Positions 1-64,000 of a DNA stretch of 64,000 nucleotides are shown here, piece after piece; the stretch's first letter is position 1; each line of letters opens with the position of its first letter. Under the pieces are notes generated by a model. It was not told the DNA's origin. It did not search any database and worked only from the letters and a program-made list of their open reading frames with translations. The DNA comes from Stegostoma tigrinum (lineage: Eukaryota). A program made the translations under genes and the position numbers. Location of the stretch: contig NC_081396.1 of assembly GCF_030684315.1 (NCBI RefSeq), forward strand, positions 1,612,001 to 1,676,000, read 5' to 3'.

Positions 1-869
1 GTAGGTCGGAGCGATTTGAACACACTGATGAGACAAATAAAAATTATATTCTCAATTCCTAAAATAGTACAGTAGAATCGTGTTTTGCTGCATTTACTGG
101 TACGTTTCATGGGAAACACGTTTATTTAGTTTTAGTTTGTTTCATAACAAATGGTATAAGTATATCTGAACAGATACACTGCAATGCCTGAAGGAGACAG
201 CTCACTGCTACATTTTCAGGAAGTGTTGGATATAGGTGCCAGCATTTCCATCTGTACGCAAACACTATCCATGAAATTTTAAAATAGAATCTATGGAACA
301 GTTTCTGCCCAGGTGTGAATCTGAATGGCGAGGCAGCAGAGATGCACATTCACACAAATCCTGCCAAACGAGAATGTACTTCGTTAAGTTTTCAGTTGAG
401 ACAAAAAATAATCAAAAAGCGAGTGGTTAAGACGGCACAGTCGACAAGAAGAAGATGATATAAAGAGTTCAAGTGTTTGGGATTACACCGCGCTTCGGCG
501 AGAAATCTAGGTACTTTTAACCAATAGGAAATGAACAGTTGAGATGTTGGGATGGTACCAAATAATCTGCTTTTAGGAAACATTTGTTTAGATAACTGTA
601 TTATGTAACTGTTAATTATTTGTAAATGATGTTAAAAAACAATTTTTTCTTCCTCTGTTGTGATTTATGGCTTATGTCAATAAATGCTGCAATACCCAGT
701 GATGCTCTGATCCAGGGAATTATTTTTTTTAAAGCGTACAAGGAAACTGTAAAATGTGATCAGATACATGAAATGCAGAAAAGAAGAGCCCTGCTGGAAT
801 GGCACTGAAAACACCAGATTCCACCTTCACTGTATCGTCACTGATGCCTCAAAATGTTGTTGCTGATTT

Positions 870-1215
870 TAAATCCTCAGAGCATGAGCTTGTCGACGTT
901 CTCCATCTCAGCTCCATTTTAGAAGGGAGAGGTGTGTAATTCCTCCTGTCTCCTGAAGCCAATGCCAAGCTCTTCTGTTCTGCTGATGTTGAGGGTCCGG
1001 TTATTATCTTTACACATCACCATCAAGCAGTTTATCTGTCTGTTGAAATGTGCCTCATCATTGTTTGAAATCCAGTTGAAAAAAAACACCTTGGTGTCAT
1101 GAATGACCTTGTAGATGTAGTCAGTACATACATTCATGATGTGCATGAAGTATAATCAGGGCAGAACAAGGATTCTTGCAGGACGCTGTTTTTGAAGATC
1201 GCCGGGGAGGACGTT
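870..1215 (-). mobile_element. Degenerate LINE RT fragment (Rex1/Babar or L2-like)
   Basis: ORF 919-1146 reads YKVIHDTKV..ISNNDEAHFNRQINCLMVMCKDNNRTLNISRTEELGIGFRR. This resembles the KFADDT..NNL.LN.SKTKELI.DFR region of this RT group. Confidence 0.65.
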
Positions 1216-1333
1216 TTATTTTGTATATTCAGGTTTTGTGACATGTGCGTGATGCGATGATGTTGTTCTTGTATCGCTTTGGGATGGGAAATCAATTGAA
1301 TTATTAATCTCAACAGATTGATAGGATATTTCG

Positions 1334-1338
<5 letters not shown>

Positions 1339-1365
<27 letters not shown>
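1339..1365. repeat. (TA)n microsatellite
   Basis: Directly visible. Confidence 0.95.
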
Positions 1366-1368
<3 letters not shown>

Positions 1369-2276
1369 TATTTGGATTATGTCCAGAAACCCACTCTGAG
1401 ATTTCCAGTAGTATCTACCAGCAGGCACACTCACGCCAAAAAGCAGAAACAATATGTTTTGCAAGTACAGTAACAGTGAGAGGGACTTTGTGCAAGAATC
1501 ATACTAAGCCACAACATTCAACAAGGAGGTATTGCTGACTGCAGAAATAATAATACTTTATTCCAAAGTGTATCTCCCGATCACCTTGCATTTGTAAAAT
1601 TTACTCAATCACTTTTTAAAAATATAAACGGCTTTTGAAGGAGTTTCCCTCCCTATGCGCACTATCAATGATTATTTTTTACACCAATGCAATCAGTTTC
1701 CTGAAAATTTGAAATGGTGTCGGTTCATCGGGTTCATTTAATGAGGGCTATTGCTGAGTCATTCCCAGTTAAAGCAAAATGAGAATATTTCGTTAGGAAA
1801 TGATTTTGAACTTGAAAACAACTTCCAACCACAGAGCCCCATAACATCAATTGGCACTTCAGGATCTCCCTTCCATGCTCTCATGTGTACTGCTCCCAGG
1901 ACCAATCCCGAACTATTGTTCTCAGCTCTCACGGACTGTATGAGTATATATTTTGAGCGACAATGTCCAGTAGCTCTACACTCAAAAAGAAAGAAGAAAG
2001 AACAAAGAAAATTACAGCACAGGAACACCTCAGGAGTTTGACTCCCTTTTGCGCTGGAGTTCCAAATATTCTTTCCATTCTACAGCCTATTGATCCAATT
2101 CAAGAACATGAAGTGTAAGTGCAAATCACATTATGTATTGCTGGTAGAACGTTGATCAAAACTGAAGCCACCAGCAAACTGGGTGTAAAAACAACAATTG
2201 TTGGCATATCTCAGTGAATCTTGTGCCTTCTGTGGAGACAAAGCAGAATAAATGTTTCGAGCCCAATGACCCTTCC

Positions 2277-2957
2277 TTATCTTGGAATATCCCCTCCCTA
2301 CCTCCCCACCTACACCCTCTCCACCTATCTTCTTTACTCTCCATCTTCGGTCCGCCTCCCCCTCTCTCCCTATTTATTCCAGTTCCCTCCCCCCATCCCC
2401 CTCTCTGATGAAGGGTCTAGGCCCGAAACGTCAGCTTTTGTGCTCCTGAGATGCTGCTTGGCCTGCTGTGTTCATCCAGCCTCACATTTTATTATCTTGG
2501 AATCCCCTCCCTACCTCCCCACCTACACCCTCTCCACCTATCTTCTTTACTCTCCATCTTCGGTCCGCCTCCCCCTCTCTCCCTATTTATTCCAGTTCCC
2601 TCCCCCCATCCCCCTCTCTGATGAAGGGTCTAGGCCCGAAACGTCAGCTTTTGTGCTCCTGAGATGCTGCTTGGCCTGCTGTGTTCATCCAGCCTCACAT
2701 TTTATTATCTTGGATCCCCTCCCTACCTCCCCACCTACACCCTCTCCACCTATCTTCTTTACTCTCCATCTTCGGTCCGCCTCCCCCTCTCTCCCTATTT
2801 ATTCCAGTTCCCTCCCCCCATCCCCCTCTCTGATGAAGGGTCTAGGCCCGAAACGTCAGCTTTTGTGCTCCTGAGATGCTGCTTGGCCTGCTGTGTTCAT
2901 CCAGCCTCACATTTTATTATCTTGGAATCTCCAGCATCTGCAGTTCCCATTATCTCT
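2277..2957 (+). repeat. Three near-identical tandem 212-213 bp units of a Penelope-type terminal repeat, each with a hammerhead-like motif
   Basis: Units start at 2291, 2504 and 2716. Each contains CTGATGAAGGGTCTAGGCCCGAAACGTC. The same sequence recurs near 32.2 kb and 61-61.9 kb. Confidence 0.9.
2405..2432 (+). ncRNA. Minimal type I hammerhead ribozyme-like motif (also at 2618-2645 and 2830-2857)
   Basis: Reads CUGAUGA-(A)-GGGU/CUAG/GCCC stem II-GAAAC-GUC. Stem III is loopless and palindromic (ACGU). Stem I has only about 2 bp by eye. Confidence 0.55.
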
Positions 2958-3268
2958 TCCATATTTATCATCTGTATTTCTTTTATTTTGAAATAAATAT
3001 CTCAGATCAGTTAAACATCAGTTTTAATGAGAAATGAGGCATTTATATTTACTGATCCTTTACTCTGTTCAGTGGAATGTCAGGTTAATATCGGAAGCAC
3101 TGAAACCTAAAAATGGAAATGGCCCCCAACTAATCTGATACAGAGATCACAGATGCCTCTTGTGACGGACGTAACATCAGACTAGTCTAGGACAATGCTC
3201 TGAGATTTTTTTCTCTCTTATTCAATATTCTGCAGATTTCTGAGACATAAATAAATCTCCTGTAATGG

Positions 3269-3998
3269 ATGTGGTTTCCCTTTTTCGTGGTAATCTTGGT
3301 GACTTCTATTGTTGTAATAAGTTTCAAAATTAGACAGCGTTGAATTTCTTTGCTTCTAAAAACGAAACATGCCAGGGTTCTTTAAATCAAGAACTGGGGT
3401 AGCAGAAAGAGTGATTGTGTCAAATCATCTGAGGCAGGAGGAGTTGGCCTAGCTAAAAAAAAGATGCACGAAAGACAGTCAGAGAGGCATACAGAAACAA
3501 ACAGGAACAAGGCGAAAAGAGAATTCTCCCCTAGATTGCCACCAAGGATACAGGCAGTTATTTTCATTGTGTGATTTAATTAGAGCATGCTGTAATTTAT
3601 TCTTCGTAACATTAGTTTCTTTTAATTGGCAGAACCCATCTAAATGTGCATTTAATTGTAGACTTCCACTCTCTTTAACATTTCGCTTCAGATCAGAGCA
3701 ATTCATTTTTTTTTGTCATTTTGCGGGATCCTTTGCTCATACAGTCAGATGGAGAAGAGTTCGCTTTCAGATGCACCTAAGCTACTGATTTTTATTCCTT
3801 ATTCCGGCACCATCAGTACCTACGGAGATAGACAGTGTATGCAGTCCGGAGGGACAAGATAGGTGCTGCTCAACTGAAGGCGGATTTCGCACAGGCCTGG
3901 TTTTCCGATGCAGTCCAACAGTCGAAGTAGTTGTAGCGATTGACAACCTGGGAGCTGATAGTGTTCGACAACACAGTCAATTACTGAGCAGTGAACCT
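3269..3998 (+). pseudogene. TCR alpha/delta-type V pseudogene, family A
   Basis: Leader 3269-3314 is MWFPFFVVILVTSIV with a damaged donor. The V exon from 3692 reads RDPLLIQSDGEEFAFRCT*ATDFYSLFRHHQY..AQLKADFAQAWFSDAVQQSK*L*RLTTWEL..DNTVNY*AVNL. It is collinear with the V exon at 39417 and carries several stops. Confidence 0.9.
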
Positions 3999-4007
3999 CA
4001 CCAGAAT

Positions 4008-4345
4008 GCAGGCTGGCAATTGGCTAATGTTATTAGTGCGAGACCATTAATCCATAGACTCAACTAACATTGTGGGGACCCTCTGAATCCCTCCACAGCA
4101 GATTATGGAATTTAAAAACTTGAAACTTCTGGAATTATAATTTTAATGATGACCATGAATCGATCGTCTTGGAAAAAAAAGACATCTGGTTCTCTAATGT
4201 CCTTTAGGGATTGAAACTGCCATCCTTACCTGGTCTTTTCCCTGTGTAACTCCAGACCCACAGCAATTTACGCTCACCTGCCCTCTGAGCATTTAGAAAT
4301 AAATGCTTCATAGCCTGTGACACCCTCATCCCGTTAATGAATGAA
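4008..4345 (+). mobile_element. Shark DeuSINE/SacSINE1-like SINE inserted in an RSS
   Basis: Characteristic body catctggttc..taatgtcctttaggga..ctgccatccttacctggtc..actccagacccacagcaat. Possible AGAAT target-site duplication. Confidence 0.75.
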
Positions 4346-4435
4346 AGAATTGTATCACGCCAAAAGCCGTACAAAAACTGGTGCAGCTTTCTGGGTCACA
4401 GCTGCTTTCTGATGAAGTTTGTTTATAACAGTGTT

Positions 4436-4474
4436 TATTTATCTCTGAGAGCCCATCTGGTTCCTGCCACCGTG
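4436..4474 (-). other. 23-RSS with degenerate nonamer
   Basis: CACGGTG + 23 nt + AGATAAATA directly after VYYCVLR. Confidence 0.75.
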
Positions 4475-4984
4475 TCTCGCAGCACACAGTAATAGACCAC
4501 ACTGTAAACGGGTGCAATTCACCGACAGTGAATTTCCCATCCCTTTTCAATGTACCCAGAGGAGAAATTATCGATTGACAATCTCCTAGAAAATACATAT
4601 ACTTTAGACTGTCGATCAAGAATATCTGGGACTTACGCATGTCCTATGGCTCAACTGTAAAATTTCTGTAAAATTGCTGTAAAATAGCTGAAATCAATGG
4701 TCACTAAATCTCCAAAAATCTGCATCTCTATAATTGTCAACTGCGGCACTATATCGGTATAATTAAAGCCTGCAGAAGTTTGGAAATTAAACGGGTTTCA
4801 TGGACAATTATAATCAATTTTAACAATTTAAGGGCATATAATGCAATACAGCGAAATGAAGACATGAGTGAGATTGCTGCAGTCGTATTATCTGCAAGTG
4901 TTAACTTTATTCATCTGAGGTACTTACGAATTAAGAGAGCGGCAAAGTCACAAATAAACAAATAGTAATAGCTGAAATATTCAC
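4475..4984 (-). pseudogene. TCR alpha/delta-type V pseudogene, family B
   Basis: Damaged leader 4928-4984 ends in gtaagt. The exon from 4769 reads GFNYTDIVPQLTIIEMQIFGDLVTIDF (Cys lost), then frameshifts, then ..KFTVGEL../VVYYCVLR followed by the RSS. Confidence 0.85.
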
Positions 4985-5029
4985 TAAGCGAATTGTTTTC
5001 ACAATGCCATTTGAAATTAAATTGTTTAC

Positions 5030-5322
5030 GATCAGACCTCACGGTAGATTTGCAGATAAGGAGCTGATGCTGAATTGCTTCAAGTCAGGACTGATGTTCT
5101 ATCATATGTGTCTCGTTACCAACTGCTTCATGTCAGGCACAATAACAAGGTGAAAGCAAAATTTGACACAGCTCCTTTTCTTCTCTCGACTCTGACATCA
5201 GAGGTCTGGTCAGATGATCACAAAATATTCATTGGGCTGGAGCCATTTGACCTTTTGAGCTTTCTCCTTCACTGAGTAATATTACAGTGATACACTCACG
5301 GACCACTTTCTGCACAGTTACC
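5030..5322 (+). pseudogene. Highly degenerate V-like relic with RSS-like end
   Basis: Fragments ELMLNC, KVKAKFD and KIFIGLEPFD, then TACAGTG + 24 nt + ACAGTTACC (5283-5322). Confidence 0.4.
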
Positions 5323-8300
5323 AACACCATTCTGTCCAATAAGATCTGCTGATCCGTCGTCATCAGTGGAAAGTAGAATATTTAGAAGTGCAACATCTGT
5401 TATATGATTACTCAATACAATTGAAATGAACATTATCTCCAATTCCGTTCATGTAGCTGAGTAAACCTTAATCTGGGTCATTGATGAGTGAGAACTAGTT
5501 TCGTTGCAATATTGGTGCTGCAATTAAATACACTGTTTCCTGATGATGAACAATTTTTACTGCTGATATAAAAGGTCAAATGGCTTCAGTCCAATGAATA
5601 TTTTGTGAACATGTCGTTTTGCTGTCGCTTCTTTCATTATATATGTTCTTGTTACAAAATGTTTTAAAATAGATTTTGATAGATCCAAAGTAAAATAACA
5701 AAAAAAGTTTATCTTTCCTCGAATTAAAAGAATAAATGCTTGCTAGTTTTCGTGTGTGAAGCAGGAACAGTTGTTTGACCGGATGTTATACTATCTGCTG
5801 CTTTGCCCTTAATACACTATTCAACATTACCCAACCCAGTACACTGGAAAAGGCGCTGATGTGTAGAAATGTCATTTCCCCTGTTTCAACCACCATCCGG
5901 ACAATGTTAAAGCACACTGTAGCATTAAATGTTGTTAGCAATGTGCACGAGGACAACTGCATCAACAAGTTTTATTCCTCTCAGCTTAATAAAGCTCACA
6001 AGATCATCAAACAAAATAGCAGCAATATCTCTATCCCTGAAAATGCTGCGCACCTCCTTGCCATGCAGTGAGTGAAGAAAAAATACAGGTTGAATCCTAG
6101 AAACAATCTTGAAAAATCCAGTTTGTAGTGAGGAGAGCGCACTCTCAAATCTAAGAACATCAACAATTGAGACTTGGCTTGGAGAGAACCACAAAGCCTG
6201 TAAAAATATGATGATGATAAAATGTACTATGCTGAACAGGAACAGGGTAGGATTCCTTGCCCAGTTTATTGATGTGCACAATCACTATTCATACCAGCAA
6301 CGCATTTTATAATTTGCTCTCTGTTATGTGTTCGTTTTTGACTAAATGTAACTGAACTGAACTTTATCTATCTCATCCTCAACTGCTACCCACCTAATTT
6401 AAAAGAAAATTAACGTCACTTCACAATAAACATTTTCATCTCAGTGACAGTCTGTGCTCCTGAGATAACGTAAACTCTTTTTTTGCTCTGAATGGCCTTG
6501 AACTTACTCGGTGTTATTGGAACTGCAGTGATCCAAGGTAACACATAAAAGTTTGTGAGAAATAAAATCCCACGGTGCTGAAGTTATTATATTTCCATGA
6601 GTGGATAATTGGCTGATGGGTTGGAAATACTGAGCAGGCAAAATGAGTCTTTCTTTTTTCACCCTGGCCTCCTGGAACTGACCCTCCACGGGGATCAGTA
6701 GTTGGATCACAAATTGGTATAACGTATATACATTTATGTCCTAGAGGAAAGATTATTGGATAATGAACAATCTTTGGGTGTCAGGAGGTGAGTTAATCCC
6801 TGTGCAATTATTACCCTCTGGCACACTCTTGCAGACAAGATATTTCCATGGCTCATCCATGTGTCTGGTGAGAAGACGTGATCAGGGCTTTTAGTGAAGA
6901 CAATGCGATTGACAATCAGGTATTATGGAGAGAAATTTCTTTTTTAGAAGTGGATCACAAACTAGCACTTGTGTGCAGCGAATGTCACTTGAAATGGCTT
7001 AAGTCACATGTGAATGCCAGCCACATCTTTCTGTATATAAAAACTAATTGTTCAAACAATTGGGGAATCACAAAATGATACTATACTATTGTCAGCAAAT
7101 GTTTCCATTTCTTCAGGCCACTTTGGCACAGCGGGTGACAATAGGTGATGCCATTAACTGTCACATAGTTCATCAGTATTCAATTCGGGATTGTGGGGTG
7201 GGATATACTCGGGCCACGGCGTATTCATCTTCCCATCAGGGAGCTGTTTTGGCGTCTGTAATTTCCAGCCCTAGGCCTTCCACTTCCAGTCCAATGGTAG
7301 AAAGGGTAACACTGACGAAGTAGATGAAAATAATGGGTACTTTGCACGAGTTAAATCAACTTCTGGGGCTGAGATAACTGGCCTCCAACAACCAATAATA
7401 ATTTTCTTTTTGTTGAGCTTGACTTAAAACAATCGAGGGGATTCCCACAATTCTCGTTGACTAGTTGCATGAAGTGACGTGTTGCCCACAGAGATATTTC
7501 CTGCCAGGCCACCTGTCGGCTCGGTCTCAGATACACTTCCAGTTCCTGAAATTGTTGCAATGGAAATTATGTTGCAGTTGCATTCAATGCGAAGCCTCGT
7601 CAGTGATTCGCTTTTAAGTGTCTTCAGAAGGAATGTTGAATGGCAACACTGGATTATTATGCTACCTACTCATTTAGTTGGATTCTGAAATTAGTTTTCG
7701 ATATTTTAAGAGTTATTCAAGTCAATAACGCAACTTATATATTCATTTGCAATAATCAGAACAAGTTCACATTAATAATTCCATCCCTGATACTGATAAA
7801 ATGCTGATTTTGAGGTTTCACACCAGTGCTCTTGGCTGCTTGACTCAGTAAACAGTGAAACGAGTGAACCATTTCTCACCTAACACAGATATTTCAAAAC
7901 TTCTCTCAATTGTCTTTGTTTCTCTGAATCTGGAGACTGAGATCTTGATTTGAGAAATCCATTGATCAGAATGCAAATTTGCTCCTAGGAAAAGTTGCAT
8001 TGTGCTTAATGGAAGTAGATAGCCTGGCAGTTCCTAAAAAGATTGACATCTGAAAGATATCTGAATGAAACGAAGTAGCTACAAATTCGACAAAACGCAA
8101 ACAAACTCAGCATAATGATATACACAAGGCCATTTCAATAGAATGTGTGCGAATTCAAGTGGTATTGATGTATCCATGAATCGCTCCATCTATGGAGACG
8201 CATGGAAGCTGGAGCAAGCCTTTCGAAACTTCAAACCTGTTTCACTATTGATCATGATTAAGGCTGTTCATCCAACACTAAATTCTAAGCCTTCTTTCTC

Positions 8301-8618
8301 CCCGAACCTTTGTTTCTATTCTGCCAGAGTGTTAAATCTAACCACCTGTTGAAAACATACAATTTGGTAACATCAAATACTTCCTGTGCAAATGAATGTC
8401 ACAGGATCACCACTCTTTGGATGAAGAAATGTGTTCTCATTTCCGAACATATTTGGTTTATCCAGAATCCTCAGCCTGTGACACCTGGTTTTGAACAGTC
8501 ACCATCGGGAACATCCTCCCTGCATCTTTACTGTCCGGTGCTGTTAGAGCTTTATATGTCTCTACAAGGGACCTATTATGGAAATTTTTAATCGGATAGC
8601 AGTGGCATGGCCCTACCG

Positions 8619-8657
8619 AGATATTGTACAACAGGATCCGTACTTTCACTCGCTGTG
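8619..8657 (-). other. 23-RSS
   Basis: CACAGCG + 23 nt + ACAATATCT directly after YYCAKN. Confidence 0.9.
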
Positions 8658-9067
8658 GTTCTTCGCACAGTAATACATTCCAGCGTCCTCAAAGATGGTG
8701 TCCTCTATGAACATAACATGAGATTTATTCACTCGGTTTAACGATATTGTGTAGCGGCCAGTAGTCTTAACACCCTGATATAAAGAGTCGATAAATATTG
8801 GAAAGCCTGATGGCATTTGTCTGTACCAGGCTAGAGTATCGCCAGTAGCAAAGGACAGCTGACAGTCCAGTTCCGCTCTTTCTCCTTCAAGAGTTACCAT
8901 GTGATCAGCCTGTGACCTCTGATCCTCACAATAAACCACTGTAAGCAAAGAAATATCATTCTAACGCCATAAAATATCTTTGGATTAGCAAAACAAGACT
9001 TCTGATTAGAAAAAATATACTTACACAATATCAATATCATAAACGCTTCAAGCTGGAATACATTCAT
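8658..9067 (-). CDS. TRAV/TRDV: Apparently functional TCR alpha/delta-type V gene segment (leader 9067-9025, V exon 8938-8658)
   Basis: Leader MNVFQLEAFMILIL, then an 86-nt gtaagt..cttacag phase-1 intron. The open V exon has Cys23, WYRQ and DAGMYYC, followed by a 23-RSS. Confidence 0.88.
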
Positions 9068-10179
9068 GCCGATTTTTATATTCATTCTGGTAAAAACTGG
9101 CAGAGGGATGATAAATCAGTTTGTGTTTCCAGAACAAGGTTCACCGTCGATAATACGAATGTCAATGATGGCCATGGGAGAGCTGAGAGGGCGTCTGTTT
9201 ATTCTCCTTGCACGGAGAAAGGCTGACGGTCAGCATTTGCAACAACTGGCTGATTATAAGATGTTGACAAAAGACAACATAAACGTCACAATCAGGGATT
9301 GGCTGTCTCAAAACAGGCGTCTGTTGAAACTGAAACAAATAGTGTTTGCTCTTTCTCTCTCTCTTGCTCCCTTTCTCTCTCTCTCTGTCTATCTATCTAC
9401 CCGTCTATCTCTCTCTCATCAATTTTGTCTCTCATTCTCTCTCTATTCTCTTCCTCTTTGCAGTGATGGATGTCGTGATGGATTAACAGCTTCGTGAACA
9501 TTTGATCATGTTCATATTTAAAACTGTAAATGGTACGGTAGTTCTGGAATTATGAAATATGCCATCAGTACTGTCTAATGTCAAAGTGAAGACTCAACAT
9601 GGTTTTCCCGCCGTGAGCTGTTGGATTATTACTGTTTCTCATTAAATCTCTCACACACTGTATTAAGAGCCTGGAATATTTGCACACGGCTGATTGCCTT
9701 GTATTTTACACATCTTAACTAGAAACCATGAGTTTACCAAGCACATTATTTTTAATAATTTTCTTGCTGTCTGGAGAATCTGTTTTGACCTAGATAGTGA
9801 ATAATCGAAGGGTTTCATTAGTTGCTGAACTTTGAAAAAAACCTGTAGATTTGCATTAGAGAAACAAACAGCAACGTTTCATTGTCGAAAAATCCAACTT
9901 AATTATTGGTTCAAGGTGGGGAGAGAGCATAAAACTGACTGATATTTACTTGAATGTCCGCTCTAATTCAACCCAGTTCTGTTACATCCTATATCCCTGT
10001 GAAAGTGAGGGGATTTCGCTGATGATACATAACACGTGAAATGAAGAAAATATGTCAGCTTTACCACGAAGTTTATTTGTTAATTTGCAAATTAAACAAT
10101 GTGCTTGCTTTAAATTTCGATGGATCCTTATCTCTGACACTGTCTTGTAGCTCTTGTATCTTGGAACAATACTGCTACA

Positions 10180-10332
10180 NNNNNNNNNNNNNNNNNNNNN
10201 NNNNNNNNNNNNNNNNNNNNNNNNNNNNNNNNNNNNNNNNNNNNNNNNNNNNNNNNNNNNNNNNNNNNNNNNNNNNNNNNNNNNNNNNNNNNNNNNNNNN
10301 NNNNNNNNNNNNNNNNNNNNNNNNNNNNNNNN
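10180..10332. other. Assembly gap (153 N)
   Basis: Run of N. Confidence 1.
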
Positions 10333-10769
10333 GTAACCATCAGAGTGTGTTCTCACTCTGATAAAATAAACAGGTATTTAATATTAAAACATAGAATATG
10401 CTGGGAAAACAGAGGAAATCTGGTTCCTCCAATGGCGAGAGAAACAGAGCTAGTGTACAGAGTCTTCTTGCATCTTCCTGCAGCCAGGAAAGAGTGAAAT
10501 CTAATGGCCAGTGCTCCAAAATTTGAACACATGCTGCCTTTGAAATCATCGAATGCATGTTATCTGGCTGATGTTAAAATCTGTCTATTTCTTCATCGTC
10601 ATCAATGTTGGTGTCTTCTGATGACTAATTATGCCTTAGCCACCATAGCAACACTTTCCACTTTTGGCACGACATGTGAAAAATAGTGATTTCAGACTTC
10701 GGCCTTCCCAAGTGCATCCACGTTTACTAGCCATTTTGTTCTCTGATCGACAGTACTCCTTTTTCTTGA

Positions 10770-13753
10770 AGAACATAGAAAATTACAGCACAGTACAGGC
10801 CTGTCGGCCCTCGATGTTGTGGCGACCTGTCATACCGTTCTCAAGCCCATCTAATCTACACTACTCCATGTAGGTCCATATGCTTATCCAATGACGACTT
10901 AAATGTACCTGAAGTTGGCGGATCTACTACTGTTGCATGCAAAGCGTTCCATTCCCTTACTACTCTCTGAGTAAAGAAACTACCTCTGACATCTGTCCTA
11001 TATCTTTCACCCCTCAATTTAAAGCTATGCCCCCTCGTGCTCACCGCCACCATCCTAGGAAAAAGGCTCTCCCTATCCACCCTATCTAACCCTCTGATTA
11101 TTTTATACTTTCCAATTAAGTCACCTCTCAACCTTCTTCTCTCTAATGAAAACAGCCTCAAGTCCCTCAGCCTTTCCTCGTAAGACCTTCCCTCCATACC
11201 AGGCAACATCCTAGTAAATCTCCTCTGCACCCTTTCCAAAGCTTCCACATCCTTCTTATAATGTGATGACCAGAACTGTACACAATACTCCAAGTGCGGC
11301 CGCACCAGAGTTTTGTACAGCTTCACCATAATCTCTTGGCTCTGGAACTCGATCCCTCAATTAATAAAAACTAAAACACTGTATGCCTTCTTAACAGCCC
11401 TGTCAACCTGGGTGGCAACTTTCAAGGATCTGTGCACATGGACACCGAGATCTCTCTGCTCATCTACACTACTAAGAATCTTGCCATTAGCCCAGTAATT
11501 TGCCTTCCGGTTACTCCTACCAAAGTGCATCACCTCACACTTGTCCGCATTAAACTCCATTTGCCACCTCTCAGCCCAGCTCTGCAGCTTATCTATTTCT
11601 CTCTGTAATCTGCAGCATCCTTCGTCACTATCCACAACTCCACTGACCTTAGTGTCGTCTGCAAATGTATTAACCCATCCTTCTACGCCCTCATCCAGGT
11701 CATTTATAAAAATGAGAAACAGCAGTGGACCCAACACCGACCCTTGCGGTACACCACGAGTAACTGGTCTCCAGGACGAACATTTCCCATCAACTACCAC
11801 CCTCTGTCTTCTTTCAGCAAGCCAATTTCCGATCCCAACTGCTATATCTCCCACAATTCCATTCCTCTGCATTTTGTACTTTCGCCTATTGTGGGGAACC
11901 TTATCGAACGCCTTGCTGAAATCCACATACATCACATCAACCGGTTTACTCTCATCTATCTGTTTGGTCGCCTTCTCAAAGAACTCAATAAGATTGTGAG
12001 GCACGACCTTCCCTTCTCAAAACCGTGGTGACTATCCCCAATCAATTTATTCTTTTCGAGATGATTATAAATCCTATCCGTTATGACTTTTTCCAACACA
12101 TTACCAACAAGTGAGGTAAGGCTCACTGGTCTGTAATTGCCAGGGTTGTCTCTACTCCCATGCTTGAACAGGGGAGCCACCTTTGCTATCCTCCAGTCAT
12201 CTGGCACTATTCCTGTAGACAATGATGAGTTAAAGATCAATGCCAGAGGCTTGGCGATCTCCTCGCTGGCTTCCCAGAGGATCCTAGGATAAATCTCATC
12301 CGGCCCAGGGGACTTATCTATCTTCTCCCTCTGAAGGATTTCTAATACCTCTTCCTTGTGAACCTCAATCCCACCTGGTCTAGTAACCTGTATCTCAGTA
12401 TTCTCCTCGACAGTATTGTCGTTTTCTAGAATGAAGACTGTTGAAAAATATTCATTTAGCGCTTCCCCTATCTCATCTGACTCCACACACAATTTACCAC
12501 TACTGTCCTTGATTGGGCCTAATCTTACTTTCGTCATTCTTTTATTCCTTTAATACCTTTAGAAAACCTTAGGGTTTACCCTGATCCTATCTGCCAACAA
12601 CTTCTCATGTCTCCACCTCGCTCTTCTGAGCTCTCTCTTTCAGTCTTTCCTGGCTAACTCGTAGCCCTCAAGTGCCCTAACTGAGCCTTTACATCTCATC
12701 CTAACATAAGCCTTATTCTTCCGCTTGACCAGAGATTCCACCTCATTCATAAACCACGGCTCCCGCACTCTACAGATTCCTCCCTGCCTGACAGGTACAT
12801 ACTTATCTAGGGCACACAGGAGCTTTTCCTTGAATAAGCTACACGTTTCTAATGTGCCCATCCCCTGTAGTTTCCTTCCCAATCCTATGCTCCCTAAATC
12901 TTGTCTAATCGTATTTGCCTTTCCCCCAGCTATAACTCTTGCCCAGTAGTATACACCTATCCCATTTCATCACTAAAGTAAACATAACAGAATTGTGATC
13001 GCTATCACTAAAGTGCTCACCTACTTCCAAATCTAACACCTGGCCAGTCTCATTACCCAGTACCAAATCTAATGTGGCCTCGCCCCTTGTTGGCCTATCT
13101 GCATACTCTGTCTGGAAGCCCTCCTGCACACTCTGGACAAAACCTGGCCCATGTATAGTACTCGAACTATAGTGTTCCCAGTCAATATCTGGAAAGTTGA
13201 AGCCCCCCATGACAACAACCCTGTCTCTCTCACTCCTATCGAGAATCATCTTTGTTATCCTTTCCTCTACATCTCTGGAACTATTCGGAGGCCAATAGAA
13301 AACTCCCAACTCCTTTCCTGTTTTTAACCTCAGCCCATACTACTTCAGTTGACGAGTCCCCAACATCCTTTCTGCAACTGCAATGCTGTCCTTGACCAAC
13401 AATGCCACACCTCCGCCCCTTTTAGCATCATCTCTGTTCTTACTGAAACATCTAAATCCCGGAACCTGCAACAACCATTCCTGTCCCTCCTCTATCCATG
13501 TCTCCGAAATGGCCACAACATCGAAGTCCCAGGTACTAACCCATGCTGCAAGTTTACCCACCTTATTCCGGACGCTCCTGGCATTGAAGTAGACACACTT
13601 CAAACCAACTTCTTGCTTGCCGGTGCCATATTGCTTCCCTGAAACTTTATTTGGGACCACCGTACGTTCAAACTTTTCTACAGTCGAACTACAATTTTGG
13701 TGCCCATCCCCCTGCTGAATTAATTTAAACCCACCCGAATAGCCTTAGCAAAT
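10770..13753 (-). mobile_element. CR1-clade LINE with nearly complete but disrupted ORF2 (APE endonuclease + RT)
   Basis: Endonuclease motifs YFNARS..DVVAISETW and SDHN. RT motifs PGNYRPVSLTS, DFSKAFDKV, GVPQGSVLGP and FADDTK. CR1 C-terminus RGHS.KL..FF.QRVV..WN.L and a tatgttc-type 3' tail. Stops and frameshifts present. Confidence 0.95.
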
Positions 13754-15167
13754 ATTGTTTCAGTATTCAAATGTCAATAGAATACTTTTGTATTTCATAA
13801 GTTGTATTTTGCACTTTCTTCTTTAATTTGTGTGTTGTGCCTGCCTGAATATGTGCATGGCTTTGTAATCTTGTGTGTTCGCCTCAGCAAGCAATATTAG
13901 ATGTTTTGATTGAAGGTTGAATGAACTGAAATGTCAGAGCCTCTCTCCAGTTTTTTCTCTTTAATCATTTAAATGTCAGTCCTGTCATCTTCTCAAAAAT
14001 GGACGCTACTGCACAAGAGCTAGATTTGGAAACAAAAATGTTAGATTTTGAAAGGCATCACAATATTATTTTTTCCCAAACGCTATGGTTGGCATTTTTC
14101 TCTTGAGGGCTTGCTGTTATTTGCATTTTACTTTGATGGCTATGTTTTGATCATCTGGTTAGGCTCTGTTGTTCTCTATAACTCCTTTATTTGGTGACGA
14201 TATCAGCAAACAACAATAAATTTTGGACTTGATTTAACGTGTAATGTCATGTTCTGCAGTCAGTGCTTGATTTGCAGTGACACTACGGTCTCCATTTTTT
14301 TCAGCATGTGGCAGAAGTTTTTTTGAAAATAGATACATATCCCATATTTTGTTTATGTTTTACTTATTCTTCTTGATATTTGACTTCAAGAATTTCTTTA
14401 AATCTCATTCAAGAGATTTCACTCTCACCCCTTCCTCCCAATGAAAAGATACTGACTCTGTTTGATTATGTTGGGGATTTCTAAATAATTTACTATTACA
14501 TCCAATTTAATGGACTCTGGATATTTTCCATTCCTATGGAAGTAAATCTAGCTGTCCCGCCGTTTTTTTTTAATCTCTCCTACAGTTGTGGAATAAATGT
14601 CGTAAGACTGATTGCAGAGAAATTGAAAGAGAAGACGAGAGTTATTGTTGATACTCTTAAGAGTAATACTCGAACCCGATATTGGATCAACTGAAAATAC
14701 ATACAGTTGACAATAAATTCAATAGTTCAGGGAAAGAGTACGACAGATCAAAATATAAATGCTTGATTTTTTGCTTGACCTGGTGTAAATAGAATGTCTA
14801 CATGATTGTTTTCTCCTTTTTTTAACCAATTAGTATACATGACAATATAGAACACATTCAGAATATTTGAAATGTATTAAAGCTATAATTGATAGTTCAC
14901 AGTTTTCTATGATTTTCAGTAAAAGCTCACCACCTTTTGAATTTCCACTCTGACACAGTATGTTAGCTAATTCTGCTGTCAGTGTGGATGCTGGTGTGTG
15001 GCATTTTTCGTTTTTTTTTCTTCTCTTCAAAGGCATTCCTGGAAGAACAATATAATTTTACAACAGCGAAGATTAACAGTCCTTGATGTTTTCCCCAAAG
15101 AAAGTTTATTACCTTGCTATGAAGCAGGGGACTCAGTACAGTTGATATTTTATCCCTTGAAACACAG

Positions 15168-15405
15168 ATTAGATTAGATTTCCTGCAGTGTGGAAAAAGG
15201 CGCTTTGGCCCAACAAGTCCACACCGCCCCTTGAGGTATCTTACCCAGACCTATCACCCTATAACCCACACACCCCTGAACACTACAGACAATTTAGCAT
15301 GGCCAATCCACCTCGCTTCCACATCTTTGGACTGTGGGAGGAAACTGCAGCACCCGGAGGAAACCCACGCAGACACGGGGAGAATGTGCAAACACCACAC
15401 AGACA
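15168..15405 (-). mobile_element. HE1/V-SINE-like SINE
   Basis: V-domain sequence ggaggaaac..gcacccggaggaaacccacgcagacacggggagaatgtgcaaac and an (agatt)n tail. Decayed relatives lie at about 18440-18600, 18977-19240 and 22500-22660. Confidence 0.8.
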
Positions 15406-16074
15406 CATGCGCATACACACATATCTAGACAGACACAAATACATATCAGCTCAGTAACATAAACACACTTAAGTGGACCCACAAGCACACACACACGTGG
15501 ACACACGAACACAGAAGCAACAGATTCACGCAGGGGGAGCTGAACTTAGAGAGAATGGTTTTATAAACTACTTCCACAGGAGATGAGAGGGAAAGAATCT
15601 AGAAATAGCTAATTGTAACAGGGAAAACTTTATCACTTCGCATTCTCAGTGACACAGTTGGAATTTATAAACTTAAACAATAACAGCATTTGGGAAAGAT
15701 TTAACAAATTGACATTTTTTTGAAGAAGGCATTCGAGGTGGTCAGCCCGAGGTATTTTAAATAATCAATGCTTCGAATGGGTTCCATATCCATAGAATGT
15801 ATCCACATGAGTTTTTCTTTTACTGTTTCGAAGCCGGATTGAGTAATTGTGAAGTGGAAGGCAGGAAATTGGAGTGTGTAGTTCCTTTATGAGTTTTGTG
15901 CTTTGTCTGTAGGTTTGTGCTTTGTCTGTGCTTTTCTATACATATTTTTCAAAATGAATGTATGTAATCAATAGCTGATGTTGACAGTACATAGATCCTC
16001 AAAACATGAAACAGGTGTATCAAAAAAAAGCCTGACTGGTGACAGTCAAAACAGCAAACCTGTTTTGATATCGT

Positions 16075-16355
16075 GACAACGAGGTTGATTGCACCTGCAC
16101 AGGCGATTCACATTCCTTATTCTGCTACCATCAGAACACAGGCAGACAGCTCAAGTTTTCAATTCAGACGTACAAGACTGAGGATGCTGAACTGAAAGCT
16201 AATTTTCATTCAAGCCGGTTGTCTGATGTAATCGACCATTCAAGTAAATTGTATTGATTGACGATCTTGGAGCTGCTAATGTTTGACAACGTTGTCTATT
16301 ACTATACAGTGAACCTCGCAGTAATAAGAACGAGTGGAAGCCTTGTACAGTAACT
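16075..16355 (+). pseudogene. TCR alpha/delta-type V pseudogene, family A, 5'-truncated, with degenerate 23-RSS
   Basis: Reads DCTCTGDSHSLFCYHQNTGRQLKF..AELKANFHSSRLSDVIDHSSKLY*LTILELLMFDNVVYYYTVN. The RSS is CGCAGTA + 23 nt + ACAGTAACT (16317-16355), and its spacer end AAGCCTTGT is shared with the RSS at 39721. Confidence 0.88.
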
Positions 16356-19300
16356 GACTGTGCCTGTTCAGCGCTATTTATAACAGCAGGCCAATCGTTG
16401 ACACTTCAGTATATTCGTGTGAGACAAAACCCAAAGCATAATCCATATGTACAGTACTTCCATTCGTTCACTCAATTCATGATTAAGGCACTGAAACTGA
16501 CTATGTGAGCATTAAATTGATTGTTGTTTATTTATAACTCCCAGAAAACTCCTTACATGAAGAAAGAAACAGTAACGTGGCTTGGAGAGAGATGCATCAC
16601 TCTCCATCGAATTTAGGACGATATCCATGCAAAGGAACATATTGTTGCAGAGGTTTTGAACTCAAATATCAGCGTAGAGTGGACGCTGAAGGCTGCTGAA
16701 TGTACGTCCTAATAATTGTGATAGCGTGATTGGAATTTTTTAAGGTGAAACACACTTACATATTTTATGGCCAAGCTTCCATGCTATTATCAGATACAAC
16801 GAGATTTTTTTTAAAATCAAGACGGAGTCAGAAGCTAATGCTGAACGATTGATGGATTAATAACCTGCTTATAAATAAATTTATGGAGAAAATGACATTA
16901 TATAGTTGATTATTGTCAATATTACTAAACTAAAGGCATATATTGCTTATACATGTAGACACATGAAAGGGAAGAAAAGCAATTCCCATATCGAATACAC
17001 CTGGACATTTTAGAAGGTTGGAACCTACCAGTTTCGAGAACTGCAATAGTTCATAATAAGTAAATAGGAAGGGTGGACGTGGTTTCAGTTTAAAAAGTTG
17101 GCGTTAACATGTGGAATTAATGCATAATTGTTTAAATTTAAACCTGATGGCGGACTTCAACAAAAGGAACAGATGCTAAATTGTTCAACCCGGACTTAGG
17201 AAGATATTGAATTGTGTCCTGCCTTAAATATCTTGACATTGCAGCTACATGCATTGACGCTTCTTAAACGTCAGAGAACATTTTTTTTCAAACCACCACA
17301 ACAGGCAATGAGCTTCAGATACTCACCACTCTCTGAGTGAAAAGAATAACCAACTTACATCTCCTGCCACTTCCATAAAAGTACTATTCATGCTGATTGA
17401 ATTGTACACTGAAAGAAGCCATCTGTCGTGTTGATCTGCCCAAAACAACAAAATCTGGAAACATAGGCAGCAGAAATACAAAATTTGCACGGTAATGCCA
17501 AAGTATATCAAACCTATCTCGTTAGCTATGCATCCATGACATAATGGCCTCGTGCGTTTCAGGCCGACAGTTTTCATATTCTATGGCCAAGGAGTCGATC
17601 CTAGAATCTAAATGTTCTAACATGGATCCTGAGTCAAATTAATCCATGTTGTAAATTATTTGCATTAGTCTGTCTTTTGAGACTTACAGCATTCCTGCAT
17701 GTAAATGAAAGAAAAAGATCTTACTTGCAACAAAATATCAAATATTTAAAGTCCTTAATCCCTTGGGGTTGCGCCAGGCACCTTTGGAAATAATGATCTA
17801 TCCTCAAAAGCCTTCTGTGGCAAACGAAAACACAGATTTCCATTCCTCGGACAGAGCAATTTTATATTCTTCTCTGTCTTAAGTATGAAGTCATTCTTGT
17901 GAGATAATATTCTTTTTCTGTGACATTCCTAATTGGAGTATTGACTGTCCTGTCTTATCATGTCTCATGTGTTTCAATAGTTAGCTGGTTATATGCAATC
18001 CTGTAGCCGAGCAATCTCAGGCGGCAGATTTAGCCTGCAGCCCGCCTTCCACTCACGAGGACAATCCCTCGTATGAAGGAGTAGACTTATCAGCAGAGGC
18101 CTATCAGTTTGAGACTCTACTCACTGTAGCTTAAAATAATCAATTGAAACATTTTACATTTTAAGGGATTGGACAAGTTAAATGCTGAGAGAACATTTCC
18201 TGTCTTGAGAGGGCATAGCCTCAGTGTTACAGGAAACCAGGCAGAGACAGAGATAGATTTCCGATCACTCGGGAAATGAGGGGTTACAGACAGATGGCAG
18301 GGAAGGCAATTTAAGGAATGTCAGATTAATCATGATCATATTAAATAATGAAGGAAGCACATGGTGCTGAATAGACCACTCCTGTTATTATTCGTTGTCA
18401 AATAATTGTAGGATCACAGGATCTTTGCAATATTGATGCAGACGAATCGGGGAGGATCCCATTCAAACACACACCCCTACACTAACCGTGTAACCCTCCA
18501 TTTCCTATGGCTGTTTCACCTACCATACACATCTCTGCATAGTGTGGACAACTTAACATGGCCAATCAACCTGCCCTGCAGCAAAACGAAACACCCGGTT
18601 CTTCTGCCTCAGTTGGCTGCTCCCTTGCAAAGAGATTTTGATCTGAGGAATGGTTAATGATCTTTAGATGTTACTCTTGTTTTCCCTCCATAGAAACTGA
18701 CTGAGATGCCGAAATTCTCCAGGCATTTTGTGTGTTTTTTTGACCAAAACGTATTTCAGCTTATACTGACTCGCCTTGTTCTTCCCACTAACCTGATCAA
18801 TTTCTCAGAAGAGTCACTAGGCCCGAAATATAAACTCTGATTTTGTACTTCACAGATGCTGCCATACCTGCTGAACGTTTCCAGAAACTTTTTTTCGACC
18901 TTAACATGATATAACCATCTACACTGAGAAAGCACAAGGTTATCTACTTGTTGTTAATCGAAACGCTTCAAGTTGGAATCATAGAATTCTTGGAAGTGTG
19001 GAAGCAGTCCCTTTAGATTGGCGAGGACTTACTGGCCCGCCAAAGAATGTTCCACCCAGACCCAACCCCTATTTTGTTTCTGCAACCCAAACTAACATCC
19101 ACAAGATTGGACAGTGAGCAGACAACTTTGCAGGCGGAGAATCAATGTGCAAACTTTACACAGTCAGTCACCTGTGCACGGAATTCAACACAGATCCCTG
19201 GAATTGTGTGGCAGCAGCGCTAATAACTGAGGCACAGTGTATTGCAGTTCATGACGTTAGGGGAAGATGGTGCAGTTTTACAGACAATCATACCTGCGAT

Positions 19301-21498
19301 TGCATCTATTACAAATAATATCTTTCACAGAACCCGTGCTTGTTTGGCTAAACCAAAATTTATTGGCAACACTAGCTGCTCTGGAGATGGTGTTGGAGAG
19401 GTTCCTTTGTGACGGAGAACTGTAGAGAAGGGGATTCCAGAATAATGTTCAGGTAACACTGAAAGAATGGTGATTTAATTACAAGTCAAGGTAGTGATTA
19501 TCATGGATGGGAGCTTTTGATGGAGTGACCCATAAATTATTCGTACTATGACAGTGGCTTCTGACATTAGTAAACAAACATTTTTCTTTTGGAAAATCGA
19601 CACTCCAAGGAAATAAAAACAAGTTTCGTTGCCCCATTCGAGTGTTTATATGAAAAATGTTTTATTATTTCTACTTAATGTCCTTCTTTGTGCCTAAGCA
19701 GAATACATCATTACGGAACAGGATAGCCATACCCCTGTGAGATTTAAACCAAGCTCCAGCCTGTTACTGTGGGAGTAAAGATTTCCTTCTAACAAGAACA
19801 CTGGAAACACTCACAGAAACTTGCCTTTCCAAACATCATCTGATTAACGTTTGTTAGAAAGAAAGAAAATTCCTCATCTCCACTTTACAATTAATGAGCA
19901 ACAATTTACTTGGTTAACCCTAAGAATGAACAAATAAACAGAATTATTAACAAGTCGGACAATGCCATCCCTCCACCTGCCCCCAGACTAATAATTACTC
20001 CCTGACTCGTCTAATGTCTACTAAAATGGCGTTCAAATAAACACAATTCCCACTTGTACTAAACCACTTAGTTAGAAAAAATAGCTTAATCTTTCCAAAT
20101 TCTCACAATCTCTGCCTTCTCCATTTTATCTCCATTCTTTCTTCTGTCAATTTCATTTAAGTAATGCCTTTTTTCCATTGATTCTGCTGTCTGGATGTTT
20201 TTATCTTTAATTTCTTTGATGCGGACTTTAAGATAAAATGCCTTGGTAACTTTGATGGGAGTTTTCAGACAGCTGAATAATTTTGTGTGTAAACAATATT
20301 TGTATCCCAGATGGCAAAATTGCTTTCACTGCAGATGAAGTTTGGTTCTCCCCTCAGATGGCAGATTCCTGTCTCTCCATTTTTCCAAATACCCTCTTTT
20401 AATCCCATAATAACATAGTAGTAGCTTGGTCCGATGTTGTCCACGCTGCATGTTTTGAAATTCAGTTGGCATAGAATCGCTGTCTGATTGTTTTCATTTT
20501 CTTGGGCAAACTCAATCTTGCTGCCTTGGTAAAAATATCGCTTGACTGTTTCAGTTGGGGCACCGGCTGTGCACAGTCGTTGTCAACTTCCAGGCACCAA
20601 CAAAGTAAAATACCTGAAAGGGACGAGGCTCTCTTTCTTCCCCCCACAATATAACTTATTGCTAACCATTCCAACTTCATGCTTTCCGTTGCTGAATATT
20701 CTAATAAGGTTCGGAGCAATATGGATGATGTATAATCTTTAGATGTGGGTGAGAATATACAGTGCAGTGCTGCAAATTTTCATTCACTCAATATTAATTT
20801 GATCTCCATCCCCGGGAACAGAGTGGAGTGAAAGGATTCAAGCAACCCAGAACAAGTTCCTAATAATAATTGTTCAACATCAGCAGAGTATGAAGAACAG
20901 GCTGAACTGCTATCTCACAGATGAGAAATGCGTGTGAGGCATAACAACACACAAACGCTTTTTCAAATGTCTGTCATCCTATTATCATCAATTTCTAACG
21001 CCTTTGCAGAGAGTTTCTTCAGAATTCAGATCCCAGGACGTTCTTATTACCACTATGATAACACTGCCCATAATTATGTGTCATCCTATTATCATCAATC
21101 TCCAACGTCATTAAGAAGATGTGCTTCAGAATTCAGATTCCACTTTGGTATCACCTCCCGCCTTCTATACCTTCCATTCGTCTGCCGTGTCCAGAAATGA
21201 ATATGTGAAGCCAAACATTGAATAAGTGGGCGACTTCAAGTGATTATAAAATACATTATTATTCACAGCATTTGTAAACATTATGTTAAAATGATTTGAC
21301 TTGAAGAATACAGAAAGTACAATGAAATTCAACTTGGCTCTCTAAAAGACTTTCTACTCTGAGTAAGCTCATTATAATTACAATCATCTGATGATTACTG
21401 ATGAATGACAGACATTTGACTCGACTGCTTAAGAAAAAAAGTTTGACCTCACTCCCTGCGATCGAATCTAAAGAGGAAAGATTGGGAGTTGTTTCCCG

Positions 21499-21527
<29 letters not shown>
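21499..21527. repeat. (CT)n microsatellite
   Basis: Directly visible. Confidence 0.9.
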
Positions 21528-21530
<3 letters not shown>

Positions 21531-23727
21531 TGTGCGTTTTATGGGCGTGTTACAGACAACTGGTCACATGCCTGAGCACATCAGCATGAGAGATTTTGAT
21601 TGAATTTGCGACACAATCTACAGCTATTGTTTCTGGGAAAGCATTTTAGAATTATTTCTGAAGTAGTATGCAAAGAAGGAACAAAGGTTTACATGAAGAA
21701 TGTATCCCCAACTCCCCGATTCCTCTCCCTGAATTTACCAGCGGTAATACACTTGCAGTTTATATGAGATTTCCGTGTTGGTCAGTGGAAGGAACTCAGT
21801 GCAGAGATGAGGGGGATGACGTCAGCGTTGTTTGTTGTAAATCGAACAAGAGATAGAACGGCACATTCAGATTTGTGAGGTTGACTCTTACTATATTTAC
21901 AACTTACGAGTGAAATAAATCTGCACTGGCAGCACAACTCTTGTTATTGAGATCTTTTCTTGTTACATTAAGAAATTGGTCTGTGATTCTCTCACTGGAG
22001 GTGATTGTTTCTCTTCCTCGGTGTGAAACTTCACTCTAGTGAGCTCTACCAGGCTAAAAAACTTTCTGATGAAGGCCCCAGACCTGAACCATCAGCTTTC
22101 TTGCGCCTGTGGTGTTGCATGTCCTGCTGTGTTTGCCCAGCCCTACACATTGATATATCTTACTTCCCATTTTATTGGTTTTCCTAAAATCCTCCATTCT
22201 TATTGCTTATTTTTTTCTGAGAGTTTAGTACTCTTAGTATTGTCATTCTATTGCCGCTTTGTCACTTCCTTGCATTGAAACGTTTTCCTTTTTCCCTTTT
22301 TCTCAACTCTGTCATTTATTGCATTTTCCAAAATGTCTTTAAATGCACAGCATCGCTTAATTACAGATTTTCTCTGCTATCCTACTTGTATGGTTTACAT
22401 TACAAAAGTACCAACGCAATTCAGCTAAACATTTTCTCTTTCGTGTAAATCTCACATTCTCCACTGCTGATTATGTTCATTGTCTCCTGGCTCACTGTAC
22501 CAGACCCAGATTTGACTCCACTTTTGGACAACTGTCTGTGTTGAATTTGTACGTTCTCACTCTGACTGCATGTGTTGTTTAACATCATGCAAACTGTGTA
22601 CATTAGGTGGTTTGGCAACGGTATGTTGTCTGTAGTGTCGAGGGATATGAAGACCTAGTTCAGTAAGGACGATAATGCAGGATTTGTTCAGACGAATCAA
22701 TACTTTTTTAACTTTAGGAGTACTATAATCCACCCACAGCCATCATTCAGCACCATTCTCATCTTTGTAACTTCATGCTTCCTCTTCCAAGTGTCTTAGG
22801 AATATTTTAAAAATTCACTATAATCTTTGACATTGTGCAGTACCAAAACGCAATGCCTCGTGCCTCGTCTAAATTGCGTATTTTTAATTTTTTTTTTCTT
22901 GCCTGTGCCATTTGAATATTCGTGGCTCATGGTGATGGTTTCCACTCACTCCTGATCATTTCAGCCCAACTACAACTTCATCTCCATCTGTAAACGCCTG
23001 AAATTAAGCATCCATCAGGCACATGTAAGATTCTGAGGGGGATGGCAAATTCGGTAAGAGAGCATGTCTGTTCCTCTTTGAGGAACCTGGAACACAGATG
23101 TGAAAAAAATATCGAAGAGAAGGAAGGCCTTAATCAAAAATTATTTTTTTTTTGTTGATCGGGGGAATGCTCCCTTCAAGATTCGTTATATTTGGAATTC
23201 TGTTTCCTGAGCATGGAACCTTAAAATTTAAATAGATGGCTATTTAAAGTGAGAACAATACTGAATGTCTGAAAATATGAGATAGAGGTGGTGACAAATG
23301 CATGTGAACAACTGGAGAATAGAAAGCGAAGCGTATTTATTCTTTAACAAACAGTGATTGACTCACTGTTAACATCAGATCTGAGAAGCCAACCAATTGT
23401 AACTGGAAAAAAATCTGCTGGGTTTGAAATTTAAGTCAATGAGCCTAATATGGAATTTAGGGCCTCAAGCAATGGTTTGAGAATCCTCCCCACTTGCTTC
23501 CCAAAGTAAAGTGTTGTTTCCTGGGTTCGTGATCACATTTAGACTATAAATGGCTTATTGCAAATTTTTGAAACTTTGTTGATTTTGTGAAGGTGTAGTA
23601 CTTTAGAGATGATGCGGCTATCAATTATGTGAAGAAACGATAAGATCATAACAATTGGGGATCGCTCAGTCTTACAAGAGGGAGCACAGGCTGTCGTTGA
23701 GAACCATTTCACAGAAACACAGCAATA

Positions 23728-26360
23728 AGGACAATAGGAGCATTAGGAGGCCATTCGACCCTTCGAGCATGCGGCACCATTTACCACGGCCGTGGCTGAT
23801 CGTTCCTACTCAAAAATAAACAAATCCTGCTTTCTCCCAGTAACTTTTGATCTCATTCGCACAAGTACTATATCTAGCCTCCTCCTGAATATGTTGAATG
23901 TCCTTTTTCATTAACTACTCCTTCTACACCATTACTTCTGTCGGCTCACTACTCTTTGAATGAAGCAATGTCTCCTCCTCTCTGTCATAAATGGTCCACC
24001 CCAAGATCTCTGACTGCAACCGCTGGTTATGGACACACTCTCCATTGGGAACATCCTTCCTGCATCTACCCCACCTAGACACATTTGCATTTCATGACTC
24101 TGTACAAGATCACCTCTCGTTCATCTCAGTTGCAGTGGAAACAATCTTAGCCTCTTCAATCTATTCTCATATATCAGTTCTGCCATTTCTGGAATCAAAC
24201 CGGTAACCATTTGTAACACTTCCTCGACAGTAAGAGCATCTTTCCTGAGAAAAGGAAACAAAAACTGCCCGCAATATTCTAGATGCGGCCTCACTATGGC
24301 CCTGTATAACAGCAAAAGAAGAAAAAATAGTTCTGGCCTGAACTTGAATGCTCTCACTTTTAAGACCAGCATGCTTTTTGCCTTCTTTGCCACCAGATGC
24401 AATTGCTTGCTTCTTTGACCGACAGGTGCACAAGGACACTGAGGTCTCGCTGCATAGTACCCTGTCCCAATTTAAAGCAATTCAAGACGCAATCTGCCTA
24501 CTCGTTATTGCTACAAATGTAAATTCCCTCACGTTTCCCTTATTGTACAAAATGCGGAGGAATGGGATTGTGGGAGATATAGCAGTTTGGATCGGAAAGT
24601 GGCTTGCTGAAAGAAGACAGAGGGTGGTCGTTGATGGGAAATGTTCATCCTGGAGACCAGTTACTAGTGGTGTACCGCAAGGGTCGGTGTTGGGTCCATT
24701 GCTATTTGTCATTTTTATAAATGACCTGGATGAGGGCGTAGAAGGATGGGTTAGTAAATTTGCAGACGACACTAAGGTCGGTGGAGTTGTGGATAGTGAC
24801 GAAGGATGCAATAGGTTGCAGAGAGAAATAGATAAGCTGCAGAGCTGGGCTGAGAGGTGGCAAATGGAGTTTAATGCAGACAAGTGTCAGATGATGCACT
24901 TTGGTAGGTGTAACTGGAAGGCAAAGTACAGGGCTAATGGTAAGATTCTTAGTAGTGTAGATGAGCAGAGAGATCTCGGTGTCCATGTACACAGATCCTT
25001 GAAAGCTTCCACCCAGGTTGACAGGGCTGTTAAGAAGGCATACAGTGTTTTAGTTTTTATTAATTGAGGGATCGAGTTCCGGAGCCAAGAGATTATGGTG
25101 AAGCTGTACAAAACTCTGAAGCGGCCGCACTTGGAGTATTGCGTACAGTTGGTCATCACATTATAAGAAGGAGGTGGAAGCTTTGGAAAGGGTGCAGAGG
25201 AGATTTACTAGAATGTTGCCTGGTATGGAGGGAAGTTCTTACGAGGAAAGGCTGAGGGACTTGAGGCTGTTTTCATTAGAGAGACGAAAGTTGAGAGGTG
25301 ACTTAATTGAAACGTATAAAATAATCAGAGGGTTAGATAGGGTGGATAGGGAGAGCCTTTTTCCTAGGATGGTGACGGCGAGCACGAGGGGGCATAGCTT
25401 TAAATTGAGGGGTGAAAGATATAGGACAGATGTCAGAGGTAGTTTCTTTACTCAGAGAGTAGTAAGGGAATGGAACGCTTTGCCTGCAACGGTAATAGAT
25501 TCGCCACCTTTAGGTACATTTAAGGCGTCATTGGATAAGTATATGGACGTACATGGAATGGGGTAGGTTAGATCGGCTTGAGATCGGTATGACAGGTCGG
25601 CACAACATCGAGAGCCGAAGGGCTTGTACTGTGCTGTAATGTTGTATGTTCTATACTCTATGTGTCCAAATTACTCTACAACCTCCATCGATTTCCTCAC
25701 CCATTCAAACTGCGCAGATCATGCTGAAGGATCCCAGCATCCCCATCACATTTCACCCTCCTACCTAAATTGGCATCATCTTCAAAAGTTGAGATCTTAC
25801 CTGTTAACCACTGCATCAAAGTTGGTGATATATATTGTGAATAGCTGTGGTCCCAGCATCGATCTTTGTGGCACCCTACAGCTTGCTAATTTGAAAATTG
25901 TCTGCCAATTTGAAGATGACACATGAATTCCTACTCCTTGCTTCCTGTCTGGCAACCAGTTTTCTTTTCCTCTCAATGCACTTCCTCCAATCCCTTACGC
26001 TTTACTCTTGAACAATCAACTCTAATGCAGGACTTTATTAAACAGTGTCTGAAATCCCAAATATATCACATAAACTGGCTCCTGCCTCCCCCTCGTCAAC
26101 TGAACGAGTTACATCATCATAGAATACCAACACTTTTATCAAACAGGATTTCCTTTCCAAAATTCCATGCTGGCTCTTTCTGTCCCTGGCACTGCATTCC
26201 AAATGCTCCTCTTTAAATCCCTTCATAATGGATTCAGACTTTTCCCAAAAAACTGATGTTAGACTTCCTAACCTATATTTCCTTGAGCTCTTTCTACTTC
26301 CCTTTTTGCATATTAAAGTGACATTAGCTACCCTGTAATTGTAGTAGCATAGTGTTCTCT
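23728..26360 (-). mobile_element. Older CR1 LINE split by a younger CR1 insertion
   Basis: Minus-strand LYRAIVRPHLEYCGQF.. before 24540, and RT remnants (KSCLIKVLVFYDDVT..DEG) after 25660. Confidence 0.75.
24540..25662 (+). mobile_element. Young 5'-truncated CR1 LINE, same subfamily as 10770-13753
   Basis: GVPQGSVLGP..KFADDTK through to the 3' tail. Near-identical to the reverse complement of 10770-11890. Confidence 0.95.
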
Positions 26361-26829
26361 AGCAGTGCTGTTGCAGACCTAAGCCCTTGTCTTCCTCCTC
26401 TCCTTTGGTCAGTTTTCCACCTGTCTGGTGAAGTATTCTTTATAAAGATTGCTGTCACTCTGCCTTGAATCTTTTCTTTGTCCCTGCAAGGACCCTTAAG
26501 TGCCGATTTGACCCTGCCCCCGTTCAGATTTTTTTTTCCATTGCAGATGTGGTTTCTCAAAATTTCATGGCCTCACTATCGAATTAGAATAGTTTCCATG
26601 ACATTTTCCGGCGTTTACTATTCTGAATTGACTCCTATCTCTGAGTCTGACACTTATTGTTTAATCATATTTGGAGGAAATGTTTACGCTTCTCTGTGCA
26701 AATCAATTATGAGAACACCTCTGGTCAATGGCTACGGGACAGCCACTCAAAAATTTAGATGATTGTCGATGCATTATTTGTGTTATATCAGGGCACAATT
26801 TTGAAGCTTAAATTTAAAACAACACAGAT

Positions 26830-27220
26830 TCTCCCTACCTCCCCACCTACACTCACCTCTACTGGCTCCATCACTGACTCTTTAATTTTTCTGCCTCCTC
26901 TCCACCTATATTCTCCTCAATCCATCTTCGACCCGCCTCTCCTTCTCTCCCTAATTATTTCAGAACCCTCTTCTCCTCCCCATGAAGTGTCTCGGCCTGA
27001 AACGTCACCTTTTCTACTCCTTCGATGTGCTTGGCCTGTGGTGTTCGTACAGTTCGACACCTAGTTAGCAGAGATAATCGACACGTTTTTATATGCTGAC
27101 ATTTTCCAAGCTACCATTAGTTCTGAGGAAGGGTCACCAGACCTGAAACGGTAATTCTGTATTTTCCTTCACAGATGCTGCCAGATCAGCTGAGCTTTTT
27201 TCCACAGCTTTATTTTTGAC
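26830..27220 (+). mobile_element. Two decayed Penelope-type termini with hammerhead-like relics
   Basis: catgaagtgtctcggcctgaaacgtc and ctgaggaagggtcaccagacctgaaacgg..cacagatgctgccaga. Confidence 0.55.
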
Positions 27221-27768
27221 ACAAATAATAGAGTGTGTTTGGCCCCAGATGAATTGTTGACGCTGTACATGGGTATAATGATTTCTGTGCTTTAAAAAAA
27301 ATCCCTTTTTTTATTTGTTAGAAATTTGGAAACCTAAAGCACAGCTGTAATAGCTCTTAAATGATACAAAATAATACTTGCATTACGCAGGAAATGACAA
27401 GATAGTTCGGCTGTGTTCTGAAAATCTTTAGCACAGGGTTTCCTCCCTGATGAGGTATCAGGTCCTCATTGTTTCACTGCAGTTCGAAACTATTATTTAT
27501 TTACCATCCTCCTCTGTGTATTTATGTACGTGGTTGCATTTAACTTTTGTTTAATGTGGTCACAACTGCAGCACAGCACTATATATTCACTTGATCAATC
27601 TCACTAACCCCCCTCTGCAGAAAAAGAAATCTGCAAATTTATGAAAGTGCATGAAGAAGGCATATCCAAGCAGACCAAATAACTTCGATTTGACTTTCTA
27701 CCATTCTGAACCTGATACAGACAGTGTTCACTATCGCTGTTTCTGGAGCACGACCTGAAAACAGCAGG

Positions 27769-28146
27769 GTGAAACATTCTCACACGCTGGTTATCCCCTT
27801 GACGGTGAGTATACCGCATTTAAATCTGCCTTCTAAATTCCCCAATACTCCCAATATTCCCATTTTACATTCCCAAATGATCAGTCTTTCTGTTTCCTAT
27901 TCTGACATGATGTGTGTCTTCTGTTTTTCTTCAGAGATCTGTAACAGGATTTCATTGCACCAGCCAGAATACGAAGTTACAGCGTTAATTAGCGAAGAAT
28001 CAGCAGTATTCAGCACTTACTGTGTATCACATGCACTGGCAGACTGTATGACTTTTTGTGTTAACAGCATCCACATCAATCGCCTCCATTTATTCTCAGA
28101 ACTGACAATTATAGTGTGAAGGATACTGCTCCAAAACTTAAACACT
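27769..28146 (+). pseudogene. 5' half of a TCR V pseudogene truncated by CR1
   Basis: Leader-like 27769-27804 followed by gtgagt, and an acceptor at 27934. Exon reads EICNRISLHQPEYEVTALISEE../QHPHQSPPFILRTDNYSVKDTAP (FR1-CDR2), then LINE sequence begins. Confidence 0.65.
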
Positions 28147-28149
28147 CTG

Positions 28150-31100
28150 AGGGATAGGCCGGGAGATCAGCGTCAGGTATTCAATAAGTTCTTGTAGATG
28201 ATTCGAAGGGTAGGACTTCAATGCATTTGGAAAAGCAAGAATTGAGTATGAATCATCAATATGGCTTTGTCCGTGGGTAACCATACTGCACTTACTTGAT
28301 TAAGTGTCTTGAAGAGGTGGCAAAGTCGACTGATGATGGGAGGTTGCTAGTCCTTGGATATATGGACTGCAGCATAGCTGCCGATAAGGCTTCATATGGT
28401 AGGCTGGTTAGTAAGTTTTCATCGCATTGGACGCCAGGTCCTGGACAATTGGATACGCAATTGGCTTGAAAGCATGAGGAAGACAGTGGTGGTAAAAATA
28501 CATTTTGGACTGGAGGCCAGTTACCAAAGGTGTCTTCAGATCACTGTATTTATCAGTTATATAAATGGTTTGTATTGAATAAAAGATGCATGTTTAGAAA
28601 GTTTATTTTAATTTTATAAATTTATGTGATGAGGGTGTTGGTGACCAGGTAGCATTCACTGTTCATCCCTTTTAGCAAAGAGGGGTGTTACAAGTCAACC
28701 ACATTGTTTTGGGTCTGGAGTCACATGTGGGCCAGAACGGTTGAGGAGATCAGTTTCCTTCCTTAAAGGGCAAAAGAGAGCCAGATTTTTTTAAACTAAC
28801 AATCCACAATGGATTCATGGCCATCATTAGGCTCTTTATTGAAGTCAATTTCCAACATTGGTAATGGCGGGATTCAAACCTGTGTTCCCAGAACATTACC
28901 AAGGCTTCTAGATTTCCAGTCCAGGGACAATACCACTAAAGCATTGCCTCTCCTACAATCCCCATTAACGGTGGTGCATTGTACAATGAAGAAAGTGATC
29001 TCAAAGTAAATTTGGAGTCTGACTAAATGCGCCAATGACCCGAAGAGAGGCACATGGTGTTTTATTTGGATAATTGTGAACATGTAGAAATTTGGTAAAG
29101 CGAACCAATGCAGGAATTATTTAATGGTAGGGTCCTGGGGAGTTTTGCTGAACAAAGATAAATAGGAGTGCAGGTGCATATTTCCTTGAAACTGGAATCC
29201 CATGTTGACAGGTTTATAATATTACATTTGGCACGTTTCCCCTCGTTGGTCAGTGTATTGAAAATAGGAGCTGAAGTGTCTTTTTACAGTTGCACAAGAC
29301 TTTGGTCAAGTCACGTCTAGAATGCTGCACCCGATTCTGTTCACCATCCTGCAGGACGCACAGGGTTAAACTTGGAAATGTACGGATAACATTCACAAGC
29401 ATGGGCTAATGTCAGATTTGAGTGACCGGGAGAAACTGAATATATGCTGAAAAACATTTTTCATTTGGAGAGTTGAAGGCTGAGTTGTGACCTTATAGAG
29501 ATTTATTTAAGTTTCAGGTGCATGGATAGGATAAATAGCAAAAGACTTGTTCCCACTGTTGAGAAGACCAAAACTAGGTGCATAGGATTGTGGTGAGAGG
29601 AGAAAATGTGAAAGGCATCATCGGTGAAACGATTTTTTCAGAGTGTGTCGTTTGTCTGCAGTAAGAGGCCAGTGGTACAGTTGAGTCCAATTTCAATACT
29701 TAAAAGGCTTTGATAAGATTTGTAGTTTGTGTTGTGGATGATCTTGCAAACTTGTTTGCTGAAGGGTTAGTGCTCTGTCCTGCTTGTTATTTATAAGCTG
29801 TTTGTTTGCTCAGATGGTTGGCATCAATTCTGTTCCAGGTCACTGTGTGTGTGTTTGATGGAGTTCCAATTGGAACGCCAGTCCTCCACAAACTCTCTGG
29901 TAGGCTGTACATGGCTTGTGCTATTAGAAATGATCTGATCCAGTCGATTTCGTGTCCTTCTCTGTCCGTGTATGCTGAAGCTATTGCGAGCTGGCCATGT
30001 CTCTTGGAGGCTAGTTGGTGTTCGTGTATCCTTATTGTCAGTTTTCTTCGAGTTTATCATTTGTAATGTTTCTAACAGTCCTTACATGGTATATTTTATA
30101 TTACATTGATTTAATTGCTTGTGGGTACAGGAGCCTTTATGTTCGTCAGTAACTGTCGTAGGGTGGTTGTTGGTTTGTGGTCTACCGTGATGCCTGGGGT
30201 CTGAGCAGTTTTGTGGTCATCTCTGATATGTCTCTGCTGGACACAAGGATGACTAATGTGTCTGGCCGCATTGGATCTTCCTGCTGTGATCTTTCGCAGA
30301 GGGAATGGTGGATTATGCTTTGTGAGTATTCATTCCATTTAGAAGGAGCTCAAAACTGTGAAAATGCAGAACAGGTGCACTTATATGGAGTTTTTAAAAG
30401 GAATAGATGCCCAAAAAGCACAATGCACTTTTACCACCACAACAAACCACAGCACGAAGATGTAACACACCCAGACACACACATCACCCTGCAGTACATC
30501 CGCGAGATATCAGAGATGATCACAAGACTACTCATACAAGTAAGCATCAGGGTAGCCCATAAACCAACACCCATCCTCCGACAGCTACTGAAGAGCACAA
30601 AGGATACCATACCCACAGCCAATGAAACAAACGTCATACAAAACTTATCATGCAAGACCATTGACAAATATTACATTGGAAAAACTCGAAGGACATTGAC
30701 AGTCAGGATATACGAACCCAAACAACCACCAAGAGGCAGGCTCAGTTCTCACTGTTCTCAGAATACACGAAAAGAAATGGACACAAATTCGACTTGGACA
30801 ACGCATCCATAATATCACATGCCATACAGAGATATGCCAGAGAATTCCTTGTAGTCTGGATATCCAACTGAAACTGCATAAATACAGACATTGAATTGGG
30901 ACCAATATACAAACCAGTGACAAACAAAACCGGAAATGATGCCAACCTCTCGAGCTGACTGAGACATATAAATACCGTGCGGTACATAACAACAACACTA
31001 TACTGGAGGTGCATTGAAGAAGTTAACTAGCAGGGCGGCAAAATATCTTCACTCAAAAACATTGGTTCGACGAGCAAGTCTACAGCTTCATTTAAACGTT

Positions 31101-31245
31101 GTTTGCATGAGGAAATAAATAGGAAGGGTTGAGAAGGGCATGAGCCAAATGCTGGCAAATGGGACTAGATTAGTTCAGGGTGTCTGTTCGTGTAAACACG
31201 TTGGACTGAATCGTCTGTTTCTGTGCTGTATGACTCTTTGACTCT
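28150..31245 (+). mobile_element. Old CR1 LINE interrupted by a SINE (about 28625-28950, minus) and a Penelope element (about 29720-31090)
   Basis: Decayed RT and C-terminal sequence. The 3' end with gactctttgactct lies near 31245. Confidence 0.65.
29720..31090 (+). mobile_element. Penelope-like element remnant (GIY-YIG endonuclease) with an inverted partial copy
   Basis: Plus strand reads ITLQYIREISEMITRLL..VAHKPT..NVIQNLSCKTIDKYYIGKTRRTLTVRIYE. The same region is present on the minus strand at about 29720-30310. Confidence 0.85.
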
Positions 31246-31294
31246 TTGCACAAATTTTACTCCGAGAGAAAAAAAATTCAGTCAAGCTGAATAT

Positions 31295-34080
31295 AAAGTC
31301 ATAGAGAAGTCCATCGTGGAAGCAAAGTCTTCGTTTAGACATTTGTCCCATGTCTCTCTAACCCCTCCCTATTCTTGAGCGTATCCACATGCATTTTAAA
31401 TTTTGTAAATGTACCAGCTTACAGCACGTCCTCTGGTAGGTCATACACACATTACCCTCTGCATGATTCTTTTGCCCCTCAACTCCCTTAAAAATCCTGC
31501 CACTCTTCACTTTACGCTTTTGCCCTCTAGCTTTGGACCCCTCAAAAAGGCATTAATATTCACACAATCCATATCCATCATAATTTTGTCAATCTCATCG
31601 ATTCTCGTCGTTACTTCTTTTAAAAAAATCTCGTTCAAGTTACTGTGATAGAATTTCCCACTCACAAAGTCATGTTGGCTTGTCCCAATCAGTCCTTCCC
31701 TTGGAAATGTATCTAAATCCTCCACCTCAACTAAAAATCATTTCCCTAGCTTCCCTAGGGCGTTCGAGGCTACACCTGAACAAGATATTTGGATGTGTTT
31801 TCCTTTGTGCATTTTTAGACATCCAGTACTTACTGGCCAATAATGTGAGCATCTTTTTTCAAGTTTCCCCATGTACTCCATGTTCCATATCCTGCTCTAT
31901 TGTAAACACTGATCAAAACGCTTATTTATTAACTTCCCGAACTCCTGTGGTTCCACACATAAGAGGCCTTTATGATCGTTCACGAGCCCTATTATTTACA
32001 TTGTTACTCTTTCGTCCAAAATGTATTTCAAGAATTCGTTTGGATTCCCCTTAACCCTATTTGCCAAAAGAATCCGATCTCTCCTTTTTGCCCATCTGAT
32101 TTCCCTATTAAGCATGTGATCTGGGATAATGGGAACTCCAGTTGCTGGAGAATCCAAGATAAAAAAGTGTGGGGCTGGATGAACACAGCAGGTCAAGCAG
32201 CATTTTAGGAGAACAAAAGCTGACGTCTCGGGCCTAGATCCTTCATCAGAAAAAACCTGACGAAGGGTCTAGGCCCAAAACGTCACCTTTTGTGCTCCTA
32301 ACATGCTGCTTGGCCTGCTGTGTTCATCCAGGCCCACATTTGCTACCCCTATTAAGTATGCTCCTACTGTCTTTATACTCTTCTGGGAATTCAATAGATC
32401 CTGTATTTCAAACCTGATATCTGTTTCCCACTTATTCTTAAGCAAAATATCAGTTTTTTTCTAGTTATTCCACATTTCTGACTCCCAAAAGCCTCACCCT
32501 TCAGTCTAACAGGAATATGCTGTCTCTGGAGTATCGTTATCCCATTTTTAATGGCTTCCCATTTGTCAGTCATGCCTATACGTGCGAACATTCACCTCTA
32601 AACAACTATTGAAAGGTCATGCCTAACACCGGCAAAATTGACTTTACTCCAACTTAGAATTTTAACTTTTAGGTATGAGCTGTCCTATTCCACTATTATT
32701 TTTTTAAAAATGTACGGATATGATCACTGCACCGAAGTGCTCCCCCACTGACGCCTCAGACACTTGCCCTACCTTCTTTCCCAAGAGCAAGTCAAATTTT
32801 CCACCTTTTCCAGTATGCTCATCCACACACTGAATCTGATTTTCTTTTCTCGTAGTCAACTAAAAATTTGTCTCCCTTAAAGTCCTTGACGCTATGGCAG
32901 CCGCAGACTATGACTGGAAAGTTGAAGTCGCCGAAGAAACCACCTTATTATTCTTATAGATAACTGACATCTGCTTACAAAATTGTTTTTCAATTTCTCG
33001 TTGCTTATTGTGGTGATTATCTGTAGTCTGATTCCAATAAAGTGAGCATCCGTTGCTTATTTCTCAGTCCCTGCCGAATAAGTTCTGTCAACGTACTCCC
33101 AGGAATATTCACTCAAAGAACAGCCACAATGCTATCCCGATGCAAAGACACGACTCACCTTCTATCTTATCCTCTTTTCTATTCTTCCTTTAGCATCGAG
33201 GCTCTCGAACATTGAACTGTTATACTTGTTCATCGGTGAGCCACGTGTGTAGTTGCTATGATACCTCTGTCTTATCTTCTCAACCATGCCCTGGCTTCAT
33301 TTGTCTTACTTGTTTGACTTTTTTGCATTGAAATAAATGCAGTCTGGGTTATTAGTTCTACCGCATTCTGTATTTTGTTCTAGGCAGCTTTGACTGTTTG
33401 TCTTGCTGCTTTTCCTAAGTACGCCAGTCTTGGACGAACATCGTTTTTTTCAGTCTACATGGCTTCCAATCTTTCTGTCGCTAGTTTATTTCCCCCAGAG
33501 CAGCATTAGCAAATGTTACCATCATTATATTGTCTCCTTTCTCATTCAGGTGCCATCCGTTTTTTTTCTTTAAAAGGTCACTTCTACTGCAAAACATATT
33601 CGAATGAGCCAAAAATGTAAATCAATCTCCTGTGCACTATATCCTTAACCATGCATTCATCTGCTTTTTCCTGGTATCCCTATCCACATTATCTCGTGAA
33701 ACAACAGGAAATCTAGATATTGCTGTCCTCAAGGACATTTGTTTTCATTTCCTGCCGAACTTACTTTATTCTCTCCTCAGAATCTCGCCTTTTTTACCCA
33801 CCTATGTTGTTACTTCTGTTGTATACAACGAACTCCTGCTAGTCATGTTGTCCTTTGAGAAAACTCTGCATATTCTCTGAATTATGCTTGATCCCGAACC
33901 AAGGAGGCAAGACACCTTTCTGATATCTCTTTCTGATGTTGGCTGTACAAAGATCGGTCTGTGCTTCTGTAGAAAGAATGCACTATCACATTAGAGCGGT
34001 TAGAACATGACATGCCACTCTTTAAAATAGAACTAGCCACAGTACAAAATTAAACTGGTTGTCCGTGCTGCATTCCCCTC
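31295..34080 (-). mobile_element. Old internally deleted CR1 LINE (ORF1 end to 3' end)
   Basis: Remnants GLIGTSQHDFVSGK, LNREIRWAKR..LANRVKGNPNEF and KWEAIKNGI, plus an ORF1 esterase-like relic near 33900. Confidence 0.65.
32124..32341. repeat. Head-to-head palindrome of two Penelope-type termini
   Basis: The minus arm ends at catcag (32249), followed by a 7-nt spacer. The plus arm starts at CTGACGA (32257). Confidence 0.85.
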
Positions 34081-37035
34081 AGAGTGCATCGCACTCTATA
34101 TTTTTCCAAAAAAAAGGACGACAAACATTAATGTCAAAGTTGTATGCCGGACAGCAACAAAGATTTGCATTATTAATCTGGCCCCTCCCAGTGCAATTAC
34201 CAGGAGTACTGGAGCTTCTATGGTTACTGTGAAGGCCAATGGCCTGCGGATGTGAAGGGAAGCTTCTGGAGTAACTTGACAGGAATTGGAGAAGCAGAAC
34301 TGTGCAGATACGTTTCTGATTTTCTTTCATATTTCATTTGCATCCTGAACATATAGACAGATATAATTCACCAAATGAAGTTCAACATTTCTTCTTGAGA
34401 TTTATTCTTGTCTCTTAAAGAAAATCAGAAATGACTATCTCTGGAGCAGTATTCCCTCCTTTGGTTAGTGTGAGCGCGCCATCTGGTGCACTCTACCTGT
34501 AAGTTTGAGATTTGAGTTGAAATGGAAGCTGTTATCTCTGAATCAAAGTGGGGCACATGGCTCAGAAACACACGGTAGAGGTAGAAAAGAGGGTCCTGTT
34601 GAAGGCTAATTGCGTAATCATCATAGTTTTACTAAATGTTGCAGAGGATAGCTCACAAAACTTTGCATGTGTACTTGAAAAATAACGGCAGAAGCTGGAA
34701 ATCAGAAACGAAAATAACAATTGCTGGATAAAATCAATGCGTCTGACAACATCTGTGGATAGAAATGAAAGTCAACTTTTCGAGTCCAGTGATTCATCCT
34801 TAGAACTGAACTGAAGGTAGAGTTCCTGTTTATCAACTTCCCAATCAAGGCACATACTGTGGATGCTGCACTGGGTACTGGCTATTTCAGTGGGAATAAC
34901 CTGCATCTCTTGTCTTCAATTTGCAGATTTGTAGAGAAGCACTTCTTTCTTTTAAAAGCCATTTCAGAAAACATCTGTTCAGCTGTATCATTCTGACTCC
35001 ATTCTAACATTAAATAACACTGGTAATCCAAATTACAATCGTTCCCCTCAGTGATTTTCAAGTAATAATATCAATGTTACAAACATGCATTTCAGGAACA
35101 ATGGAGCTTTTTTTTTCTGGAAAAGAATCACTGCCCTAGAAATGAGATAATTGCGAGACATGGTGGGAGACAGTTCTTCATTGTGCTTTCTGGGTTGTCA
35201 TTTTGATGCATGGAAAACCCACACCCCGTGATCCCGATTCAAAGCTGGTCCACTTATGACAAACAGTGACGGTTGCAAAAATCGTTAAAGGAACACAGGA
35301 CGGCAAGGCGGCTCAGAAGCTGAGTGCAGGACTGCTGTAGAATTGGCTTTGAGTGTACTTTCTCCATGTGAGAATAGAAATTGCACAGCACTGCTGAAAT
35401 GTCTGGGAACTGGCAAACGTTAAATGTTCTGTGACCATCCTACGCTCTTTCGAACAGAGTAACTGAGGAACACATGGGAAGAGTTTAGGGGACGAATAAA
35501 GAATCAAATATCACAGAGATGAGGAAATTCTTCATCGTGCTTGTGCCTGCACTTTGAAGGGTCAAACGTAATTTTTCATCGTTCTTTTCACTTGCTGTAG
35601 CATTTCATATTTAACCAATTTGCAGATCGTTTCAAACATCATTCAGAAATTTAGCATTTAATGAGCTTTCATAGTCCTCTCACATGGCTTATAATGAATC
35701 TGAATAAAGTCCAATGTGTAAAAGGTGCTTTCTGTTTTATCCTTTCTCTTGATCTCGTTCCTCCTTTTACTGGAAGCCTTGACAATGAAGCCAATATAGC
35801 ATGTTTTATATTCTATTAAAACCCCTTGAAATGTTGATTAACTCACTCATATTACCCTGAAACTTAAATCAATATAAGTAAAACAAATCTTGTCTAAGTC
35901 TCCACATAATACAAGCCTCTTATCTCCTATAGTCCTCTAATGATATCTATAATTCTACATTCCACGCAATAAATCTTACTCCAAATATGAAATCGAGATC
36001 TTTCATCTTACCTCAATGCACCATGTTTACTGCATTCGCACTCCCCAGCCCCAAAAAGCTCATTCCCTTCTTTGTCTGGTTTCAGTAATCCAGCTTCTAG
36101 CTGAAGACTGAGAATCAAATCAATGAGTATGATTTGGCATTTAGAGCGTTCAGAAGTTGTTTGTGATTCTGCCTGCCCACTTTTCAGAGTTTTGCTCTTG
36201 AACAGAGACGATTGTTTAATTAAATTTCCTTCAAAGGGAACGTCCCATTTATCATCTTCCCTTCCCATTCTCTGGTTCCCACGATCTTCAGGTCGTTGCA
36301 CCAGAATTTGGGCTACTCCTGCCTGTTTCTGCGAAGGAAGACGTTGCATACTTCTGTTCTTTTTTGAAGTTTTTAAAGATGCAGTGGTATGTAATAAGTT
36401 AAATTTTAACTACAAAATAGTTCTACGTGGTGCCAGTATATCATGGCGTCTTTTAATGTTTTTCAAAACTCAAAGCGAGTTCCAGGGGTGTTGGAATCAA
36501 GAGTGCTTCTGGCAAGGACTGTGTACAACTGAAATCATTGTCTTCCTTCCAACATTACCACTTTTAATTCATAATCTGATTTGGAATGGGATCACGACGT
36601 AGTATTTCCTTGTAAATCAGTCAGCATTCGGGCGCACCGATTAATACATGAGTTGGACATCAATTTTGAAGTATTACCCTTTCACCTAACGTAGAAAGAA
36701 TGATAAATCGATGAAAAAAAAGGAGCATTTGGGTTGAAAACAGAAGCAAATTAAGTCGAAGCAGAATGCCTAAAAATGTGAGGTAGAACAAATGGATGAG
36801 AAAGGCGCCAAAACAACAAGATGTACAATTAGAACGAATTTTGTTTTTTGTCGTTAATTGATTATTTTTCGTCCATAGTTAACGTCAAATCTGAGAGCAC
36901 AAAGAATCGCTGCACAATGAAGCCTTCCTGATTTTTCCCAAAAAATGTGAGGCAGGACCCTTAGTTAAGTTTAGTGGCTGATGTAAGAGTCATCAAATAA
37001 TTTAAAACGTGCTGTTTACTGTTGAGGTTGATATT

Positions 37036-37514
37036 ATGCGTTTACTGATTCCTTAGTGATAATCATGACCGTGTTGCTTGGTATATCAGAGTGAATATCA
37101 CCATTGTGTGTTTGATTAGATTTATATATGCAGATTTTTAACATGTTGCATGCATTTGTTTCAGGAATGAACGGGCATAATTCCTTTTTCCAGGATCCAC
37201 TTGAATAGATCGCTGAGGAAGGCCATAATATAATATTAAACTGCAATTACACAACAGCAGAATTCGCTGGAGAAACGCTTTTTTTGGTAGATCCAGTCTC
37301 CTGGGAAATTTCCAAGATATTTACTGCACAGATGCAAAGTGCAGCAAGGGGGCAGGTCTATCGATTTTCCTGACCGATTCTCTGCTAATTTGAACAAAAG
37401 CAAGAAAACAGTGCATTTAAATATCACCAACGTTGACGTCTCCGACTCTGCCATCTACTGCTGTGCTCTGAACTCCACATTGATATGCAGAATATTTTGG
37501 CACAAACAAAAGCC
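37036..37514 (+). pseudogene. TCR alpha/delta-type V pseudogene with 23-RSS
   Basis: Frameshifted leader 37036-37080. The exon from 37165 reads QDPLE*IAEEGHNIILNCNYT..LF(+1)W*IQSPGKFPRYLL..DRFSANLNKSKKTVHLNITNVDVSDSAIYCCALN. RSS is CACATTG + 23 nt + ACAAAAGCC (37476-37514). Confidence 0.92.
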
Positions 37515-38641
37515 AGCAAGACACCACCACCCACCTACCTCCCCAGTTCCTCTTAATGGTTCGGATCTCTGAGCTGTATCATAAATTGTTAGCATAATAA
37601 AAATCAGATTTTAACATCACCCTGCCCATTTTTTGTTTGCTTTTTGAAGTAGTGATCCCAATATGTTCTGTGCAAATTACTCTTAATATTACATGCGATT
37701 TTTCTTTTACTCACACTGAGCAGGTCTTGGAACGACAGGTTCTGGTGCTATTACTCAACAAATGTAACAGTTTTCCATTTATTCCTGAAACTAACATTGG
37801 CCGTGATGAAGGGGTCAAACTACTGTTTATGCCCAGTTCATTATTATTCTGTAAACCGGAGACAAAACTTTGTTCTGAGGCTGAACATATACAGAATTGG
37901 TTATAAAAGCTCAGCAGGTATGGCAACATCTGCGAAGTAAACTCAGAGTTAAAGGTTCGGGTCCAATGATTCTTCCTCAGAATTCCACAAGAAGGAATTC
38001 GCAGAAGAAACAACACACAGTTTCTGAAATTATAGTTCATATTGGACACTGTTTAGCCAAATTATTTAGCTCATTGACATACTTCACCACGAATACTCGA
38101 CGCACACCCGCCACTGCCACGACCCCACTCCCAAAACACACCTCTCCACTCCCAACTGTTTGGTGTCACAAATGGAAAGCCTCATGTGTCCCGCACAGAA
38201 AGTTTAACAGGGTTCTCCCTGCTGCCAACTCATTCGGATTACTCACAATGAATGAAAAGCGACCTTCTCAATCTAGCCTCAACAATGAAATTTATTTTAT
38301 TGAGACAGCTTGGTTTAGATCATTTGTCAAGCCAGTCAGAGATCAAGCGTCTTTCTGCATTCACTTGGTAATTAAACTTCTCCTTGATGAGTTAAATGTA
38401 AACTGCTCACATTTGCTCATCTTTCTCCAAACAACAGGGATAACATTTACTGTCTCTCTTTTCTGACAGAAACAGACTTGTGGTGATCGATGTCAGCAGA
38501 ATGTCAGATTAAGGACGGCCTACTGCATGATTTACAGGAAGTGGTATGAATTTGAACTCAATCCAAACTATTTTTTTCTTCTCAGACGTTCTGCGGATTT
38601 TTGAGAAACAGAAATATCATTCGAATCCCAGAGCAGTAGCG

Positions 38642-39720
38642 ATGTGGCTGTGCTTTCTCTGTCTGGCCTGGGTGACTTCTACTATTGGTAAGGTGTCTAT
38701 AGCTTTGAACAGTGTTTAATGGCTGGACGAATATACTTGAGAAAGAAATTATAAATGTTAGACAGGTACGAGAGCTGGATCAGAGAACACTTTCTAGTTG
38801 CGTTCAAATCTAGCCCCTATTTTACAAAAAAGATTGAAGAGATGTAAAACACAACAAGGGACAAAATAGTTTATGGAGTTAGCGCTAGAATTTAGATTTT
38901 GTAGCTGACAAGAAAAATGTAGGCTAGGGTTGTTTTCTCCACTGATGAGACAACTAACGAGTATCCGGACTGATGACTTTATAACAGTGAAAATATATTT
39001 TCTTCCCGTCATGTAGTGAGTTATTCCACTTGAAAGGGGTTTCAGATACGTAAATTTAAAGAAAAAAGCTCAAACGACAAAATAATCCACTGCGAATTTC
39101 AGAGTTTAAATAATCTGGAGAACACGAAGAATGTGTTTTTCATAGCCACATGACAAACTTGTATTCAACAACAAAGATGCATTCAAAAGCAGAAAGAGGA
39201 TGAAAGGGATTGAGTGATTTGCTAATCCAATGATCAGAAGAAATAGGAAGGATGCTTGTGTTTATTATATACACAGGCATGCGCCGAATGGTCTGAAAAA
39301 GCTCTGACTGCTCTCAGTTCTATCTAGTTTTAGGCAAGATCAAGAATTTCTACAATTCGTTCATTTTTCTCAACTATGTAATCTTTATTATCTGCTTTCT
39401 CTAACCTGTGTTCCAGATTTGAGTGACGCCATTTCTGTTGTTCAGCGGGATCTTTCACTAATGCAGACGGAGGGAGACAATATCACGTTAACCTGTACCT
39501 ACACTGACGATGGTTATTACTTGTTCTGGTATCGTCAGTACCCAGGCAGACAACCAGAGTTCACAGTCCGGAGGGGCACGACTGGTAGTGCTGAATTGAA
39601 GGCGGAGTTTGCTCAGACCCGGTTTTCTGATGTAGTCCAGCAGAAAGACAAGTTGTATCAATTGACTATCTCAGACCTGCAATTGTCTGACACAATGGTC
39701 TATTACTGTGCAATGAGCCT
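38642..39720 (+). CDS. TRAV/TRDV: Apparently functional TCR alpha/delta-type V gene segment, family A (leader 38642-38687, V exon 39417-39720)
   Basis: Leader MWLCFLCLAWVTSTI, then a 729-nt gtaagg..ttccag phase-1 intron. The open exon has LTC, LFWYRQYPG and SDTMVYYCAMS. A homologous leader sits in the same position at the paralog starting at 3269. Confidence 0.92.
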
Positions 39721-39759
39721 CACAGTGATAGAAACGTATAAAAGCCTTGTACAATAACT
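39721..39759 (+). other. 23-RSS
   Basis: Consensus heptamer CACAGTG + 23 nt + ACAATAACT. Confidence 0.95.
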
Positions 39760-40831
39760 GCTGCTATTTTTCTAGGTTACAGCTGCTGTTGTTGCAATCT
39801 GATTATAAAAGTAGGTTACAGACTAACAATTCACTTACCGTGAAGGGAAAACCTTGGTGGGCAATCCACTTTATTAACATTTAAAGTTGTTCACAATGAA
39901 TACTGATTCTGAATTTTGTGTTGACAGTGTGAGGACTGAATCGTCTGCTGTCTGTTTCGGAATGTTTGAGAATACCTCACTCTGTTTCAGTGAGGATACA
40001 AACTGTGCGGCTGGCCTGGCACTAAATGTTTCTATGTATCACAGCATTGGAGGGGAAAAAAAAGAACAAATTAATTTTCAATGTGAAATTGCTGAATATA
40101 GTATGAAGAACAGCTTGCAAAATGAGAAACGTAATATTTCCACCAACCAAATTGAACACTTCTTAAGTGTACACATACTAAAGATTAAGGATCCGTAATA
40201 TTACAACGAAAAAGAAGAATGCTTTCAGGATAGGAGGAGAGAATGAAAAACAATGAGATTAACGGCAATAATCTAGAACAACAGAAGCAGAGATTTCATG
40301 GAATAGCTGGTCAGGAAACTAACTAAATATGAAAGCTTAATTGAAGAAAATGGCACTTATCACACAGGATATTAGAAGACCTTTTTGATTTCCCAACTCA
40401 TCAGCTAAGACGACATATATAATTGAATAAAAATCGTATATTATTATTATTATTATTATTTTGTTGTCTATCCCGCGGTGCTATTAAACTTGTTTCAGTT
40501 TAATAATCAGGAATGGCTCGAAAAGTGAAGGGAGATATGGGAAACTAGTGTGTAACAATGTTTTTACTGCATGAAATGCCATAAATTCCTTAATCATATA
40601 TGAGTGATGTTCTGAATGCAGCCTATAAAAAGGCAGCATTCTCCAATGCAGCACTTGTTATTCGTCTCTGTTGTTGAATGGAAGGATATTTTTAAGTTCA
40701 GTGGTTTCCAAGAAAGTTACTGTATCTTAGTCACTCTGCAGTGTGTCCGCCCCTTGCGTCTCTTGCTCCCCATGTCACTCATTTTGACACACGACAGTGG
40801 TGTTGTTGACTGCAAATCCCTCTGTATCTGT

Positions 40832-41342
40832 TACTGTATGCACTAGCTCTCAGTAATACTCTACATTGTCAGAGAGAAAAAGCTCACCAACGGTGAACTT
40901 CTCATATTTTAAAGATGAAGAAAACCGAGCATGAATGCCTTTTGCTCTGACAATACTCACATATTTAGGAATGTCACTGAAGCATGCCAGAGACTTCTCC
41001 AGGTAGTGATGGCGCCATTACAAGGCATATGTCTGATCTTCTGTAAAATTGTTCAAATGAAAACTCATCAATTTCTCCATCAAACTGTATCACTGTAGAG
41101 GGTTCTTGTGAAACCAAGTCTGTTCTATTAACACCTACATACATTTAGAAGGAAAATGATTTAAAAATAACAATTACCGTAAATGTTATACCATTAAATA
41201 TCATATTTTTAAACATAGAATCACAGCCAAAGAGAAGGTTGCAGTAGTCGAATTAGCTAGAAGAGAACATTTTACTACACAGGAGCTTACCAATTTTAGT
41301 TTGGGGAGCCGTGAGGAATGAGACAATGATAAAATCCAACAT
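40832..41342 (-). pseudogene. TCR alpha/delta-type V pseudogene, family B
   Basis: Leader 41342-41291 MLDFIIVSFLTAPQTKI followed by gtaagc. The exon from 41134 reads GVNRTDLVSQEPSTVIQFDGE../YAL*WRHHYLEK..GIHARF/FTVGELFLSDNVEYY*. Heptamer relic TACAGTA at 40838-40832. Confidence 0.85.
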
Positions 41343-41839
41343 GATTGCAGAGTGAATGGTTGGTTTAAACAAAGGGCATGAAGTTGAATAGTTTCAGCTA
41401 GGAGTCAATGATGTGCCATATCCTATTTCCATGCTGATTAATTTACTTCTGACAGAATCAACAAATCGACTTACAGGTTCATTGTTCTACAATTTAAGAT
41501 GTCAAACGGCCGGCCATATGAATGCAGGACGGGAGCTGGAAGAGGCCATTTAGACTGTCGAATCTGCTGTACCAGTGAATGAAATCGTAGTTGATCCACT
41601 TCATTTCTAGCAGAAATCTCAAATCACTTCTTTACTTTAAGGCCCACAAATCAATCGACATCGTCTGAAATATGCTCAACACAATGGCTTTTTTCAAAAA
41701 TTCCTGATGACCGAATTCAGCCTGAAATGTGCATTGACTTGAATTATCGTTTTTTTTTTACAGAATCAGTCTTGGCCACTGGGGGTCATACCAAATTATG
41801 TTGTGCTTTGGTGCTACAATCTGCCATAAATATCACTAT

Positions 41840-42377
41840 TCACTGATCATGATCGACTCGGACAAAAATACTTTCACTGGAATGTACTGAAGCGTACTGC
41901 AGGGCACACAGAGAGATTGCACTGTCGTAGTTGAGGAATTTGCTGATTGCTAGTTCGATGATCTTGCCAGTTTTATTAGAAGTGAATCGATCACTGATGC
42001 CTGTATTCTTGAGCACACTCAAACCAATAAGCTGAGACATGAACTCTGGATGCTGTACTGGACGCTGACTATACCAGTATGCATAATCATTACAGCAGCT
42101 GGTCTTCAAGTTACAGGTAAGTGTGATGTTCTTTTCCTCTTTGACAAATATTTTGCCTAACCACTGTTCCACTGCGTTCTGGTGGCTCCATTCTAATACA
42201 TGAAAGGATGTTAAAAGGGCAGTAGTGTCAGGCTCATTTTGGCCTTTATAATTGGCACCATCTCATTGATAAGCAATAGCATTCATATTGTGACAATCTC
42301 CACCTTTTTTTTCTGAGAAGAACATACTTACTGAGAATAAATACGATGATGAGGAATGTCAAGAAATATTTCCTCAT
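41840..42377 (-). CDS. Open-frame TCR V segment without recognisable RSS (leader 42377-42332, V exon from 42192, V ends about 41895, stop at 41840)
   Basis: Leader MRKYFLTFLIIVFIL, then a 139-nt gtaagt..tag intron. Exon reads NITLTCNLKTSCCNDYAYWYSQRP..DRFT..DSAISLCALQ. The heptamer position reads CGCTTCA and no nonamer follows. Confidence 0.8.
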
Positions 42378-43039
42378 GTTGAATGACGATTCTGCACCCC
42401 TGATGGAGCAGAAAGGCTGATCCCTACCCAACTGAATTGTTGTTCCAGTCAATAGCAAAAATAGCACAACGGTAGCAGTCTCTCTAAAAATACAATTGGG
42501 TCATAGATAATAAGGGATAGGGGAGAGATGGAGAATGAAATGGAAGTTTTGGGTGGAGATACAGTAGAATCTAAATTCGACGTCTCAGCTGCACTCGGAG
42601 TTGATAGAGAGAAAAGAGTGACAATTGTATCTCGAGCCTGTGACCTGCTTTCAAAACATACAAAATATTACTTACCATTTTTCAATGTTTTGTGCTGCTG
42701 GAACAGCGAAACCCATTTAAAATTAACGAGGGTAGAAGCTCAAACAGCAGAAATAACATTTTGAATATCAGCATCATTAATTCATTACTGAATTGGGGAA
42801 TGGTAAACAATGCATTGGGACAATGCAGTCGACAATATAATGACCAACCCATCCACTATTCTCGATTATCTCATAAATGCTATCACTTCTAAAACTTTTT
42901 AACTCGAGGAAGAATAAACGAAATTTGTGCCATTTTAACATACATCTCATAAAATTTCATTGATAGTTTTAACGTTCAAAACAGAAGTAATGAACAAAGA
43001 ATGACCAAAGTAATATAACACTACATAGATTGCACTGGC

Positions 43040-43400
43040 AGATGGTGGTTACATGGTGGTATTACTGCTCTAGAAATTCAGAGGCTCAGGCTAATTATTC
43101 TACACACAGATCAGATAAAGGAATGTAAACTGAGTTATGAAATAATGTGAAAATATCTAGTCACTGTAAGAGCAGAAGTGAAACGGCTAATGATTTGCAT
43201 GTTGTAAGAAAAACAAAATTTCGATTACCATTCCAGAAAGAGTAATACAATGGCTACCTGTTCTTGCTTACATAGTGCTCCAGACATACGCTATGTGCTT
43301 GACTCTTGATTGCTCTTGAACAGGCTTTGCAAGACACTCTGTCCAAGGTCAATTAAGAAAGGGCAATGAATGCTGTCTCTCCCATGGAAACCAACATTTC
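43040..43400 (+). mobile_element. Decayed DeuSINE/SacSINE1-like SINE
   Basis: Similar to 4008-4345 in its tRNA-like head and aagggcaatgaatgctg tail. Confidence 0.55.
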
Positions 43401-46400
43401 ATAAAAGAATAAATAGCAGTCTCATACAGAAGGAACATATATTCTCACAATCATCTATCAAGTAACATGTAACCATTTTCATTTTAAATTTATCTTGAGC
43501 TACAAGCTGTACTTTGCTACATTTTAATTGTCCCTTTGAAGGAAATACTTTATGTGGGACCCTTTTGAAATGAAAGTCTGAGACAAGGTACTCTTTCCAA
43601 TGTCCATATGACAAGGAAAAAGTGAACATTGTTACACAGCAAAGTTAGGGTAAAGACAGACAGAGAGATGGAACTAAACGAACAGAAATTCGAGGAAGGA
43701 CAGAGGTAGAGTAAGAATTATGCAAAGTCATTTCCTGCGGCTCTCATTCATTGTTGTTTAACTGTTAATAGTACCTGGAAGTGCGAGCAATCACATTCCT
43801 GCAAAATGTGCCCCTATTTAGCGATGGGTGATATCTAGTCTTGGGCTAAATTCCATCTCAATGTCAGCCTTTAAACCCAATACATTTCCAGCATCCTGTT
43901 ACGCCAATCTCTTACACAGGTAGGGATACTTCACCAAATAACCTGCTCAAGAGTCACTGCTGTGGTTCACGCCCATTGTTACCTCACCCACTGCATGGTT
44001 TCGGGATCCATGCAACGTCAGTATGCATTATACCACCTTGGGTATTGTCCATCGTCACTTGGACAAGGTGCTGATCCAAATTTCAAGATATGATTTTAAA
44101 CTAATTGTCAAGACGAAGGGAAAACAGTTCAATCTATAGATTGATTTAATATTGGGATTATACGCTCTTTTGGGGGTGAGAATCGAATTACTGTATTTGT
44201 GATAATCAGTCAGATTTCCTCAATTTGCACACATCTGTCTCGGCCAGGTCTGTCCAATGGGAGAGTATAAATGTCACAACGCGATATTGTAGATTGAAAT
44301 TTCAAAACAAAACAAATATGGTTCTTTCTGCGGCAATGGCATACGAATGTAATCAATTGCAGGTCAGCTGCAAACCAGCAGTGGCGACATCAAAGTGATC
44401 CAGAAAAAAAATGGTAGTCAATTCTTTCCTAACACGGATAATGCAATAATTTGAATCAGCATTTAATGTGAACGACTGTTGGTGTTATCAACGGATATTT
44501 CATACAAGCAAGTTGCTCAAAGATGCAACTTGTAGCTGGTTAACAATGATCACTATAACCATAAAGGGCAAAGACAGGTGTGGTGTGCTCTGGACATCTG
44601 AACAAATGGTCAGGAAAATAAAAGAATATAAATTCCCACTTGAAAAGAAAATAAAGGTCAGTATTTTGCTGTTGAATGGGAACGGAGCTTCAGTGTGTCT
44701 GATCCCATTCCTTTGAATTCAGGACTCTTCTCAAATTCTGGGCACGAGACCCACGACTTTCTTAACTAAAGGATAAGTTATTTATTAAGGAGATTTTCAA
44801 GTTTCATGACAATAGAAGATTAGGAATATGAATGAATTATTCAGCATCTGGAGCCTAATCTACAATGGAAGAATTTTTCAATTCTCTAATTGTGGTTTAA
44901 ATTAATTTGCCTGCTTACTGTCATCACTCTTTTTTGTTCCTTTAAAATTCTGAAGAATGGAACCTTCAAAACGATCAATGACCCAACCTCAACTGACGTG
45001 AGGAAAATTAAATTGAAAAGTTGAATGATTCACTGAAAGATGAAATCCATCTGCTCCGATATTACTTTTGATTATTTTAAAGAATAGGCTGTTCCATAGA
45101 GTTCGCTAAGAAAGGAAACAGCAAAAACATACATCTTCTGGAGATAACATGCATCTTATTTGTTTCACAATGATTACCATTTACTCATTTCAGACTTGTT
45201 CTGATGGAAAATATCTCTACAAGATATTCCATTGGATTAGGCCTCGAGCTAACTTCATTGATCATATGTGTTCTTGGATTGGGAGACCGCCATCCAGGAG
45301 TTATTCCACCAGCGTTGAAACTTACATATACACGACCACGTGCACAAATACATACACACATACATAGAGGTTTGGAGAGGGGGATAAATAAAAGTTTCAG
45401 CAATGGTGGGAAATCAATTTATCTCGATAGCTGCTCAGGAAAGAAACCATGGGTGCTGGTTGTGACTATAAGCACGACATGGAGGTCCCAAACCCTGAAT
45501 AAGACTCATTTGTTTAATTCTTATTTTGTGGACAGGACCTGGACAAGGGGATACATGCAGATGAGAGGAAAAGAGGAAGGGAGAACACTGGGAGTGAAGT
45601 AAAGTAATGGAATAGAGAGATTTGAAAGCTAACTCAGGGAGGAGGCACGGTATTTGATCCTGGGTTTTACTGATTTTGGCGAAATAAGAGAAATCAAGAG
45701 CCAAACATCACGAAGGATGAGAGGAGCGAGGTTATCATCCTCTATCAGTGTAATGGTAATGGAAGTTTTGCTGAGGTGCTCAAAAGTAAAAGTGTATCTG
45801 TTGGAATAGATAGGATGTTTCATAACACAAATAGCAAGAACAAATCTACTGACAAAAATGAAAACAAAACTTCATTTTATGCATTGAAAATTACGGTCAT
45901 CTAGAATTCTCGATGGGAAACGACAATAAAAACAGATTCAATTGTAATTTTCTCAATGGTATTGCAAAGCTACTTGGAAATGCATAAAGCATGCACAGCT
46001 AAAGGTTTTGGAAAGAGTGAAAGGACTGGAACTAATCAAAGGAATTGTTCAACAAACTGATACAGACATGACAAGTTAATGGAACTCAATTTGTGAAAAT
46101 GTTTAGACCAAACTTGCTTTTTCATGCCCTCACCTTCTATTTGTTCCTCAACGACTCTATACCTGAAGAAGTAGGGTAAGCACAGCCTTTCCAATTTCCG
46201 GCACGCACAGATATAGCTGCGCAGCGCAGTATAATTCCCTTTCTCAAATCCAGTAGCCTGTTCACTCAGAGCCGAGTCTGCGGCAGTTGCACGCCCAGTT
46301 TCCGTTTACTGATCTGGCTCTGACCCAGCCTACGTGCTCTCTTCACTTGAACAATGGTGCAACCGTCACTATTTGTCATTGCATGCAGCAACATTGAAGG

Positions 46401-47449
46401 GGATCTCAGATAAACATTTTTGTACATCGCAGAATTACAAACCAGCATCAGCATTTGGGAATTTCCTGGACCTCACTTCTTAGTAACGAGTTTCTCTCCC
46501 AAAAAGTTCCATTATCATCCTCAGCTCGGTGTTTGATATCCAGGTGGCATTTTCTGTAAAAGTCTGGAGAAAATGTTCAACATTTTAAATGCTGCTTTTC
46601 CTTTTTACAATTGAGTCAGCAAAGCACAGCCGAACAGCCAGAACCTGAAACAACGTATGCACAGAGAATTAACACTAGAATGTAAATTGAAAACAAATCG
46701 TTTATGACTTAATGTTTACGGGTACCACAAGTACCGAGGACGTATTCCACGATAACAACAACAATAACAGAAGTTGCTGGAAAAGCTCAACAGGTCTGGC
46801 AGCATCTGCGATGGAAAATCAGAGTAAATGTTTCAGGCCCAGTGGCCCTTTCTCAGAACACCTGTATTTTATGATTGCACCCACAGTAAAGGGGATTCTT
46901 GACTGGTCTGAACAATTCTCTTTGAAAGTCAATTAAGCTTCGAAAGTAAACGAGTTATAGCCCAGGAAACCCTCATTTCTGATCGTGTTGTGTATTTCTG
47001 TGGCTTGAACACTGCTCCATTAAGGCAGTGCCCATTTAAATAAAACAAACAACATGAAAGGTACACTTAAAAATAACCAGAGGGTGCATTCAAATCTGAG
47101 AAATAGAAACAATTCACCTCCAGAGGGTAAGACACGGTGGACATACCTATAGAGACTGGAGCACATATTTGCAAGAGAAATTGAACTTCCTTTGTAGTTA
47201 TATTCCATTCCGACCATGGTGTTGAGGATGAGAACATGGTAAGATTGAACAACAAAATCCATCTGCTCTCTATTGTTTCCATACAACAATTCCAACACTT
47301 GCCATCACCACACCTTCTATCCCTGATCTCCAAGTATGATCATGAAATTTCATTGAAAGTGAATCACTCTTAATTTCGCCGGGAGGAAGACGTTACGTAT
47401 TGGTAACGTAAATCGTTTTGCTGTTTGGCACACCAGATCAAAAATACGA

Positions 47450-48985
47450 CAACACAATTGCCATAAAAAAAGCAGCAGACTGAGCAGCGAATACAACCTG
47501 AATACGTGCTGTACTCACTGTAATTTTTTAAAAGTTGCTCGACTCTAGGATGCTTTTGGGAAATTGACAAACAAGTAAATATAAAGACACTGTTCAAAAA
47601 TGTAGCTGGAAAAATGTGGGTTAACGACATGCCAGTTAGCTTAACATCTGTAATGGTGAAATTTCTTGATTTAATCTTTAGAATAAAATTGTGAGGCATG
47701 TGTACAGAAACGGCGCCATGGACAGGACAGTCTGGATTAATCAACGTCAGGTCATATTTAACATGGTATCGGAATACCTTGAGGACATTACGTGACGTGG
47801 AAAATGTGGACCTGGTCGATGTAGTTTATTTGGAATTCTGGAATGCATTTGACAAGGTGCCACACAAAATGATGCTGCAGAAGATAAAGGTGCGCAAAGT
47901 TATGGTAATGTATTAGCATGGATATAGGTTGTTTATCCAACAGAAAGCCACATGTGAATATAAAGGTACATGTCTTTCAGGGTTAGTGATTAGTGTCTCG
48001 TGGAGTGCCTCAGGGGTCAGTTTCCATTTGTAGAGACGATTTGGAGTTCTTAACCAAGTATACTCTTTCTAAGTTCACAACTGACATCAGCATGAGCAGT
48101 AATACAAAGTGTGAAGAGGGCAATGAAAATCTATACAGAGAAATAAACAGAGTAAGTGAGTGGGAACAGGACAGGCAAGCGGTCTACGATGTTGGTAAAT
48201 GTGATGTCATAGATTCTAACAGAGAAAACAGCAAAAATATTATTTAAATTGAGAAAAAATGGAGCATTCTTCTCTACGAAATGATCATGGTATCCCTGTG
48301 TATGAGTAAAAAAAATCCTCGATTTTTCGGTGCAACAGGTGATTAAAAAAGCAAATGGAATATTGTCTTTTATTGCTAGATGGATGTAGTTTTAAAACAG
48401 GGAGGTTACACTCCAGTTATATAGGGTACTGGTGAGGCCACGCCTGTATTACTGTGTACAGGTCAGGTCTCCTTAATGCGGAAAGGATTTCCTGGCCTTG
48501 ACAAAGGTGTAGTGGAGATTTAATAGATTTATTACAAAGTTGATATGGCTTGCTTATGAGGACAGACTGAAAATACTTAGAGTTCAATCATTGTAATTAA
48601 GAAAAACATGAAGTGATCGCATAGAACCGCAAACAATTAAGATGGGAAGAAAAAGTATAGAAACAGGGTTTTTTTAACTTGCCATGGAACTAGAAGCAAG
48701 GATCATATTCTCTGAACAGAGCTTAGTTGAGAAGCAACTTCTTCTCCCAAACTTTGAGTATCTGTGGAATTCAGTACCCAGTGAAGCAATTGAGGCTGCC
48801 TCATTGAACGTTTTCCAGGCAATGACAGGTAAATGTTAGAATAGTAGAGGAAATAAGTGCGATGGAGAGGGGGCTGATTAGTAGAACTGAGCCCATTAAA
48901 GGATCGTCCATGATCTTGTTGAATGATGCAGCAGTTCATGGGGCCAAATGGCCTATTCGTTCTCCAATTTCTTATGTTCTTATTT
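47450..48985 (+). mobile_element. Old CR1 LINE 3' portion
   Basis: VDVVYLEFWNAFDKVPH and GVPQGSV, with a tatgttcttat tail. Confidence 0.8.
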
Positions 48986-49029
48986 TCTTATTACCGTCTT
49001 TCTCTTCTGTCCAGAGACACGTGAGTAGT

Positions 49030-50220
49030 TTTCACAATGCCCGCCCAGGGGAGAAAAGTCAGTCTCACCTCTTTGGAGCCAGTCCCGCTTGATGAGCCAA
49101 TTATATGGTTTCATCAACATTGCATGACAATATCGTGGCTTTAAGACATGTGTTTTGTCATGGTTTATTTTAGACAGAGATTGTGGGTCAGTTCCTGAGC
49201 AGTCTGTGAGAAGTAAATAAATTGTGAGGCTTTGCCTGTTTTCTAAAAGTTGTAACAATAGCAGCAGTCTGAGTGGATGTGTTCAAGCTCTCACAATTAT
49301 GTTATCTTTCAGCAGTTCTCGTTCGATTCACAACAGAGTTGGAAACTGCATCAGTTATGTTCTGGTTGCTATCTTCTCTGAGTTTTCATTTGACTTTTCC
49401 TTCTCTGTGTGTGTGTGTTCCCAGGTAACATGTCAAACAACCTGATTTCTGAATTTGTCTTTGCCAAGGTGTATGTTTATGTGATGTTCATACATTAGAA
49501 TAGTTATTTTGTAGTAGTTACTGGATCTATTTTTTTTTCAACAGAACTTAGTTATTCTAAGCTCCTCTTTCCTTCATTATCTTTTAACAATGGTGTTTGA
49601 ATAAATAGTGCTTTGTTAATGGCCATTAGTTTTACGAGCCAAATTGCATCTGAAACATTGGACGCTACAGTTCTCTTTAAGATACTGAAAAAGTTGTTCT
49701 GGGCTCCGTTCTAAAAAAAAATATGAGCGTGCCTGGTGCGGTCCATAACATACAGGGGCTTGTCTGAGATAAAATCTCAAATTCCATGCTTGCTTTAGAA
49801 TTATTTGACTGAAAGTCAGCGAGTGGTAATTGTTAACTTCTTTGTTTCAGCTGTTGCAGTGGTGGCTTCAAACAGTGCGTGTCTTGGATATTAATGGCAC
49901 TTTCATTCATTAATCTGTTTGGCGTTGTAAGAAGTCATTTGGGGAATTTTACGGGAATTGAGCAAAGCAAATATTTGCAAATGGACACATCATCGGGAGC
50001 TGGGTTTGGTAGTGTTAGTGAGCAAAGACGAGATAGGTCTAGTTGTGCAACATTCACAGCTGCAAGGAATTCCACCAAAACCTTTGTAACTAACTAAATT
50101 ACAGTTGAATGTCAAGCAATTTGAACATGACAAAGAATGAAGCAGTTTTAATTCTGAAGAACAAACGAATTAATATAAAAGGAGGGGATGACTCTATCAG
50201 AAGAAAGAGATGAAGCGAGG
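49030..50220 (+). mobile_element. Possible LTR-retrotransposon remnant (LTR plus start of gag)
   Basis: LTR-like segment with AATAAA ending ..cataaca (about 49750), then a short MALSF.. coding relic. Recognised by eye only. Confidence 0.35.
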
Positions 50221-51349
50221 GAAGAAAGAGAGATAACAAAGCCTGGAGCTGGATGAACACTGCATGTAGACAGCATCAGAGGAGCGGGAAAGTTGACGTT
50301 TCGGTTCGGGGCCCTTCTTTGGTTCTGTTAATTTGGCTGCTTTGGATTCATGTTCGAGATTGATCTCAGCACAGTATCAATTCAACAACTCCACGTCTGG
50401 TGAGGGTGAAATGCTGAATTTGCAGTCAGCAGATTACCTTTAGATACGTTTTGCGTTATGCAAAGATCCACCATAAAAATGAAAAGTAAGAGTTATGGAG
50501 TTTATTGACAGAACTGAAACTGAGGCAATTGCTTTAAATAAATTGCCCTTCTGGAGGCTCTCATTTGTCATAAATAAGGGACAACTGGAACGTGTTCAGA
50601 GCTGAAGACTCAGTGTCGGAATCCCTTCAATCACTGGAAAGAAAGATGCTTGGGTGAACAAACAGACTGTTCTGAGTAATTTTCTACCCATTCCTTACTC
50701 TGATTGGTGGCCTGGTAAGAAATGCATTTCAAATTAGTGATGTTTTTGGTCTTAATAAACATTTGCTCTTTGCGTTCAGTATCTGGCTGGACACCACTCA
50801 TGCTCAATGGTCTCTTGGTATAACGGACTTGAAACATGTCCCCATATCAATGCGCATGATTTCACATCCTGTTACTTTAAATGATTCAATTGCTTGGAAT
50901 TGCAATATTGAGCATGGAATGTTAGATTCAATATATGTTATTCATAATTTCGGGAAGCCAATATTTATTAGATTCCTGAAGCACATAGCAAATAATTCGT
51001 TATATTTGTAAAGACTGTTTTTCTTATTATTTCGTCAGATTCCTTTGAGATTTAATTCAGTGGATTTAATAGGTTGTGAAATAACAACACTAAATTTCAT
51101 GAATATTTATCAATATTAACACGACCTTAAGCATCAACGAATAAACATTGCAAGAAGCAAAAAGGATTTCATATCATTTTGCATTTTGACTTGTCCTGAT
51201 ACATGTTGTACATTTGACTTTTATTTTGACCAAGTCCATTTTTGTGTTCATAGTGTCTGTGTCTTTCACTGGACTAAGGTTACTTTGATTGTTCATTTTT
51301 ATTTTCCACTGGAAAATGTAGTTTTACAATTGTTTCACTCGTCTCTATG

Positions 51350-51652
51350 TATGTAAAATGGCAATGCTTCAGAGAAGGTGCAACAAATACAGTTGATAGA
51401 GAAACACACATGGAAATATCACAGTGGACAATCTAAAGCTTAGATAAAAGCTTACATTAAAGAAGAGAATCTAGAGAAGGGAGTTGGAATGTGGTCATTG
51501 GCGAGGGCGTGGTGAGGAGATTAACATGCTTCCAACCTCAATAGTAAATGTGTCCCCAGTAATAAAGGCATCGGTCCATGCCAGGAATGTGCAAGTGGAT
51601 AGGATCTGAGCTGCACAGTGATGGTAACTGCTTGCATAATTTCACAGGAATT
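51350..51652 (+). pseudogene. Degenerate V relic with 23-RSS
   Basis: FR1-like ASEKVQQ../GNITVD, and CACAGTG + 23 nt + ACAGGAATT at 51614-51652. Confidence 0.4.
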
Positions 51653-52048
51653 GTGATGTGTATAGAGGAATTTGAATCTCAATTATCAAGAACCATGGTT
51701 TGTCAGAAGGAGAGGCAATGTAGATCAGCGAGCTCAGGTCTGTTTATGAAAAAGATGCGCACTGATTTAAGCTATGGGCACCAATTGTTTTAGAATGATC
51801 TTTATCTTGATGTTTAGCGTCAGTTTCACATCAGAGAGTAGAGCATGTTGTGAAGAAAATTGCAATGACTCCTGTTTAAACAAATGTTTAACCCAGAAAT
51901 GGGTATTGAATAATTATCAACGATTTTGAAACAGTCCAAATTTGCATCTCAAATCTGAGAGTGGAAAATCTATGGATTAGTGGAGTTCTAGTGCCAGACT
52001 GCCTGCAGTTTTCGTTCGGACTCTGACCTCTTTTTGTATCATCTCTCG

Positions 52049-52049
52049 C

Positions 52050-52126
<77 letters not shown>
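52049..52126. repeat. (CTGT)n(CT)n compound microsatellite
   Basis: Directly visible. Confidence 0.95.
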
Positions 52127-52129
<3 letters not shown>

Positions 52130-52206
52130 CCTCCCCCCCACCCCGCCACTCTCCCCACCACACACACAAACACATGCCACACGCATCACACCACCATATC
52201 TTCCAG

Positions 52207-53094
52207 AGCAAACGCATTGACGATTATACTGTTAACCCGAGAACCCTGTGGTCTGTAGAGATGCATCACCTAGCACTAGTGGCGACAATACTGGCTGATT
52301 TCTTTTTTGTCATCACCGGGTGTCTGCTGAACAGCGTTGGTCGGCATTTATTTCACGTATAGTGTTCTCTCCACCAACCCTGGCTGAAACCTCAGTGCTG
52401 TGCTGGTCTATGCCATGCAGAATTTTTCGATCTGGTTGAGACTGATCTTCACCATCGACTCTTTTGTGGTCATCTGCAGCCAGAGTTTGAAGCCTGGACG
52501 TTGCATGGTGAAAAGTCCATCTCTGGTCATCAGGCTGATCTGTGCCCTGTTTGATATCAGAAGCAGACCTGTATATTTCATCTACAAGCCCTGACCTATG
52601 TTGGATACACTGCCATGATACTGAAGTGTCAAGACAATCTACTGTACTTCACCCACTTGGCAGGTCTATCGAAATTTAAATCATACCTTAATGTTTTTTC
52701 TCCCCTTGCTCCTTAGATTCCTGTCCAACACCCTTACTGTAAGACACATCTTAATGGCCAGCATATCCCGCAAGAGACTCTGAGATGGCATGATTTATGG
52801 AGTCCCGGAGATAGCCAGCTGCAGGAGATCCATTATCCTGCTGTTTGCCATCCGAATCAGGTTCCTCCTCTTTTTGGTCACCTATATTGGACGTTTTCTG
52901 CGCAGAATGGTTACTGGTGACTAGTGTGTTGGCAAACAGAATTTCAACGATACCAAGTAAATCTTCAAGTGGTGACCAGCATGCTTAACTTACTTAGCTC
53001 CTGCAACAACATCTTCACCTATGTGGTATCACAGACCATGTACTGAGAGAAATTCAAGAAAATACTGAATGTTCACTGCATCATAAAACAGTAG
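52207..53094 (+). pseudogene. Class A GPCR pseudogene, GPR139/GPR142-like
   Basis: Fragments ANALTIILLTREPCGL*RCIT, LVATILADFFFVI (TM2), SIWLRLIFTIDSFVVICSQSLK (TM3, DRF-like), YFIYKP, LSNTLTVRHILMAS, RRSIILLFAI and MLNLLSSCNNIFTYVVSQT (TM7). Stops and frameshifts present. Confidence 0.82.
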
Positions 53095-55545
53095 ACAAAC
53101 AATAACAGTTAAACATCTTGACAGTATTCCCTTTCATTGAGGGCAGTTCAGTCAATAGTGCTCTCTTCCCGAATCAGAAATTATTTGTTTCAGGTCCCCC
53201 TTTAAAACTGTTAGAGACATTCTCCAGTGTTAGCAGTTCACTGTAACCAGGTCTGAAGGAATATCAAACTATTGGACAGGTGGTCGTCCATTATAAAATG
53301 GCCCGTGTCGGCTCCTTCAGATGGTACATGTAAGATTTCATCGCTCCTATTTCACAATAAACAGAACGTTTTCTCCATCACCCTGGTCAGTCACCATCCT
53401 TCATTTAATAACAGTGAGAGTTTTTATTCTTCTTATCAGCCTCAATCTTTTTTCCCATCATATTCTACATATGCATTGCCATTTTCTTTCTGACAATGTG
53501 ACTGAAAATTACTGAATTGACTGGAAAGTGCTTAATTAATAACCCCTTCCTCCCTTCCTTGCTTCTTTCCTTCATTTATTCATTATTTCATCCCTTTGTT
53601 CCTTCATTTTTTTTCCTTCTTCCATCTGGCTTTTCCCTTACAAGTCCACTTTCTCGTCCTGAAAAACACAGTGCTACATCATGAACACGCAGCTCCTTTA
53701 AGGCGTCTGAACATACGATTCATAACCACTTGTTTTCTCCTGTGATGTACTGTTTAAGTAAGAGCAATTGTAACCCTCCAGGAAAAAACAACTTACAATC
53801 CTGCCATATAAACAGGACCAAACCATTTCACAGAACGTGATGTGGTCTGAAGAAAACAGCCATGATTCAACAAAGTGGAAGGAAAGTCTTAAAAAGGAAG
53901 ACACGAGTTGGGAATTATCACAAATATGGTATATTCCACTATTTTTATGACGTTTCAGCAGCAGAATGCCACAATTCCAGAAAAAAGAAAAGAATTAATG
54001 GAGGATAGACATTGTTCCGTGCACTTTCCCTTCTCATTAATAGTTGTCACTGCTGGAAATTTGCCAATGTAAACTTGCTTTTAATCTGGATTCCATCATA
54101 CATTTTCGGGACCATTAATGGATAATGTGAAGACGGAGTTGTGATCTGCGTGGAACAAGAAACATCCTGAACAGTCTTGACCTGGCTGAGGCTAAGATGA
54201 TGTTTTCACTCCTCGGGGCACCTGGAACTATGTGAAATTTATAAGTCCGAGAAGCCTTGCAGGCCACCTACAGATATGAGTGGGCTAGCTTACTCTCAGA
54301 GGATCTTGCGCCTTTAGCAGCCCTTTCCACAGCGGTCAGCCAAGGTTTGTCCACCAATATATTCAGGGGTGACCTGGAGAGAATTTTGATTTGCAACATG
54401 GAAATGTATTTTGTGGACAATCAGGAAATTTAAGCACATGTCACAGCCAGGGGATTTGAAACTTCGCAGGATGCAGATTTGCACTGAAGGGTTGAATGAC
54501 TTCCTTTCCTATTCCTTAACATCTTTTCCTTTCGACTGGATAGAGAAAACAAATTAATCGATTTTAATTTTCAAGTTTCCTCTACCGAACTGTCATTCCT
54601 GCAGTGAATTCTAAACACAATTAAATCTCTTTAGAAAGAGTATCTTTCCCGAAAGATATTTTCTGTGATACAGGATATGGATCATATTATATGAAATCCC
54701 CCATTGTACCAATTGTCTGCATTATTCATGGTCAGTGAGCAATAATTATAACGGTAAACTCTGGCATTGATGCAACAAAAACGTTCACTGTTTCCCACAA
54801 CTGGCCTAAATGAGAGGTGCTGACCATGTTGAATGACCAAAATGGAGATCGCGCCTCATCAAGTAACATTCCGTAACCCAATTTGTCGTGGTTGTTCGGC
54901 CTCGAAGTTTATTTCAAACTTATTTCTGTAAGTTAGTAGACATAAATGGAAATTAGGGATTGGTGACAGTGTAGGAAAATGGGTGTGAGGCAAATAAACC
55001 CAAGTGAATGAATGAATATTTTCGAAAGACCAAATTGATTCTTCCAGCTCTTCTTCGTTGTATTGCATTGATGTGCTCTTGAATGACATCGACTGGGGTG
55101 TACAGAAGTTGAGAACTGATTGGGTGTCATTTGGTGGCTCTGTCAGAAATAAGCAATCGATGAGGAGACCAAATATGACACAATATTTGTGCAGCTCTGT
55201 GCTGAAATATTTCACATGCAGCTCCTTCTCTTCAAAACTACAATCAGCTCTGAGCTGAAATAATTTAACATCAGCTCCCTCTGCTCTGTTGTAGTATCAC
55301 CTCTGCAAACACGTTGCTTGTTACATTTTAGTCATTAAGGAGAGGTTTATCTCACTTCAATGGCAAGTTCATCAAATAAGAAATAATCAGCATGCACACT
55401 GTATTGACAAACTAATTTTTCCTGAAACTGTTTTCTCTCTATTTCAAACATTTTCTCTAACCTCAATAACACAATTCAAATTAAAAAAATAACATAAGAA
55501 ACGACTTTATTTTCGTTCAAATTTGTGCAAGTACTAATTATACAG

Positions 55546-55839
55546 GCTCAGTATGAAAGTAGCTTGCTACAAAAGCAAGGTTTGAAGGGGACTCGCTGAC
55601 CACATTCAGTTTAGACTGTCTTTCAAAGCACCTGATTCAAATTCCTTCCAATTGTATCGTCAATACTCCGACATTCTTGATCCACGTCATGAAACAGCCT
55701 TTACTTTCCACATCACTGGAAACTTCGAATATTGAGGGGAATTTCACCTTCGGGGAGCTGGGGTGTTTGACAGTGCAACTTTTTACTGCTGTTTGAGAGA
55801 GATAGTGACAGGGAACACGGGGAGACCAGCACTAAAAAA
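55546..55839 (+). pseudogene. TCR V pseudogene with degenerate 23-RSS
   Basis: Reads RFEGDSLT..DC../SNSFQLYRQYSD..GVFDSATFYCCLR. RSS is GATAGTG + 23 nt + ACTAAAAAA (55801-55839). Confidence 0.75.
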
Positions 55840-56914
55840 ACACTTTGCTCACATCAGCAATGTGGGCACAATAGTGGTGGTGGTTGGGGCTTGGAAGCTT
55901 CGGAGCTGGATACGCACATGGCATACTGACTGCATAGAAACTTGGAATTTCTACTTGTTTCCCTGAAAACCACTGAACGAAACATATCTAAATATTTAAC
56001 AAGCAGTTCTTCACATCGAGCAGCGTGGATCTTGCAGCTACTCCTGAGATTGCAGGCTTACGATGAGATTGATTATCATGCCATGCTACTTGGTATATTT
56101 CAGTAATATAAGATTTTTATTTATTTTGTATTTATAATGTTAAAAAGCAAAACACACAAATAAAAGCAAATGCAAGAATTTTCATTTTCAAATGGAGGTT
56201 TTCTTTTTTTTAAAAAAACGAGGTTTTTAACGTCCGAAGTATTTTGCAAAATGTTGAAGCTTTCAAAAAAACTCTTTGTGTTTTATGGAGAGTTTTCTTT
56301 TCTTTCAACAGCCCAGGCAGTTTTCTTATTTTCGACAAGAGTTCTTTAATTTTTCATTTACGCGATTGACAAACCTTGTCAGCTCTGCAGAACACTTTTC
56401 TTTTATTCGGGGAATTCTTTGAAGGACAGTCATTTAAATGAAGTTAATCAGCTAAGCGCTTGGTTTTTCATGTTTGTTTTTCTTTTCTGTATTTTAACCT
56501 TATAATCTGAAAGCAATGTAAAGTATTTTATGTTATGTATATGGTGTTAACGAATGTTCTTTTGTTTACTGTTAATGTTATGCAGGACATTTAACAGAAC
56601 AGAATGTGATGGTTAGTAAAATTGCAAAAGTGAATGCACTAAAGGACCAGTCAGATACATGAGTGACTGTTAGGTAAGGTAAGAAATTAGTCCAAAATTC
56701 TCAAGTGTTATTTCTCTATCAAATAGGCATTCAGATTTGAGAACTATTGGAATGGTTTGTTTGCCTGGGGAAAGTAGAAGGGGCTGTCAGTTGTTTTGTT
56801 CTCAGAATGATTCTTATGTTAGGTAGTGTTTGAGAAAATTTAAAATAATGACTTTTGAAACGGAATTGCCCTGACAGCGCCAAAGATAGATATTCTGCAT
56901 CAGTGAGCGTAAAT

Positions 56915-59900
56915 TTCGGATGATATGTCACTTTCCCAGAGCTGGGATTAAGGACATCTCTACATGTTTCAACCATATTTCTGCAGGGGAGGGTGAAAAG
57001 CCGACATTATTGAGGACATTTATAGAGGAAAGATTTTTTAGGGAAATGATTAAAGCTATAGAGAACGAATGGATGAGATTAATTAGAATGTTAAAAAAAT
57101 AAAACCTTAAAAGCATTAATAATGGCCAAACGTGAATAATGGAAGGAACACAAAGACAAAGAAGATAAATCAATGGCGAAAGAGCTGTTGTATTGTTCAA
57201 AGATTCGGGATTTTTGGACAGTTGCAATGTGCTCTGGGTTAGAAATGATCTGTTCATAAAGGATATGTTTAACGCGAATTGAAAAGTGGCAAATACCTTT
57301 ATGGAGAGATTTACACATTTGTCAAGGGAGACTTTATACTGCTGGGGTGGGGGCTGGTGGAATTCTAAGTAGAAGTGTAAATAGAAAGATTGACGAGAAA
57401 AGATCTGAATGTGGCAAGGGCAAGACAATTAGAAATGAAAGGCAAGAGAAAGCCAGAGAACAAAGAAATTCTGAAGAAGGTGTCTGACGGGCTATGTTGA
57501 TTAATTCAGGGCATGCTTAGGAGCATGTGATTGGGGCGTCATAGTTACTACAGAAATTTGGCGGAAGGATGGACAGGGCTGACAGCTCAATATTCCGGGT
57601 TTTGGATGGTGTATGAAGGACAGACAGGTAGGCAAAAGAGGAAGGGAAACAGCATTTATGAGCAAACAAAATATTGCCGCTGTAAGTATTGAAGATATTT
57701 CTGAAAAATCGACCAACAATTTGAGCAATATTTAGAAATATGAATGGAATGACCACCCTTATGTTTTTTTTTATATGCTCCCAATAGTCAAAGAGAAATT
57801 GACAAGCAGATGTATAGGGAGATCTCAAAGATATGTCAGCATAACGAGGTCGCAATAATGGAGATTTTAAGTTCCCAAACTTTGACAAAATCAATCCTAG
57901 TGGAAGAGGTTTGGATGGTGAAAAATTTATTAATTGAGTTCAAGAACACTGACTGTATCAATATTTGGATGTTTCTAATAGAGAAGCAGCAAAGCCTGGA
58001 TTCTTTTCGGGAAAAAAAACAGATAAGGTGACTGGAGTGAAAATGCTTCGACACATTGGGCCTCGTGATCCTAACTTTATGAGGATATAATTGGTTACGG
58101 AAAGGTTTAAGCTTTCCATAAAAGTTAAATCTTTTATTTGCAGGGAGGAAAATTTTAATGGCATGAGCAAAGAACCTTCAAAAGTTGATTGGAGTAGACG
58201 GCTCGCAGCTGTAAAAATGTCTGCCAATTGAGAGATTTTCAAAAGTGTGATCACGATAATTCAGTGGCATAATGCTTCTATTAGTGTGAAGGGTGATGCT
58301 GGGAAGATCAAGGAACAATGTATCAAGTAAGGTATTGACGTAATAGTCAAATAATTCAAAAATAGTTAAATATAAGCAACTGAATTCAAATTTATTTCTT
58401 TATCGATGTAAAAAAAGAATGAAATGTATTCGAAGCAAGGAAATCAGAAAGGGGTAGATATCAGATAACCATGGCAGATAATATTAAATATGATTCAAAT
58501 AGGTTTTATAAGTACTTTAACAGTAAGAGTGTAACTGTGGAGTAGTAGGGGCTCTTTAAGATCAAATAAGTCGTCTTGGTGTTGAATCACAGGAGATGAG
58601 AAAGATATTATATGAACATTTCGCGTCAGTTTTCGAGATAGGAATGCAGGCTAGATAACTCAGAGAGTTAAATATTGATATTATAACAAGAGTTCACATC
58701 ACAAAAGAGGAAATCTTGAGAGTCTTGGTGAATATAAAGGTGGATGTACCTCCGGGAACTGAAGTTCTGTTCATCAAAACTTGAAGCATGGAAGAGAATT
58801 GTGGGTGCCCTTCCAGAAATATTTCCATCATCTATAACAATGTGAGTGATGCCTGATGGCTGGAGAATGTTTAAGAAAGTTTGTAGGAGAAATCAGAGAA
58901 TTATAGACTTGTGTGCCTCACTTCGGTTTTGTGTAATTTTTTGCAAGTGATTCAGAAAGATAATATTCTGAAATATTTAGAGAAACAATATTTTATTATG
59001 TATAGCCAGCATGCCTTTGTGTGATGAAAACTGTGCCACATATGATAGATTGGGATTTTTTGAGGAATTACCAAAAGTTGATGAAGGCAGAGCAGAATAC
59101 ATTGTTTACATGGACGTAATTGAAGCAATTGATATGGTTGCACATTTTGGGCTAATGTATAAAATAAATCACATTGCATTCAAATTGAACTTGCCAGTTG
59201 GATATATAATTGGCTTAATGGCAGGTGGCAAGAAGTGGTGCTTTCATGGTGGTTTTGGGCTGGAAGCCGCATCACGAGCAGAATTCCAAAGGGATCTACT
59301 TCAGATCCTTTTGTTTTTGTCACTTGTTTCAGAGATTTGGCTGAGAACATAGACAGCATCGTCAGTAGTTTTATGGACGGCACCAAAAGCAGTGGCATAG
59401 ATTTTCGAGGAGTATAAAGAGATATTTATCAAAAGTTTCTATGGACTGAAAAAATGGCAGATGGAGTTCAACGTGGATAAATGCGTGGTGCTGAAATATC
59501 GTGCAACAAACAGGGTCAGAAATTATGCACAATTTGCACGCCTTGGGTAACTAGATTCCATAGAGGGAGCTACAGCTTCATTTATATAATTCTTTGAGGC
59601 TTTCAAGGCAGAAAAACATATGGATAAATAAGTGTTGCCCACACTTGCCTCATTGTTCAGTCAATTGAGTATAAGATTTGTGAAATCATTTTGTCGCCAT
59701 CCAGAACAATGATGAGGCCTCTTTTGAAGGACTATGTCCCGTTCTGGTCACTCTGTTATCGGAAAAACATTATTAAGCGAGAGAGGGTGCAGAAAAAGAA
59801 AATTACATATGTTGTCTGTTATGGATGGGTTGAATTATAAACAAAGGTTTGATGTGCTAGGACACTTTTCGTGGGACGGTAAGAGGGTGAGAGGTGACAG

Positions 59901-60920
59901 ACAGGGTCAATGGAAGATTCGCTTTCCGTCGGAAAGGGAGGGGATCAAGACGAGGCGGGCATATTTTTAAAGCGATTGGAGAGAGATTTAAACAACTTTT
60001 ATAAAAAAGATTTACATAAATACATGAAAAGGATTTTTTGGTGTCAAAATTTCCAGTAGCATTCAGGTGAACAAAGAACAAATAAAATTAAAGAACTGGA
60101 ACAGGCCATTCGGCCCTTCAACCCTGCGCTGATCCAGATCCTCTATCTAAATCTGTCGACTATTTACCAAGGACCTTTATCCCTCTGCTCCATGCCCACT
60201 CATGTATCTGTCTAGATACGTCGTAAATGGTGCCATTATGCCCGCCTCTACCATCTCCGCTCGCAAAGTGCTCCAGGCACCCACCACCCTCTGTGTAAAG
60301 AACCTTTAACGCATATCTCCCCGAAGCTATTCCCCTCTCACCCTGAAATCCTGACCCCGAATAATTGTGTCCCCCACTCTGGGTAAAAAGCTTCTTGCTA
60401 TCCATCCTACGTATACCTCGCATGATTTTGTATTCCTCAAACAGGCCCTCCCTCAACCTCCATCTTTCTAATGTAAATAATCCTAATCTACTCAAACTCT
60501 CTTCATAGCGAGCACTCTCCATCCCAGGCAACATCCTGGTGAACCTCCTCTGTACCGTCTCTAAAGCATCCACATCCTTTTAGTAGTGTGGGGACAGGTG
60601 CTGTACGCAGTATTCCAAATGAGGTCGAACCGAAGTCCTATACAACTGTAACATGACCTGCCACTCTTGTACTCAACACCCTGTCCAATAAATGAAAGCA
60701 TGTCATATGTTTCTTAACCACTCTATGCACATGTGTTACCTCCTTCAGGGCACATTGGACCTGATCCCCCAGATCTCTCTGTGCATCAATTTTCCCCAGG
60801 GTTTTTTTTCCATTCACCATATAGCTCACTAAATGTGGTGCTAATTTAGTTTGGGATTATGTTCAGCATGGGCTGTATGGACTGAAAGACATGTTTCTGT
60901 GGTTTGCAACCTTGTGACTG
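56915..60920 (+). mobile_element. Old near-full-length CR1 LINE (ORF1 esterase end plus ORF2) interrupted at 60070-60825
   Basis: ORF1-like CHFPRAGIKDIS..GEGEKP, decayed endonuclease and RT motifs (FFEEL.KVDEG, FMDGTK), and a 3' end resuming after 60825. Confidence 0.7.
60070..60825 (-). mobile_element. Younger CR1 LINE 3' fragment
   Basis: DALETVQRRFTRMLPGME..LRGGL-like sequence with a ttctttgttc-type tail. Confidence 0.85.
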
Positions 60921-60971
60921 ACCGTAATTCAGGAAGTCATGCTACTTTTATAAATTAAAAGCCTTTTTAAT

Positions 60972-61885
60972 AGAGATAATGGGAACTGCAGATGCTGGAG
61001 AATCCAAGATAACAAAGTGTGAATCTGGATGAACACAGCAGGACAAGCAGCATCTCAGGAGCACAAAAGCTGACGTTTCAGGCCGAGACCATTCATCAGA
61101 AAGGGGGATGGGGTGAGGGTTCTAGAATAAATAGGGAGAGAGGGGGAGGTGGACAGAAGATGGAGAGAAAAGAAGATGGGTGGACAGGAGAGTATAGGTG
61201 GGGAGGTAGGGAGGGGGTAGGTCAGTCCAGGGAAGGCGGACAGGCCAAGGAAGTGGGATGAGGTTAGTAGGTAGGAAATGGAGGTGCGGCTAGAGGTGGG
61301 AGGAAGGGATGGTTGAGAGGAAGAACAGGTTAGGGGGCAGAGACAGGCTGGGCTGGTTTTAGGATGCAGTGGGGGGGGGGAGGGGATGACCTGGGCTGGT
61401 TGTGTGATGCAGTGGTGGGAGGCGACAAACTGGGATGGTTTTTGGAGTCCCCCGCCGCATCCCAAAACCAGCCCAGTTCGTCCCCTCCCCCCACTGCATC
61501 ACACAACCAGTCCAGCTCATTCCCTCCCCCCACTGCATCCCAAAACCAGCCCAGCCTGTCTCTGCCTCCCTCACCTGTTCTTCCTCTCACCCATCCCTTC
61601 CTCCCACCTCTAGCCACACCTCCATTTTCTATCTACTAACCTCATCCCACCTCCTTGACCTGTTCATCTTCCCTAGACTGACCTTTCCCCTCCCTACCTC
61701 CCCACCTATACTCTCCTCTCCACTTATCTTCTTTTCTCTCCACCTTCGGTCCGCCTCCCCCTCTCTCCCTATTTATTCCAGAACCCTCACCCCATCCCCC
61801 TTTCTGATGAAGGGTCTAGGCCCCAATCGTCAGCTTTTGTGCTCCTGAGATGCTGCTGGGCCTGCTGTGCTCATCCAGCTTCACG
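60972..61885. repeat. About 0.9-kb palindrome of two Penelope-type 3' termini
   Basis: 60972-61446 is the diverged reverse complement of 61458-61885. It has internal subrepeats of about 40 bp and a hammerhead-like motif in each arm. Confidence 0.9.
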
Positions 61886-63029
61886 CCTTTTTAACAAAAT
61901 AGCTTCCAAAATATCTGACGTGCCTTCGTTTTCCAATTAGTCAAATCTATTCAACAACATCTGGACAGAACTGCACAGTAACGGAGAAAAAAGAAATTTC
62001 TATTTTTTATTATCACAAAACCTTATTTGGTGAGTTCTGACTTCAAAAATTCATTCTAATTCTCCTGTAACATAATTCTTATTTTGTCACTCAGGCTTTT
62101 AGTATTCCATACACTTTCTGGTGAAGTCTTCCAAGGAATATCCACACCTGTCCATTCATATTATTGCCTTTAATTACACCGTTCATTATCTTTTCACTAT
62201 TGTAAAGTCATCAGCACGATTACCTGCTATCTTCGCATCAGTAAAGAATGGAACCCAAGCCTACTAACGTTTAGAATTTCTAAACTTTAGCATCATTCCC
62301 AAGCATTGTTTTTCCTTTGTATTGTGTGCCCCTTTAGTTTCCTAAGAAGGAAGAGAACAGAAGTGCACTAAATAACCCAAGTGTGTTTAAATTCAGTTTG
62401 GATACTTGAATAAAAAAGTACTAATTTTCACAAATTTGTAACTCCAGTGGCTTAAGCAAGAACCTAATTGAAGTTTCAATTGTGACCAAGGATGACAATC
62501 ACCCAGAATAAAAAGAGGAGGAGAGACATGCTGCAGTTTCTCTGGTGTATCAGCGATATTTTTGTGTCTCAGAAAACTACAGGCAAGAAAAGTCTGATTG
62601 CATTGGCTTAATTTTATCTGAAGTTTCTTCCTGCGGATCATGGAGCGTGATTATATGTATTTGACGGTCGGATGGTATTGATAACCATAATTCAGAGAAG
62701 TGAAACATGAATTGTGCACTCTGTCGACTTATGAAAAGATAGTTAAAAAGAGGGAGTTTGTCCTGACAGGCAATCTGATCGCTCACTGAGTTTAGAATCA
62801 ACTTGATATGTAAACGATAGGAGATACCGATTAATCTCCCCTTGGCCTTACAGATAACTTGATCTGGAAATGACCTCCAGCATCGGCAGTTCCTACTATC
62901 TCTGAAAGAAAATAAGAACTTAACAGTTTAATGGCCTCCGCGGAGTAGTTTGAGTGAAAGAAATAATGTTTATCTTTGCGCTGGAGTCAAAGAGATGTAC
63001 AACATGAAAGTTGATACTCTGGTCCAACT

Positions 63030-63920
63030 CTTCTATGCCGAATATCTGTTCTAAATGAAACAACGACAGTTGCCAGCAATTGTTCCACATCCCTCTAAAT
63101 TCTTTCACTTTATATCCCCAATTTAGATGCTTTTATAGTATTGTAATTGTACCAAAATTCACCACATGCTCTGGTTGCTCTTTCAATTTAAGATCGAGCT
63201 TCTACATGAAAAAGTTACCGTTAATGTTCCTTCTAATATTTCCCCCTCACCTTAAATATGTGCCCTCTAATGTTGGACTCTGCTTTCCTGGGTTAAATAT
63301 CTTGAATATTCAAGCTATCTTTGCCCGTCTTGACTTTATAAACTCCTATCAGATCACCTCGAGTCTCCAAAGTTCCTGAGAAAATAATTTGAGCCTATAC
63401 AGACTCTGGCCATATCTCAAACCGTCCAAACCTGACAATTTTTTTCTGAATATTTTCTGAACGTTTTCAAGTTTCACAGTACATTTCCTATTGCAGGGAA
63501 ACCAGAATTGAAGTCAGTGCTCCAAAAGTGGACGAACACATGTCCTCTGCAGCCATAACATGATCTCCCAACTCCTTTTATCAATGTACTTTCGAATAAA
63601 GGCAGGCGTGCCAAATTCCTTCTTCATTAAGCTATCTACTTGCAACTGTACTTTCAGACAACTAGGAACTTCGAACCCAAAGTGTCTTTGGTCACCAAGA
63701 ACTTAACCATTATGTGTATACTCCTGCCTGATTTGTACGACCAATGTGTTGAGCCTAACATCTTTCTAGATTAATCTCCACCTGCCATGCCACAGTTTAT
63801 GTGCCCATCTGATCAAGGTTCCATTGGTCCCTGAGGTAATCCTCTTCGTTGCCTATTACACCACCAATTTTGTTGTCGTCTGCTAACTTTATTAACCATA
63901 CCTCCTGTTTTCAAGTCCAT
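63030..63920 (-). mobile_element. Decayed CR1 LINE 3' portion
   Basis: Collinear by eye with other CR1 copies, for example aaagttagcagacgacaac (KFADD). Confidence 0.7.
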
Positions 63921-64000
63921 AATTTGAATGTTGTTATTCCAACTGTTCTCCCTGTTCGTGTTGCAATTCTGCAGCATATCGATGCTGAACACAAACGTCT

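What the first reader, a model, noticed from the sequence alone, without database searches (positions are those of the whole stretch)
2277..2957. Tandem 213-bp units each carrying a minimal, dimer-type hammerhead ribozyme: candidate shark retrozyme or circular RNA replicon
Seen: three almost identical head-to-tail units, each with CUGAUGA-A-[GGGU CUAG GCCC]-GAAAC-GUC and no ORF homology. Established: Penelope-like elements and metazoan non-LTR retrozymes carry type I hammerheads in tandem units of a few hundred nt. Loopless palindromic stem III forms cleave as dimers, and an extra A after A9 occurs in a natural viroid hammerhead (CChMVd). Inference: read-through transcription could self-cleave after GUC (2432, 2645, 2857) to release monomers of about 213 nt. 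These could circularise and be copied by a Penelope RT. Caveat: stem I looks very short.
Basis: partly seen in the sequence, partly recalled or inferred. Interest (0 to 1): 0.7.

Follow-up and report, generated by a model that had tools for sequence, protein, structure and literature searches.

The report
Stuttered Penelope end with three hammerheads
Three head-to-tail copies of the hammerhead-bearing end of a very common Penelope-type jumping gene sit here and nowhere else in this genome, likely stitched together when the copying enzyme restarted during one recent insertion rather than copied from a circular RNA; across the family, an excess of copies begins exactly at the ribozyme's predicted cut site, which likely records real cutting in the animal.

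Summary
In detail: three units, 99% alike, each with an intact minimal hammerhead core and GUC at 2432, 2645 and 2857. Each unit is the 3' end (pLTR) of a young Penelope-like element with RT, a CX4CxxC linker and GIY-YIG. Its exact 33-nt core occurs 78,083 times. The unit junction occurs only here, so this is no dispersed retrozyme family. The three junctions differ by 1-3 nt and fall in the family's usual 3'-end zone, as in other arrays. That favours repeated template jumps by the RT over rolling-circle copying. The predicted circle is unstructured and the active dimer fold is 32 kcal/mol above the minimum. Expression and long-read support were not obtained. Side result: family copies begin at the predicted cut site 3,622 times, against 258-949 at four neighbouring positions, a likely footprint of cleavage in vivo. 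This scan reached the same general reading on other genomes.

The parts
2222..2276 (-). Decayed end of an older, different Penelope-type element with a relic hammerhead; the array interrupts it (start boundary approximate)
   Evidence: Sequence read directly; the same relic without the array is in the ~66-71% identical paralogue L119
2277..2288 (+). 12-nt stub matching family positions +60..+71 after the cut site; likely an aborted fourth round of copying; forms junction J0
   Evidence: a contig covering 1999/2000-2316 with no differences in 4 of 4 runs of one sample
2289..2501 (+). Unit 1: family positions -143..+69 (3' UTR and pLTR of the Penelope-like element)
   Evidence: 0 mismatches in 212 nt against the single copy in L016
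2405..2432 (+). Minimal hammerhead core 1; predicted cut after 2432; stem I only 2403-2404 with 2433-2434
2502..2713 (+). Unit 2: -143..+68; junction J1 in front of it has 3 nt of microhomology
2618..2645 (+). Minimal hammerhead core 2; predicted cut after 2645
2714..2957 (+). Unit 3: -143..+100, including the tail; junction J2 in front of it has 1 nt of microhomology
   Evidence: 1 mismatch in 244 nt against L016, at the last base
2830..2857 (+). Minimal hammerhead core 3; predicted cut after 2857
2922..2957 (+). About 35-nt Penelope 'tail' between the family's two 3'-end classes (+56..+70 and +97..+110)
   Evidence: 20 and 9 of 30 sampled copies end in these classes; tail described in PMC8557442 and PMC11167929

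Best explanation
The triplet is three copies of the hammerhead-bearing 3' end of a young Penelope-like retroelement family, present at this one locus, and was likely made in a single insertion in which the element's reverse transcriptase copied the same short RNA stretch repeatedly. Shown: the unit is the family's pLTR, the junction is unique, the junctions differ from one another, the 3' ends match the family's two end classes, and a paralogous site is empty. Inferred: the RT started at the tail (+100), ran to -143, jumped back on 1-3 nt of microhomology to +68..+72, did so twice more and stopped after 12 nt. Predicted: the naked RNA folds into an inactive rod and would need the element's protein to cleave; the array has left no daughter copies and is most likely a dead-end by-product.
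For: Family: 78,083 exact cores; upstream of dispersed copies lie RT (FLRYIDD), CX4CxxC and GIY-YIG. Unique junction: 3 of 3 exact hits are this array; 1 hit with up to 2 mismatches, this array; of 40 scored candidates only this locus covers the whole monomer. The 99 same-strand core pairs spaced 198-228 nt show no peak at 212-213; none of the 30 examined starts at -143. In 61 loci, 23 arrays gave 37 direct junctions: 12 donors at +68..+72 (2 are ours), and 7 of 10 multi-junction arrays (ours included) have unequal junctions. 3' ends of 30 unbiased copies: 20 at +56..+70, 9 at +97..+110, 1 at +21. Empty paralogue. Active dimer -16.4 against minimum -48.9 kcal/mol.
Against: All three units start at the same base (-143), a position seen in none of the other arrays examined; a circle or a DNA duplication would also give that. 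3 of 10 multi-junction arrays have identical junctions, so other routes operate in this family. No clear target-site duplication: 0-5 nt, unresolved, whereas several other arrays show 8-15 nt (read by eye). The junction differences are only 1-3 nt and were not confirmed by reads. Only 30 of 99 and 30 of 48 tandem hits were examined. Folding energies ignore tertiary contacts and proteins.
Confidence: 0.62

Rival explanations
1. Local DNA-level tandem duplication (slippage or unequal exchange on the short ATC microhomology) of one 5'-truncated copy after it inserted.
For: Same -143 start in all units; microhomology at J1 and J2; single locus; long or higher-order arrays elsewhere in the family look DNA-amplified (L106; nine hits 208 bp apart on C2).
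Against: A duplicated junction should be identical, yet J0, J1 and J2 differ while 212 nt of unit show no mismatch; donors fall in a zone used at many independent loci; the 12-nt stub needs a separate event.
Confidence: 0.15
2. Rolling-circle reverse transcription of a 213-nt hammerhead-made circle from a parent array.
For: Intact cores in every unit; unit size within the 150-450 bp range of PMC7229834; 3.1 copies with a partial unit at the 5' end; a 5'-end peak at the cut site suggests that the family's hammerhead does cut.
Against: A parent array with the same junction must exist, and none is in the assembly; junctions are unequal; unit 3 carries a tail that such a circle would lack; the circle is unstructured; stem I has 2 bp and the active fold is disfavoured; 1 of 9 Xenopus dimers cleaved in vitro.
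Confidence: 0.1
3. Assembly artefact: one unit expanded to three, or the junction differences are consensus errors.
For: The assembly is the only source here that shows J1 and J2; J1 and J2 differ by one A in a short run.
Against: Units are otherwise error-free across long C runs; both flanks and J0 are in contigs; the same kind of unequal junction recurs at many loci.
Confidence: 0.1

Closest known systems
EN+ Penelope-like elements, Neptune/Nematis type: 5'-truncated, partial-tandem insertions with pLTR and 30-40 bp tail (PMC8557442, passages seen; PMC11167929, parts 1-2 of 4 read)
   Same: RT followed by CX4CxxC linker and C-terminal GIY-YIG in the parent; 5' truncation; inverted 5' copies; two 3'-end classes about 35 nt apart; tandem pLTRs.
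   Different: No ORF left here; three near-identical pLTR pieces with unequal junctions. Neptune against Nematis was not tested by a tree, and no full-length parent was recovered.
Minimal type I hammerheads of metazoan PLE pLTRs (PMC4209133, parts 1-2 of 4 read)
   Same: [quoted passage not shown]
   Different: Stem II 4 bp (7-8 bp in the schistosome motifs) and stem I 2 bp (4-5 bp there; 2 bp in D. virilis). Stem-loop II is nearly palindromic, so two copies are predicted to pair with each other into an inactive rod.
Metazoan non-LTR retrozymes (PMC7229834, part 2 of 6 and passages read; bioRxiv 10.64898/2026.07.22.740005, parts 1-3 of 5 read, supplements closed)
   Same: Head-to-tail units of a few hundred bases, each with a type I hammerhead, no protein, derived from a PLE pLTR. 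The preprint reports such arrays in its one chondrichthyan genome.
   Different: Minimal rather than canonical hammerhead; single locus; GC 54%; monomer not self-paired; no RNA evidence; unequal junctions.

Membership tests
EN+ Penelope-like element terminus (Neptune/Nematis type) | Same sequence is the 3' end of copies encoding RT plus C-terminal GIY-YIG | tested here: met
   L002, L048, L115, L117; Pfam RVT_1 E 3.1e-05 and GIY-YIG E 6e-04 and 2e-03, all below the curated cut-offs
EN+ Penelope-like element terminus (Neptune/Nematis type) | CX2-5CxxC linker between RT and EN | tested here: met
   CNRRKCYTC in the translations; motif definition in PMC8557442
EN+ Penelope-like element terminus (Neptune/Nematis type) | 5' truncation, inverted 5' copies and an optional 30-40 bp tail | tested here: met
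   30 unbiased copies; unit 3 has the tail, units 1 and 2 do not
EN+ Penelope-like element terminus (Neptune/Nematis type) | Clade placement by RT phylogeny | not tested
PLE minimal hammerhead | Conserved core, extra nucleotide after A9, G10.1-C11.1, palindromic loopless stem III | tested here: met
   against the description in PMC4209133
PLE minimal hammerhead | Self-cleavage at the predicted site | tested here: inconclusive
   No assay possible. Indirect support: 5'-end peak at +1. Against for naked RNA: active fold 32.5 kcal/mol above the minimum
Non-LTR retrozyme, operational definition (bioRxiv 10.64898/2026.07.22.740005) | TRF tandem repeat with two or more consecutive units holding a canonical or minimal hammerhead of MFE below -5 kcal/mol | tested here: met
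   2395-2445 folds at -11.4 kcal/mol, though in the non-catalytic hairpin; the authors' rnabob descriptor was not run
Non-LTR retrozyme, biological sense (PMC7229834) | The same unit recurs at many loci as a family | tested here: not met
   Junction found only here; no length peak
Non-LTR retrozyme, biological sense (PMC7229834) | Canonical type I hammerhead with loop 1-loop 2 contacts | tested here: not met
   Stem I 2 bp, no defined loop 1
Non-LTR retrozyme, biological sense (PMC7229834) | Highly self-paired monomer, GC below 50% | tested here: not met
   Circular fold -22.8 kcal/mol, shuffles -23.4 +/- 3.2, 32% paired, GC 54%
Non-LTR retrozyme, biological sense (PMC7229834) | Expressed as linear and circular monomer RNA | not testable with these tools
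   No run on record as RNA was listed
Non-LTR retrozyme, biological sense (PMC7229834) | Target-site duplication longer than 4 bp, when present | tested here: inconclusive
   Either a 5-nt repeat or a blunt insertion fits the paralogue

The most novel reading that the evidence does not exclude
The minimal hammerhead of this Penelope family cuts in vivo, and thousands of genomic copies starting exactly at the scissile bond are its fossil record. The triplet is a newborn retrozyme: made by RT template jumps, transcribed from its own pLTR starts just upstream of each core, and cut with the help of the PLE protein into 213- and 212-nt monomers that can be circularised. The genome would then hold every stage of retrozyme birth. 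I put the cleavage footprint alone at about 0.55; the probability given is for the whole case.
Probability: 0.15. Interest if true: 0.65.

Novelty: new member of a known kind. Interest (0 to 1): 0.32.

Why it matters
The array itself is an ordinary product of a known element class. Two things give it some value. First, its unequal junctions, shared with other arrays, point to repeated RT template jumps as the step that first makes tandem hammerhead units, a step that the retrozyme-origin preprint leaves to later local amplification. Second, whether PLE minimal hammerheads cut in vivo is open: activity in vitro is low or needs the protein, and RNA-seq reads ending at the cut were not found in anole. 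A one-nucleotide peak of genomic 5' ends at the predicted cut would be indirect in vivo evidence, testable in any genome rich in PLEs.

Tried and rejected
Rfam, 1-8000, E<=10: no hammerhead family; uninformative for minimal motifs. Sequencing runs: no RNA holder listed; no evidence either way. Contigs of X1, X4, X5 and X6 laid on 2465-2540: no listed piece spans J1 or J2 (longest piece about 40 nt); the tool states that a hole proves nothing, and short low-depth links between very deep repeat nodes are probably pruned (my inference), so the artefact question is open. Full-length parent: four 6-10 kb stretches gave only truncated or inverted RT-EN copies; none was recovered, so the 5' UTR and ORF start are not described. 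The -4 classification was mis-indexed and is replaced. Coding role: one frame is open across units 1-2 and endlessly round the 213-nt circle, with no in-frame ATG in the unit; judged a chance result of the length being a multiple of 3. Paper searches: hammerhead + Penelope + shark gave 4 papers, none on shark PLEs; shark genome + Penelope + Neptune + transposable elements gave 0; a search for truncated copies at the cleavage site gave 3 unrelated papers. These are limited searches of an incomplete library. Earlier findings by sequence: none.

Full report
Observation. The window has three head-to-tail units at 2277-2957 (TRF period 213, 3.1 copies, 99% matches). Each holds the 28-nt core CUGAUGA-A-GGGU-CUAG-GCCC-GAAAC-GUC, ending at 2432, 2645 and 2857, so cut-to-cut monomers are 213 and 212 nt. 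Below, positions are counted from the C of GUC as 0. Stem II has 4 bp, stem III is the loopless palindrome ACGU, and stem I has 2 contiguous bp. Rfam reports no hammerhead here. The anatomy fits the minimal hammerheads described for Penelope-like elements (PLEs) in PMC4209133 (parts 1-2 of 4 read).

What the unit is. The exact 33-nt core occurs 78,083 times in this 3.2-Gb genome, the reversed control 0 times. Upstream of dispersed copies the sequence runs into an ORF with an RT motif (FLRYIDD), a CNRRKCYTC linker and a GIY-YIG domain. Pfam gives RVT_1 and GIY-YIG, both below the curated cut-offs. PMC8557442 (passages) names the CX2-5CxxC linker as typical of the Neptune and Nematis clades; I made no tree. 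Unit 1 has 0 mismatches in 212 nt and unit 3 with its tail 1 in 244 nt against the single copy in L016, so the array is very young. In the first 30 exact copies on C1, 3' ends fall at +56..+70 (20), +97..+110 (9) and +21 (1). These two classes match the optional 30-40 bp PLE tail, which PMC11167929 (parts 1-2 of 4) traces to two RT initiation sites. Units 1 and 2 end in the short class and unit 3 in the long class.

Insertion site. A paralogous stretch on the same contig (L119, 66-71% identical) lacks the array. The array interrupts a decayed minus-strand hammerhead relic of an older family that the paralogue shares. A 5-nt target duplication or a blunt insertion both fit. The locus is a cluster of V-set segments, with a V pseudogene about 750 bp downstream on the same strand.

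Is it a retrozyme family? No sign of one. The junction pattern has 3 hits in the genome, all in this array, and J1 with up to 2 mismatches has 1 hit, itself. A DNA search with the monomer covered all 213 nt only here, among 40 scored of 128 candidates. There are 99 same-strand core pairs spaced 198-228 nt, with 2 each at 213, 214 and 215 and no peak near 212-213. Of the 30 examined, none starts at -143, and many are separate stubs with unrelated DNA between. Another 48 pairs are spaced 90-120 nt, of which 30 were examined. As a circle the monomer folds at -22.8 kcal/mol against -23.4 +/- 3.2 for 200 shuffles, 32% paired, GC 54%. PMC7229834 (part 2 of 6 and passages) describes canonical hammerheads, GC below 50% and highly self-paired circles. 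By the looser definition of bioRxiv 10.64898/2026.07.22.740005 (parts 1-3 of 5) the array would count as a retrozyme; that preprint finds such arrays in one chondrichthyan genome, derives them from pLTRs, and saw cleavage in 1 of 9 Xenopus dimers. Its supplements were closed and may list this family.

How it arose. The three junctions differ: after TTATCTTGG come AAT, A, or nothing, before the common start at -143. Copying round one circle, or duplicating DNA, should repeat one junction, and the rest of the unit is error-free. Across 61 loci (23 arrays, 37 direct junctions after removing duplicates), 12 donors lie at +68..+72 (2 of them ours), and 7 of 10 arrays with two or more junctions have unequal ones (ours included); 3 have identical ones. 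L072, for example, is a trimer with two different linkers. I infer that the RT began at the tail, ran to -143, jumped back on short microhomology to about +70 three times, and stopped after 12 nt. Why all rounds end at -143 is unexplained; one RNA molecule broken there would do it. Rolling-circle copying also needs a parent with the same junction, which the assembly lacks, and would not supply the tail.

Would it cut? With two cores in one RNA, the minimum-energy fold pairs the near-palindromic stem-loop II and the core of one copy with those of the next, giving an inactive rod at -48.9 kcal/mol; the constrained double hammerhead scores -16.4. This ignores tertiary contacts and proteins. In PMC11167929 the anole PLE hammerhead cut only with the protein present, and no RNA-seq reads ended at the cut.

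Side result: a footprint at the cut site. I counted family copies whose match starts at a given base with two non-matching letters before it: -4, 258; 0, 949; +1, 3,622; +2, 729; +3, 614. True truncations in the samples were 20 of 20 (one borderline), 11 of 20, 29 of 30, 16 of 20 and 14 of 20. Of the 30 at +1, 12 are fold-backs on the AGCT palindrome, which can count on both strands, and about 5 more have AGC microhomology (read by eye). Without fold-backs the estimate is about 2,000, without both about 1,450, against about 430-580 at 0, +2 and +3. The roughly 520 at 0 are about what +1 ends followed by a chance C would give (my arithmetic). The other 4-nt palindrome, ACGT at -4, yields far fewer, so a palindrome alone does not explain the peak. 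The simplest reading is RT run-off at the 5' end of hammerhead-cut RNA. Rivals are microhomology and RT stalling at the base of the core hairpin, which ends at +2; samples are small and all come from the start of C1. An earlier AI note (e1-10277189) says that young copies in another genome start before the motif rather than at the cut; I see that larger class too (8 of 30 at -29..-32) and, besides it, this smaller peak. One search found no paper on it, in a limited library.

Reads. Contigs of four runs of one sample cover 1999/2000-2316 (J0) and 2934/2936-3800 without differences. None listed spans J1 or J2, which the tool says proves nothing. No RNA run was listed. Artefact and expression both stay open.

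Verdict. A real, very young, single-locus triplication of a PLE pLTR with intact minimal hammerheads: a new member of a known kind. It works like a PLE partial-tandem insertion by-product (0.62). It passes the operational retrozyme definition but fails three biological features tested (family spread, canonical hammerhead, self-paired circle). Earlier notes of this scan reached the same general reading on other genomes; they are not independent evidence. Interest 0.32, most of it from the junction pattern and the cut-site footprint.

Noticed in passing
G000, family-wide (L120-L229): Copies whose match begins at a given base with two non-matching letters before it: 258 at -4, 949 at 0, 3,622 at +1 (the predicted cut), 729 at +2, 614 at +3. 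True truncations in samples: 20/20, 11/20, 29/30, 16/20, 14/20. 12 of the 30 at +1 are fold-backs on the AGCT palindrome, which can count on both strands.
   Followed up: partly
G000, L024-L113: 8 of 30 unbiased copies and 20 of 37 junction acceptors start at -27..-32, just upstream of the core, often after an extra G; likely the capped transcription start (inference; also noted by earlier agents).
   Followed up: partly
window 3715-4014 (+), 8664-8888 (-), 16090-16350 (+), 37279-37485 (+), 39308-39754 (+), 41867-42139 (-): Immunoglobulin V-set segments, some with stops; resemblance to T-cell receptor V genes is from recall. The array lies about 750 bp upstream of, and on the same strand as, a V pseudogene.
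   Followed up: partly
window 26978-27007 (+), 32221-32285 (divergent pair), 61071-61102 (-), 61800-61832 (+): Five further, more decayed hammerhead-core copies of the same or a related family; 60997-61884 is an inverted pair.
   Followed up: no
G000:C2:58043055-58044747: Nine hits spaced 208 bp, each starting at -4 of the family: a longer tandem array apparently without the full core.
   Followed up: no
L086, L089, L093, L103, L109, L110: Very short (31-59 bp) tandem hammerhead units inside single insertions, with donors at +3/4, +10/12 and +18/19.
   Followed up: partly
window 5214-5256 and 5570-5612: 43-nt inverted repeats, 93% complementary, 313 nt apart; possibly a small non-autonomous DNA transposon.
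   Followed up: no
window 10859-13744 (-), 24348-25563 (+), 60163-60579 (-), 30162-30809 (+): LINE-like RT fragments (resemblance to CR1/L2 from recall) and one PLE-like fragment with no Pfam hit.
   Followed up: no
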